From positions 15,208,762 through 15,272,761 of the forward strand of contig NC_092378.1 in NCBI RefSeq assembly GCF_030028105.1: a DNA stretch of 64,000 nt, in the 5' to 3' direction. The position numbers and the translations under genes were made by a program. Below the pieces are notes generated by a model that worked only from the letters and a program-made list of their open reading frames with translations, was not told the origin of the DNA and ran no database searches. This document shows positions 1 to 64,000 of this stretch, one piece after another; within the stretch, counting starts at the first letter, position 1; the number at the start of each line of letters is the position of its first letter. Source of the stretch: Mobula birostris. Taxonomy: Eukaryota.

Positions 1-1379
1 AAATCGATACACCTGGGAGAAACATGACCTAATCTTTCAGCTGATCACTATTAAAAGATCCCGTTCCTTCTCAGTAAACTGCCTGCCCTCTCCTCACGAT
101 CTGCAGGTTGGAGCAGTGCTCTGGTGTCTCTTTAAGAATTGTGTTCCGAAGTCACAGCTGCATAGTTATGTGCTGGAAACCAGACAATATTGTGGTAGAG
201 GAGCTCAGCTCAAGCGCCGAAATCGGGAGACTTCGCTGTTAATTTGTTCCTTTCACCCGCAATTTAAAGAAAAAACAGCGACCAACCATTTTAACACTTA
301 ACTGTTTTCAATGACACACTGATCTAACGCTCTCAAAGCAAAGCAGAATATCTTTTTATAAAATTGTTATATAATCTTGTTTCGAATATACCCCGCCCAT
401 ACCAAATTATCTTCTGCTCTCGCTAATGACAATACCTCGCACTTCCCTAAAGCTCACCCACAATGGTGAACAACCACAGTATTTTTTTTTAATTTTAGCG
501 AATGCTAGTAACATTTTCACCACTTAAGGTAAGGAAACAGTCCACATAAGCGAAAACAACCCAGGAACCAGTTAATTATTTCACTTTGTACCTTTTAGCA
601 GTTAATGGCGAATTGAGTACCAATCTCAGGTGTTCGCCCTCGAGATTGTTATTTAATAACACGAGAAATAAATTTCATTATTACGCCAGTATATATTTAA
701 TCATCAAGACTATGAGAACATTTTCGACTATTTATTGATACAGTACTAACTTGCATAACTTTTCTTAACTGTTTTCTATTATGTGCTTGAAGCTATTGTA
801 TATAAAATAATTAGAGTCGCACGTTACAAATAGAAAGAAAATGAAGTCTAGGATGCCAATACAAATTTAAGGATTTTTTTACTGCTTCCGCCACTGAGGA
901 TTTTGCAAAGAACAACGATTCTTACAATCAGTCTTACGATTTTCAGAAAATGTTTTGGGAGAAATATCTTGGCTGGCATTCCGTATTGAAACGAATGTTA
1001 GTTCATTGTAAAATATACATTAAAATATAAATTTATTTCGATCATTAAAATCAACTCGGGCAAAACGTGGTGTCATTTATCGTACTCTGATAGCTAAAGT
1101 GCTAAACGTATTTATAAATATCGATATTCATAAAGAGTCCCTTTGTATTGATTGACAAATATAAATACAAGCAGTACTGAATCTGGTAACTACCACAGTA
1201 ACATTAAGAAAAAGTTCGTCATTTTTCCACGCTGTAATAACCGCTGATCTCAAGCACTGAAACTCGCTGGATGATGTTTGGGGAGGGTCGCACTAGTCTA
1301 AATAAAGTGAAATTTGAGATGGACCGAGAGAAAAAAACAGGGGTGGGGGAAAGTTGAATAAGGTCAAATGCTGAAGATA

Positions 1380-1810
1380 ATGATATTACAAAAGCAGGGT
1401 CGTGCTGACATGTTGCACTCCGGGCGACTCGTCCCCCCGGAAAGGAGACAACTTCACCACCAGCCTGGTTACCTCAGCTGTCAACATGCATCTCAGTCAA
1501 ACTCACAGAAACTTCGCAAACTTGTGACATTTCGCGAACGAGTGAAATGAAGATGTCCTGCCCTGCCGTTTAGAATGGTTAGCTGATACCCCTGAGCCCT
1601 ACGTGCCAGTGACATTATCTCAAAGGCCGTTGATTTACTCACCCCAACACAGCCGGCTCCCTTCGTTTCGCGTCCCCGCTTCCTCCAACACCAGCTCGTG
1701 CGCATGCCTGGCCGGACATGCCGCAGTGCGCGCGCCCAGCATTCTAGCGGGGAGATGCGCGCGCACGCGCGGCTCTGGAGGAAAGAGTCCGTCAAGATCG
1801 CTGCTATTTC
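1380..1810 (-). promoter_or_regulatory. CpG-rich promoter with candidate non-coding first exon of an unidentified leftward gene
   Basis: Dense CpG/GC; NRF1-like TGCGCATGCC at 1699-1708 and GCGC runs; minus-strand donor GGG|GTGAGT at 1643/1642, second donor GAG|GTAACC at 1473/1472. Confidence 0.5.
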
Positions 1811-1864
1811 AGCTGCTGCAAGTTCTTCTGGTAGTTTCTAAGATATCGTAAACGTGGAATAAAG

Positions 1865-2045
1865 TTTCTCTCTCCCCACCTTTCAAATTTACTCGTCAGC
1901 TTTTTTTTCTTTAGTCCTGCCGAAGGGTCTCGGCCCGAAACGTCAGCTATACTTTTTTCCAAAGATGCTGCCTGGCCTGCTGAGTTCATCCAGCATCTTG
2001 TGTGTGTTGCTCGGAGTTCCAGCACCTGCAGATTTTCTCTTGTTT
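1865..2045 (+). mobile_element. Penelope-like element terminal repeat fragment with degenerate hammerhead motif
   Basis: AGTC-CTGCCGA-AGGGTCTCGGCCC-GAAA-CGTC at 1913-1944 followed by GATGCTGCCTGGCCTGCTGAGTTC, as in the copies at 33046 and 51446. Confidence 0.8.
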
Positions 2046-2819
2046 ATGAATAAAGTTATTGCGAGTTTGCCAGTGTTTGCTTTGTTTGATTGTTGTATCC
2101 TCTACTCCAAGAGGGTGGAGACACGAAGGTGGTAACCTTCAACCTACTAACACAGATGTGAGCTTCAAATAGCCGCTGCCAGCTCGGGTTTCCAGGGCGG
2201 CACAATGACGGGTGGGGACTATCTGCATGAGTCTATTCTACACAAACTCTTTGGTCGCGTACAGTATTTGCATTCGTATTTTAGCAATTCCTGTTTGTTT
2301 ACCAGGAATCCTCACGGAGTCGAGGCAGTGCCTTATTTTAGGATTTTCTTCAGATACTGGTCGGATTACTGTTTGCTTAAAACATTTTCTGCATTTAATT
2401 GAGGATGGAATTTATTGATGTTGACGTACACTATCCTGCCGTTTATTTTAGCTAGAAGCTTTTAAAATAAACAACAGGTTTGATTAGTGTTGATAGCCTC
2501 TTTGAACTCAATATCTTCCTTCTCACTTTAGAACTCACTTCTAAAAAGCCGATTGTTTGTTATTAAATACAGGCAAACTAATAAATGCACTGAAATGTCG
2601 GTGGATCAATTAACAAGGTCAGCGCTTCCCGTGTCGCTCATCCAAATTCCACGATCACGGTAACAAATATAGTGGGGGTTCTACACGAAAACTGCATTTA
2701 CTCTGCATAGCATATAGAGCTGTTGCCAGATTTCCATCCCGAGCGCCGCTGATGTGTGGCGTTTGCATGTTCTCCTTGTGAGTGCGAGGGTTTCCTCTCG
2801 GGCAAAGGTGCTACTCATC

Positions 2820-3600
2820 GGTTACTGTCGTAGAAAAGCAGCATCCATCATCAGAGATCCCCACCACCCAGGTCATGCTCTCTTTCTCACTGCTGCTGTT
2901 GCGAATGCTCCGGATGACTCCTGAAGTGAGTTGGCAACAGCACATGACGGACGTCGAGCTCTGTAACAACCTACCGATGCTCTCCACTAAAATCGAGGCG
3001 AGAAGACTGCAACTAATGGGGCACTGTCTACGCCACCCCGAGCTACCTGCCGGCCTAGTCATCATATGGGAGCCCAAGCACGGGAGGCCAAGACTGTGGT
3101 CAACACGCTCCTAGGAGACAGCGGCGCGCCTAATGTAGATGAACTGAACACACTGATGAGGGAGAGGGAGAAGTGGAGAGTCCGCCATCGTGCCCAACGC
3201 CGGCACCCTAGGCCTGAGCCGACCTAGTAGTAGTAGTTAAGTGTTTAGGGCTGCAAAAAATTCACATTCCACCAGGTTTGAAAACAGTTACTACCATCAA
3301 GCTCTTGAACAAGAGGGGATAACTACACTCACTTGCCCTGTCACTGAGATGTTTCCCACAACCAATGATCTCACTTTATGGATTCTTTATCTCTTGTTCT
3401 CGTTATTTATTGCTATTTATTTATATTTGCATTTGCACAGTTTGTTGGCTTCTGCACTCTGGTTGATCTTTCATTGATTCTGTTATAGTTACTATTCTAT
3501 AGATTTGCTGAGTGTGCCCACAGGAATATGAATCTCATGCTTGTATATGGTGACATAGATGTCCTTTGATGAGAAAATTTACTTTGAACTTTGAATTGGT
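2820..3600 (+). mobile_element. Rex1/L2-type LINE 3' fragment interrupted by an RTE-type LINE 3' end (about 2896-3238)
   Basis: KAASIIRDPHHPGHALFSLL-type sequence as in other Rex copies; insert encodes ARRLQLMGHCLRHPE...WEPKHGR and ends in a (TAG)n tail. Confidence 0.7.
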
Positions 3601-4699
3601 TGCTGTAACGTATTGCAAGCAGTTGGTAAGAAAATTGGGGTGAGGTGGGGAGGGGAGAGGAAGTTGGGAGAATAGCTTGCATGGAAATAAGCAAGAGAAT
3701 TGGGATTTTAAGACTGGTACAGATGGGCTCTTAAAGCATGATGAAAACATGAAATATTCATCTATGCATTTAGAGAATTAAGCCCATGTGGCATTCTTCA
3801 TAGTAATTTCAATTTAAAGATCTTGTTTATTTGTTAATCTTATTCCCAAGTCTTATTGCTTTAGAGAAATTCAGCAAATTAAAACCGTGAACTGCTACAG
3901 CCATGAAAAAATTCTGTCAGTTAGTGTTGGTAATTTGTGGCAATAATCAAACTACAAGCAGGTGAACAAGTCATCAGCAAGAAACCCACCAGTGTGAATT
4001 GTGTTGTGGAGATAATCATCACTGCAACATTCCAAGTAAAATGCAGTGAGTAATACGAAGCACTAATTGTCATCTGTTCCAAGAACACTAAGGAATTTGA
4101 TCCAATAAATCAGGAAGAACGATGGAATGCTCTCAAATCCACCACAGAAATTCTTCACTACTTTACAATTTTCTTCATGAGTGTAGTCAAGCCATGATCC
4201 TAACCAGTAGGTCTGCAACAGAATGGATCTTCATGAAGACCGGTGTCAATTTTCTCCCCCACTGCTCATTCTTTCTTACATTGTTTCATTTCCAGCAGAC
4301 TTCCTGCAGGAGTGAAGCTAATCTTCAGACTCAATGGTTAATTTTCAACTTACAAGTACTCCACACTAAAAACAAGGTCACCCAAACCTCAATATCAGTG
4401 CAGAAGCTGATGCCCATGTTTGTGTATGCTGATGTCTGGGCACATAAGAAATGGGCCTTGATCGAACCCTCATTGCACAAAACTGTCCTCTGACAATGAT
4501 TCATGGGGCACCTTGGAAAATACAAGATACCTCTCAGCCAAGGTAGATATTGATGATATGACTCATCAACACATTCCTTTTGATACCATAACCTATGGAC
4601 AAATAAAGAAAAAGCTGTTTATAGCACAAGATGTCAGACCTGGCACAACCTCGTGGCCTACAGAAGATCCATGTCCTCTTATACATTTCTGAGATCTGG

Positions 4700-5905
4700 A
4701 CTAGTTACATTAGGCTTGTCAATTAGGAATGTTGCCACTTATGTTGTCTCTGCAAAATACTCCAAATCAATGGTTCACAAAGTGTGTGATCTCATGCCCC
4801 ATACATTTGGAGAAAAACTGATTCTGCCAGCAGTAAGGGAAGTTTTGAGTAAGGTTTTGTCTGAAGTTACCAGGCCAAATAACTAAAGTGATTCCACTCA
4901 GCGACAACTCTTAAGAGGAATAGATGAAATGTCTAAGAATGTAGAAGACACATTGTGTAACATTCTTAAGTGAAAGAATTTGCTCTACAGCTGCATGAGT
5001 CAACCTTGCTAGGCACTGAATTTTGGTTTCTTCGTTATGTTTCTTCATAAAAGATGAAAGCATGGTTCAAGAGTTCTTATTTGCAAGGGGACTAGAAACA
5101 GATACAAAGGAGTCAGTATTTCAGGTTGTTGAGCAATTTTTCAAAGAGAAGGACAGTTTGCTCACCAACTTTCTTGCTTGTGTGACAGATGGAGGACCAT
5201 CAATAACAGGATACCACCATGGGGTTATTACTTTCTTCAAAAAAGCTATACCTATTTACCATTCACTGTGTAATTTACATCTTGTGGCAAGAAACCTAAG
5301 TGATCAGCTGTTATCACAGTGGTAAATAAAATCAATTCCCATGCTCTCTATTCTCAACTATTTCAAGAGCTTTGTATTGAGAATGTTCGACAGTTTAAAT
5401 GCGTGTGTAGCACACAGAATTCATTTGGCTCTCAAAAGGAAAATGCCTGAGACACTTTTATGCACTTTTTGAAATGGTGAGTCTTCCTTTGAAGACTCGA
5501 ATGCTTCATTCAGTAATCAACTCAAGAATATTAGGCATGACATTGCTTATTTGTCAGAATTATTTGCAAAGTTTAATATAATCAATCCTTAACTCCAAGG
5601 AAATTATGTGAATCTTATCAAAGTCAGATCAGTCACATTTCTGTCTAGAAGAAGAAGGAAGAAAGCCCTTAACTCTGAGTGGAGTCATCAGGATGCCGTG
5701 ATGATGGCATTTTTTTTTTTAGCAGGCTTTCTTATTTTTACGAGATAAAGTTGCTAGCTTGACACTCAATACAGCACGGATGGAAAGCGTGCAAGGGAGC
5801 CAGCTGGATTCAAACTCGGGAGCCTTCGCTCCGAAATCTGGTGCTGATTCCACTACACCATCAGCCAGCTATTTCTGTCTAAGTTAACCCTATTTAAATG
5901 TAACA
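4700..5905 (+). mobile_element. Degenerate hAT (Charlie/Buster-like) transposase remnant
   Basis: PHTFGEKLILPAVREV, CVTDGGPSITG and WLSKG-like segments broken by frameshifts. Confidence 0.8.
5648..5870 (-). mobile_element. tRNA-derived SINE inserted in the hAT remnant
   Basis: Minus-strand A box TGGTGTAGTGG and B box GAGTTTGAATCC, (TTC)n tail, 11-bp TSD ATTTCTGTCTA at 5637-5647 and 5871-5881. Confidence 0.8.
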
Positions 5906-7520
5906 CTGGCTATCACAAACCCATCAAGCTGTGCCTTAAATACACACAATGACCTGGCCTCCATAGCCGTCTGTGGTAACAAATTCCACAAATTCACCAC
6001 CCTCTGGCTAAAGAAATTTCTCCACATCTCTGTTTTAAATGGATGCCCCTCTGCTCTGAGGCTGTGCCCTCTTGTCCGAGACTCCCCCACCATGGGAAAC
6101 ATTCTTTCCACATATACTCTGTCTAGGCCTTTCAACATTCGAAAGGTTTCGATGAGATCCCCCCCCATCCTTCTAAATTCTTGCAAGTACAGACCTAGAC
6201 CTATCAAACGTCCCTCGTATGATAACCCTTTCATTCCTGGAATCATCCTTGTGAATTTCCTCTGAATCCTCTCCAATTCCAGTACAACTTTTCTTTGATG
6301 AGGAGCCCAGAACTATTCACGATACTCAAGATGAGGACTCACCAGTGCCTTATAAAGCCTCAGCAACACATGCCTGCTTTTGTATTCTAGACCTCCTGAA
6401 ATGATTGCTAACATCGTATTTGCCTTCCTCACCACCGACTCTACCTGTAAGTTAACCTTCAGGGTGTTCTGCACAAGGACTCCCAAGTCCCTTTGCATCT
6501 GTTTAGAAAATAGTTTGCACATTTATTTCTACTACCAAAGTACATGACCGTGCATTTTCCAACATTGTATTTCATTTGCCACTTTCTTGCCCATTCTCCT
6601 AATCTATCTAAGTCCTTCTGCAGCCTACCTGTTTTCTCAACACTACCTGCCCCTCCACCAATCTTCATATCATCTGCAAACTTGGCAACAAAGCTATCTA
6701 TTCCATCATTATATCATTCATATACAGCATAAAAAGCAATACCAACACCGACCCCTGCAGAACACCACCAGTCACTGGCAACCAACCAGGAAAGGATCCT
6801 TTTATTCCCACTTGCTGCCTCCTACCAACCAGCCAATACTCTAACCATGCCAGTAACTTTCCTGTAATACCATGGGCTCTTAACTTGGTAAGCAGCCTCA
6901 TGTGTGGCACCTTGTCAAAGGCCTTCTGAAAGTTCAAATATTCAACATCCACTGCATCCCCTTTATCTATCCTACTTCTCCTCAAAGAATTCCAACAGGT
7001 TTATCAGGTAAGATTTTCCCTTAAGGAAACCATGCTGACTTTGCCCTATCTAGTCCTGTGTCACCATAACCCCATCCTTAACAATTGACTCCAACATCTT
7101 CCTAACCACTGAGGTCAGGCTGACTGGTCTATAATTTACTTTCTGCTGCTTTCCTCCTTTCTTAAAAAGTGGAGTAATATTTGCAATTTTCCAGACCTCT
7201 GGTGCCTTCTCCTTTGTAATAGTAACTGCACTCTCTTCACTTCCCTCACACCCTTCAACATCTGGCACACTGCTAGTGTCTTCCACTGTAAAGGCTGATG
7301 CAAAATACTCATTTAATTCATCTGCCTTCTCCATTAATATTTCTCCAGCCTCATTTTCTAGCGATCCTATATCCACTCTCATCTCTTCTATTTTTTACAC
7401 ACTTGTGAAAAGTTTTTACTATCCACTTTGATAGTTTGATAGCTTCCTTTCATATTTCATCTCTTCCCTCCTAATGATTCTTGTTGCTCTCTGTAGGTTT
7501 TTAAATTGCTGCTCTGCTAT
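5906..7520 (-). mobile_element. CR1 LINE, decayed reverse transcriptase and C-terminal region
   Basis: ORF pieces [46 protein letters not shown]. Confidence 0.9.
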
Positions 7521-8322
7521 CATCCCATAAGACCAAAAGTCACAGGAGCAGAAATAGGCCATTCAGTCCATCAAGTCCAATCGCTGTTTCATCATGGCTG
7601 ATTCTGGATCCCATTCAACCCCACTTACCTGCTCTCTCACTATATACCTCGATGCCCCGACCAGTCAGGAATCTATCAACTTCTGCTTTAAATATATCAT
7701 GGACTTGGCCTCCACCGCAGTCTGTGGCAGAGCATTCCACAGATTCGCCACTCTTTGGCTAAAAAGAAATTCCTCCTTCCTTCTGTTCTAAAAGGTCACC
7801 CCTCAATTTTGAGGCCGTGCCCTCTAGTTTTGCATATCCCCACCACAGGGAACATCCTCTCCATATCCACCCCATCTAGTCCTTTCAACATTCAGTAGGT
7901 TTCAATGAGATCCCCATGCATCCCTCTAAATTCCAGTGAGTACAGGACCAAAGCTGCCAAACGCTCCTATGTTAACCCTTTCATTCCCAGAATAATCCTC
8001 ATAAACCTCCTCTGGACTCTCTCCAATGGCAACACATCCTTTCTGCGATATGGGGCCCAAAACTGTTGACAATACTCCAAGTGTGACCAGACCAGCATCT
8101 TATAAAGCTTCAGCATTATCTCCTTGTTTTTATATTTTATTTTGCTTGAAATCATTGCCAACATTGCATTTGCCTTCTTTACAACAGACTCAACCTGTGA
8201 ATTAACCTTCTGGGAATCTGGGACGAGGACTCCTACGTCCCTCTGCACCTCTGATATTTGAACCTTCTCCCCTTTTAGATAATAGTCCGGACTATTGTTC
8301 CTTTTACCAAAATGCATTATCC

Positions 8323-11300
8323 ATAGAACATTACAGCACAGAAACAGGCCTTTTGGCCCTTCTTGACTGTGCCGAACCATTTTTCTGCCTAGCCCCACTG
8401 ACCTGCACCTGGACCATATCCTTCCATACACCTCTCATCCATGTACCTGTCCAAGTTTTTCTTAAATGTTAAAAGTGAGCCCACATTTACCGCTTCAACT
8501 GGCAGCTCATTCCACACTCCCACCACTCTCTGTGTGAAGAAGCCCCCCCCCAATGTTTCCTTTAAACTTTTCCCCCTTCACCCTTAACCCATGACCTCTG
8601 GTTTTTTTCTCCCCTAGCCTCAGTGGAAAAAGCCTGCTTGCATTCACTCTATCTATACCCATCATAATTTTATATACCTCTATCAAATCTCCCCTCATTC
8701 TTCTACGCTCCAGGGAATAAAGTCCTAACCTATTCAACCTTTCTCTGTAACTCAGTTTCTTAAGTCCCGGCAACATCCTTGTAAACCTTCTCTGCACTCT
8801 TTCAACCTTATTAATATCCTTCCTGTAATTTGGTGACCAAAACTGTACACAATACTCCAAATTCGGCCTCACCAATGCCTTATACAACCTCACCATAACA
8901 TTCCAACTCTTATACTGAAAACTTTGATTTATAAAGGCCAATGTACCAAAAGCTCTCTTTACGACCCTATCTACCTGTGTTGCCACTTTTAGGGAATTTT
9001 GTATCTGTATTCCCAGATCCCTCTTTTCTACTGCACTCCTCATTGCCCTACCATTTACCTTGTATCTTCTACCTTGGTTTGTCCTTCCAAAGTGCAATAC
9101 CTCACACTTGTCTGTATTAAACTCCATCTGCCATTTTTCAGCCCATTTTTCCAGCTGGTCCAAATCCCTCTGCAAGATTTGAAAACCTTCCTCACTGTCC
9201 ACTACACCTCCAATCGGCAAATTTGCTGATCCAATTTACCACATTATCATCCAGATCATTGATATAGATGACAAATAACAATGGACCCAGCACTGATCCC
9301 TGTGGCACACCACTAGTCACAGGCCTCCACTCTGAGAAGCAATCCTCCACTACCACACTCTGGCTTCTTCCATTGATCCAATGTCTAATCCAATTTACTA
9401 CCTCTCCATGTATACCTAGCAACTGAATCTTCCTAACTAACCTCCCATGCGGGACCTTGTCAAAGGCCTTACTGAAGTCCATGTAGACAACATCCACTGC
9501 CTTTTCTGGTAACCTCCTTGAAAAACTCTAATAGATTGGTTAAACATGACCTACCATGTACAAAGCCATGTTGACTCTCCCTAATAAGTCCCTGTCTATC
9601 CAAATATTTGGAGATCCTATCTCTTAGTACTCCTTCCAATAATTTACCTACTACCAATGTCAAACTTACCGGCCTATAATTTCCCAGATTACTTTTAGAG
9701 CCTTTTTTAAACAACCGACAACATGAGCTATCCTCTAATCCTCCGGCATCTCACCCGTAGATATCAACATTTTAAATATATCTGCCAGGGCCCCTGCAAT
9801 TTCAACATTAGTCTCCTTCAAGGTCCGAGGGAATACCCTGTCAGGTCCTGGGGATTTATCTACTCTGATTTGCCTCAAGATAGCAAGCACCTCCTCCTCT
9901 TCAATCTGTATAGGTTCCATGACCTCACTACTTGTTTGCCTTATTTCCATTGACTCCATGCCAGTTTCCTTAGTAAATACAGATGCAAAAAAGCCCATTT
10001 AAGATCTCCCCCATTTCTTTTGGTTCCATACATGGCCGACCACTCTGATCTTCAAGAGGACCAATTTTATCCCTTACTATCCTTTTGCTCTTAATATACC
10101 TGTAGAAGCTCTTTGGACTATCCTTCACCTTGACTGCCAAAGCAACTTCATGTCTTCTTTTAGCCCTCCGGATTTCTTTCTTAAGTATTTTTTGCACTTT
10201 TTATACTCCTCAAGCACCTTATTTGCTCCGTTTCCTATACATGTCATACATCTTTCTCTTCTTTTTTTTTATCTGAGTTCCAATACCCCTTGAGAACCAA
10301 GGTTCCTTATTGTTATTCACTTTGCCTTTAATTCTGACAGGAACATACAAATTCTGCACTCTCAAAATTTCCCCTTTGAAGGCCTCCCACTAACAAATCA
10401 CATCCTTGCCAGAGAACAACCTGTCCCAATCTACGCTTTTTAGACCCTTTCTCATTTCTTTAAATTTGGCCTTTTTCCAGTTTAGAACCTCAACCCAAGG
10501 ACTAGATCTATCTTTATCCATGATCAAGTTGAAACTAATGGTGTTATGATCACTGGAACCATAGTGTTCCCCTACACACACTTCCGTCACCTGTCCTAAC
10601 TCATTTCCTAATAGGAGATCTAATATTGCATCCTCTCTAGTTGGTACCTCTATATATTGATTTAGAAAACTTTCCTGAACACATTTTACAAACTCTAACC
10701 CATCTAGACCTTTAACAGTAAGGGAATCCAATCAATATGTGGAAAATTAAAATCCCCTACTATCACAACTTTATGTTTCCTGCAGTTGTCTGCTATCTCT
10801 CTGCAGATTTGCTCCTCTAATTCTCGCTGACTATTGGGTGGTCTATAATACAACCCCATTAATGTGGTCATACCTTTCCTGTTTCTCAGCTCCACCCATA
10901 TGGCCTCGGTAGACAAGCCCTCTAATCTGTCCTGCCTGAGCACTGGTGTAACATTTTCCCTGACTAGCAAAGCCACCCCTCCACCCTTCATTCCTCTGCC
11001 TCTATCACGTCTGAAACATCGGAACCCTGGAACATTAAGGTGCCAGTCCTGCCCCTCCTGCAGCCAAATTTCACTAATGGCTATAATGTCGTAATTCCAT
11101 GTGTCAATCCACGCCCTCAGCTCGTCAGCCTTCCCCACAATACTCCTTGAATTGAAATAGACACACCTCAGAAGATTATTACCACCACAGACCACCCTTC
11201 TATTTGTGACTTTGCATGAATTTTTAACATCATTTACTTTCACCCCCGCTCCACTATCTACTCTGGCACTCTGGTTCCCATCCCCCTGCAAATCTAGTTT

Positions 11301-11325
11301 AAACCCTCCCCAAAAGTACTAACAA
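8323..11325 (-). mobile_element. CR1 LINE, nearly complete ORF2 (APE endonuclease and RT) with frameshifts
   Basis: [51 protein letters not shown] motifs in consecutive ORFs. Confidence 0.95.
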
Positions 11326-11392
11326 ACAAATCATACATTACACAGCACTGCATTCCATCTGCCACTTTTTTGCCCATTCTTCCAATTTGTAT

Positions 11393-11744
11393 AGTAGTAG
11401 TAGGCAGCTGTTGATCCCAGGGGATCACGGGTTTGGGCCTCTGGTGGACTGTGTCCTCTCCAGGGCACAAGATTGGGCAGGAAGATTTGAAGAACCAGCT
11501 GTTGCCCATGCAGCAGGTTCCCCCTCTCCAAGTCACCGATGTAGTCCAAGGGAAGGGCAAGTGCCAATACAGCTTGACACCAGTGTCGTCCCAGAGGTTG
11601 CGAGAGTGAAGTTGTAAACAACATCAAACTGCCTTAGGGATGCCCGCTCCGGATTTCTTCCTCAGGGTTTACTTCCGAAGCCTTTCCCATGGGTGGGTAT
11701 GGCTGCAAGACAGCAGAGGTTTAAAATCAAGAGTTTTCCTTCTC
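11393..11744 (-). mobile_element. Non-autonomous RTE-derived element (RTE 5'UTR-like body plus short tail)
   Basis: 12-bp TSD TCCAATTTGTAT at 11381-11392 and 11745-11756; (CTA)n tail; body shared with the SINEs at 38.9 kb and 56.4 kb. Confidence 0.7.
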
Positions 11745-14306
11745 TCCAATTTGTATGTCCTGCTGAAATAACATAGCTTCCTCAGCGCTACCTACCCCTC
11801 TACCTATCTTCGTATCATCTGCTTTGCCACAAAGCCATCAATTCCACTATCTAAATCATTGCCAAACAATGTGAAAAGCAGCAGTCCTAATATTGAACCA
11901 AGGAACACCACTAGTCATTGGCAGCCAACCAGAAAAGGTCCCCTTTCTTCACACTCACTGCCATCTGTCAGCCATTCCTCTATCCATGCCAGTATCTTTC
12001 CTGTAACATCATAGGATTTTATCTTGTTAAGTAGCCTCATGTGAAGCACTTTATCAAATGCATTCTGAAAATCTAAGTAAAGGACATCCACTGCCTCTCC
12101 TTTGTCTATCCTACTTGCTACTTCCTCAAAGAATTCTAACAGATTTGTCAGGCAAGACTTCCCCCAACCGAAATCATGCTGACTTTGGCTTATTTTATCA
12201 TTAGTGTCCAAGCACCCCAAAACCTTTTCCTTAATAAGGGACTCTAACACTTTTCCAACCAGAGGTTAGGCTAACTGGTTTATAATTTCTGGTCTTCTTA
12301 GAGAGTGGAGTGACATTTGCAATTTTCCAGTCCTTCGGGACCATGTCAGCATCTCCTTCCAAGTTACTTTGCAACTTTTTTCTCACACCACTGTAATTTC
12401 CATTACTCCTCTGAAATACTGCTACACCAGACTTTACTTTCTCCCTATCAAATTTCAAATTGAACTCAATCATATTGCGATCACTGCCTCCTCAGGGTTC
12501 TTTTACCTTAAGCTTACAGTTCATTATTGATGTAAGTTGTTTTTACCGTAATTAAAGAAATAATTTGATTTGTAACTTTAAATAGATTTGAACAATTTTT
12601 GCATTAGATGTCACAACACTGAACTTAGTTCCTATTTTCTTTTCACTGCACATCATAAACCAAAATTCTTTGTAGATTTTATATAATGGCTGGAAAGGAG
12701 AATCTGAGGATGTGGTCCGGGAGCCACTGGGTGGTAACCTAAAGTTTGGGAACAACCACTCTAAATTCACTGAAAGGATGTGCAAACTAACAGTCTGCTC
12801 CCAGCCAATATTCCCTGCACTAAAGCCTTACTTTCACACAACTGGCTACTTTGGATAGACGGTAATGTTTGCATGTCTCGTGTCAAGATTCACAAAACAT
12901 GCTTTCTGTTCTCAGCCTCATAATAAGAGATTCAGGCAGAAAAGACTGAAAATATTCTCAAAGCCTCAAAGGAATGCAATGTTCCTGATTTTTGCGAATC
13001 CTTGATCCACGACAACTCCAGGAATATTTGAGATGATATTGAAAATGTTAGATCCATCCGTTGGGACATAGAAGCCCTGTATAAATAGTAGGATTGCACC
13101 AGCTCACAAACAACCCAACTCACTAGGCATCTCAAATATCATCTGTTCAAGTCTGTGGATTCTAGTCCTGCCTCATTCTTCACTTTAGAATCTTCAACAT
13201 TGTTGTGGAAGCAAATTATCCTTGATCCCAAAGAATTACCCAAGACAATTGGTTACAATTAGAAAATGCTGCCCCATACTGAAAATGGCAAGCCACTGTT
13301 GGAATCCATATGGAGTTGTCCAGATAAAGATGCAAAAATGCAAAGACCTTAGCTACAATTTTCAAATTTGTCTCCTTTTAATAATTTTTTCTAGATTGGA
13401 AAGTTGTAGATATTTTTAATTAATGGCAGGGCAGACATGAAAAGCAGAATAATTTACACATATTCATCAGAGTTTATGTGACTTTGGCACTCAAGAAAAT
13501 TATGGTAGTCTTTGGTGGTACAATGATACAATCTTAGAGTGAAGGAGTCTTAAGATGCGAATTACATATTATGGATTCTTCTATAATGACTACCAAATTT
13601 CATGATCCTTCTTGACAGCCTCCTCCCTGTGCAGCCTTAATCATTTGAGCTGTTCATATTTTTGTTTAAATATAGTAGTTTATTATGTTCTGATCATTAC
13701 CTTTTCTTAACTATTTTAATATTTTGCAACATGCAGTACTTACTCTAAACATTTTTAGAAGAATATTTCTATTCTGTATGCATTATCAATAAAGTAAATA
13801 ACTGCAATATCAATTTAGCGTATCCTCATTTTGAACATATCCTTGAGCAGTCATGGCTAAGTAAGCTAGTCGATTTTCCAAAGCACCAACTTTGTAATCA
13901 TTTTGTAACAATGGTCATATATCACGATCCAATTATCGCAGAAGGCAGGCAATATGTCCTGACTGAAAGATGCATTTGACAAGCATTTCTAAATTCTCTG
14001 TAACATTGAGCAGCCTTCAGCCTGGATCAAATCACCATGCAATCGCATTAGTTAAGCTATTACCCTTTGTATGATCTTGGGCTTTTTACCAATCTCAGAA
14101 TTCATTTGCTGACAGTGAGTCATTCATAAAAATACAAAAACTACAGGCAAATGAGTATCTTGTATAACTGGTATAGCAGACAAAGTACTTTAATTATATT
14201 AAAACACAGCCCTGCCATGCAATAACCAAAGTACCATGTGAAAGTTTGTATGTATTTGAAATAAAGCCCCCCCCATTCAAAAAAGTTAGCTACTTTCTGA
14301 TAGGAA

Positions 14307-14406
14307 AGGTATGTTGCATCCGGAGTTTCTCCGGTTAGCCAATGATTTCCCTCCATGCCTCTCTGACGTAGTGGGGATTCGCGAACAAGGCAAGTTACAG
14401 CAGTGG
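14307..14406 (-). mobile_element. Short RTE-related insertion downstream of the LLPH stop codon (probable 3'UTR)
   Basis: CpG-containing 100-bp block flanked by TAGGAA direct repeats at 14301-14306 and 14407-14412. Confidence 0.5.
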
Positions 14407-14756
14407 TAGGAACAGGAAAATGTTTTATCTCCCCTTTTCCTTTGTGATTATTACATTTCCCCCATTTTTACATTTTATAGTGCATTTACATTAAAATCAA
14501 ATAATAGCTAGTGTATATAAAGTTGCTGTGTCAATTAATCTGAAACATTTTCTGATTAATGTTATTTTAATGTTCAAGTTAGCTACAAACTTTAACAAAG
14601 ATGCAGAATACATTAAGATTACATGAAGCATACATTTCCCAGAGAATGTATTATGATATTACTTCAGTCAGCATATCATTCAATGCCGAATCTTTTGCTG
14701 TTTCCCATCTTCTTAAAACATAAAAACAAGTTCTTGTGTACTTTGTTTTCACATAT

Positions 14757-14920
14757 TTACCACGCTAATCCCTTTGGACATTTTGATTTTCCTTTCTTTT
14801 TCAACTGGTACTTAATCTTCTTTCTTTGTCTTGGATGCATCCATATTGGATATTGTCCATGTTCATCCAAAAATGTCTTTTTGTTCCTTTTTTTGTCTAC
14901 GTCCATGCTAGAAGCTTCAT
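14757..14920 (-). CDS. LLPH: LLP homolog, last coding exon (DEASSMDVDKKRNKKTFLDEHGQYPIWM...GLAW*)
   Basis: Conserved LDEHGQYPIWM motif and basic C-terminus ending in W; acceptor cccAG at 14922-14921, phase 1 matches the upstream exon; total CDS 363 nt. Confidence 0.96.
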
Positions 14921-15771
14921 CTGGGAAGATTATGGTTGTATGCATCAGAGTTAAGCCACAAGTTCAAAATCTCAAATCATCAACATCAAGTATTGGCAAA
15001 TTGCAAATTAACCCAATAAAATATTGACTCCTGGAAGATTTGCTATTCAAAGTAACAAGCAGCGGCATCACACAAACCAACTAGGTCCAATTGAAATACA
15101 TGGTCAATGGTGAGTTAATCTGGTTTTCAGATGACTCTAGAGATAGCGTTATTTGCTGCAGGATCTTTAGGTTACGACGGAGTCAAGGCTCACAGATGAT
15201 TTAAATTATTTGTTCATTCAAGAATTTAAGAGCACTGAGTTCTCACTGTTTTTATTTACATTAAAAAACTTAAAATAATTTCAAACTTTAGCTTAAAATT
15301 GATAATGTATCTTTATGGAATAAAATAAAAATAATGGAAATAAACTTGGAGCAAAAAAGAAACACAAATGTTGAGAGATGTAAACCAAAAACAGAAAGCT
15401 AGAAGTGGTCAGCAGGTCAAACCGTACTAGTGGGCAGAGAAGGGTCTGGAATCAAGCTGTCAACCCCAGTTCATTGAAACTGGTCTAACTGCTGGGAGCT
15501 TCTAGCGTTCTCCATTATTCCACAAATAATTTGTCAGGTACACCTAAATTTCATTACTGAATGAAATCAAACTTGTTTGAGATATCCCATTAGTCTGTAA
15601 CTACTCAGTTTTTCTTCCTCTACATAATTAATGATACGCTCCAATTTTAACTCCCCTATAACTTAGTTTATGACTTCTCCTGGAATTCTAAGGCTTTTTA
15701 AGCCCACTTTCATCAATTTTAATCCAACTCCCTCGATGCTTCTCTTCTCAAATCATTAAAAAAAAATATAC

Positions 15772-15970
15772 CGTTTTCTGCAGCTGGCTTCTGTTGGAGT
15801 TTTTCAGAAGAGACGACAGTTGCAATTTCTTTAATATCATTCATATTAATGTCACCACTCTGATTCATTCCCAGTACACTTTTCAGACGTGCAAGCTCCT
15901 TTGGTGCATTCTTCTTCCGTTTTTCTGCTCGCATCTTCCGCTTCCGTTTACTCCTTAAACTTTTTGCCAT
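15772..15970 (-). CDS. LLPH: LLP homolog, first coding exon ([30 protein letters not shown]...)
   Basis: Hallmark LLPH N-terminus; acceptor AG at 15980-15979, 8 nt before the ATG; donor G|GTATAT at 15772/15771. Confidence 0.96.
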
Positions 15971-16589
15971 TCTTTATGCTGTATTTGAATAAAAATGAAA
16001 TTACATAATTCCTCGTTTAAACAGAAAACTGCACATTGAATAAGTGACAAATCTTGCTTCCTAAAACTGCACGCTGAATGTCCCAAATATAAATTTTAAT
16101 ACTGATTTCTGTTACCCAGCACATACAATTTGGAATTCACTGTCTTCAAGTTCAATTCTAACACACTCCAAGCTAACAATGCCCATCTTACCAGGGCCCT
16201 GGGATGTAAAATAGAATCATATTCTGCAGTGCATCAGCTTTTACCAGCAATAAACAAAAAGCAATATGTTAATTTTTTTTGGGACACGTTTTATCTGATA
16301 TGAGCTTTTCCTACATAATAGCAAATTATTTATTTTGATTATTCAAGCACAACACAAGCAGAAAGAATACAAGATAGAACTTTTCTCTTATTTTTCAAAT
16401 TTTCCCTTCAATCCTTTTATTTAAGTTTATGGCTTGTCAGCATAACTCTTTGATATCCTTATGTACTTTGTAGGAAAATTGCAATCATTTAAGTTTTGAG
16501 TTTTGAAACTATCAAACATAAGCTTGTTATAGATGGTTGCATGAAATGTAAGGCTGTGATTAATAGGTGATTTTAACTTTCACGTGTTG

Positions 16590-17210
16590 ACTGGCACTCC
16601 AAGGACCGGATGGAATAGAGAACATGTACTCATCAGGAAAGTTTCCGTAATCAGTTTGTAGAAGTCCCAACTAGAGAGAGTGTGATACTGGATCTCCTTT
16701 TAGGGTGTGATACAGGGAAGGTGACAGAAGTGTATGCAGCGTACATTTTGTGAGCGTAATTCCAATAGTTCCAAGATAATTATGGAGAAGGATAGGGCTG
16801 GTCTTAGGATTAAGGTACTAAATAGGAGAAAAACTAATTTTGATATCAGACGTGATATGGCAGGTGTGGGTTGAGATGGATTGCTTTCCTGCAAAGATAC
16901 CTGGTAAGTGAAGGGGCCAGCCTCCAAAAGTGAAATATTGAGAGTGCAGATCTGTATGTTCCTGTTAGAATAAAGGGCAAGGCTAACAGGTTTAAGGAAC
17001 CTTGCTTATCGAGAAATATTGAGGCCCTGATAAAGAAAACGGAAGTGTCTATCAGGGATAAGCAATCAGGAACAGCTTCAACAGTGTAAGAAATTGAAAA
17101 GGACACTACGGAAAGAAGTCAGAAGGGCTAAAAGAGGACATGAGGTTGCTCTGGTAGACAAGGTGAAAGAGATTTTCAAGAGGTGCTTTAGATATATCAA
17201 GAGCAAATGG
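16590..17210 (+). mobile_element. CR1 ORF2 fragment in an LLPH intron
   Basis: Decayed PTRE-AILDL, LNWRK and KEVRRAKRGHE segments resembling the CR1 at 8.3-11.3 kb. Confidence 0.75.
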
Positions 17211-17678
17211 ATATCCCCAAATCACAAACTGCAGATTGGATGGGGCTAGTTCTGTTTGCCTTTCACCGACATGTGTGTTACAATACTTACAAAATGTGAC
17301 ACAAAGTCTACAGTTACTGCAGTGGGATAATCTGCCAGAAACGGTTAAAACTACAGCGAGGTGAGAACGTGAGAAGTCTACTACTGCATCACTATCTACC
17401 ACTACAACTTCCCTTAAATCCCTGAAACTTATCATATTTTGAAAGGAAGTTCACTTCGCTTTACTTGGTGAGTACACGCACTTTATTGCCACATTGAATT
17501 TACATATAATAGCAATTAAAAATATTTGCCTAAAATTATTTCCCGAGTTTTATTCTTACTAAACTATTTTTATTTTCATGTATATTCAATACTGTACTTT
17601 TTCATGAGATTATACTTATAATTCTTTGACGCTTACTATTTTTCTATAGAGCCTACTCACAAAATTGTATTTTCAGTT

Positions 17679-17693
17679 TGTGTGTGTGTGTGT

Positions 17694-17733
<40 letters not shown>
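17679..17733 (+). repeat. (TG)n microsatellite
   Basis: Direct TG repeat with one interruption. Confidence 0.95.
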
Positions 17734-17734
<1 letters not shown>

Positions 17735-17735
<1 letters not shown>

Positions 17736-20016
17736 CATTTCAAAGTGATAAGCAGCTCGGATATATTTGAAAAACTGAATTTATACAACAAGGAGTTACA
17801 AGGACAAAAACTGTAATCTCATATCATGCAAGGAGGCTACTACCGCTTTCCCTGGAAAACCTCAAAATTTTCAACAAGTTTATGGAATTTCCTTCACTGG
17901 TCAATCTTAAAATGGAATAGCAAGATAGTGATTTGATTGCATATCTTGATCATTTAAAACAACTGCACACTGATATGGAATTTAGGTTCAGAGACCTGCT
18001 GGAGATGCATATTGCAGATTGGTGGATCCATTTGGGGTGAATATGAATGATTTTGACACCACATTGCAAGAATGTCTTATTGAGCTGCAGTGATGTAACA
18101 GCTCAAACAAAACTCAAACACAGAAAGCAAAATTTTGGATAACTGTTAATATTCAAAATAAGTTTCCACAGCTCTGGGAGAAAGCAAAGTTGACTTTTTA
18201 AAATTCAGAGTCAGAATGAGGTTTATTATCACCGGCATGTGACGTGAAATTTGTTAATTTTGCAGCAGCAGTTCAATGCAATACCTAATCTAGCAGAGAA
18301 AAAGAAACAATTTTTTAAAAATTTAAAAAATAATAAGTAAATCAATTACAGTATATGTATATTGAATAGATTTTAAAATGTGCAAAAATAGAAATACTCT
18401 ATCTTAAAAAAAAGCGTCTAAAGATTCAACGTCCATTTAGAAATCGGATGGCAGAGGAGAAGAAGCTGTTCCTGAATCGCTGAGTGTGTGTGCCTTCAGG
18501 CTTCTGTACCTCCTACCTGATGGTAGCAGTGAGAAAAGGGCACGTCCTGGGTGCGGGAGGTCCTTAATAATGGACGCTGCCTTTCTGAGACACTGCTCCC
18601 TAAAGATGGCCTGCATACTTTGTAGGCTAGTACCCAAGATGGAGTTGACTAGATTTACAGCCTTCTACAGCTTCTTTCAGTCCTGTGCAGTGATACCAGA
18701 CAGTGATGCAGCCTGTCAGAATGCTCTCCATGGTACAATTGTATAAGTTTTTGAGTATATTTGTTGACATCCCAAATCACTTCAAACTCCTATTAAAGTA
18801 TAGCTGCTGTCTTGCCTTCTTTATAACAACATCAATATGTTGGAACCAGGTTAGATCCTCAGAGATCCTGACACCCAGGAACTTGAAACCACTCATTCTC
18901 TCCACTTCTGATCCCTCTATGAGGATTGGTATGTGCTCCTTCATCTTACCCTTCCTGAAGTCCACATTCAGGTCTTTCATCTTACTGACATTAAGTGCCA
19001 GGTTATGCTGCAGTGAGCATAGCACACATCCCTGAGGTGCGCCACTGTTGATTGTCAACGAGGAGGATATGTTATCACCAATCCGCACAGATTACGGTCT
19101 GCTTAAGAAGTTAGGGATCTAATTGCAGAGGGGGGTACAGAGGCCCAGGTTCTACAGCTTCTCAATCAGGATTGTGGGAGTGATGGTATTAAATGCTGAG
19201 CTATAGTTGATGAACAGCATCCTGACGTAGGTGCTTGTGTTGTCGAGGTGGTCTAAAGTCATGTGGAGAGCCACTGCGATTGCGTCTGTGTTGATCTATT
19301 GTGGCGATAGGCAAATTGCAATCGGTCCAGGTCCTTGCTGAGGCAGGAGTTCAGTCTAGTCACGACCAATCTCTCAAAGCATTTCATCGCTGTTGATGTG
19401 AGTGCTACCGGGTTTATAGTCATTAAGACAGCCCACATTCTTCTTCTTAAGCACTGGTATAATTGTTGCCTTTTTGAAACAAGTTGGAACTTCCACCCAT
19501 AGCAGTGAAAGATTGAAAATGTCCTTGAGTACTTCTGCTAGTTGGTCGGTACAGGTTTTCAGAGCGTTACCAGGTACTCCATCCAGACCTCCCGCCTTGC
19601 GAGGGTTCACTCTCTTTAAAGACAGCCTACTGGATTCCCACTATTTAGTTGAATGTAGCTTTAGTCAAGCTCTTAACCTGTATCAAAAGCTCGTAATCAT
19701 TTTAATGTTGTGAAGAGGTGATCCTCAATTTTCTTTAACCAAGTTGCAACCAGATATTCAAATACTTGCTAGTTTGCATCAGTCGCAAGGATCTCACTAA
19801 ATAGCTAAAGTAACAATATTAAGCGCTTTTTCATTGCTGGTTGGAAGAATATTGAATATATTATAAATAAAGTATCTTATTCAGAGCTTTGAAATAGTTT
19901 AATTTTTCATATATACCCGTATCATTTCATTTAACATATAATAGCTATAACCTATTAAAACATAAATATTGACTGGAACTTAGTACATTTGACCAAAAAG
20001 ATGTTAGGAACCACTG
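17735..20016 (+). mobile_element. Degenerate hAT transposase C-terminus split by a Rex1 LINE
   Basis: YLDHLKQLHTDMEFRFRDLL at about 17940-18000, YLVECSFS at about 19640, TIR-like TTAGGAACCACTG at about 20004-20016. Confidence 0.65.
18205..19628 (-). mobile_element. Rex1/Babar LINE RT and 3' end
   Basis: NPRKAGGLDGVPG, VPTCFKKATIIPV, GAPQGCVL, FKFLGVRISEDLTW, KAASIIKD. Confidence 0.9.
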
Positions 20017-20274
20017 TTGTACAAAGTATAGGTTATGAAAAATTACAGTGGAATATCTTGTGGGTTAAGGACACATAAGTGACTTTCAATCCAGATAAGA
20101 GTTATTGCATTCTGGGAGATCAAACTAGGCCAGGACTTGTACAGCGAATGGCGGAGCTCTGGGGAATGACATTATGACCCAAGTGTAAAGTCTGCAGAAA
20201 ACAGTGTCACAAATAGACAGGGTAGTGAAGAAAGCATTTGGCACACATACCGTCATCAGTCAGGGCACTGAATA

Positions 20275-22090
20275 ATCATCATAATCGGGTTTAATATCAT
20301 TGGCATATTTCGTGAAATTTGTTGTTTTGCAGCAGCAGTACACTGCAACACAATTAAAAAATAAATCTTACAAAAATATATAAAAAAATTAAACTAAGCA
20401 AGTAATGCAAGAAGAGAGCAAAAGGGAGGAATTGTTCATGGGCTTATTGTCCATTCAAAAATCTGATGACAACGTGGAAAAAGCTACTTCTGAAACGATG
20501 AATGTATGTCTTCAAACTCCTGTACCTCGTCCTTGATGGCAGCAATGAGAAGAGGGCATGTCCTGGATGTGGGGGGGGGTCTTTAACGATGGATGCCACC
20601 CTCTTGATGCACCGTCCTTCCAAGGTGTCCTGGGTGCTGGACAGGCTAGTGCCCATAAAGGAGCGGGCTGAGCTTACAACTTTCTGCAGCTTTTTCTGAT
20701 CCTGCGCAGTGGCACCACCATACCAGACAGTGGTACAACCAGTTAGAATGCTCTCCAAGGTACACCTGTAGAAATCTCTGTGTCTTTGGTGACAAACCAA
20801 GTCTCCTCAAACTCCTAATGAAATACAGCTACTGTTGTACCTTCTTTGTAACTGCATCAATGTGTTGGACCCAAGGTAGATCTTCAGAGCTATTGACACC
20901 CAGGAACTTGAAACTGGTCACCCTTTCCACTTCTGATCTCTCAATGAGAACTGGTGTGTTCCCCTTACTTCCTCTTCCTGAAGCCCACAATCAATTCCTT
21001 AGTCTCACTGACGTTGAATGCAAGGTTGTTACTGCGACACCATTCAACCTGCCGATAAATCTCATTCCTGTATGCCTCCTCATCACCATCCGAAATTCTG
21101 CCAACAATAATTGTGTTGTCAGCAAATTTATAGAGGGCCTAGCCATACGGTAGTGAGTGTAGAAAGAGTGGAGCAGTGGGTTAAGTGAGCACCAGTGTTG
21201 ACTGTCAGCAAGGAAATGTTATTTCTGATCTGCACTGACTGTGGTCTCCCAGTAAGGAAGCCAAGGATCCAATTGCACAGGGAGGTACAGAGATCCAGGG
21301 TTTAGAGCTTGTTGATTACAACAGAGGGTATGATTGTGTTGAACACCGAGCTGTAGTCAGTAAACAGCAGCACGATGTAGGTATTGCTATTGTCCAGGTG
21401 ATCCAAGGCCGAGTGGAGAGCCAGTGAGATTTTATCTGCTGTAAACCTATTGTGGTGACAGATAAATTGCAGTGGGTCCAGGTCCTTGCTTAGGCAGAAG
21501 CTGATTCTGGCCATGACCAACCTCTCAAAGCACTTCATCACAGTAGATGTGAGTGCAACTGGGCAAATCGTTGAGGCAGCTCATCCTGCTCTTCCTGGGC
21601 ACTGGTATGATTGTTACTCTTTTGAAGCAGGTGGGAACCTCCGACCGCAGCAGTGAGACATTGAAGATGTCCTTGAACACTCCCACCATTTGGATGGACA
21701 TGTCTGAAATGCCTTACCAGGTACACCATGAGGGCCTGATGCCTTGCAGAGGTTCACCTTTTGAAGGATGTTCTGACATCCGCCTTTGAGACAGAGATCA
21801 CAGGGCTGCCAGATGCTTCAGTGATTTGCACAGGTGTAGTTTTATTCTCCCTTTCAAAGCATGCATAAATGGCATTGTGCTCATCTGGGAGTGAAGCATC
21901 ACGGCCATTCATGATGTTAGGTTTTGCTTTGTAGGAAGTAAAAGCCTACAAACTCTGCCAGAGCTGATGAGCATTCGTTCATAACTTCAATCAAAATTCT
22001 TTTTTTCTCGCTCTTAAAATAGACTTCTTGGATTTCTTTTATCGTTCTGGATCACTGGTCTCGAATGCCACAGTCCTTGCCCTCAGTATA
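20275..22090 (-). mobile_element. Rex1/Babar LINE inserted in a plus-strand CR1 3' fragment (about 20040-20275 and 22090-22650)
   Basis: [36 protein letters not shown]; flanks carry CR1 LGLYSLECRRLRG. Confidence 0.85.
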
Positions 22091-23541
22091 GGAGATGAAA
22101 AGTTATGTCGCAGCTACATAAGATGTTGGTGAGGCAAATTTTGGTCACCCTTTTTATTGGGAGGGAGTAAATAAACACAATTAACCAGGATGTTGGCTGT
22201 ACTCGTGGGCCTGAGTTACAAGGAGAGATTGTGTAGACTAGGACTTTATTCCCTGGAATGTAGGAGATTGAGGGGCAATGACAGAGAGGTAGAAGATCAT
22301 GAAGGACTTATATACATACACAGGGTGAAAGCACATTGCCTTTTTCTCAGGGAGGTGATGCTGAAAAACAAGATGAAATAAGCTTAAGGTCAGAGCTGAG
22401 AGATTTAAATGGTTTGGCACATACTAGATGGGCTGAAGGGCCTGTTTCTGTGGTGTGGTGTAGTCTATTTAAAAGGGACATCAGGGGCAGCTTCTTCACA
22501 CAAAGGGTGGCGTGTATTTGGAACAAGCTGAGTAGGCATAATAGCAACATGGATGAGAGGCTTAGAGGGCTTTGGGACCAGCCCGCTGGCCAAAACAGCT
22601 AGCACAGACAAGTTAGGCCAAAGAACCTGTTTCCATGTAGTATGACTTTCTTGACACTCTATACTTTATAACTAGATCCACTACCACTTCTTCTGTAGTG
22701 GGACCATCAGCCACTTGCTCAAAAAGCTCCACAAGATACACTAAAAGTTGCACCCCTCTTTATATTTCACACTAAAGTGATCACATTCAATTTCAGAAAA
22801 GTTGAATACTCATTACTATAATCCTATTGCTCCTAGGTCTCTTAACTGTGTAGACATTATCAACTTCTACACCTTCTGCTGGGTGTTAAAAGGCTCGTGG
22901 TTTGTCTCCTATACTCACTGGCACACTTTGTTCCCATGTGACCTCATTTGATGAGCCTTTCAAGATACCGCCATAACTGCAATACCACTTCCTTTGCAAT
23001 GCCAGTCATACCTTAAGATTCCGTACCCTGGAATGCTCTAGTCCTGTCCTTTTAACTATTTATCTATGCTAGCATTTGTGCTGCTCAATAGCTCAGCTCC
23101 ATCTGCTTTACTATTCGGACTCCTTGCATTGAAATAGATACAAATTAACCTTGCATTCCTCCCACGACGGAATACTGAGTTTCCATTTAAATAGCATTTC
23201 AAAAGTTATTTAAAGCTCTCTGAAATAAAGCAATAAACTATCTACAATGGCGGATAGTGAGCGTCATACGCGGCCGTCGCAGAGCCCTCAGCCCATGTGA
23301 ACGCGGGGAGTACTGCCTGTGTTTGAAAGAAAGGCCAGGAGTTAACTGACGTTTGCCTCAAGCCGGTCGATCGATCCACAGGAGGGCCACGAGGAACTCA
23401 TGAAGCATCGACTATTCCTGACGGCAGGAATTTAAGGAAACAAAATGCCGCGTTCTCACGGTTGCCTGGACGTAACTCTCGGCTGCTCAAATCCTCGCTT
23501 ATAACAAAATAACCAGGGGGAAGAAAAATCGTTTTACTTAC

Positions 23542-23800
23542 GTCGGTCGCAACAGGCTGCCGCTCAGTACACACCACCGCTCACACGTGAAATGAGCGGC
23601 CCTGTCCCGGGGATTATGGGAACCTGGAGGATTACCTCAGTCCTCCCAACTCACGCCGCCTCCGGACGTTGCAACATACCGGGGTAAAAAAGAATCTCAA
23701 TCGCAATCGTAAACAAATAATCGAAATACAGACTATTTCCATATTTACAGACACACTATCGGTATATATAGATATAGGCCCGCTGTTGTCCTGCAAGCGA
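23542..23800 (-). promoter_or_regulatory. LLPH: LLPH CpG promoter and non-coding first exon
   Basis: CpG-rich region about 23230-23800; minus-strand donor GTAAGT at 23541-23536; E-box CACGTG at 23584-23589; the first coding exon begins with an acceptor and needs an upstream exon. Confidence 0.7.
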
Positions 23801-23909
23801 CGTGATTAGTATTTTCGCTTATTGGTTATATATGTTGGGCTCAAAGGGGTGAAATCCAGTTGTATTCAAGGAAAGGTTCCAAATTTCTTCTGGTATAGGT
23901 TTTCTTAAC

Positions 23910-24530
23910 AAAAACACGAGAAAGCCTGCAGATGCTAGAAATCCAAAGCAACACACACAAATGCCAGAGGGACTCCGCAGGTCAGGCAGCATCTATGGAA
24001 AGGGGTAAACAGTCGATGTTTCGGGCCGAGACCCTTGTTCAGGATTGAGAAGGTGGAAGATGCAAGAATAAAGAGGTGGGAAGTGGAGAGTGGACAACAG
24101 GAGAAAGAAAAGAATAAAGTTATTCTGTCTGAGTACCCTCCAATTTGATGGGACGAATAGTGATTTCTCCTTCTGGTGAACAAATCCACCCTCTCCCCAC
24201 CCCCATTCCTCCTTCCCCATTCCCCACTCTGATCCTTTCTTTCTCGTCACCTGCATATTACTTCCCCTGGGTCCCCTCCTTCTAACCTTTCTCCCACCCT
24301 TGACCTTTCCTACCCACCTGGCTTCACCTATCAGCTTCTAGTTAGCCTCTCCCCCCACCCCACCTTTTCATCCTTTCATCTTCCCTCTTCCTTATTAGTT
24401 TAATTCCTTATTAGATTTGATTTCCTACAAATCTCACTGCGGTCTTGGCCCAAAAAGTTGACTGTATACTCACTTCCTTAGATGCTGCCTGACTTGCTGA
24501 GTTCCTCCAATATTTTGTGTGTGTTGAAGT
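23910..24530. mobile_element. Penelope-like element fragment with inverted terminal repeat parts
   Basis: Minus terminal repeat about 23910-24110; plus-strand GIY-YIG C-terminal remnant, pyrimidine tract and terminal repeat about 24135-24530; both hammerhead motifs degenerate. Confidence 0.75.
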
Positions 24531-25089
24531 TTTCTTAAAGCAATGTGGCAATTTTGGTGTGAAAGATTTTCTGACAGTAGAGATACCAGGTGTACGGTAT
24601 TGACCAGCAAACATGTATCCTGATCTCCATTTATTCAATCTCTGTTTCAAACTTTGTAATTTTGTGATAATGTGAACGGACAACAGTCAGGATGAAGAGT
24701 TTTACCTAGGCAGTCCGTATAGGTCAAGGATGACTTGCTTTGTTTTGTTTTGGAATCTGAGATGAGTGATGAAACCAAGGTGGGCTGAAAGAGAAGCCTG
24801 TTGGTGTTCTGTAAATTAGTGAACTCCTGCTGTTTATCTAGGCTTTGTATGTTCCTGTTGCATAGACTTGATGTTCTCAGAATCAACCTGTATATGCCTT
24901 CTTCATTTTGAGCAATCAAGGCCCAGGGATTCTAAGAACCAATGCATATGTCACATTTTCCAAGGAAACTTTGAGTACATCCTGAAACCTCGTCCACTCT
25001 CCTCCTCGTAGTAGCCTTTTACCATGACTGAATTCAGGCGTACAAGTAATGTGGCTTCCCCAAGAAAGCCAACTGACTGTAAATTGGGG

Positions 25090-25517
25090 TCATGATGCAG
25101 AGGTTAGTCTCCCAGACGATGGAGGAGGAAAAGAGTAGAGGTCATGGGTGGTGGGATAAGGAAAAACAAGAGGCCTGGACCAGAGGAGAAGTTGGAGAAA
25201 TTGACGGTTATGCTGCCAGGTCAGTGACTACCAAAGCTGGCTTTGAGGCGCAGATCCTCAATCTGTTCCTGGCCTCAACCTGACAGTAGAGGAGGCCATG
25301 ACAGACATGTCAGTACGGGACTGGGAAATGGCCTCCAGGAGATCCTGGATGTTATGGTGGAGGTGCTCGATGAAGCAATCCCTCCATCTCTCTTGGGTCT
25401 CATTGATGTGGGGAAGACCACATTGGGACTACCAAATGCATGAATGATGCCATTAGTTGCACAATTGAAGGGTTGGCTCACCTCAAAGGAATGTTTAGAT
25501 GCCTGATAATGGTGAGA
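25090..25517 (-). mobile_element. Decayed Penelope-like GIY-YIG region
   Basis: KHSFEVSQPFNC...GII resembles RQSFQVRRHFTC...GVIY of the 50.8 kb copy. Confidence 0.6.
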
Positions 25518-25663
25518 GACCATAATATGTAGGAGCAGAATTAGGCCATTCGGCCCATTGCATGCTCCATCCAATTTTCCTCTCAGCCCCAATCTCTTGC
25601 CTTCTCTCTGTATCCCTCATGCCCTGACCAATCAAAAATCTGTCAACCTCTGCCTTAAATATA

Positions 25664-26212
25664 TGTAACCCTCAGGTTCTGTCAGCTGCTTAAGTCTAGG
25701 GGAGACAATCTCTGGCCCCACCAAACGTGTGAGATTGAGGTGCAAAACCTCCTGTTTGTGTGGATGCTGTGTGATGTGTTACCCTGTTACAAATCAGTAT
25801 TTCGTGGTACACCATATGCACTTAAACGATTTAGCTTTATAATTCTTAATTTGACTAAAGGGTTAGTAAAGTAAAACAAAAAGGGCCCATTTTAATGAAA
25901 CAGTCTAATGTGCACATTATTGGAGTTCATGGCTTCCTTTCCTTTGGTCCTTCCGGGCTTCATCGACTCCTGGCCCACTTCATGTCTACACCATCCCAGT
26001 GTCTACGACCTCTTCTTTCTGGCATCTTCTCTCTTCATCTTCCACCAAACAAAAGGCCCAGATCACTTCGTTCTCAGGCACACAAGAAAAAAAAACTCCC
26101 TTCATTGGATGGGGTACATTCCAAAGCTCCTGCTATCTCTAGCCATAACCCAAACACTGTTTCTACAGAAAAACTATCACATTGGCAGTGAAACCTTTCC
26201 CAGGGTGTTATA
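25664..26212. mobile_element. Probable solo LTR (Gypsy-like) inserted in a CR1 3' end
   Basis: Ends TGTAACCC...GGGTGTTA(T)A, 4-bp TATA duplication, CR1 sequence resumes on both sides. Confidence 0.55.
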
Positions 26213-26304
26213 TATACAGAAATACTTGGCCTCACAGCTGCCTGTGGCAAAGAATTCCACAGATTCACCATTCTCTGGCTAAAGAAATTCCTCATCTCTG
26301 TTCT

Positions 26305-26850
26305 AAAAGGACGGAGAGGAGGTGTAGGGACAGGTATGACATTTTGCAGAGTTACGGGGATAAGTGCCTGGAGAGGGATGAGCAGACAAGGAACTGCCAA
26401 CTACATAAATGACACCAATGAGTGAACAAGTAAAAGATTGCCTCGTGTGGAAGGGACGTTTAGGTCCCTGATGGTGGTGAGAGAGGAGGTGTAGGGGCAG
26501 GTATAACACTGAGCCCAGTTACAGGGAAAAGTGTCTGGAGGGGGATTGCTAGGGGGAACCAGACAAACGAGTCATGGAGAGAGCAATCCTTGTGGAATGT
26601 GAAGAGGTGTGAGGAAAGATGTATCTGGTGGGATTGTTTTGGAGATGGCAGGCGTTGCAGAGGCTCATGGGTCATAGGTGGGTACAAGGATTCACTTATC
26701 ACGTGCCAGTTCTCACTCCACACCCTTTCATATTGGCCATCTCTTTCTTTCCGGTCCTGAAGATCTCAACCCAAAACATCGACTGTCCATTTCCCGCCAT
26801 AGATGTGCTGGACCTGCTGTGTTCCTCCAGTATTTTGTGTGTTGCTCTAC
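26305..26850. mobile_element. Penelope-like fragments: minus-strand internal part plus plus-strand terminal repeat
   Basis: QGPKRPFHTRQSFTCSLIGVIY on the minus strand; degenerate hammerhead and GCTGGACCTGCTGTGTTCCTCCAG at about 26753-26845. Confidence 0.7.
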
Positions 26851-27324
26851 ACTCCTTATATGTTGTCTACTACATAAAATGAAGACAGCTGATGGAATAA
26901 CACAGTGAGCCTAAGCTTGAAGTGCTAACACATCCAAGGTGAAGACTGTGGGCAACAACAAATAACGTAATGTTTTCTCTGATAACCAGGTGCCCACAGG
27001 AACTATAATTTCCTTCTCACTGGTTTTGTTCAGTCAAGGGAAAAATATGCTTCCCTCATATTTTATGGTTACATTTAGCATAAGTATACATGAGAAATGT
27101 GGCCCATGTAGTTCAAAATCAAACAGTAATCTGAGGCTGCTGAGAAGGTGTAAATGCAAGCTGGAAGTCTTGCCTTCAAGTCAGAGAGGGATCCACTTGT
27201 GTGGAAGCCTAACTTCTCACTGCTTCTAGGTATAGAACTGGCTAGGCTGCATTTCAAAACCTCATCCTGATCAATACTTCTGGTGTACTTGTTCTCACCT
27301 CAGCACTTGAATAGGTAACATGAT

Positions 27325-27950
27325 ATGATTAGATTAGATTAGATTATGAGGACACTCAGTCCTCTTTTATTGTCATTTAGAAATGCATACAATGTTTCTC
27401 CGGAGTGATATCACAGAAAACAGGACAAACCAAAGACTAACACTGACAGAACCACATAATTATAACATATAGTTACAGCAGTGCAAAGCAATACCATTAT
27501 TTGATGAAGAACAAATCATGAGCACGGTAAATAAAGCCTCAAAAGTCCCCAAGTCGATCGACTCCCGAGTCCCCGATAGCGGGCGGCAAAAGGGAGAAAG
27601 TCCCTGCCATAAACCTCCAGGCACCGTCAACTTGCCGATGCCTTAGAAGCAGCCGACACCGAGTCCATCCGTCCGAAAACTTCGAGCTTCCGACCAGCCT
27701 CCCGAGCGCCTTTGACCTCGCCCCAGCCGCTGAAGCAAGCAAAGCCGAGGATTTCGGGGCCTTCTGCTCCGGAGATTCCGGTTACCACACAGTAGCAGCG
27801 GCAGCGAAGCGGGCATTTCAGAAGTTTTCCAGATGTTCCTCTGTACTCTCACATCCGTCTCCATGAAATCAGAATTGTGCACGGTCCCCTACTTGACAGA
27901 TAACTGACATCACCACCGAAGTGGCCGCGTGCACTGCCATCTTCTCCTCC
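27325..27950 (-). mobile_element. Non-autonomous non-LTR element with GC-rich head and (CTAAT)n tail
   Basis: Minus-strand 5' GGAGGAGAAGATGGC, CpG-rich body, AATAAAA followed by a GAGGAC/GTCCTC hairpin and pentamer tail. Confidence 0.55.
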
Positions 27951-28912
27951 TTGATCCAATCAGTTTCAAATTTAGCTCATGAAGGATCTCAGCCCAAAAT
28001 GTCAAATGATTACTCTTTTCTATAGATGCTGCCAGGCCTGCTGAGTTCCTCTAGCATTTTGTGTGTATTACTCAAATTTATCTGTTACTGAAGTATGAAT
28101 TAACTGGTGTGCACACATAACACTAACATTGGTGTCAGGTTCAGTCAGCCATATAGCATTAGAATAGGTTTTATGGCCTATTAAGTCAATGCAAACCATC
28201 AAGCACCCACTTACGCTAATCCCATTTTATTCTCCCCACATCATATCAACTTCAAAGAGATAGCACCAGAGGTCAAGATCGAAGCTGGGTCGTTGGAGCT
28301 GTGCTGTAACGCTGTACCAGTGTAACACACAATCATTGACCCCTATATATATCATGCACTAGCTACATCAAATATTTTTGTAGCATTGCGTGGGACACTT
28401 CAACTGAATTATTGTCGAGAAAAATAGATGTCTACTTACATGCCTGCAAGGGAAAAATGCTGGCAGGTATTCAACTTGAGTTTTTGAATAAGCAGTGTAC
28501 GTGAGACTTCAGAATTTCTCAGTCAGATGAATTGCTTTGTACATTTAGTATTTTATCGATGACTTAAAAATGCTTTTCTCATTTCTAATCATTGTGTTCA
28601 TCACTCTCATTTGTACCCTCCCCTCTTTTGCCGAAACTTGTTTCTCCATATCTGCAAATTTGTTCCTCTGTCATCACCCCAGTAAGACTAAACTGCACAA
28701 ACTTCAAATAAAAAGTATTTCTATTTCCATAAACATAAGAGATTCTGCAGATACCAGAGACCAAGAGTAATTCACACAAAATGCTGGAGGAACTCAGCAG
28801 GTCAGGCATCATTTATGGATTGGCCTGAAACATCCAGATTCCAGCATTTTGTGTGCATTATTTTTATTTCCATAATTGTTTTCCTGGAACTTAAGATCAC
28901 AAAGTATTATTA

Positions 28913-29066
28913 CAGGTCAACCTTCACTAATCCAGCACGATTGGGACCTGAGGAGTGCTGAATTAGTGAAAATGCCAAATTACAGAAGGATCACATTAAG
29001 CATAATCAGTGCCGGATTATCGAAGGAACCGAATTACAGGTAGTTGGATTAGTGAAGGTCGACCTG
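28913..29066. mobile_element. Tc1/mariner (Tigger/pogo-type) MITE
   Basis: TIR CAGGTC(A/G)ACCTTCACTAATCCA at both ends, TA TSD. Confidence 0.9.
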
Positions 29067-29611
29067 TACTTTCAAAAATTAATACTTAAATAGAAAGGGC
29101 AAGTTACTCAAATTTTATTTAAAGAGTGATGTCTCCAACTGAAAAGACAGAGCCTTTACAAGTATAGGATTTCCATCCATGGGCATTTAAATAATAAGTA
29201 AATAAAGACAGAGAAAATAATAGGAACAATCTTCAATTGAAACAATGCCAAATCTAAACTGGCTTGTCCCAGCTCAACAAAATTTTTCCAAGCAGTGAAA
29301 CTTTTAAAAGTTTTAAATCTTTAAATTCATACCAAGCAAAGACAACAAGATGTTGTTGATTTTAAGACTGGATTGAAATACGCTTTCAATTTGTATTAAT
29401 TCTACTTTAGTGCCTTTCTCCAAAGGTACCTCTGATTTGTCCTCAATAAAAAGAATGTACAAACTGATAATCTACATCAGATAGTGAACATAAATACAAC
29501 CAAAACCAAAGTTAGTTAATAAAATTAAACAGGAAATTTAGACAAAGTGCATTCGTACAGCTTACACTTAGAAGACAGAGCTAGACTTTTCTCTGTAATT
29601 ATCATTAGTTG

Positions 29612-29818
29612 TTACTTTTTGTTAACTGATTGCAGGATTCGGAGAATATGCAAGAAGAGATTAATGACATCCAAGTACAAGTTAATTGAAGCCAATACAT
29701 ATTCTTCAGGTGAAAGCTTGTGCATCAATACATGTGTATCATAGATGATAAAGCCACAGAAGAGCAGAGCTCCTGCAGATGCAAATACCAGTTCCATTGT
29801 ATTGCTCCAGAAGAAAAG
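29612..29818 (-). CDS. TMBIM4: TMBIM4 (protein lifeguard 4/GAAP) exon 7, last
   Basis: [29 protein letters not shown]...[34 protein letters not shown]; acceptor AG at 29820-29819. Confidence 0.97.
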
Positions 29819-30897
29819 CTGAAGAAAAAAAAGCAAAAAACATCACCAAGAAATGCAGGGCAGAGTTAAACATTAGCACAATGATTGTTTGTACCAAGCA
29901 GCTGTGTAACAGAGAATTCTCTGATCAACAGGCTATTCCCAGGGATGAATTTTGTCTTGATGCAAGATCATCAACTCTGTGAAAAGGCAATTTGGTCTGC
30001 CCGAAACCTTTGGTCTTCTAGTTCAATGAGATGTTTGCAAATGAATGCTGCCAGATGGCACATTCCATGCGGAAAGAGTACAAACTACGAACTTGGCACA
30101 ATCTGAAGGACTGCAAACTAAGATCTTACTATCACTGGGCACTGCAGAACTCGGCCTTAATAGCTCCATAAACTCCAGAAGGGTGCACTGTTCAAAGAAG
30201 CCACATGAGTGGCACTGGTGCTTTGTAAATACAGTATATTAACTTGATGACATTATGAATGTGTAGAGTGGGCAACATTATGAATGCAAAGAATGCCATG
30301 CACTGTTTTTGAATTTTTTCTTAACAGATTTTCATGAATAAAAACTCCATTTGGGCATTTCTGACAGGGCATTTTGAATTCAAGTGTTGTTTCAAGTCAT
30401 TCAAAAGATCAAAGATTAGGACACCTACAAATCAAGACTGAATGTTCTCCAGCTGAGGCGTAAAATAACATTGCGTGTGAGCTTGTTCTCCATTAATACC
30501 AAGGTCATTCTACTTCCAGAATTGATTAACGTACAATGTATTATTCCTTCACTGTGGGAGCAAAGAATGTTTTATTTTCAATAAACAAAATCAAATTGGT
30601 TGTGCATGGTAGCTCAGTGGTACAGGATGATGATTTACTCTGCAAGGCACCATTTCTGTGTCAAATGAACTAAAGTGTATCTATGCGGAAGTGAAGATAT
30701 GCTTCACAAAAGCCAGTGGAAAATTCTGCTTAATTCTCATGAAAACATAAAGGAATTAAAAAATTGTGGCATATTTGTAAAATCTGGCAGTTAGCTTTGT
30801 TCATTAACATTTCTAGCCAGAACTAAATGTACATTTAAAGTAGTACCTTTTGACTCATAGAAAATAACTCAATTAGTCTAGAATAATTCATACTTAC

Positions 30898-30943
30898 CCT
30901 AAACAATCCAGCCAGGAGCAAAATCCACAGGCATGCAAAGAGG
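30898..30943 (-). CDS. TMBIM4: TMBIM4 exon 6 (LFACLWILLLAGLFR)
   Basis: tttAG acceptor and GTAAGT donor, phases 2 and 0 consistent, similar to human LFALLWILCLSGFLK. Confidence 0.93.
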
Positions 30944-32578
30944 CTAAAGGCAGAAAAAATAAAAATAAACATTTCATTGCAGTCATTGTTCTGTGCAGAA
31001 TACATGATCACATTTTAAACAATTGTTTCTCAGGCTATGGAAACCGAGTTATGATGGATGATAATATTTTTATGTTGAGTATTGAGATTTAAATCTGGTG
31101 TTATATGTTAACGGAATATATAAATTCACGGAAGACTCAACTTATGTTGTATATGTTTTAATGTTTTGAAAGAGGTATTTTAGATTAAAGAACTAGATTA
31201 TCTGTTTGAGACTAATTTACCTTATGAATTAGATGCAGAGTTTACGTTTTGGAGCCCTAGCCAATAGTACACGTCCACAAGTTGGCAATCATGAAGTATT
31301 CAACTAAGCTCACCGGCTTAACTGTTTCACAGAAATGGTTGAAATTTCTCTGGCATTACAACTAAAAGCATTCTTTTACCAAATCATTTTTGTTATTGCA
31401 AGCAATTATAAAATAATAAAAATCTGTGTAGCTTCAACAGTGAAGACTTTCATTCTCAATACTTATGCTTCCACCTGACATTCTTCAGTTCCTCGTATGG
31501 GTTGTTTCAACCCAATGCATGCTCCACATTCTCAAACCTCTGCACTGGTTGCACAACTTGTTCCTGTTCCCAAACCCCAGTTCCAGCTGCACTTAGACTC
31601 CATCTTTGGCCTCTGTAAAATTCTCCAAGTTGATTAGAACTAATATCAGCATCCTTTCCAGACCGATGTCTCCAGCTCTGAAATCTCATCTACTGTTGGT
31701 TATGTTGCAAAGGCCAAACTGTTTGCATGCCCAATACCAGTCTTCTAAAACCAGCACTCCATTTCAAGTGTTATCATGGAAAATTATCTGGCAAACCCAG
31801 GAAAAGATTCAAGCATGTGCTGAAAGCTTTATTTGAGGAACTGCAACAACCACAATGACTACGAGCTGCCTCTGGTTCATGGCTGCTCAAAGCACAAGGC
31901 CACTCAGGTTGGTACTGTGAACCCCAAATTCATGCACTGGGAGAACACAGAAACGAAGCTTGGCAAATGGAAGCAAACCAAGTCACAACCTACTCCTTCA
32001 TCTGCTCTGACAGGCACCTATGAAAGAGTTTGCGGTTCCCAAAATGACCTAATTTGATAGCTCACAGCCAACAAAACCAGAGTGGAAGCTAACCATCGTT
32101 GATCTCACTGTAAAGAATTTATAAACTAACATTGGTAACATATAAGTATTACTAATTTATGGTTTCAATTGCACATGCAGCCCTCAAGTACTTTGACCAC
32201 GATGCAACTTTAGGGCATCATGAACGACCATAATTCAGGCCTCAATTAACATCCATTTTAAGTAAAAATACCATTTTCATTCTTTGCAAAATAAAGTTTA
32301 CATGTTTAAAAAAATGTTTTGTTGAGAGTTTGACTAATTGGTGCTCTCAGCTTTCATCAATAGAATCATTACTGTGTACTGCTTGTCAGAAAGAGGATTC
32401 CCAAATAGAAATTCCCAACTTCTGGATGTGGCTTAGCTATAAAAGGATCAATAAGTTAACTGCAAATTTATTCTGGAAGGGAATGCCAAATACCCAAGGG
32501 TCCTAAAATAAATAAGAGAAAAATAAACCATTATGCAGAACTTTATAAAATATAATGAACCTTCTGAAGTGCACATAC

Positions 32579-32696
32579 CTTGCTGCATATTTACTGAAAT
32601 CTCTCTTTGACTGAAACGTGTAGACAGTCAATGCAATGAATACAGCAGTCGTTAAAGCAAATGCTTGCAGAACTACTGAATAGTCATAGAAAGTAA
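32579..32696 (-). CDS. TMBIM4: TMBIM4 exon 5 ([36 protein letters not shown])
   Basis: Family motif LQAF..T..VF..LT.YT.QSK.DFS; AG and GTATGT boundaries. Confidence 0.96.
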
Positions 32697-32910
32697 CTGA
32701 AAATAAAAAGATAGATTGTGAAAATAAAATTTAAATTTTAAATCTCTGAATTAACATTTTCATTTACTTACAGCAGGTACAATTAGGATTAGGCCTAGCA
32801 TAATTGAACAATACAAGCAATTTCATACTACAAAAAGATACAATGGAGGTCTAAGAAGTTAATGAAAAATTAAAGTGTTTTCATTTTGGCAAACTATACT
32901 AGATAATAAC

Positions 32911-33182
32911 GAGCAACACATACAAAATGCTGGTGAACGCAGCAGGCCAGGCAGCAACTATTAGAAGAGGTACAGTCGACGTTTTGGGCCGAGACCCTTT
33001 GTCAGGACTAACTGAAAGAATCTCTTACTATCTCTTCTTTCAGTTAGTCCTGACGAAAGGTCTCGGCCCGAAACGTCGACTGTACCTCTTCCAATAGATG
33101 CTGCCTGGCCTGCTGTGTTCCACCAGCATTTTGCGTGTGTTGCTTGAACTTCCAGCATCTGCAGACTTCTTCGTGTTTGCAT
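32911..33182. mobile_element. Penelope-like terminal-repeat insertion with inverted duplication
   Basis: Arms 32912-33020 and 33035-33144 are inverted; 11-bp TSD TAGATAATAAC at 32900-32910 and 33183-33193. Confidence 0.9.
33046..33081 (+). ncRNA. Minimal type I hammerhead ribozyme motif (PLE type)
   Basis: AGTC CTGACGA A AGGTCTCGGCCC GAAA CGTC GACT: intact core and GUC cleavage triplet; one mismatch at the base of stem II. Confidence 0.7.
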
Positions 33183-33363
33183 TAGATAATAACAAGGTGG
33201 GTAGCACTGTGACGTGAGTCAGCTACTGGGCTTCAATACTAACCACAGGAACTGTCTACGTAACAACTGCATGTTTCCCTGCAAGTGTGTGATTTCCCTA
33301 GTGCTCCAGTTTTCTTTACATCTTAAATACTTGCTGGTTAGTAGGTAAATTAGTTATTTAGAG

Positions 33364-35716
33364 CAGTGGTCCCCAACCACCCGGCCACGAGGAAACAATA
33401 CGATTTGGCGATATGAAATGATATGAGTCAGCTGCACCTTTCCTCATTCCCTGTCACGCCCACTGTTGAACTTGAACGCATGTGAGGTCATCAGTCGGTC
33501 ATTAACCTACAACTACTTGATGAGTAAAAAACAAACTGCTTGAGAGTTTCTTTGGAAGAGGTGGTAGGGGACCTAGAAGCCCCAATGATGATGATAACGC
33601 AGAGACAGCTGAGGCCAAGACTGCAAAAAAAAAGCTTCCTTCAACAGAAAATACGAGTTGTACATAAAATATGGCTTTATTGCGACCGGTGACTCGAACA
33701 CTCCAAGCCCCCTGTGTGTGATATGTGGAGACAAGCTGTCTAATGAGGCAATGAAGCCCTCAAAACTGCTTCGGCACCTTGAGTCCAAGCACCCTGCACT
33801 TAAAGACAAACCTGTTAAGTTTTTTGAGTGGAAAAAATGTGAGCAAGCGGGACAGAAGCAAGTGCTGACAGCCACCACCTCCACAAATTCTGCTGCTCTG
33901 AGAGCGTCGTACTTAGGGCTAGCCGTATTGCTAAGGCTAAGAAGCCTTTCACTGTTGGTGAAAAATTGATTCTGCCTGCTACCAAGGACATGTGCCGTGA
34001 ACTGTTGGGAGAAGCTGCAGCTAACAAGATGGCACAGGTTTCTCTTTCAGCTACCACAGTTTCAAGGAGAATCGACGACATAGCAGAGGACATCGAAGCA
34101 CAGCTGTTGGAATGGCTTAACGAGCCACCATGGTAAGCTACCCAGGTCGACGAGTCTACCGATGTCGACAACAAGGCAATACTGCTGGTTTATGTGCGAT
34201 ATATATTTCAAGACGATGTGCACGAGGATATGTTGTGTGCACTGCCGCTGCCAATTAACACAACTGGGGCAGAACTATTCAAGTCTTTGAATGACTACAT
34301 GTTAGGCAAACTGGACTGGTCATTCTGTGTTGGAATATGCACAGTCCGGGCTGCAGCTATTACCGGACGGCTGTCTGGTTTCACTACCCAAGTCAAAGGG
34401 GTTGCTCCTGAATGCCAGCCTACACACTGTGTCATACACAGGGAAATGCTGGCTAGCCAAAAAACGTCACCTGATCTTAACAGCATATTGCGTGACGTTG
34501 TTGAAGTTATCAATCACATCAAAGCAAAAGCCCTTAACTCAAGTCTGCTTGAGCAGCTTTGCGAGGAAATGGATGCAGAGCACAAATACCTTCCGATTAC
34601 ACACTGAAGTCAGGTGGCTATCAAGGGGGAGAGCCCTGGCCAGGGTTTTTGAGCTAAGAATTTCTTTCAGCTACGGATTTCTTTCAGCTAAGAATTTCTT
34701 TCAGCTACGGATTTCTTTCAGGAAAAAAGTCACCACAGGCAGCACACTTCAGTGATGAGGAGTGGATAGCAAAACTCGCTTATCTGTGTGACATCTTCAA
34801 CCTGCTCAATGAACTCAATTTGTCACTTCAGGGGAGAATGACAACTGTCTTCAAGTTGGCAGATGAAACGTCTGCTTTCAAAGCCAAACTGGAACTGTGG
34901 GGATGGCGAGTGGACAGCGGCATATTTGACATGTTCCCAAAATTAGCTGGGATTTTGGGAGAGACTGAGGCTACACTGTCCTTCTCACAGCTGGTGCGCA
35001 ATCACCTATCTTCGCTGTCGACAGAATTCGAGCGTTACTTCCAAACCGCAAATGACCCAAGACGTGCAAAGGAATGTGTCTGAGACCCATTTGTGAATGT
35101 CCCTGGTGAATCATCCATGTCAGCGCGGGAAGAAGATCAACTCCTCGAGCTTGCAAATGACGGCGGGCTGAAAAGTATGTTTGACATAACATCTCTGCCG
35201 GCATTCTGGATCAAAGTTAAGGCTGAATATCCTGAGATAGCCATGAAAGCACTGAAAACGTTGCTTCCATTTCCAACATCATATCTCTGCGAAGCGGGGT
35301 TTTCTGCAATGAATGCAGAGAAACAAGCGCAGGGCTCCCACTGATTCAGCGATATTGGTGTGTTGCAATGATTTTATATGTTCATACGTGGAAAATATGC
35401 GCTGTGTGTTTAATATCCAAACATTACTTAAAATGTTAGGATGCTATTGACTTATAAGTGACTTATAATTGACTTATCACTATACTCATGCGAGGAAAAT
35501 ATGTGGTGTGTTTAATATTAAATTCGTTAGATAAACCCTTTTAGAAACAAAATTGAGTGTACAGGTATTAGCCACTTATAAGTGACTTATAGTTGACTTA
35601 TCACCTATATTCCGGTCATGATTAACACCCCCCCCCCCCCACCCCCGTTGGCCAGTCCACAAGAATATTATCAATATTAAACCGGTCCGCGGAGCAAAAA
35701 AAGGTTGGGGACCCCG
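33364..35716 (+). mobile_element. Full-length hAT (Buster/Charlie-type) DNA transposon with pseudogenised transposase
   Basis: TIRs CAGTGGTCCCCAACC and GGTTGGGGACCCCG; 8-bp TSD ATTTAGAG; BED-like CVIC...LRHLESKH, VDESTD, HCVIHRE, RWLSRG, PFPTSYLCEAGFS; stops and frameshifts. Confidence 0.95.
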
Positions 35717-36074
35717 ATTTAGAGTTCCCCTAATTTATACGGTGGTGTATGTGAGAGAGTAAGATACAACAAATGTGGGAATTTGATTGATTAGATTAAT
35801 CCAATCGCCTGCAATAACTCCATGTGACAAATTGGCTCCACCTATGTCATAAGGGAATATGAAATATTACAAGGCATTTTCAAACAATGTAGGGTGGTAC
35901 TGTGGGGCAGCAATTACTGTTACATGCAGTTTGCACATTCTCCCTTGATTCATGGAGTCCCTCTGAGGCTTGAGTTTCCTTCTACATTGCAGATATGCTG
36001 ATAGGTTAATTGGCTACTATATATTGCCTCTATTGTAGGGGCAGAAGCAGTGGAGAAATTGAAATGAATTACAG

Positions 36075-36819
36075 CAGTGGTCCCCACCCACCAAGCCGTG
36101 GACCGGTACCGGGCTGCAAGGCATGTGCTACTGGGCCGCGAGGAAACGATAAGAGCCCGCTGCACCTTTCCTCATTCTCTGTCACGCACTGTTGAACTTG
36201 AACATAGGGTTGCCAACTGTCCCGTATTTGCCGGGGCATCCCGTATATTGGGCTAAATTGGTTTGTCCCGTATTTCCCCCGCTAAGATAGAGCGTGCCTA
36301 TGAAACCATTCGTGCCGAAATGGCGTGAAGCGAAGAAGCGATTACCATTAATTTATATGGGAAAAATTTTTGAGCGTTCCCAGACCCAAAAAATAACCTA
36401 TCAAATCATACCAAATAACACATAAAACCTAAAATAACACTAACATATAGTAAAAGCAGGAATGATATGATAAATACACAGCCTATATAAAGTAGAAATA
36501 ATGTATGTACAGTATAGTTGGGAAGATTAAGCCGAAACCGATTTGTGGGAAAAAAAATCGTCACACATGAGCACACAGGAGCCCGCGCAAGGCTTCATGG
36601 TCTGGTAGTCTTTCTCGGGGTAAATGCAAGTATCCTGCATTTGACTGCTACTTTTGTCCCTTATTTGGGAGTGAGAAAGTTGGCAACCCTAACTGTAAAA
36701 GACATGTTGAGGTGAGTTTAACCCTACTTGAACATTCCCCCCACCCCCGGTTGGCCGGTCTGCAACAATATTGTCAATATTAATCCAGTCCGCGGTGCAA
36801 AAAAAGTTGGGGAGCCCTG
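36075..36819 (+). mobile_element. Non-autonomous derivative (MITE) of the adjacent hAT element
   Basis: Left and right arms match the termini of 33364-35716; no transposase. Confidence 0.85.
36205..36726. mobile_element. Nested hAT (Blackjack-like) MITE inside the previous MITE
   Basis: TIR TAGGGTTGCCAACT at 36205 and AGTTGGCAACCCTA at 36678-36691; 8-bp TSD CTTGAACA at 36197-36204 and 36727-36734. Confidence 0.8.
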
Positions 36820-37276
36820 AGTGATAGGGACAGAAGAGGAGGAAGCTCGGACTGATGGGTGTGCTCTGAGAGCCAGCATGGACTCAATAGGGTAAGTGGC
36901 ACTCTTCTGCACAGCATGGAAATTAACTCAGCAGACATGTCAAGAAAAGTTAATATGTTTTGTAACTATTCCCTTATTTAAGTAAATGAATGAGGTATGA
37001 CAACAGAGAAAATGGAAACTTTTATATGTTATGTCGGATATCCTCATAAATATTATACAGAATTGTACCTATTTAGAGCTATATTTAGTTTATTTCAGTT
37101 CCCAAGTACTTCTCTGTTAGTGGTAACAAAACCATTTGACATAATCAAAGGCATGAGAAACTTGCACATTTCCTATTTTCTAAATATCCATGGAAACATG
37201 GAAAGTTTGTTTCTAAGTAATTCAAATTGAAACATTTATATCCATGAGTCAAAAATTTTCAAGGAAAAGCCCTTAC

Positions 37277-37310
37277 CAATGGTAGCCACTGTAGAAGCCT
37301 CAAAGAGGGT
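37277..37310 (-). CDS. TMBIM4: TMBIM4 exon 4, 34 nt (TLFEASTVATI)
   Basis: cAG acceptor and GTAAGG donor, phases fit, similar to human TLLEALTVAVV. Confidence 0.92.
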
Positions 37311-37429
37311 CTGTGGAGAAATAATTTTCAGGACGTTACTAAAACTTTAAAAGGAAACAATGGTTTGCAACTCTTCTCAAACATTCTGACATTTGTTCAG
37401 CAAACCTGCATAAAATCACAAATTACCAA

Positions 37430-37825
37430 AAGACCAAAAGACATAGGGGCAGAATAAGGCCATTCAGCCCACCTAGTCTGCTCCATTATTCCATCACGGC
37501 TGATTTATTTTCACTCTCAAACCCATTCTCCTGCCTTCCTTTCTAACCTTTGACACCCTTCTACTTAAATTCTTCTTTAAATGTATCCAATGACTTTGCT
37601 TCTACAGCCATTTGTGGCAATAAATTCCACAGATTCACCACCTTCTGACTCAAGAAAATCATCCTTATCTCTGTTATGAAGCCATGTCCCTCTATTTTGA
37701 AACTGTGCCATCTGGTCCTGGACTGTAGAAAACATTCTCTCTCACATCCACTCTATCTAGGCCTTTCAACATTCAATAGGTTGCAATGAGATCCCCTCTC
37801 ATAGTTCTAAATTCAAACAAGTGCA
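37430..37825 (-). mobile_element. CR1 LINE 3' end
   Basis: Same 3' terminal sequence as the CR1 copies at 7530-7960 and 59200-59600. Confidence 0.8.
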
Positions 37826-38857
37826 GATGAGGTGATATTTCTAGATAATGTCTTGTATAAAATAGGCCAAAGATGAAGATAGCCTCTTTTTTTATGATAA
37901 AATTTCAAAAGAAAACAAGTCACCAGCAGGGTGATGATAGGTTGGTTGATCGGAAATTCATCAAAATCAACAGGAATTTCCTCTCACGTGCAAACTGACC
38001 AGCATACAATCAAAGCTTTTAAGTTTATTCGCAACCTAGTTGTTAACAAACATCTATGTACAGGTATTCAAAAGGGACTGGTATACCAGCTGAATCAAAT
38101 GCATAATATTGCATATATAGTTTTAATCCAAGGAGGAAGAGTGCTTAGGTGAGAAGAAATAAGTAATTCCAGTGAGAAGAATCAAGGCCATAAAGCAGGA
38201 TCGTCATTTCAACGTGGATAAACTGTGCGTGGCGAGAACAGTCAGAACGATTACTTGTAAAATGCAGTGAATAAAGTCAGTTAAAGGCTAATTGGTAGAA
38301 ACAAAACTGATGCTGCTGCAAGTAATTTTTTTCACTGCATTTGTGCATACTTAAGCTTGTACATATCACAAAACTTGACTTTGACTTTAAAGGAGCTTTT
38401 TTTAATGCAACAAGCCAACTAAATAAAGTTGCTTTTACTCCGTAGATCTGATTGTATAAAAGAAATTACCATGCAGTCACAGTAATTCGTTATGAAAGCA
38501 GTATAATGTTGCCTTTTATTGCAGCGGGACTGGAGTTCATGAGTAAGTAAACCTTGCAGCAATTTTGCAGGATTTTTACCAGTTTGGGTCTCTTTATATT
38601 TTATACTTTATTGTCGCCAAACAATTGATACTAGAACGTACAATCATCATAGCAATATTTGATTCTGCACTTCCCGCTCCCTTGATTACAAATCTCTTGT
38701 AATCAATATGGCATGTAAAAGCATAAGCGAACAAAATTTGACTAGAATAATTCTTCAGATATGAAGTTATTACAATGAGAAATCAAGGATGTATCTATAC
38801 TCATTGGAATATAGCAGAATCAGAATTTATTGTACTGAAATATAAGATATAACTATA

Positions 38858-39085
38858 AGGCAACCGTTAGTCTTGCGAGACCATGGATCTGCGCCTGGAA
38901 AGTCTTCACTCTCCAGGGTGCAGGCCTGGGCAAGGTTGTATGGAAGACCGGCAGTTGCCCATGCTGCAAGTCTCCCCTCTCTACGACACCGATGTTGTCC
39001 AAGGGAAGGTCAAAGGCCAATACAGCTTGGCACCAATGTCGTCGCAGAGCAATGTGTGGTTACATGCCTTGCTCAAGATGTAACA
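38858..39085 (-). mobile_element. 5'-truncated copy of the tRNA/RTE chimeric SINE
   Basis: High similarity to 56365-56590. Confidence 0.8.
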
Positions 39086-39927
39086 ATTCAGATACTATTT
39101 GTGTAGTTGGAGAATTTATTATGAGGGGTCAGCAATTAAAGACTGTGATGAAAACATATTTTCTTCAATCAGGGGCTTTCATATCCTCAGAACATGTTAT
39201 CTCAGAAAACTATGAACTCTTAGTCAGATAATGTTCAAGATGGGAATTGCTGCATTTCTAGACTGTAATGATATCAAAGGTTATAGAATATGACAGGGAA
39301 GTACAGTTAAGGTTGTTGGATCCAACTGTTTAATTGTCATTTTCTTTGCATTCAACAATTAATTAAATGCTTATATTCTAAGAGCCTTTATATGTACAGC
39401 AGTTTAATATGCCTCCAGTGGTTATAAAAAGTATAATTCTGGAAGCTCCAGTAAGTATTTTCTTATTGGATTATTGTTATATATGGAATTTTCTTAACTT
39501 TTGGGTAGGTGTCATGTTCTTCAAGTAGTAAGTCACTGTTCTGGTCCTGTTCTCTTTGTTCTATCAACACTTAATAAAACAATTGTGAAGTAACAAGTTT
39601 TATGCCTCATTTCTGACTTCTAAAAGAACCTTGGATTTAAACACCAGAATTCAGTAAGGTAAAATTCCCATTCTTCTGTGATATTATAGATATTTAGAGA
39701 AATTGAATAAGTAGCTACTTATTGAGCATTTAGATAAAAGCACATCTGTAACTTGAGGAAACAGCCAGATACAGCACCAAATAAACAGTATAAAAAATGC
39801 TTAGAAAAAATTAATTTTTGTACACAGCCAAGCTTCCAACATAAACTCAATATCAGCTTAACTAAATGATAAAAAGTTTAAAAAGTATTTATGCAACCTT
39901 AATACAATGATTTGACTGAATACTTAC

Positions 39928-40033
39928 AAACCCAAACAGAAGATACAAATTAACAGGATGTTGATGTCTGTAGATTGCCAGAGCAATTATGAGACCCAGA
40001 GATCCAAAAGCCGTTATCAACACCAATGAGGGA
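39928..40033 (-). CDS. TMBIM4: TMBIM4 exon 3 (PSLVLITAFGSLGLIIALAIYRHQHPVNLYLLFGF)
   Basis: Motif GSLGLI.AL...RH..P.NLYLLFGF; AG and GTAAGT boundaries. Confidence 0.96.
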
Positions 40034-40189
40034 CTAGAATAAGGAAGAGACAATAAGTACACATGTATTAACAAGTGTAATTTCTAAAAATTAAATTTGA
40101 TATTAATTTGTTACAAGATAAAACTCTGCCAAATGAGAACATCTGGACTTTACTGATAAAATAATTGAAATTGGATAGGCTTTACTTAT

Positions 40190-41150
40190 AGTAGTCATAG
40201 AAACAGGCCATTCAGCCCAACTGGTCCATACTGATCAGAGCATCCTCCCTCCAGTCCCATCATAACCCTCCAAGCCCTTACTTTCTCAGTACCTATCCAA
40301 GTGCCTCTTAAAGGTTGCAATTGTACTTGCTTCTCTCACTTCCTTTGATGACAACTCATTTCAGGTACTCACTACCCTCTGCGTAAAGAAGTTACCTCTC
40401 AGATCTCTTAAGGCTCTCCCCTCATATTTTCTGTCTGTGTCCTCCAGTTTTGTTTCCCCAACCCTGGGAAAAGACTAAGACAGTCTACCTTATCCATACC
40501 CCTCATGATTTTATAAACTTCCGTGAGGTCACCTTTCATTCTCTTACGTTCTATGCAACCAGTGTAGCCAATCTCTCCCCATAAATCAGACCCTCTAGTC
40601 ATAGTCATACTTTATTGATCCCAGGGGAAATTGGTTTTCATTACAGTTGCACCATAAATAATAAATAGTAATAAAACCATAAATAGTTAAATAGTAATAT
40701 GTAAATTATGCCAGGAAATAAGTCCAGGACCAGCCTATTGGCTCAGGATGTCTGACTCTCCAAGGGAGGAGTTGTAAAGTTTGATGGCCACAGGCAGGAA
40801 TGACTTCCTATGACGCTCTGTGTTGCATCTCGGTGGAATGAGTCTCTGGCTGAATGTACTCCTGTCTCCACCCAGTACATTATGTAGTGGATGGGAGACA
40901 TTGTCCAAGATGGCATGCAAGTTGGACAGCTCTAGTCCAGACAGCATCCTTGTAAATCTCTCATGCCCTCTCTCCAGCTTGACAATGTCTTTCCTATAAC
41001 AGGACAACCAAAACTGCACACAATACTCCAAGTGCTTATACAACTGAAACATGATGTCCTTACTCCTAAACCCGATGCCCTGACTCATGACGGCCAATAT
41101 GCGAAATGCCTCCTTCACACCAGCCTATCTACTTGCGCAGTCGCTTTCAG
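40190..41150 (-). mobile_element. CR1 3' fragment with nested Rex1-type 3' end (40601-40929)
   Basis: LEYCVQFW...RFTRML; insert RLIPPRCNTERHRKSFLPVAIKLYN with TSD CTCTAGTC at 40593-40600 and 40930-40937. Confidence 0.8.
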
Positions 41151-41373
41151 TGAACTGTGCGTCTTGTACTGCCAGACCCCTCCAACCTACAACACACATC
41201 TGCCATTCACTGTTTCGGTCGAACCTTGGTGACCGAATACATCACCTCACACTTTTCTTATCAAGTATTTGATGTACAAATGGTCACTGCAAATCTCACA
41301 TTATTCAAAATAAAAAGGCAAAGAAGAAAGAAAAGTCAGTATCTATAAGGAGGAGAACTGAAAAAAAATTTAC

Positions 41374-41482
41374 CTAGCGTGCACGAATTCCTTGACGGTG
41401 TTGCTATGCAGGAAAACTGCGGACATCACCGTAGTCAGAATAATTTGTACGGATAAGATGCTGTAAACTTTGCGCAGAAATC
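41374..41482 (-). CDS. TMBIM4: TMBIM4 exon 2 ([35 protein letters not shown])
   Basis: Family motif [11 protein letters not shown]; AG and GTAAAT boundaries. Confidence 0.96.
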
Positions 41483-41659
41483 CTATCGAAGAAAAGAAAC
41501 TAGAAGATTTTAGAGGGCACTATTGTATAATCAACAAAAGTTACCGAGAAGTGTAGATCAGTAATCTCAAAACTACAAGATGGTTTCAACTTTTGTTTAC
41601 ACTTGGGGAGTTAATTTTTCCCTACCATTCCCAACATCTCCAAGTGATACATTAATCTA

Positions 41660-41750
41660 GAATCCTGCTGAAGGGTCTCGACCCGGAACATCGACTGTAC
41701 TCTTTTCCGTAGAGCCTGCTGAGCTCCTCCAGCATTTTGTGTGTGCTGCA
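41660..41750 (+). mobile_element. Penelope-like terminal repeat fragment with degenerate hammerhead
   Basis: CTGCTGA AGGGTCTCGACCC GGAA CATC GACTGTAC...CTCCAGCATTTTGTGTGTG. Confidence 0.75.
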
Positions 41751-42149
41751 TTAATTTATCATCGCCCCGTGTTCCCTATCTCCATCCAGAATATTTAGCA
41801 GCTCAGAGAAAGACCCTTTGCCATCAACAACCTTTGGACAGTATATGTAAACAAATGCCTTGCAAGCATTGATTCTTACTTCCTGAACAAAGCTAATCAT
41901 GTTTGTGGTTCCTAACACAGTATGCGGCTTATCTTGATACACCGATAGTACAGTAATGATAATCGGGTGAAAGTTTTGCCTCCCAGCCAACGAGGAGCGG
42001 TCACTGTACCGGCCCTATGGGCCGGATCCGAGATCTGGGCTCCACTCTAACGGCTTGCCGGCCTCCTCGGGCCCTTCGTCAACAGCTACGGCGCAATGGC
42101 AGTGTCCGGTCCCCGGGCCCTCTTGCTAAATATATTTTCCCTTTGTTAC

Positions 42150-42234
42150 CCATGCGGATGTCAACGCTGGCCGTCGACACGCTGGTGCCATAGTTGAAGT
42201 CATCTTCTATCGAGGATCGAGGGTACGGATCCAT
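42150..42234 (-). CDS. TMBIM4: TMBIM4 exon 1 ([28 protein letters not shown])
   Basis: Diagnostic [13 protein letters not shown]; donor G|GTAACA; lies in a CpG island; total CDS 705 nt. Confidence 0.97.
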
Positions 42235-42350
42235 AGTCAATTCCTCAGACGGGAATTCGACGCAACTGCTTCCGAGTCATTCACCCTGACCTCCTGACGT
42301 ATCCAACCTAGCAACGGGACAGACCTGCGCCGGGCGTGTCTGCGAGACCA
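42235..42350 (-). promoter_or_regulatory. TMBIM4: TMBIM4 5'UTR and proximal promoter
   Basis: CpG-rich, CRE half-site TGACGT and RFX-like CCTAGCAAC at about 42295-42315. Confidence 0.55.
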
Positions 42351-43125
42351 AATGCTCTGTGATTCTTAGCGCAGTGGATGCCTTTGGAAATGTGACAGGA
42401 GGTAGAAAAGAAAGGGAAGGAGAATGTCGTCTGTCGGCTGTCCTGTGGCTGAATTTTGAGCGTCATGGTTGACCTATCACCCTGTGTGAGTGGGGAGGTA
42501 TTCTCTTTAAGTTTCTCGCTTCTTATTTCAAAGTTGTGCTCTCCAATTATAGACTAACATGCCCTGAGAGGTTACCTGTGATTGACCAAGCACTTGAGAT
42601 ATAACACAGATGTTAAGTCCACCCTGCGCCACCTCCAGTTTAAATTCCATGCGGAATATTTTGGAGGATCGAGAACCAAGATGAAGTCTGTATAAAGTAC
42701 AGTGTAAAGTACTGTTAGGACAGCATAATCACTGTCTTTTCACATTACAACATCCTGATCATTGAGACATGAACTACACTCAGCCACTTGCAATGGGACC
42801 ACATTGATAATATGCCTGATGACAGATCCTGAAACAGAGATATTGCTCCAAGCTCTGTAATGGCAAAGCGTTACCAGGAACATTGCATATATACTTCCAG
42901 GATATTCGCAAAGCTCTCTTGAAAAAACTTAACATCCCTACCAACTCACAGGTTCCTGGTCTAAATGGAAAAGGGAAGAAATCAAGAATCTTTATCAGAT
43001 TGTTTCTTTATCATATAGAAATCAAACAAAAATAGGAGAAAACAAAAAAAAAGCTCAGTATCTCTCAGACCATCAGTTCACCTCAGATTCAGATTCATTC
43101 ATTTATCACATGTACATTGAAATAT

Positions 43126-43505
43126 TGGGGTGACAGGGTGGGGATATGTCTCTACTAAATGAGGCGTAAGGTGCTCCTTCCCTCTGCGTGTCTGCAGGTC
43201 ATCCATGGGCAAGGTATAGCATCGGCTTAGCCCCCCCTCCTCCCAAACTCTGATCAGAGTTACGTGAAGCCATGGGAGCAGGTGGTGGATGGCCGCACGT
43301 GCAACGGGTGCATATCACAAGTCCTGGTTATGCAACCGCTGACGCCAGGCAGACAGTCTCTGAAGAGAATTGGTAATGACTGGGGTCACCTGTCTTGTAA
43401 AGACACTGCCCAGAAGAAGGCAATGGCAAACCACTTCTGCTGAAAAATTTGCCAAGAACAATCATGGTCGTGGTCAAGACACGGCACATAATGATGATGT
43501 TGATG
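43126..43505 (+). mobile_element. RTE(BovB-like)-derived non-autonomous element inside a SINE remnant
   Basis: GAAGGCAATGGCAAACCACTTCTG...TTGCCAAGAACAATCATGG segment typical of RTE-derived SINEs, (GAT)n tail; a second partial copy at about 54340-54445 (-). Confidence 0.7.
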
Positions 43506-44049
43506 TCATCAAAACATACGTGGAAATGTATCATTTGCATGAACAGCCAGGGGACAACCCACAAGCATTGCCACGCATTCTGGCACTAACATAGCATGCC
43601 CACAATGTTCAACAGAACAAAACAAGCAACAAGACACAACAAGAACAATAAGCCCTTTTCCTCCCTCCCACTCACCCACCCACACAAACAGGCCCCCAAC
43701 CCCAAGACAAGCTTGTCAATCACCTCTTGCTCTACTTGTGTCAGTCAGTTCCCGCATAGTTCTGATTAGCTACCTCAGAATACACAGTTTTGGCATGGAA
43801 GAAACTCAACCTCTTATTCTGAAGGACTGCCTGGTATGTATATAAAATGAATTGAGCGAAACATTTGATATCGAACATTATTATTGATTACAGAAAGTTT
43901 GAAATTCCTCGACGCCTAGGTTAGGTTCAAACTGCACGCTCAGTTTTCTGTTTCCCTTTTCCATCTATTTTTCACCCTCTTAACTTTTAAGAGAAATAGA
44001 TTGATCTGAATTAACGCAATGTCGATCTAAAAAAAATATATATTTAAAC

Positions 44050-44352
44050 CTAATATGTTCGCACCATTCAGGCGGGACGAAATGAGAAGACTTGTTCCCA
44101 GGCTGTTGTAATGCGCTCTGCAGCCTGTGAAAATTCAAACCAGATTGTAATTCCTACTTGTTTAATAAGATGAGCAATTTCTATTGGCGTATGGGCTAGT
44201 GAGGCAGAACGGTAACTGCAATATCGGTGTTAAATATTGACTGCTGAAAACAAGGAAGTAGAGAGTAACGGAGGAGTGGCTTCGGATAAAGGTCTGCTCT
44301 GATAGTTGGACATGATGACGTCAGCTGGCGCCGATTTTCATTTCTTCGGGAA
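44050..44352 (+). promoter_or_regulatory. HELB: HELB proximal promoter and 5'UTR
   Basis: E2F-like GGCGGGA at about 44071, inverted CCAAT at about 44183, perfect CRE TGACGTCA at 44316-44323. Confidence 0.55.
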
Positions 44353-44590
44353 ATGGCTGGCCGGCGCCTGCGGAATCGCAAAATTATTGTTGTTGAAGGT
44401 TTCATTCTGCCACCCAAAGAAGCAAGTAATAAGAAGAAGAAGAAGGGGGAAGAGGAGGGAGAAATAGAGTCGGACGCAGACGAGAATCTGGAACATGAGG
44501 ATGACCTGCAGTTCCACGACCTCAAGGATATGATAGAGATTTCCCTCGGTGCAACTTCCATCAACGCCTCTAAGGTGGCCAAGCGGTTCG
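44353..44590 (+). CDS. HELB: DNA helicase B exon 1
   Basis: MAGRR...VEGFILPPK, acidic tract, LQFHDLKDM; donor G|GTAATT, phase 1 matches exon 2. Confidence 0.8.
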
Positions 44591-45104
44591 GTAATTAAAC
44601 GATTTTACTTCACGTTTTAGGTTAAGTGTTGGGGTGGTGGTTTGCAATGTCGGCTGCTTAATGCCAGAGCTTGTTAATTGTCAATAGTTTATTTTTCTAT
44701 TGATAAAAGTAGCGGGAGAGGCCCAGTAATGAGAGCTGCTGCCTAGCAGCCACCGGGATCTGCGTGGAGGTTGCACATTTTCTCATAGACCGCGCTGATT
44801 TTCTTCTGCGTCCTCCGATTCCATCCGACATCCCGAAGGTGTGCTGGTGGTTAATTGCCTACCCCAAAGTGGGAAAAAATAAAGTGGAGTTTAGAGTTAT
44901 GTGAAAGTATACAACGCAGGGCAGAAGGGAATTCAGAGGGGGGGGTGTGGAATACCTTTCTTAGGAGTTGGCGTGGACCCAAATTGCCCAATAACCACCT
45001 TAAGTATCGTAATAAGTAAAGATGGAATTGTGTGTCATAATGAAATGAGATTGCGAGCGTTGTTTGAGAAGATCTGGCATGTCACCATAGAACATTGAAC
45101 ATTG

Positions 45105-47090
45105 ACCTATCTGGGCAAGGCAGCAGCAAGCCAGACCAACAGCACTGTGGTCGGCTCTGAGCCTCAGGAGGGTAGGGTGAAGTCAGGCGGAGCAATAGTC
45201 ATAGGGGACTCGATGGTTAGGGGGACAGATAGGAGATTCTGCGGCAGCAAAAGAGACATCAGGATAGTGTGTGGCCTCCCGGGTGCTAGGGTCCAGGATG
45301 TCTCTGAGCGGTTGCAGAATATTCTTGAAGGGGAGGGTGAGCAGCCAGATGTCGTGGTACATGTTGGTACCAATGGCATGTGCAGGAGGGCAGGGTTACA
45401 AGTTCTTGGACCCTTGGAACCTTTTCTGGGAAAGGGGTGACCTGTACAAGTGAGTTGTGTTGCAACTGAACTGAAGGGGAACCCATATCCTGGGAGGGAG
45501 GTTTGCTAATGTTATTGGGGAGGGTTTAAACTAGATTTGCAGGGGTTGGGTACCAAATTGAAGAGGCAGAGGATGGGGTAGTTGGCGCACAAGTAGTGAC
45601 GGCTTGTAGGGAGTTTATGAGGAAGGATAGGCAGATGATGAAACAAAGAAGCATTCAGCTAGATGGTTTGAGATGTGTCTAGTTTAATGCAAGGAGTTTC
45701 ATAAGCAAGCGTGGAACTATGATGTTGTGTCCATTACAGAGACTTGGACGACTCAGGGGCAGGAATGGCTACTTAGAGTGCCAGACTTTAGATGTTTCAG
45801 AAAGGACAGAGAGGGAGGCAAAACAGGTGGCAGAGTGGCACTGCTAATCAGGAATAGTATTGCAGCTGCAGAAAAGGAGAAATTTATGAAGGGATTGTCT
45901 ACTGAGTCACTGTAGGTGTAAGTCAGAAACAGGAAGGGGGCAATAACTCTACTGTGTTTTTTATAGACCCCCCCCCAATAATAACAGAGACATCGAGGAG
46001 CTGATGGAGGCAGACTCTGGAACAGTACAATAATAATAGGGTTGTTGTGATGGGTGATTTTAACTTTCCTAATATTGACTGGCATCTCCTTAAAACAAGG
46101 GGTTCAGATGGGGTAGAGTTTGTTAGGTGTGTTCAGGAAGGTTTCCTGACAATATGTAGATACGCCAACTAGAGGAGAGACTGTCTTTGATCTGGTATTG
46201 GGAAATGAACCTGGTCAGCTGTCAGATCTCTCGGTGGGAGAGCATTTTGGAGGTACTGATCACAATTCTATCATCTTTACCATAGCGCTGGAGAGGGATA
46301 GGAACAGAAAATTTGGGAAAACATTTAATTGGGGTAGGAGGAAATATGATGCTATTAGGCAAGAACTTGGGAACATAAATTGGGAGCAGATGTTCTCAGG
46401 GAAAAGCACAGCAAAAATGTGGTAAATGTTCACGGAACATTTGCATGGCATTCTGCATAGGTATGTTTCATTGAGGCAGGGACAGCATGGTAGGGAAAAA
46501 GAACCATGGTGTACAAAGGATGTAGAAAATCTGGTGAAGAAGAAAAGAAAAGCTTATGAAAGGTTCAAGAAGCTAGGTATTGTTAGAGCTCTAGAAAATT
46601 ACAAGGGTGCCAGGAAGGAGCTCCAGAATGAAATTAGGAGAGACAGAGGGGGGCCATGAGAAGGCCTTGGTGAGCAGGGTTAAGGAAAACACCAAGGCAT
46701 TCAACAAGTATGAGGATGAGAAGTGACCCGATAGAGGTGTATAAGATGATGAGAGGCTTTGATCGTGTGGATAGCCAGAGGCTTTTTTCCAGGGCTGGAA
46801 TGGCTAACACGAGGGGGCATAGTATTAAGGTGCTTGGAAGCAGGTACAAGGGGGATGTCAGAGGTAAGTTTGTTACATAGAGAGTGATGGGTGTGTGAAA
46901 TGCACTGCCAGTGAAGGTGGTAGAGGTGGATACAATAGGATCTTTTAAGAGACTCTTAGGTACATGGAGCTTAGAAAAATAGAGGGCTATGTGGTAGGAA
47001 AATTCTAGGCAATTTCTAGAGTAGGTTAATTGGTCAGCACAACATTGTGGGCTGAAGGGCCTGTAATGTGCTGAAGATTTCTATGTTTCT
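45105..47090 (+). mobile_element. CR1 LINE with SGNH-esterase ORF1 remnant, APE domain, internal deletion and 3' end
   Basis: IVIGDSMVRG...LPGARVQDV...VHVGTN, then ITETW and GDFNFP; jumps to the 3' end near 46715. Confidence 0.9.
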
Positions 47091-47915
47091 ATTACAGCAC
47101 TTTGCAGGCCCTTCAGTCCACTATGTTGTGCAGACCTATTTACCCTTTGAGGACCTCTTAGTCGGGGTTGACCGTGGATGAATCGCCAAAGCTGTTTACG
47201 TGTTTCACAAGACAAGGTAATATGACATGGAGAGACAAGCTGTCGCCCATACAACAAGCTCTCCCTCCACACAACTGACGAATCAAAACAAATGCCGAGA
47301 CTGATGCAGTTTTAACCTTTTAGCCTACTGTAAGATCAATCTAACTCTTCCCTCCTATAGAGCCGTCCAAATTTCTGTTGTCCATGTCTCTTAAATGTCC
47401 CTAATGTACCTGCCTTTCTGTACCACCACCCCTGGCAGTGCATTCCATGCACACACCGTTGTCTGTGTGTGTTTTTAAAAAAAAAACATGTACTTTTGCC
47501 ATTCCCCTGATACTTTTCTCCAATCAACTGAAAGTATGTGCCCTTGTATTAGCCATTTCCACCCTGAGAAAAAGTCTTTGGCTGTATACTTGAAAACTGG
47601 ATAGAGAAAACATTTTAGCAATGAAGCTTTATTTGGGCTGAGGTTAAATACAAATACAAATTAAATAATGTACAATGTGATGAATTATTGAATAAACTCG
47701 TCTCAGGCTTCCAGCCGGGTACAGGTATCAATCTTAACCGACGGTTCAATGCCAACTCTGCCATCTTCTTTAGGGATGATTATCACGCAGTAATCAGAAT
47801 TTTAAAAGTTTTCATTTCCTGTGAGAGAATGGGTATCTACAGCATGAAAACAAGTAGTTGAATGAGGCCAAATAGGGGAGGAAAGCTATTCAACTGTTTA
47901 TCAATTTTCTTACAG

Positions 47916-48281
47916 TTAAATTGAAAGACCTTCGCTCTGGTGACACTTACAAAGTGGTAGGACGGTTCCAGTTTACTTCTCCTTGGTGGAAAGTGACAGC
48001 AAAAATCTTCTGTCATCAGAAAAAATGGTATCTTCAGGGGTATCCTTCTTATGCTCTGAGGATCCTGACTGAAAAGGAACATGATATTGTCAGCCTTTTC
48101 TTAACAAAATGTGGCATCCACTCAGATCACGTAAATATATTTTTTGAATACTTGACTTGCCATGGTCTTCAATTTCCAGAAGTATTGAACACTTTACAAC
48201 AGATTGCAGACAAGGAAAAGAAAAAGGATGAAAATAAAAGTCGTTTTCAAAGTTGCATAAATCGCCACATATTTAATTCAG
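47916..48281 (+). CDS. HELB: DNA helicase B exon 2
   Basis: KVVGRFQFTSPWWKV...LQGYPSYAL resembles human KVFGRFPITGAWWRV...QGFPSYFL; tacAG acceptor and G|GTAAGT donor. Confidence 0.92.
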
Positions 48282-48389
48282 GTAAGTCTGGGTACTTATA
48301 AGCCACTTTTAGGAAAGTTTTGGAGTTGTTTGGTGTGATTGAACTGTATGAGATTGGAAAAACTGTTTAAAAAAAAAAAAAAAAATGTT

Positions 48390-49357
48390 GGGTGGATTTT
48401 GGTTAATTGGGTCATCAGTTAATCAGGCAACCACTTACTTAGGACAACTCTTAAGGAGCAAAAGCTGATTAGAAAATAGCCAGAACATCCTTTGTTTGGG
48501 ACACTATACTGCTTAATTGGGACAGGATACTGTTACCAAGAAGTTTCTAACTAGCAGCAGTTGCATGCACTTGTGTAGCAGTTAGATATTACACCATATA
48601 TAGAGTGAATGATTTTTAAATAGCACCAGTTGCATGTGTTTGTGTTCAAAAAGCAGTGATTTTTGTCATTGATAGTGGGTGAGAAATAAGCAGTAAGATA
48701 ATTCAGAACTGTTTCCTCACTGTGGTTTCAAGTATTCAGGCTTGGGGAAGTGAGAAATGGCCAGGAGTGAAAATGAAACTATTTCACTATTTCAGCAAGT
48801 TGGGAACTAGGAAGAATTTGAAGGTATCGACAATCATCTTGTATGTTATATTGAAAGTGAAGATTTGGAGACGCAACAGTTTCTTGCTAGCATCAGTCAC
48901 GTGCACTTGTGTGTCCGTTAGACACTACACTGCGCTTAGAGCAAACAGTTTTTAAATGGTGTTAGTAGTATATGCTTGTGTGGTGTTATCATTTGGGCTG
49001 ACCGACATCGAATTAAAAAGCAGTGAATTTTGATACTACTCGTGCGGGAAGGCAATGAAGTCAATCCATTATCTGCACAGTGTCTGCACTGATTTTGTTT
49101 ATTTACAGTCAATCAAAAGAACAAGGCAACATATACTGTTGATAACTGTTAGGAACTAATACAGAGCTTTATAGTACTGTGGAAACATTGGTTCTAATTA
49201 GTTCTGTATTTCATTGAAATACATAATTTGTTATTTTGTTAAATTGTGGTTTGTCTTTTTTAAATCATTTCCTTGAAACTTAGGCTAATTGGGGCAGCCA
49301 CTGAATTTGGCCAAAATATATTTGCTCTGTTGTTTTCCAGTTAACCAAAATCCACTG
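48390..49357. mobile_element. Tigger/pogo-type non-autonomous DNA transposon
   Basis: TIR GTGGATTTTGGTTAA...TTAACCAAAATCCACTG followed by TA; reverse-complement match to 54960-55790. Confidence 0.85.
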
Positions 49358-49674
49358 TATTTGTATATAGTTGCTGCTTTTGTTGTGCCATTGAAAGAAC
49401 TTGTGAAGGTTATAAAGGCCAAGTGACTATTTAGAAGATGCAACAAATTTCAGATTAACTGAACAACCTGAAATTTGTCACCAATTAATATAATCTTTAA
49501 AAATATAAATCTTGGTCCAATAAATCACTGACAGCAATTAAAGTTTTATTTTGATGACCTGGTTATTCCTATAAAAGCAGTTATCAGTTGCCAAAAGGAT
49601 ACTGCTTGTGTATGCTTTTAGCTTACAGGTTCGGTCCTCAAGGTGAAGTCTTTCTAATTGAAGTATTGCATATT

Positions 49675-49880
49675 CCCTGCTGTTGTCTGTAAAGAGTTTG
49701 TATGTTCTCCCTGTGACCGCATGAGTTTCCTCCCACAGTCCAAAGATGTACCAACTGGTAGACTTATTGGTCATTGTAAATTGTCCTGTGATTAGGCTAG
49801 GGTTAAATTGGGGTTTGCTGGGCAGTGTGGCTCGAAGGGCCAGAACAGCCTGTTCTGCGTTGTATTTAAATAAAATAAAA
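49675..49880 (+). mobile_element. V-SINE (HE1-like) fragment
   Basis: GAGTTTGTATGTTCTCCCTGTGACC...TTTCCTCCCACAGTCCAAAGATG V-domain; weaker copies at about 2750, 33200, 35900, 44750 and 51660. Confidence 0.75.
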
Positions 49881-50750
49881 AAATTTTTAAAATGTGTGCA
49901 GTGTTCAGAAATATATTGCATATAAAAGTTTAAAGAATTTGTGGAACAAACATGATGCACTAAATAACTTGCTCCTTTCACTAAGCAATTTGAGGCCATG
50001 AAACATAGAAAATCATAGAGCAGCAGCAGCAGGGCCTAGAGTCAGTGTATTTGGGAACGGGTGCGGGCACTTCACCCGGGTGCTTTACACAATGTCCATC
50101 CAGCTAGCCCAATTTCTTATGTTCAGCTTTGCCTTTTGAGCACTTCCCCTCTGTGTACATATCCAACTGCTTTTTAAATGGTACTATTGTTCCTGCAGCA
50201 GTTCATTCCATATAGTCACCACCTTCTGTGTAAAGAAGTTGCCCCAAGAGGTCCTCTTTAGATCTTTCCCTCTCACCCTAAGTCAATGCCTACTAGTTTT
50301 TGTCTCCCTACTCTGTCAAAAAGAATGCTACCATCCACCTTATCTATGCCCCTTGTAATTTTAAACATTTCTACAAGGTTTCTGATGTTCCAAGGAATAA
50401 AGATCTAGTCTCGCCAAACTCTCCCTGTATCTTGTGTCCTCTAGTCCTGGAAGCATCCTTGTAAATCTTTTTTGCACTCTTTCCATTTTAACTTTCATTT
50501 AACAGGGGGACAAAATTTGTAACATAATGTCCAAACAACTAAACTCAATGTCCTGACTGATAGGCTAGTGTGCCTTCTTCCACCACGTTCTCTACCTGTG
50601 ACGCCGCTGTCAACCAACAATGAACTTGTACTCCCAAGTGCTTGTGTCACTACCCTCCCTGGTGTCGTACCATTCCTAGTTTTAATCCTGTGCCAGATTG
50701 ACTGTACAAAATGCATTACCTCATGATTAAAGATTAGCCTTATTTATCAC

Positions 50751-51140
50751 ATGTACATCAAAACATACAGTTCCTCCCTCACTACCATTCAGGGCCCCAG
50801 ACAGTCCTTCCAGGTGAGGCGACACTTCACCTGTGAGTCGGCTGGGGTGATATACTGCGTCTGGTGCTCCCGATGTGGCCTTCTATATATTGGCGAGACC
50901 TGGCGCAGACTGGGAGATCGTTTTGCTGAACACCTACGCTCTGTCTGCCAGAGAAAGCAGGATCTCCCAGTGGCCACACATTTTAATTCCACGTCCCATT
51001 CCTATTCTGATATGTCTATCCACGGCCTCCTCTACTGTAAAGATGAAGCCACACTCAGGTTGGAGGAACAACACCTTATGTTCCGTCTGGGTAACCTCCA
51101 ACCTGATGGCATGAATATTGACTTCTCAAACTTCCGCTAA
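50751..51140 (+). CDS. Penelope-type GIY-YIG endonuclease domain ORF (transposon-derived; expression unknown)
   Basis: FTC...GVIYCVWCSRCGLLYIGET.R.L..RF.EH...H F...EEQH...GMN without stops. Confidence 0.7.
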   Translation: MYIKTYSSSLTTIQGPRQSFQVRRHFTCESAGVIYCVWCSRCGLLYIGETWRRLGDRFAEHLRSVCQRKQDLPVATHFNSTSHSYSDMSIHGLLYCKDEATLRLEEQHLMFRLGNLQPDGMNIDFSNFR

Positions 51141-51543
51141 TGCCCCACCTCCCCCTTGTACCCCATCCATTATTTATTTATATACACACATTCTTTTTCT
51201 CCCTCTCCTTTTTTTCCCTCTGTCCCCCTCACTATACCCCTTGCCCCTCCTCTGGGCTTTCCCCCCCTGTCCCTTTTCATTCTCCCTGGGCTTCCTGTCC
51301 CATGATCCTCTCATATCCCTTTTGCCAATCACCTGTCCAGCTCTTGGCTCCATTCCTCCCCCTCCTGTCTTCTCCTATCATTTTGGATCTCCCCCTCCCC
51401 CTCCCCCTCCCACTTTCAAATCTCTTTCTAGCTCTTCTTTCAGTTAGTCCTGATGAAGGGTCTTGGCCCGAAACGTTGACTGTACCTCTTCCTAGAGGTG
51501 CTGCCTGGCCTGCTGCGTTCACCAGCAACTTTTATGTGTGTCT
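50771..51543 (+). mobile_element. 5'-truncated Penelope-like retroelement (GIY-YIG, pyrimidine tract, terminal repeat)
   Basis: GIY-YIG ORF followed by a C/T-rich UTR and a hammerhead-containing terminal repeat; interrupts a minus-strand SINE. Confidence 0.93.
51446..51481 (+). ncRNA. Minimal type I hammerhead ribozyme motif (PLE type)
   Basis: AGTC CTGATGA A GGGT-CTTG-GCCC GAAA CGTT GACT: stem I, core, stem II, palindromic ACGT, GUU triplet. Confidence 0.8.
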
Positions 51544-52567
51544 CAGTGAAATGCATCGTTTTGTGTCAACAACAAAAACATCTGAGGGCATGTTAGGGGC
51601 AGCCTGCAAGTGTCGCGATGCTTCTGGTACCAACATAGCATGCCCACAACTTACTAACCCTAACACATACGTCTTTGAAATGTAGGAGGAAACCAGAGGA
51701 CCTGGAGGAAACTCACATGTCCGGGGGAGAACTTGTAGTCAGAGGCAAGAATTTAGCCCTTATTGATTTGTCTGATTGATTTTACACCTGGTGCCCTTAA
51801 ATCTTATAACTATAGATTTAAGTTTAAGTCACTTAAATCAATATTGAAATCCATTTGCCACTCCTCGGTCCACTAGCCTAACTGATTACGATCCCCTTGT
51901 AATCAGTATTGGCTTACTACTTCATCATCATCAACATGGCATAATTTAAGGTCTTTGGGCCTTTTGAGCCTATTATTATTCAGTACAAATCTAACCCAAC
52001 TCCTTGTCACCCTGTGCCATAATCTTTGATTCCCTTTCATATTCAAAAATTCTGCCTTGAATTTACTGAACAATTGTGTCCTGAGACATTTCCAGGTGTC
52101 CACAATGAAGCAAGAGGTTTTTCCTCATTACTCTTTTATAATCTTATAGTTTATTCGGTGACTGAATTCTGTTTCTACTTTCTTTAGGTACAATCTACAT
52201 CCACCCAATATCTACCCATTTAAAACATTAAATATTTCTGTTAGATTGTCTCATTCTTTTAAACACTGTGGCAGGTAGGAATGATCATTCTCTCCATCTC
52301 AGATAATTGACCATTTAAAGACAAAGATAACATTATATGGAATTTTGAAGATTTCATATGAATCGGATTATTGATTTTGTTGAAGATAATTTGTAGTTGC
52401 GTATTTATAAGTAATTTTAAAACAGGCAATGCAAGTGATTGAAGTATAGTAAAGTTTTATAATGTCAGGCACTGAACCTAATGGGATTGTTAGTATTAAT
52501 CTGTCTCTGTATATTTATGTGTGTGTAAAATAAAGCTTGAGCTTCAAGGTAATAACTGATAATTTAG

Positions 52568-52734
52568 TTGAAGGTCAGAATGTGCTGAAAGGTTTGAAGT
52601 TCCAAAGCCTGATGAAGTATCTGCCACAGCTTCTGCCACGGTCCTTTTTGCATATTTTGGACACGAGCAATAATGCCCTTGAGAATCTGGAGCAGATGAT
52701 TTGTACAGAAGTGTGGAAGTTGGGATTCCGTTCT
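52568..52734 (+). CDS. HELB: DNA helicase B exon 3
   Basis: LMKYLPQLLPRSF...LEQMICTEVWKLGF; ttAG acceptor in phase 1, GTAAGT donor in phase 0. Confidence 0.9.
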
Positions 52735-53302
52735 GTAAGTTTTTCCCAGATATCACAATACACTATTTATTCTTAATTTTTATACTCTCGATTTTCATCA
52801 GGAGTGAGTTAATTGCTCTTCTGAGATTAATTTATTATTTGGCTTTAAGATAATCGAGCTGCAAAATCACATTTGAAAATTATTTTCTGGTAATTGCTTA
52901 ATCTTTTAATCACTTGGAGATGAAAAATAAAGATTTGAGTGGGCAGGGGTCTCGGCGGTGATGAGATAACTGTCTCACTAATTATTTGCAAGTGGATTTG
53001 CAGAATATGGTGATAAAAATTTGAAAATCAGCAAAATATATTAACCTTGCTGTGAGAGAACCAAAGTTGGGGGTGGGGGGGAGGTGGGTAAAAATGTGAC
53101 AAGAATTGTGGAAAGATGAACAAGAATGAGAGAATGTCTTAAACAAAAACTACCAAGGATGATCAATTGGTTTTGCCAAAACTGAAAATTGTTGCACCTT
53201 ATTTACTTTCTGATGAATGGTTGTTGCAACTCAGATACATTTGCTTTCATTATTAATGATTGGCTCAAGAAATACTTTATGAAAAATATTACTTCTTCCT
53301 AG

Positions 53303-54115
53303 ATTCTCTCTAAGGAGTTTAACCTTATTGGTTGTGAGGCAAGGTTGTCAGCCTTTGAAGAAGCTGATCTTCTTCAGACAATTCCAGAGATACAGAAACA
53401 TGCTCTCATAATTTATGATAAACTCAAAGAAACCTGTTGGAGTAATGGACACACTTATGTAAGAATTGATGAGTTGACTGGATTACGCCCAACTGAGATT
53501 AGCATTGAAAGTGAATGGGATTCGTTAAATTTTTTGAAGGAATCAAAGATTATTGTAATTGAAAAGAAGCGAGTATACCTTGAGCATTTGTACAACTATG
53601 AGAAAGAAATTGCTATGTGTATAAAGGATCTTGTGGATAAACCACCATGGCATATTTCTCTCAATGTGGAAGAAGTTCTAAGAAGTGCATTCACCCCACC
53701 CCAGATGGAATGCTTCTCTAAGGGGAAAGAGTTTGAGAGTACAGAGGACAGTGAAAGAGTTAATTTGGATCCGGATCAGATTCGAGCTGCTAACATGATG
53801 TGTGAAAATCCTGTTACAGTTATAAGTGGTAAAGGTGGTTCTGGGAAAACCACACTTGTCAGTCTTATTTTCAAGGCAGCAGTTAAAAATATGCACATTG
53901 CAGAGAAAGAAGAACTTTTGCAAGCATGTGAAGATCTTGAGCAGGATCAATCTGCTCCTGAATGCTGGGATATTCCAACAAGTAAAATTCCAAACGCTGA
54001 CCAGGTTGAAAAACAGAATGTCAGCAAAGCAACTGTGCTGTTCACTGCCCCAACTGGAAGGGCAGCATCTCTTTTGAATAAAAAAACTGGATTTCCTGCT
54101 TATACTTTACACCAG
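53303..54115 (+). CDS. HELB: DNA helicase B exon 4 (RecD-like SF1B motifs I and Ia)
   Basis: GHTY, LYNYEKEIA, LDPDQ, Walker A ISGKGGSGKTT, TAPTGRAA, AYTLHQ; cctAG acceptor and CAG|GTAATT donor. Confidence 0.97.
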
Positions 54116-54959
54116 GTAATTGCTACTGAGAATTTTGTTGTCGCTACTTCAACATTTGTTTATGCTTAGTATGATGCAAATAGTTGACCTTTAAAAGGAA
54201 CACACCACCAATCACCAAGTTTGAGGTTAAACTTAGTGTGGATATTATAAAATGTTTATTATTGTAGGCTTTCTGCAAAATTTGATGTAATATTGATGTT
54301 TACATTTTTTAAAAAATATTAATTTGTTTATTATATGCTGTACCATATGACATGGGCCATTATGGTGTTTCCATGACCATGATTGTTCCTGGCAAATTTT
54401 TCTACAGAAGTGGTTTACTATTGCCGCCTTCTGCTAGTGTCTTACCTTAAAATACCTTAAAATATTTTGTTGTATATTGTTGATTGGACAGTGATATTAT
54501 TTGACACTAACTTTAGTTTCTCTTCCTGATTTTGTAGGATCAATCAATTATGGTTGTGTTGCGACTAAAAAGCTAGGAAATTGTGTGTTAGGAAGCCTAT
54601 AATGGCTGCTTGAAGTGACTGATGGGTATCAAGAAATTTGCCTGGAAAAGTCTTGCATATAATTACAGTCAAGACAGCATTATCTATATTAACGTTTAAT
54701 CTATGTCACCTTTGACAAATGCAATTTAAGTAATAAAAATGGCTGACAAAGTCAAGTGACTGAAAAGTAGTCAAATGGTGGAACAGGACGCCTTTTAGAT
54801 GGTTGGAAAGATGAAAATGCAGAAGATGACTTGACACAACAACAGGTTTTCCTCAACAGGAGATCCAGATTGTAACCACCTGGAAGAAGGGAGAGTCAAA
54901 TGATGTTGATGCATATTTGGTGTACTTGACTTTGCAACAGATGATGTTGCTTCCCGGTA

Positions 54960-55790
54960 CAGTGGATTCCAGTTAATTGAGACACACATCAGTACAAGTT
55001 CATTTTGAAGCAGCTGCCCCAATTCGCCGAAGTTTCATGGAAATAGTTAAAAAGATACAAAAATGATAAACTACTGTTCAACTAACAAATTATGTATTTA
55101 AATGAAATACGGAATAAATTAGAACACTAACAATACTACTACAGTACTATTAAATTGTGTATTAGTTTCAATAATTATTGACAGGGGAATTCATTCAAAG
55201 AACGCTGATGTGTTCTTTTGATTAACGTAAATGAACAAAATCAGCGCAGGCACCTAGTGCAGATAGTGGACAACCTTCAAAGAGTGCTTTTGATGATCTC
55301 ATCCTGCAAATCTTCATTTTCATTGTAACATTCAAGATGATTGCCAATACCTTCAAATTTTTTGTGGTTTATAATTTGTTGAAGTAGTGAAGTTGTTTCA
55401 TTTTCACTCCTGGCTGTTTCTGGCATCTCCAAGGCTAAATGCTTGGAACTGAAGTGAGCAAAACATTTTTGAATTGTCTTGCTGCTTTTTGCTTGACAAC
55501 TATCAGAGATAAAAATCACTGCTTTCTGAACACAATCATGCAAGTGGCAGTATTTTAAAAACTGTTTAGACATTACACTGTGCTTAAAATAATGGCCACA
55601 CAAAGTGCACACAACTGACGCTAGGTAGAGCATGTTCGGCAACCATCTCCTGCTCCAATTAAGTGGCATAGTGTACCAAATAAATGAAGAGAATCACAGC
55701 TATTTTCTCAATTGTTTTCATTCTTTAAGAGTTGTCCCAAATAAGTGGCTGCCCTGATAAACCGATGGCTCAATTAACGGGAATCCACTG
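54960..55790. mobile_element. Tigger/pogo-type non-autonomous DNA transposon
   Basis: TIRs CAGTGGATTCCAGTTAATTG and CAATTAACGGGAATCCACTG, TA TSD on both sides. Confidence 0.9.
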
Positions 55791-56364
55791 TATACTGCCA
55801 GATCCGTAAGTGTTTGAAACACATGATAAATAGTGGTGTATGGATACAGTCAGCGTTATCTGCCTAGCATTCCTTCCAAGGGTTTGTTAATAGCAATTTA
55901 CAGATGCAAAGCCATTATTCTAATATTGTGAATGTCGCTGAAAGGCTGTATGTGGCATAATGCCACTTAGACAGGTTGATGGAAACCTGGAAGAAGCAAG
56001 GCAAAAGTGTGAAAATTGTTTTGTTATCTTAAAATGTTGTTAAAATATTATTATAGATTTATTTTTATGTTTATTGTTTTGTACATAGAAACTTCAACCC
56101 GAGGACCAGATACAACATATTTTGTGTGGCAGACAAAGGAGTACCTGTCATGGAGAAAATGTCAGGAAATTGGTTGAAAATGTAAATGTGACATTCAGGT
56201 TCAGTTTTAATTTAATTGACAAGCCATCAGAGGAAAATCTGCAGGACATGTCTGCCCAGAAATCTGTACAAATTAATCTTTCTCTATTTTCATTTCATGG
56301 TATAGTTCGTTTATCATAAGCACCTTCAGTAATTAGACTTGGAATATAAATTTTAAAATAGTAA

Positions 56365-56667
56365 AGGCATCCGTTAGTCTTGTGAGACCATGGATCTGCG
56401 GCTGGAAATTCCTCACTCTCCAGGGCGCAGGCTTGGGCAAGGTTGTATGGAAAACCGGCAGTTGCCCATGCTGCAAGTCTCCCCTCTCCACGACACTGAT
56501 GTTGTCCAAGGGAAGGGCATTAGGACCCATACAGATTGGCACTGCTGTCGTTGCAGAGCACTGTGTGATTAAGTGCCTTGCTCAAGGACACAACACGCTA
56601 CCTCGGCTGGGGCTCGAACTCACGACCTTCAGGTCGCTAGTCAAACGCCTTAACCACTTGGCCACGT
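56365..56667 (-). mobile_element. tRNA-derived SINE with CORE-like segment and RTE-related body and tail
   Basis: Minus-strand A box TGGCCAAGTGG, B box GAGTTCGAGCC, GTGTCCTTGAGCAAGGCACTTAA, then a block shared with 11393-11744. Confidence 0.85.
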
Positions 56668-59199
56668 ACATCATACTTTAAATCAATTAATATCTTGATC
56701 TAATTTTGCCATTTCTGATTTTTCCAGGTCTCCAATCTTGCCTCCAATACTAAAGCAAACTACGAGAAAGCTTGGTCATGTCTTAATCCTTTTTTGTTTT
56801 CCTTTTGCCCTGCCATAAGTTCAAATTCAGTTTCTTGTCATTCACCTGTATGCATGTATACTGCCAAATAAAACAATATCCTCCTGACCAAGGTGCACAA
56901 TGCAATATATTTAACTCACATATCAACATATAAAGTAATATTACCACAAGTAAGTTAACAAATAATAAGGTGCATTTATGAGACAAGTTAAAAAGTAGAC
57001 AGTATAATGTTATTGGCACTTCATACATGATGATACCTGGGTGATGGCAGGGAGTTCTGTAGTTTTATGGCCTGGGGAAGGAGCTGTTTCCCATCCTAAC
57101 AGTTTTTGCCCTTCTGCCTCTTGGTAGGGGGTCAGAGAGATTGTTGGACAGATAGGATGGATCATTATCAATGCTAAGGGCTCTGTGTAAGCAACACTCT
57201 GGATAAATATCTCTGTTGGGTGGAAGAGAGACCCTGATGATCCTCTCAGCAGTGCTCACAATCCTTCATAGGGACTTGTGATCAGATACCTTGTAATTGT
57301 GATGCAGCTGATCTGGACATTCTTCATAATGTTGTACTAATGATCTACTTTATCTCTGTAAAGATGCTGCTGGTAGTTCCTGCACTTTTACTTAACTTCA
57401 TAATTGGATTGATTTTGTATTGGCAAGCAATTAACATTGGTTCTGAATCTTAACCTACCTTTTAACTTCTTTTGTAAAAATATTCCTCATTCCTCTGTTT
57501 AAGAAGGTGGGAAAGTGTTGAGACAAACAGAACGGTGAAGGAACCTTAGTTGGAATTGTTATCTATTTCTTATTCCTCCCTCCTTAAGCTTCTCGTGATC
57601 ATTTGAACTCTTTTGTTCCATCAGTAATTGAGTGCTGTTTTGAGATCTGATATGGGCTGTTCTGCATTTCTCTCGTAAAACTGAGAATGAACTGGTAATC
57701 AATTATGTTGTCATGCCCTAATCTTTGTCTTTTTTTGTAACTTTGTTATTTTATTAATATTTGGCCAGAGCTGTATTGAACAGGTAATAGAATATATCAT
57801 TAAATGAAGTGCGCTTAATAGTTGATCTGATAAATCTAAAGATATTTTAGATAGTTTGAACTTGATGGAATCTTCAATTTTATGAGCACTTAAATAGTTA
57901 GCTCAAGCTTGATGCAGTCTACTCCTTGTAAATTGATTGGTTATTTATTGGCTGACGAGGAATTACTCAGACTCAGACAATGTTGTGTGGTGGCTTGGTC
58001 CTGAATGTTACCTATTCATTTAAAGTAAATCCTAGATAGTCAAAGACCCAGTAACGTTATAAGAGAAGTTCTTTTCTAATTAAAAGGGGAATTTGAGAAA
58101 ATTTCCCCAATTACCATCCCTCATGGGCTGGTTTAACTGTCAAGAAGTTATTTAGATTTATAACAGGGCTGTGTGGTGAATATTGCTATAAATATCGCTG
58201 TTATAAAACCTGCTCGTTTTCTTAATATTTAATTAGTTAAAATTTAACACATTTTGCTGAAGTTACAGGATTTATCAGAAGTAGATATCCACAGCAAGCT
58301 TTATTTCCTTCATTTGTAGTGTAAAGCTTGTGTGCTGCTGGGACCTCTATATGCAGATGAGATATATATACATTTAGAAATATGATGGAAAGGAGGGGGA
58401 AATTCCAAACACCCACCTGGATGTTTCATCATAGTTTTAAGGATACAAAAATTGGTCAATTAGTTTATCATTGTCACATGTACTGAGGAATAGTGAAAAA
58501 CTTGTCTTGAATACTGTTCCTACCAATCAATTCATTGCAACAGTGCATTGAGGTAGTACAAGGTAAAAAGATAAATAATGAGTGTTGAGTGAAGTGTTGA
58601 GGTACAGAGATATTGCACCGCAGTCAGACAATAGGTGCAAGATCCTAATGAGGGAGATTGAGAGGTCACGTCCATCTTACTGCACTAGGGAAGCATTCAA
58701 TAGTTTATAACAGTGGGATAGTAGCTGCCCTTGAGGCCGGTGATATGCACTTTCAGGCTTTTGTATCTTCCACTCTACGTCCCACAGTTCCCAAGGAGGC
58801 ATTGCAGTGTGCATACTGAGGCACCTGGCAAGGTCCAATAAAAAGAGATTCAGTTTAAATGGAGCGGCCATTGTTTAAATGGATCAGTGTTCGAGTGGGG
58901 AGTTTAGGCTTTGGCTCAGAGAGGTTTCAGCGAGAAGAAGTGGAATCTATAGGTAGATTTTATCATTTAATTCTTTATTTCTTATTGCACAGTTAAAGCT
59001 GTGGGGATGCCAGGCAGGATAGTGGATTGCTCCTCTTGCAGGATGTGGGACCTCCATTGTCCCTGATGACTACACCTGCAGGATGTGTATCTAGCTGTGC
59101 AGCTTTCAGATTGTAGGAAGTAATGACCTACAAACCCTGCCAGAGGCGACATGTACTCTAACTTCACTCAGAATTGCTTTATCGCTGTTACGACAGTCT

Positions 59200-61357
59200 T
59201 AGAAACATAGAAACATAGAAAATAGGTGCAGGAGTAGGCCATTCGGCCCTTCGAGCCTGCACCGCCATTTATTATGATCATGGCTGATCATCCAACTCAG
59301 AACCCCGCCCCAGCCCTCCCTCCATACCCCCTGATCCCTTTAGCCACAAGGGCCATATCTAACTCCCTCTTAAATATAGCCAATGTACTGGCCTCAACTG
59401 CTTCCTGTGGCAGAGAATTCCACAGATTCACCACTCTCTGAGTGAAGAAGTTTTTCCTAATCTCGGTCCTAAAAGGCTTCCCCTTTATCCTCAAACTGTG
59501 ACCCCTCGATCTGGACTTCCCCAACATCGGGAACAATCTTCCTGCATCTAGCCTGTCCAATCCCTTTAGGATTTTATACGTTTCAATCAAATCCCCCCTC
59601 AATCTTCTAAATTCCAACGAGTACAAGCCCAGTTCATCCAGTCTTTCTTCATATGAAAGTCCTGCCATCCCAGGAATCAATCTGGTGAACCTTCTTTGTA
59701 CTCCCTCTATGGCAAGGATGTCTTTCCTCAGATTAGGGGACCAAAACTGCACACAATACTCAGGTGTGGTCTCACCAAGGCCTTGTACAACTGCAGTAGT
59801 ACCTCCCTGCTCCTGTACTCGAATCCTCTCGCTATAAATGCCAGCATACCATTCGCCTTTTTCACCGCCTGCTGTACCTGCATGCCCACTTTCAATGACT
59901 GGTGTATAATGACACCCAGGTCTCGTTGCACCTCCCCTTTTCCTAATCGGCCACCATTCAGATAATAATCTGTTTTCCTATTTTTGCTACCAAAGTGGAT
60001 AACTTCACATTTATCCACATTAAATTGCATCTGCCATGAATTTGCCCACTCACCCAACCTATCCAAGTTACTCTGCATCCTCTTAGCATCCTCCTCACAG
60101 CTAACACTGCCACCCAGCTTCGTGTCATCTGCAAACTTGGAGATGCTGCATTTAATTCCCTCATCCAAGTCATTAATATATATTGTAAACAACTGGGGTC
60201 CCAGCACTGAGCCTTGCGGTACCCCACTAGTCACCGCCTGCCATTCTGAAAAGGTCCTGTTTATTCCCACTCTTTGCTTCCTGTCTGCTAACCAATTCTC
60301 CATCCACATCAATACCTTACCCCCAATACCATGTGCTTTAAGTTTGCACACTAATCTCCTGTGTGGGACCTTGTCAAAAGCCTTTTGAAAATCCAAATAT
60401 ACCACATCCACTGGTTCTCCCCTATCCACTCTACTAGTTACATCCTCAAAAAATACTATGAGATTCGTCAGACATGATTTTCCCTTCACAAATCCATGTT
60501 GACTTTGTCCGATGATTTCACCGCTTTCCAAATGTGCTGTTATCACATCTTTGATAACTGACTCCAGCAGTTTCCCCACCACCGACGTTAGGCTAACCGG
60601 TCTATAATTCCCCGGTTTCTCTTTCCCTCCTTTTTTAAAAAGTGGGGTTACATTAGCCACCCTCCAATCCTCAGGAACTAGTCCAGAATCTAACGAGTTT
60701 TGAAAAATTATCACTAATGCATCCACTATTTCTTGGGCTACTTCCTTAAGCACTCTAGGATGCAGACCATCTGGCCTTGGGGATTTATCTGCCTTCAATC
60801 CCTTCAATTTACCTAACACCACTTCCCTACTAACAAGTATTTCGCTCAGTTCCTCCATCTCACTGGACCCTCTGTCCCCTACTATTTCTGGAAGATTATT
60901 TATGTCCTTAGTGAAGACAGAACCAAAGTAATTATTCAATTGGTCTGCCATGTCCTTGCTCCCCATAATCAATTCACCTGTTTCTGTCTGTAGGGGACCT
61001 ACATTTGTCTTTACCAGTCTTTTCCTTTTTACATACCTATAAAAGCTTTTACAGTCAGTTTTTATGTTCCCTACCAGTTTTCTTACATAATCTTTTTTCC
61101 CCTTCCTAATTAAGCCCTTTGTCCTCCTCTGCTGAACTCTGAATTTCTCCCAGTCCTCAGGTGAGCCACTTTCTCTGGCTAATTTGTATGCTGCTTCTTT
61201 GGAATTGATACTATCCCTAATTTCTCTTGTCAGCCACGGGTGCACTACCTTCCTTGATTTATTCTTTTGCCAAACTGGGATGAACAATTGTTGTAGTTCA
61301 TCCATGCAACCTTTACATGCTTGCCATTGCATATCCACCGTCAATCCTTTAAGTGTC
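59200..61357 (-). mobile_element. Young 5'-truncated CR1 LINE (RT largely intact)
   Basis: About 540 uninterrupted codons with [21 protein letters not shown] and KFADD; one frameshift near 59755; (TTCTATGT)n tail. Confidence 0.97.
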
Positions 61358-61729
61358 TTCTGTCGGTCAAACCTGGACTTTTTGTATAGTTCTGGATCAC
61401 TGGTCTTGAATGCCATAGATCTAGCCCTCAGCAGACTACGAATTTATGTATTAATCCATTGCTTTTGGTTTGGGTATATCTGGTATGTTCTCAAAGCCAC
61501 ACTCTCATCCACACAGGTCTTGAAGTTGGTGACAACTGTGGCATATTCATTCAGAGTCAAAGATGAATCCCTGAATATTGTCCAGTCGATTGATTCAAAG
61601 CAGTCCTGTAGGTGCTCCTCCACTTCCCTTGACCATATCTATTTGGTTCAAACTGCTGGTGCTGTGGTCTTTAGTCTCTGCCAGTACACTGGAGTAGAAG
61701 CACAGGCAGGTGATCAGACTTCCTATGTA

Positions 61730-64000
61730 CAAAATCAGGAATCGAAAGATTGGGCATGGTGGGATTAATGTTCTGAACTGTGTATATTTCAATGTAAGGA
61801 GTATTGTAAGAAAGGTGGATGAGCTTAGGGTATGGATCAGCACATGGAATTATGATATTATAGTGATTAGTGAAACTTGGTTGCAGGAAAGACAGGACTG
61901 GCAGCTCAATGCTGCAGGATTCTGTTGCTTTAGGTGTGATAGAGCTGGAGGGGTGGTATTACTAGTCAGAGAAAATGACAGGAGGTATGTCATCTGCTGA
62001 AGGCTAGATCTGTGGCATTCAGGTCTGGCAACCCAAGTTTGTACGAGAAAACTAGGTATGACTTATGGAGGGCTATTTCAAGGGCAAAGAAACAATTTCG
62101 AACAGGGTTGGAGGCGACATCAGATGTACGACAGCTCTGGCAGGGTTTGCTAAACATTACTTCCTACAAAGTGAAACCCAAAAACAGCATGAATGGCAGT
62201 GATGCTTCACTATCAGATGAACTCAACGCCTTCTACACCCACTTTGAAAGGGAGAATATGACTGCAGCTGTGAAGATCCCTGCTGCACCCAGTGACCCTG
62301 TGGTCTCTGTCTTAGAGGCCGATGTTAGGCTTCTTTAGAGGGGGTGAACCCTCGCAAGGCAGAAGGTCCTGGTAAGGCTCAGAAAACTTGTACCAGCCAA
62401 CTGGCGGGAGTATTCAAGGAAATTTTCAACCCCTCACTGCTACGGGTGGAAGTTCCCACTTGCTTCAAAAAGACAAGAATTATGCCAGTGCCTAAGAAGA
62501 TTAATGTGAGCTGCCTAAATGATTATCGCCTGGTAGCACTCACATCGACAGTGATGAAATGCTTTGAGAGGTTGGTCATGACTAGGCTGAAACTCCTGCC
62601 TCAGCGAGGACCTGGACCCACTGAAATTTGCCTATCACCACAATAGATCAACGGCAGACACAATCTCAATAGTTCTTCACGTGGCCTGAGACCACCTGGA
62701 CAACACAAGCACCTACGTCAGGGTGCTGTTCATCAACTATAGCTCAACATTTAACACCATCATTCCCACAATCCTGATTGATAAGTTACAGAACCTGGGC
62801 TTCTGTACCTCCCTCTGCAATTGGATCCTCAGCTGGCTAACTGGAAGACCTCAATCTGTGCATATTGGTGATAATATCTTCTCCATGCTGACGATCAACA
62901 CTGGTGCACCTTGGGTGTGTGCTTAGCCCACAGCTCTACTCTTTCTATACCCATGACTGTGTGGCTAGGCATAGCTCAGATACCATATATAAATTTGCTG
63001 ACGACACAACCATTGTTGGTAGAATCTCAGATGGAGATGGAAGGGCGTACAGGAATGAGATATACCAACTAGTGGAGTGGTACTGCAGCGACAACCTATC
63101 ATTCAACGTCAGTAAGACGAAAGAGCTGATTGTGGACTTCAGGAAGGGTAAGACAAAGGAACACATACCAATCCTCATAGAGGGATCAGAAATGGAGAGA
63201 GTGAGCAGTTTCAAGTTCCTGGGTGTCAAGATCTCTGAGGATTTAACCTGCTCCCAACATATTGATGCAGCTATAAAGAAGGCAAAACAGTGACTACTTC
63301 ATTAGGAGTTCACAGAGATTTGGTATGTCAACAAAAACACTCAAAAACTTCTATAGATGTACAATGGAGAGCATTCTAACAGGCTGCGTCACTGTCTGGT
63401 ATTGGGGAGGGGTGCTACTGCGCAGGACTGAAAGAAGCTGCAGATGGTCGTAAATGTAGTCTGTTCCATCTTGGGTACTAGTCTACAAAGTACCCAGGAC
63501 AACTTCAGGGAGTAGAGTCTTAGAAAGGTACCCTCCAGCACCCAGGGCATGTCCTTTTCTCACTGTTACCATCAGGTAGGGGATACAGAAGCCTGAAGGC
63601 ACACACTCAGCGATTCAGGAACAGCTTCTTCCCCTCTGCCATCCAATTCCTAAATGGACATTGAACCAATGAGCATTACCTCACTTTTTTAATATATGTT
63701 ATTTCTGTTTTTGCACGATTTTTAATCTATGCAATATACATATACTTTATTTATATTTTCCTTCTATATTATGTATTGTATTGAACTGCTGATGCGAAGT
63801 TAACAAATTTCACGTCACATGCCGGTGATAATAAACCTGATTCTAATTCAGATTCTGATTTTGATCGTAATGCTCAGACAGGACAGACTGGAGGGTTTGT
63901 CTACTGAGGCTATATGGGTGGAACAGAGGAATAAGAAAGGGATGTCCACATTAGTAGGATTATGTTAAAGACCACCCAACAGTCCACAGGATTTAGAGGA
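61730..64000 (+). mobile_element. CR1 APE fragment (about 61730-61980 and 63865-64000) split by a Rex1/Babar LINE (about 61985-63860)
   Basis: CVYFNVRSI...ISETWLQ stops at LLVREN and resumes at RQDRLEGLSTE; the insert has [16 protein letters not shown] and FKFLGVKISEDLT. Confidence 0.88.

Follow-up and report, generated by a model that had tools for sequence, protein, structure and literature searches.

Insertions of EN+ Penelope-like elements (PLEs) take a recognizable form: an inverted, 5'-truncated copy, a tail of 30-40 bp on one side only and a short TSD, as set out in the passages of PMC8557442 and PMC3846280 on which we draw. Inverted-pLTR insertions of this kind are given there for Adineta Pen2a (PMC3846280) and in Fig. 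2 of PMC8557442. Both strands of the target are cut and extended by the anole PLE protein, whose reverse transcriptase (RT) starts at two internal sites bounding the tail (PMC11167929). The pLTRs of metazoan PLEs also carry a minimal type-I hammerhead motif; according to the sections of PMC4209133 used here, a single minimal hammerhead showed no cleavage and needs a tandem partner, and the anole hammerhead requires protein (PMC11167929). Non-LTR retrozymes, as defined in the portion of 10.64898/2026.07.22.740005 available, are non-coding, PLE-derived tandem repeats whose units are arranged head to tail, each with an intact motif.

Here, we describe an insert at positions 32900-33193 of a 64,000-nt window (the whole stretch of DNA that was analysed). 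It is very probably a TSD-bounded pair of head-to-head pLTR ends from an abundant EN+ PLE; a single integration event likely laid it down, it has likely stayed inert, and we infer that it originated from two cDNAs. Its architecture is already in print, such pairs are common, and the locus itself is ordinary. The features referred to below are as follows.

32579-32696, minus strand: TMBIM4 exon 5; spliced ends seen in four of four RNA-like runs
32900-32910: left TSD, 11 bp, a direct repeat; 283 nt are skipped here in three relatives
32911-33020, minus strand: short arm, a 5'-truncated pLTR without tail, sense to TMBIM4, from the inverted-arm alignment
32973-33010, minus strand: the sense arm's minimal type-I hammerhead motif, carrying G8>A (33000) and G12>A (32985); numbering and minimal fold after PMC4209133
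33021-33034, plus strand: spacer of 14 nt, made of pLTR sequence that belongs to the long arm and is also found ahead of the pLTR core in the 51419-51541 copy
33035-33144, plus strand: long arm, a pLTR antisense to TMBIM4, from the inverted-arm alignment
33045-33082, plus strand: the antisense arm's minimal hammerhead motif, carrying G10.1>A (33058), from the alignment of related arms
33145-33182, plus strand: PLE tail, 38 nt, of a kind found on one arm only in 24 of 26 loci (compare PMC8557442, PMC3846280 and PMC11167929)
33183-33193: right TSD, 11 bp, from the direct repeat and the empty-site comparison
50775-51541, plus strand: separate 5'-truncated PLE copy with GIY-YIG end, 3' UTR and the same pLTR, which links the insert's repeat to a coding PLE

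The 11-bp direct repeat occurs nowhere else in the 64-kb window, and 272 bp lie between its two copies. The inverted arms align over 32912-33020 and 33035-33144 and differ by eight substitutions and one indel; five of the eight substitutions fall at CpG sites, leaving three non-CpG substitutions and the indel. The arms are unequal in that only the right one continues into the 38-nt tail, and the spacer joins the short arm over a 2-nt microhomology, as read from the sequence. Either strand folds into a single long hairpin (z = -23.9 for minus, -27.0 for plus), and none of 200 shuffles per strand folded as well. A first-pass annotation of this DNA had proposed a TSD-bounded insertion forming a hairpin of about 110 bp some 215 nt upstream of exon 5, and had suggested folding it as a check; the dimensions and the predicted pre-mRNA duplex both agree with that proposal. 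Its statement that the insertion is made only of two inverted PLE terminal repeats was correct as to the inverted repeats and overlooked the one-sided tail.

The insert shares with the Adineta and PMC8557442 insertions the head-to-head pLTRs, the tail at one end and the short TSD, which measures 8-10 bp in the Adineta examples given, 11 bp here and 9-15 bp in 22 of 26 distinct inverted loci of the same family. Lacking an ORF or a second, direct pLTR, it stands at the shortest end of the truncation range represented by those published cases. The relevant passages of PMC3846280 and PMC8557442 do not describe ORF-less pairs at the density found for this family, and we found no paper on such pairs (hereafter stubs) in cartilaginous fish in the limited collection of literature searched. 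The tested features of EN+ PLE insertions were all found at the insert: a pLTR shared with an RT/GIY-YIG parent, a head-to-head truncated copy, a 38-nt tail at one end and a TSD with an empty site.

The PLE origin of the repeats, proposed in the first-pass annotation, is supported by longer relatives, in which the same pLTR closes frames encoding RT and GIY-YIG domains. In three copies that were fetched, open frames of 762, 655 and 635 aa each end in the insert's pLTR; the longest gave Pfam matches to RT and GIY-YIG (E 3e-5 and 3e-3) that lie below the curated cut-offs, and its motifs were read directly. After RT comes a GIY-YIG domain at the C terminus; the linker contains a CX4CX2C motif, and two cysteines stand between GIY and YIG. 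A CX2-5CxxC linker motif before GIY-YIG is among the criteria for Neptune and Nematis in the section of PMC8557442 cited, and the CX4CX2C linker therefore likens the parent to this type; the motif points to the insert's repeat being the pLTR of a Neptune/Nematis-type PLE, the clade pair being assigned by motif. The element is abundant: the GIY-YIG fragment at 50775-51541 returned 187,799 first-look candidates in the genome, and among the matches that were scored 150 had 91-96% identity, the fragment itself excluded. One long PLE copy (L118:2147-4894) carries an inverted, 5'-truncated copy of about 500 bp, with the tail on the inverted side and arms 96.6% alike, which by its sequence is the insert's architecture at a larger scale. 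Eight more copies of the pLTR family lie in the window, at 1911-2045, 23912-24044, 24441-24526, 26739-26846, 27981-28072, 28773-28816, 41663-41757 and 51419-51541.

The host exons, on the minus strand, match Bax1-I and the neighbouring gene matches LLPH (Pfam); we take the host gene to be TMBIM4 from the human sequence and from synteny. The insert lies 215 nt from exon 5, which starts at 32696, and exon 4 occupies 37310-37277 on the minus strand, so that the insert is in intron 4 if exon 1 is the one near 42.2 kb. Four presumed-RNA runs from two organisms and two studies were consulted as contigs, in which rare forms are dropped, intron flanks are uncovered and the repeat is swamped by paralogues. 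All four contain a contig covering exactly exon 5, and two contain the adjoining exon sequence; TMBIM4 is expressed, and in each run exon 5 has its normal spliced ends.

That the segment is a true insertion, as had been claimed, is established by contigs from related organisms (four runs, B, C, D and E). Those of C, D and E join 32911 directly to 33195, skipping 283 nt, and since 283 equals 272 plus 11 the empty site keeps one copy of the TSD. Contigs of B enter both ends of the insert. Presence in the window's own organism (A) and in B, with an empty site in C, D and E, places the insertion after the split from C and before that of A and B. In the flanks, B differs by about 1.0%, C by about 3.5% and both D and E by about 7%, and the three non-CpG substitutions and one indel between the arms would fit neutral ageing against the 3.5% divergence to C. 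The insert is in this respect a clean presence/absence marker, carried by A and B. A 12-bp stretch at window position 32449, common to C, D and E and missing in A and B, is a second marker uniting A with B.

We propose that such an insert is built from two cDNAs. The GIY-YIG nuclease would nick AT-rich DNA on both strands, staggered 11 bp apart, and each nicked strand would then serve as primer for a separate cDNA copied from element RNA: one cDNA would begin at the tail start site, the other at the start site lying 38 nt further inward. The two would stop after about 110-160 nt, and their ends would be joined over the 2-nt microhomology; decay since the insertion has been mostly at CpGs. Two cDNAs, one per cut strand and start site, joined at their truncated ends, would give exactly the shape of the insert. 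Priming from both strands at this locus is argued by analogy with an in-vitro study of a Poseidon-clade element. In L1 twin priming, two target ends likewise prime cDNAs, which cover different parts of one RNA; at the insert, in contrast, the two cDNAs would cover the same stretch of about 110 nt.

The same stub might instead come from one cDNA that folded back and primed itself. Self-priming on an antisense template is the route favoured in the part of PMC3846280 that treats these structures, and the insert's junction would result from folding back over 2 bp around a loop of 14 nt. This route leaves unexplained, however, what makes the copied arm end where the tail begins, and it meets a second difficulty in the related loci. 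Thirty inverted loci were fetched by similarity, of which four were duplicates (L024, L026, L029 and L030), leaving 26. At five of the 26 (L013, L023, L025, L027 and L028) the 5' reach of the tailless arm exceeds that of the tailed one by 12-14 nt. Each arm there has sequence that the other lacks, so neither was copied from the other and a simple fold-back cannot yield them. Such arms favour two separately primed cDNAs, and we regard fold-back as unlikely for the insert. Single loci matter little here, the insert being one of very many; as a class, stubs are a large fossil record against which models of PLE integration can be tested.

The first-pass annotation had further taken the insert for a coding-free mobile unit, and one may ask whether the palindrome is itself a non-autonomous element, resembling a retrozyme or a MITE, that PLE proteins copy from master palindromes. 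Many palindromes of similar length have TSDs of their own, the exact junction of the insert is present at five places in the 4.0-Gb genome, and pLTRs suffice for mobilisation in trans in Adineta, by the account in the consulted part of PMC3846280. The five loci that share the junction are, however, not nearer to one another than random sets are (6.4% against 6.9%, p = 0.36). Across the inverted loci, arms group by locus and not by side: the non-CpG distance is 4.4% between the arms of a locus and 6.8-7.0% between loci, whichever side is compared, and none of 20,000 shuffles was as low. Gene conversion between arms could also cause this likeness. The one-armed tail may sit on either side.

Introns gave a sample free of the bias of a similarity search: 1.8 Mb inside seven genes (six ANF-receptor and one FTO-domain), with 350 copies of the family. 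Close pairs were head-to-head in 48 of 58 cases, 47 of the 48 junctions differed, and none matched that of the insert. Copies sharing a junction together with arm-specific variants, as expected of a MITE-like unit, were found neither in the genome-wide junction search, nor among the 26 loci, nor in the 1.8 Mb of introns, and the insert does not consist of at least two head-to-tail units with intact motifs, as a retrozyme would. It shares with non-LTR retrozymes the non-coding content, the PLE derivation and the type-I hammerhead motif, and differs from those described in the available text of 10.64898/2026.07.22.740005, where they are defined as tandem repeats, in being neither tandem nor intact. 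The mobile-unit reading is thus not sustained; to judge from these sequences the insert is probably not self-propagating, and copying from a master palindrome is very improbable.

Head-to-head pairs reach a density of 26.7 per Mb in the sampled introns, about 100,000 genome-wide by extrapolation if the sample is typical; tandem pairs number six sense and one antisense, against the 48. Six of the seven genes are presumably tissue-restricted. The sampled genome also contains a large cluster of ANF-receptor genes (G000:C5:9.8-12.9 Mb), probably of V2R/OlfC type, several of them with stops. Among the search-selected loci, junctions cluster at the front edge of the pLTR; in L001-L030 they gather about 25 nt upstream of helix I, with several near-perfect palindromes centred there. 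This cluster may mark the 5' end of the RNA, in a set biased by the query.

Both arms retain a recognizable hammerhead motif. The family majority fits the minimal PLE hammerhead at all core columns, and the insert shares with the metazoan motifs of PMC4209133, as far as the quoted sections go, the extra base between positions 9 and 10.1, the short helix I, the palindromic 15.2-16.2 and the absence of a helix III loop. Its copies differ from those hammerheads in being inverted rather than tandem, and in both being damaged; because they are inverted, no dimer can form on one strand. Searches of the whole window against Rfam gave no match at the gathering score. Relaxed to E<=10, they returned generic hairpin (miRNA) models far below the cut-off and chance matches, which we rejected, with no hammerhead among them. 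On the sense arm the changes G8>A and G12>A are both CpG>CpA, in agreement with the CpG decay that had been suggested, and CpG sites in related arms change at 13.1% against 4.0% elsewhere. The antisense arm had been noted to keep the blocks CTGACGA, GAAA and GUC. It does keep them, but its G10.1>A change breaks the first pair of helix II, at a position where G is found in 50 of 52 related arms and in nearly all paralogous contigs. In the predicted fold of the pre-mRNA, 94% of the motif is paired long-range, and forcing the hammerhead helices costs about 63 kcal/mol. The features of an active hammerhead were therefore absent at the insert: both motifs are damaged in core or helix II, there is no tandem partner, and the motif is predicted to be buried. 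A successful young sub-lineage of the family carries C11.1>T in 25 of 37 copies (L005, L017, L019, L022, L028 and the intron sample), which makes 10.1-11.1 a G.U pair; this suggests that helix II was already weakened in source elements while they were spreading.

Damage at two catalytic positions of the sense arm had led the first-pass annotation to propose that selection removed them because a sense ribozyme would cut TMBIM4 pre-mRNA. Both changes do lie at catalytic G positions, the insert's sense arm is the only one of 52 related arms with both, and tandem retrozymes are reported to be depleted in Xenopus introns (10.64898/2026.07.22.740005, in the portion available). The genome-wide orientation bias that this reading predicted did not appear in the 1.8 Mb of introns, where 177 copies are sense and 173 antisense (p = 0.87). 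After the 115 of 350 copies that do not span the core were dropped, the full set of 13 core positions was preserved in 11 of 120 copies on the sense side and 13 of 115 on the antisense side, and G8 and G12 were both changed in 7 of 120 and 7 of 115. Within 47 pairs, derived core changes numbered 44 on sense and 33 on antisense arms (p = 0.25; non-core, 321 and 326); a wider set of 63 pairs gave 46 and 40 (p = 0.59).

The sense arm was the worse one in 12 pairs against 4 (p = 0.077), and in the young subfamily pooled intact cores were fewer on the sense side (2 of 27 against 10 of 34, p = 0.05; rank test p = 0.012); both signals come from post-hoc subsets among many tests. The first form of the young-subfamily signal (1 of 20 against 9 of 26 intact, p = 0.028) was rejected, as much of it was due to C11.1>T and it vanished when such columns were removed. 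Since C11.1>T is present on both arms at 5 of the 26 loci, it was probably inherited from the source element. With inherited variant columns excluded, 11 of 288 sense and 9 of 312 antisense sites were changed (p = 0.65), and a pre-specified replication in 600 kb of new introns, a small one with 7 against 8 young copies, was not significant. An apparent tail-side bias (16 antisense against 5 sense) likewise weakened with a better tail test (23 against 12, p = 0.09; all copies p = 0.44). A weak trend toward sense damage in the young subfamily is what is left, and a selection effect of about 1.5-2 fold is compatible with the intron sample. Moreover, the antisense copy is damaged too; its arm, the first to be transcribed, is predicted to trap the sense arm, and a solitary minimal hammerhead held in a duplex leaves little to select against. 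Selection against the sense copy is accordingly highly improbable, and its damage is likely ordinary mutation.

In TMBIM4 pre-mRNA the duplex of about 110 bp that would form from the two arms would bury both hammerhead motifs and be removed with the intron. It is predicted to contain four A.C mismatches, two of them at G8 and G12, and ADAR favours A.C mismatch sites; on this modelled structure incidental A-to-I editing of the hairpin is plausible. An A>G difference at 33058 in the RNA-like contigs was considered and rejected as editing, as it sets the paralogue majority against a private change of the insert. Inverted Alu pairs form comparable intronic duplexes, possibly edited, which arise from two separate insertions. 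A more far-reaching idea, which we hold only tentatively and think rather doubtful, is that each PLE insertion can lay down a ready-made hairpin through its two cDNAs, so that the extrapolated 100,000 or so stubs would be the main intronic dsRNA and ADAR substrate, resembling inverted Alus but from single events, with CpG decay leaving A.C mismatches at the catalytic G8 and G12 and mild selection perhaps acting against young sense cores. If raw RNA reads showed heavy editing of stubs, these would be the lineage's counterpart of inverted Alus. By analogy with transgenic Drosophila, in which inverted Penelope copies yield siRNAs (PMC3681739, in the passage cited), small RNAs from the stub class are also plausible.

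That the hairpin has been co-opted to regulate exon 5 splicing or to induce editing of TMBIM4 is scarcely credible: the gene is expressed and the predicted duplex, with its four A.C mismatches, lies 215 nt from the acceptor, but the insert is lineage-restricted and missing in three relatives, the non-CpG divergence of its arms is near the neutral ageing expectation, no pairing of the hairpin with the exon 5 acceptor region is predicted (p about 1e-5), and no flank-anchored joint between the element and exon 5 is listed among the contigs of the four RNA-like runs, which drop rare forms.

Just upstream of helix I, the pLTR (33021-33044, plus strand; also in L022 and L028) resembles a 3' splice site, with a branch-point-like motif, a pyrimidine tract and CAG. 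The part of PMC4209133 concerned places the end of an intron in Drosophila virilis Penelope at the 5' end of helix I. Sense intronic copies could in this way bring cryptic acceptors, none of which was seen used at the insert in the four RNA-like runs. The same TMBIM4 intron also holds, at 33370-35000 of the window and about 180 bp past the insert, a hAT-like DNA transposon in a decayed state, with a BED zinc finger recognized by a weak Pfam match.

Follow-up and report, generated by a model that had tools for sequence, protein, structure and literature searches.

A minimal hammerhead motif in HELB intron 2 of Mobula birostris: the pseudo-LTR ribozyme of a Neptune-type Penelope-like element, probably a passive passenger

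Introduction

A hammerhead ribozyme motif lying in sense within an intron of a protein-coding gene raises two questions: where the motif comes from, and whether it cuts the transcript in which it is embedded. This situation is met in the window analysed here, a stretch of 64,000 nucleotides of the ray Mobula birostris (assembly GCF_030028105.1, contig NC_092378.1, positions 15,208,762 to 15,272,761 of the forward strand). An earlier note, made from the sequence alone, had described a minimal hammerhead at positions 51446-51481 of this window, within intron 2 of the DNA helicase B gene (HELB), had assigned it to a family carried by Penelope-like terminal repeats, and had proposed that the HELB pre-mRNA might be cleaved by pairing in trans with another copy.

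The reading that we prefer, with a probability of about 0.88, is that the motif is the pseudo-LTR hammerhead of a Neptune-type Penelope-like retrotransposon, that it reached HELB intron 2 with a 5'-truncated insertion, and that it is likely a passive, decaying passenger which leaves the HELB transcript uncut. Below, we describe the host gene, the motif and the element that carries it, then the decay of the family and the positions at which its copies begin.

The host gene and its surroundings

A DNA helicase B record from Mobula matches the exon at 53303 with 99% identity. Four HELB coding exons were placed on the forward strand by exon mapping and a spliced contig, exon 1 at 44353-44589, exon 2 at 47915-48280, exon 3 at 52567-52737 and exon 4 at 53303-54116, and the remaining exons continue into neighbouring stretches beyond the window. 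The motif lies in sense in coding intron 2, between exon 2 upstream and exon 3 downstream. Exons 1-4 are joined without differences in one contig from run X2, and exons 2-4 in one contig from run X4, both runs being presumed RNA; these are assembled contigs, the sampled animals may be without the insertion, and partial cutting would be compatible with them. The runs gave no heaping of ends, which says nothing about cutting, as RNA ends are not preserved in assembled contigs.

The rest of the window holds the first coding exon of an LLPH homologue at 15719-15973 (-) (Pfam LLPH, E=2e-23) and several kinds of mobile DNA. The broken open reading frames at 33613-35344 (+) presumably derive from a hAT-type DNA transposase, which they resemble, and we take the stretches at 5890-11318 (-), 59297-61443 (-), 18205-21966 and 61979-63852 to be decayed LINE-type reverse transcriptase (RT) and endonuclease pieces, among them one open frame of 571 amino acids. 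At 47023-47146, inverted LINE tails form a long hairpin that gives weak Rfam microRNA matches.

A minimal type I hammerhead motif

Read from the sequence, positions 51446-51481 (+) run AGTC-CTGATGA-A-GGGT(CTTG)GCCC-GAAA-CG-TT-GACT, and a minimal type I hammerhead motif is recognised there by pattern, by descriptor and by folding of the 36-mer. In hammerhead numbering (after PMC4209133 and PMC7151607, each in part), the motif is made up of a 4-bp stem I (51446-51449/51478-51481), the core CUGAUGA (C3-A9, 51450-51456) with every conserved core base present, an extra A after A9 (51457), a 4-bp stem II closed by the pair G10.1-C11.1 (51458-51461/51466-51469) and the GAAA of G12-A15.1 (51470-51473). 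Helix III is absent and the palindrome ACGU (15.2-16.2) stands at 51473-51476; H17 is U (51477), and the cut is predicted between 51477 and 51478. The stem I/core/stem II layout, the replacement of stem III by a palindromic ACGT and the predicted cut all agree with what the earlier note had read.

The core pattern alone occurs at chance level in the window, with one match against 0.30 expected and matches in 27 of 100 shuffles. The full descriptor, which combines core, stem I, stem II and UH, gave 21 matches in a genome sample of 70 evenly spaced 10-kb pieces (700 kb, large chromosomes only); 20 of them belong to the Penelope-like family, and the reversed control gave 0. The motif passes this minimal type I search, which the earlier note had proposed as a check, and is its sole match within the 64-kb window. 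Descriptor and exon mapping together uphold the description of this copy as the best of the window, in sense in HELB intron 2. Both stems fold in the isolated 36-mer, with ordinary stability (z -0.62), and no Rfam hammerhead model is found among the 12 window matches at E<=10. At the level of sequence, 51446-51481 is confirmed as a genuine minimal hammerhead of a known class, with a predicted cut site.

The eight related motifs listed by the earlier note are all present in the window, where a profile search based on natural copies found 10 family members. Seven of the eight have altered or absent core bases. The remaining one, at 33046-33081 (+), is the second-best copy: its core and GUC site are intact, and the closing pair of stem II is mismatched (A-C at 10.1-11.1). 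It stands head-to-head with a decayed copy at 32974-33009 (-), in which G8 and G12 are changed. Further decayed copies are found at 1913-1948 (+; A6 changed), 24011-24046 (-; G8 and palindrome), 41661-41696 (+; A6, A13 and palindrome), 27972-28007 (+; G5 and G12) and 26736-26842 (+; stem II deletion and G12 changed). The profile also matches a fragment without the CUGANGA core at 24441-24524 (+) and a tail fragment without the motif at 28773-28819 (-), the latter being a ninth relative absent from the earlier list. Around the head-to-head pair, the tail fragments at 32916-33140 form a long hairpin with a sub-threshold Rfam mir-961 match.

The GGGT/ACCC of the copy at 41662 had been put forward as consistent with stem II pairing. 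It provides no such evidence, because the G>A change is one-sided, the core of that copy is broken, and a pair-breaking G>A at 51460 is exactly as frequent as the G>A at the 41662 stem II position (13 of 93 copies in each case).

The Penelope-like element that carries the motif

The motif ends 60 bases short of the end of a 776-bp repeat, which repeat comparison delimits at 50766-51541 (+) as a 5'-truncated Neptune-type Penelope-like element ending at the first 3'-end site of its family. This element is 85-94% identical to copies at 29 other loci and 89.4% identical to a full-length element, L172. Its first part (50766-51140, +) is the 3' end of an open reading frame, encoding by translation and Pfam the C-terminal GIY-YIG endonuclease part and a stop codon (E=4e-4, weaker than the curated cut-off); it is followed by a pyrimidine-rich, non-coding pseudo-LTR part (51141-51445, +), delimited by sequence and folding. 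Genome-wide, the endonuclease part gave 186,350 first-look candidates, 150 of which were scored, at 91-100% identity.

Longer copies carry RT, DKG, YIDD, a CX4CxxC linker and GIY-YIG in one frame. In L061, RVT_1 (E=3e-5) and GIY-YIG (E=0.003) are both weaker than the curated cut-offs; the open frame of L172 has 1,114 codons, with 1,087 amino acids from the first Met. A CX2-5CxxC linker marks Neptune and Nematis Penelope-like elements (PMC8557442, in part). By this linker and its RT/GIY-YIG layout the element would be of Neptune type, a clade assignment made from the linker, which is shared with Nematis.

Four of the six long elements examined have a directly oriented motif at either end, at a spacing of 3,501-3,728 bases; of the other two, one begins inside the motif and one has an inverted motif. 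That full-length relatives carry the motif at both ends bears out its attribution to Penelope-like terminal repeats. Inverted, 5'-truncated partner copies are common in the family, and its 3' ends fall at two sites, at the equivalents of about 51541-51548 and about 51572-51582, which are some 40 bases apart and define the known tail. In the six long young elements L171-L176, which were picked via the query of one subfamily, the conserved G-C is replaced by G10.1-U11.1 in 11 of 11 motifs (51469 equivalent). A short upstream open reading frame begins 20 bases past the predicted cut (L085 2306-2256 (-); window equivalent 51498), and the HELB copy is without its ATG at the 51498 equivalent.

Copy number, decay and constraint

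A 34-base pattern comprising the intact core, G10.1-C11.1 and an NUH site has 10,261 exact matches in the genome and 0 in the control, and a 29-base G10.1-U11.1 variant has 27,030. The 700-kb sample contains 145 family matches (control 0), which scales to about 830,000 when fragments are counted and the large chromosomes only are considered. The very high copy number claimed in the earlier note is amply borne out by the intact-core matches. Among the 145 sample matches, 93 span the motif and the other 52, too short, were left out. The core is kept in 33 of the 93; in 13 of these both stems and the palindrome are intact too, and three of the 13 have G-C at 10.1-11.1. Thirteen intact copies in 700 kb correspond to about 19 per Mb, or about one per 50-60 kb. 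Hence, one intact copy in HELB is unremarkable, since the density in the genome predicts about one per window.

Decay is pronounced at CpG positions, in the core as well as at the cut site, where 27-52% of copies are altered. Conservation and covariation, which the earlier note had named among its checks, were both examined. Covariation in the stems is absent: eight two-sided changes were counted against 7.8 in shuffles, and 841 of 2000 shuffles reach eight, a comparison within one family and of low power; the covariation published in 2014 is across families (PMC4209133, in part). Master copies, on the other hand, show a sign of constraint on the motif. Their non-CpG columns are polymorphic at 1 of 27 positions in the motif, the free N7, versus 20 of 68 in the flanks (P=0.006). 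This constraint is not unique to the ribozyme, because the block at 51496-51527 varies hardly more (polymorphic in 3 of 32 columns); non-CpG core positions differ at 9.5% versus 12.9% in the downstream block (P=0.003, a raw value uncorrected for base composition). Relatives for a cross-species comparison were sought in a metagenome collection by protein and pattern search, which returned none.

Where copies of the family begin

Junction counts place a preferred 5' junction of family copies at 51446 (51444-51450, +). They were made on 224 de-duplicated young copies, unselected on the junction region and non-random in that the set is enriched for loci chosen by the 5' part of the open reading frame. 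In this set, 16 of 118 copies at risk start at 51445-51448, over a background that does not exceed 0.5% per base (P about 2e-9); for 51477-51480 the count is 3 of 151 (P=0.2). Genome-wide, a base other than T directly precedes 51446 in 2,274 of 27,030 copies (8.4%). The corresponding figures are 332 of at most 24,756 (at least 1.3%) at the control position 51440 and 865 of 61,386 (1.4%, purines only) at the cut site, where 17 of 30 inspected cases (18 by eye) are point changes. All 30 inspected starts at 51446 are true junctions by their printed flanks; in 29 of them the insert extends only 88-146 bases in the 3' direction (one was unmeasured), and 15 are joined to other element pieces. Thousands of inserts of 90-145 bp run from the first base of the ribozyme to either of the 3'-end sites.

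Several explanations of these 5' ends, and one of the template, were weighed. A template made by cleavage predicts starts at 51478; there is no excess of starts at the cut site, and cleavage as the origin of the 5' ends was therefore rejected. Stalling of RT at stem I was judged, by reasoning, a less likely cause of the peak at 51446, because RT should stall 3' of the stem. As in D. virilis Penelope, the pseudo-LTR might contain an intron, here one that ends at the motif. This reading finds no support: no canonical joint is found among the 15 of 116 joints listed, and the sequence upstream of the 51446 junctions shows no exon in common. Copying of both pseudo-LTRs from one circular template does not fit two of four full-length elements (L171, L174), whose ends differ at subfamily-type sites; the other two are compatible with it. 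The end differences in L171 (6651/3123) and L174 (3385/6886) suggest either that two templates were used or that an older copy was the insertion target.

The junction at 51446 falls within what we take to be an Initiator-like word, YYANWYY (51444-51450), which is one of eight such words in the pseudo-LTR and so a weak sign. An internal promoter is described in D. virilis Penelope (PMC2377424, in part), and an Inr-like word in rotifer pseudo-LTRs (PMC3846280, in part).

The junctions suggest that the RNA of the element has the first ribozyme base as its 5' end and is reverse-transcribed without being cut. A fuller scheme can be proposed tentatively, and we would put it somewhat below an even chance. 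The first base of the hammerhead would be the exact start of the RNA; RT, coming from the pseudo-LTR/ORF junction, would run 100-140 nt to this end and would either leave thousands of ribozyme-headed mini-insertions or jump as retroviral strong-stop DNA does. The 5' hammerhead would then be free, and the 3' and host-embedded ones would be damped by upstream pyrimidines.

Does the HELB copy cut its transcript?

The cleavage site of the HELB copy is GUU; GUC is found in 82 of 130 copies. GUC and GUA are the fast hammerhead sites, and the NUH rule permits GUU (PMC3138052, in part). With at least 20 upstream bases included, folding predicts that 51431-51443 pairs with 51450-51461 (P 0.66-0.85) and that the probability of stem I is then 0.017 at most. 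Such folding concerns secondary structure only, and ignores proteins and co-transcriptional folding. Two of 200 shuffled flanks mask the core as well as the HELB copy's own flank does. Across the family masking is partial, exceeding 0.5 in 8 of 28 young copies (mean 0.29 versus 0.08 in shuffled flanks), and two of six other pyrimidine stretches pair with the core too, so that a masking hairpin designed as a family feature is supported in part only. The polypyrimidine stretches and AG flanking the motif (51432-51447, 51484-51497) resemble splice acceptors. Sense intronic copies could act as cryptic acceptors, and some host protein records are found among the element's homologues (P0139, P0158).

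No second intact sense copy was found in HELB. For a trans complex with one site, 4+4 pairs are available, and secondary structure prediction gives +3.3 to +9.8 kcal/mol relative to the separate monomers. In published work, single minimal hammerheads were uncleaved in vitro and dimers were cleaved little (PMC4209133, in part). The hammerhead of an anole Penelope-like element was cut only with the element's protein and was dispensable for insertion, and anole RNA-seq had no reads ending at its cut site (PMC11167929, in part). Because of the GUU site, the masked core, the missing partner, the unfavourable energy, the spliced contigs and this literature, cutting of its transcript by the HELB copy is unlikely, and the earlier proposal of cleavage in trans is not sustained.

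Weighing the explanations

In the passive-passenger reading, the RNA of an active element would begin at the first base of the motif, and the uncut RNA would be the template for reverse transcription. Selection on master copies would maintain the motif, which would cleave poorly unless helped by a second copy or by the protein of the element. In the HELB copy, upstream pyrimidines would pair with the core, no partner would be near, and the intron would be spliced normally. What counts against this reading is that the HELB copy keeps all core bases and G10.1-C11.1, with a GUU that is within NUH. An intact core and site are also what low-level cutting in trans would need, through stem I and the ACGU palindrome, with the element protein helping in tissues that express it and no benefit to the host. 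Potential partners are abundant, RNA-like runs cover the family sequence at high depth, and protein-assisted cleavage has been demonstrated for the anole element (PMC11167929, in part). Yet only eight intermolecular pairs would form, at an unfavourable energy, GUU is not among the two fastest sites, copies starting at the cut site are not in excess, and no anole reads ended there (PMC11167929, in part); we regard such cutting as quite improbable. That the host has co-opted the HELB copy as a regulator of HELB expression is barely credible. The copy is indeed the sole one in the window to pass the descriptor, and lies in sense in an intron, but a 64-kb stretch should hold about one intact copy anyway. 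Moreover, its CpG sites, the cut site among them, show C>T changes as those of its sibling copies do, and its 776 bp are those of an ordinary truncated insertion.

A further explanation, compatible with a passive passenger in HELB, bears on why the family keeps the motif. It may be conserved for another reason, as a promoter or Initiator, a protein-binding site or a signal for RT, the hammerhead being a non-catalytic relic. The 5' junctions at the first base of the motif rather than at the cut site point in this direction, as do the absence of covariation among copies and the G10.1-U11.1 found in 11 of 11 motifs of long young elements, from loci obtained with one subfamily query. On the other side, N7 is the only non-CpG column that varies freely, which is what catalysis predicts, and the anole counterpart does cleave with protein (PMC11167929, in part). 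We consider a relic unlikely, if worth bearing in mind. The passive passenger remains the preferred account of the HELB copy.

Comparison with known systems

The motif adds a further copy to a class already described in 2014, and its placement in HELB is as density predicts. With the minimal hammerheads of Penelope-like elements (Cervera and De la Pena, 2014; PMC4209133, in part) it shares the type I order, the intact core, the lack of helix III, the palindromic 15.2-16.2, the extra base between 9 and 10.1, G10.1-C11.1 and a short helix I. The family has the same genomic habits, namely copies that number in the thousands and are mostly single, pairs that flank the RT open reading frame at a distance of about 3 kb, and close inverted pairs. 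Such motifs were reported there in fish Xena, Poseidon and Neptune elements. Differences are also seen: helix II has 4 bp here and 7-8 bp in the Schistosoma families, the copy number exceeds the 4,000 of coelacanth and 9,000 of Xenopus, and a large young ray subfamily has G10.1-U11.1. Rays are unnamed in the main text portion of that paper.

As in Neptune elements with an endonuclease (Arkhipova 2006 in Craig et al. 2021; PMC8557442, in part), there is a single open reading frame with RT and C-terminal GIY-YIG, DKG and the linker, together with partial-tandem pseudo-LTRs, inverted 5'-truncated copies and an optional tail of 30-40 bp; the linker also occurs in Nematis and does not tell Neptune and Nematis apart. 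The Anolis carolinensis Poseidon element PAc (Frangieh et al., 2024; PMC11167929, in part) likewise has a hammerhead at the pseudo-LTR/ORF junction, two 3'-end sites defining the tail and an uncut template. However, PAc belongs to a different clade, its open reading frame starts inside stem II, whereas the first Met of L172 lies about 170 nt past the motif's first base, and the main text part of that paper has no pile-up of 5' junctions at the first base. Animal non-LTR retrozymes (bioRxiv 10.64898/2026.07.22.740005, in part), found in one chondrichthyan genome, also have type I hammerheads from Penelope-like pseudo-LTRs. They are tandem arrays of non-coding units, whereas the HELB copy is a single truncated Penelope-like element joined to part of an endonuclease open reading frame, and identity with a retrozyme array was rejected on this ground.

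A literature search of limited coverage returned neither a ray Neptune hammerhead nor such a junction peak. The junction result is the one part of this work that may add to existing knowledge. The pattern argues against cleavage and circularisation as the main route for this ray Neptune-type family. If the fuller scheme proposed above were true, it would provide a genomic map of the transcript start of a Penelope-like element and would reveal a built-in, positional ribozyme switch. The family offers a test bed, as its tens of thousands of young copies allow the transposition intermediate to be read from junctions. Read in this way, the junctions indicate an RNA that is left uncut and begins with the ribozyme's first base.
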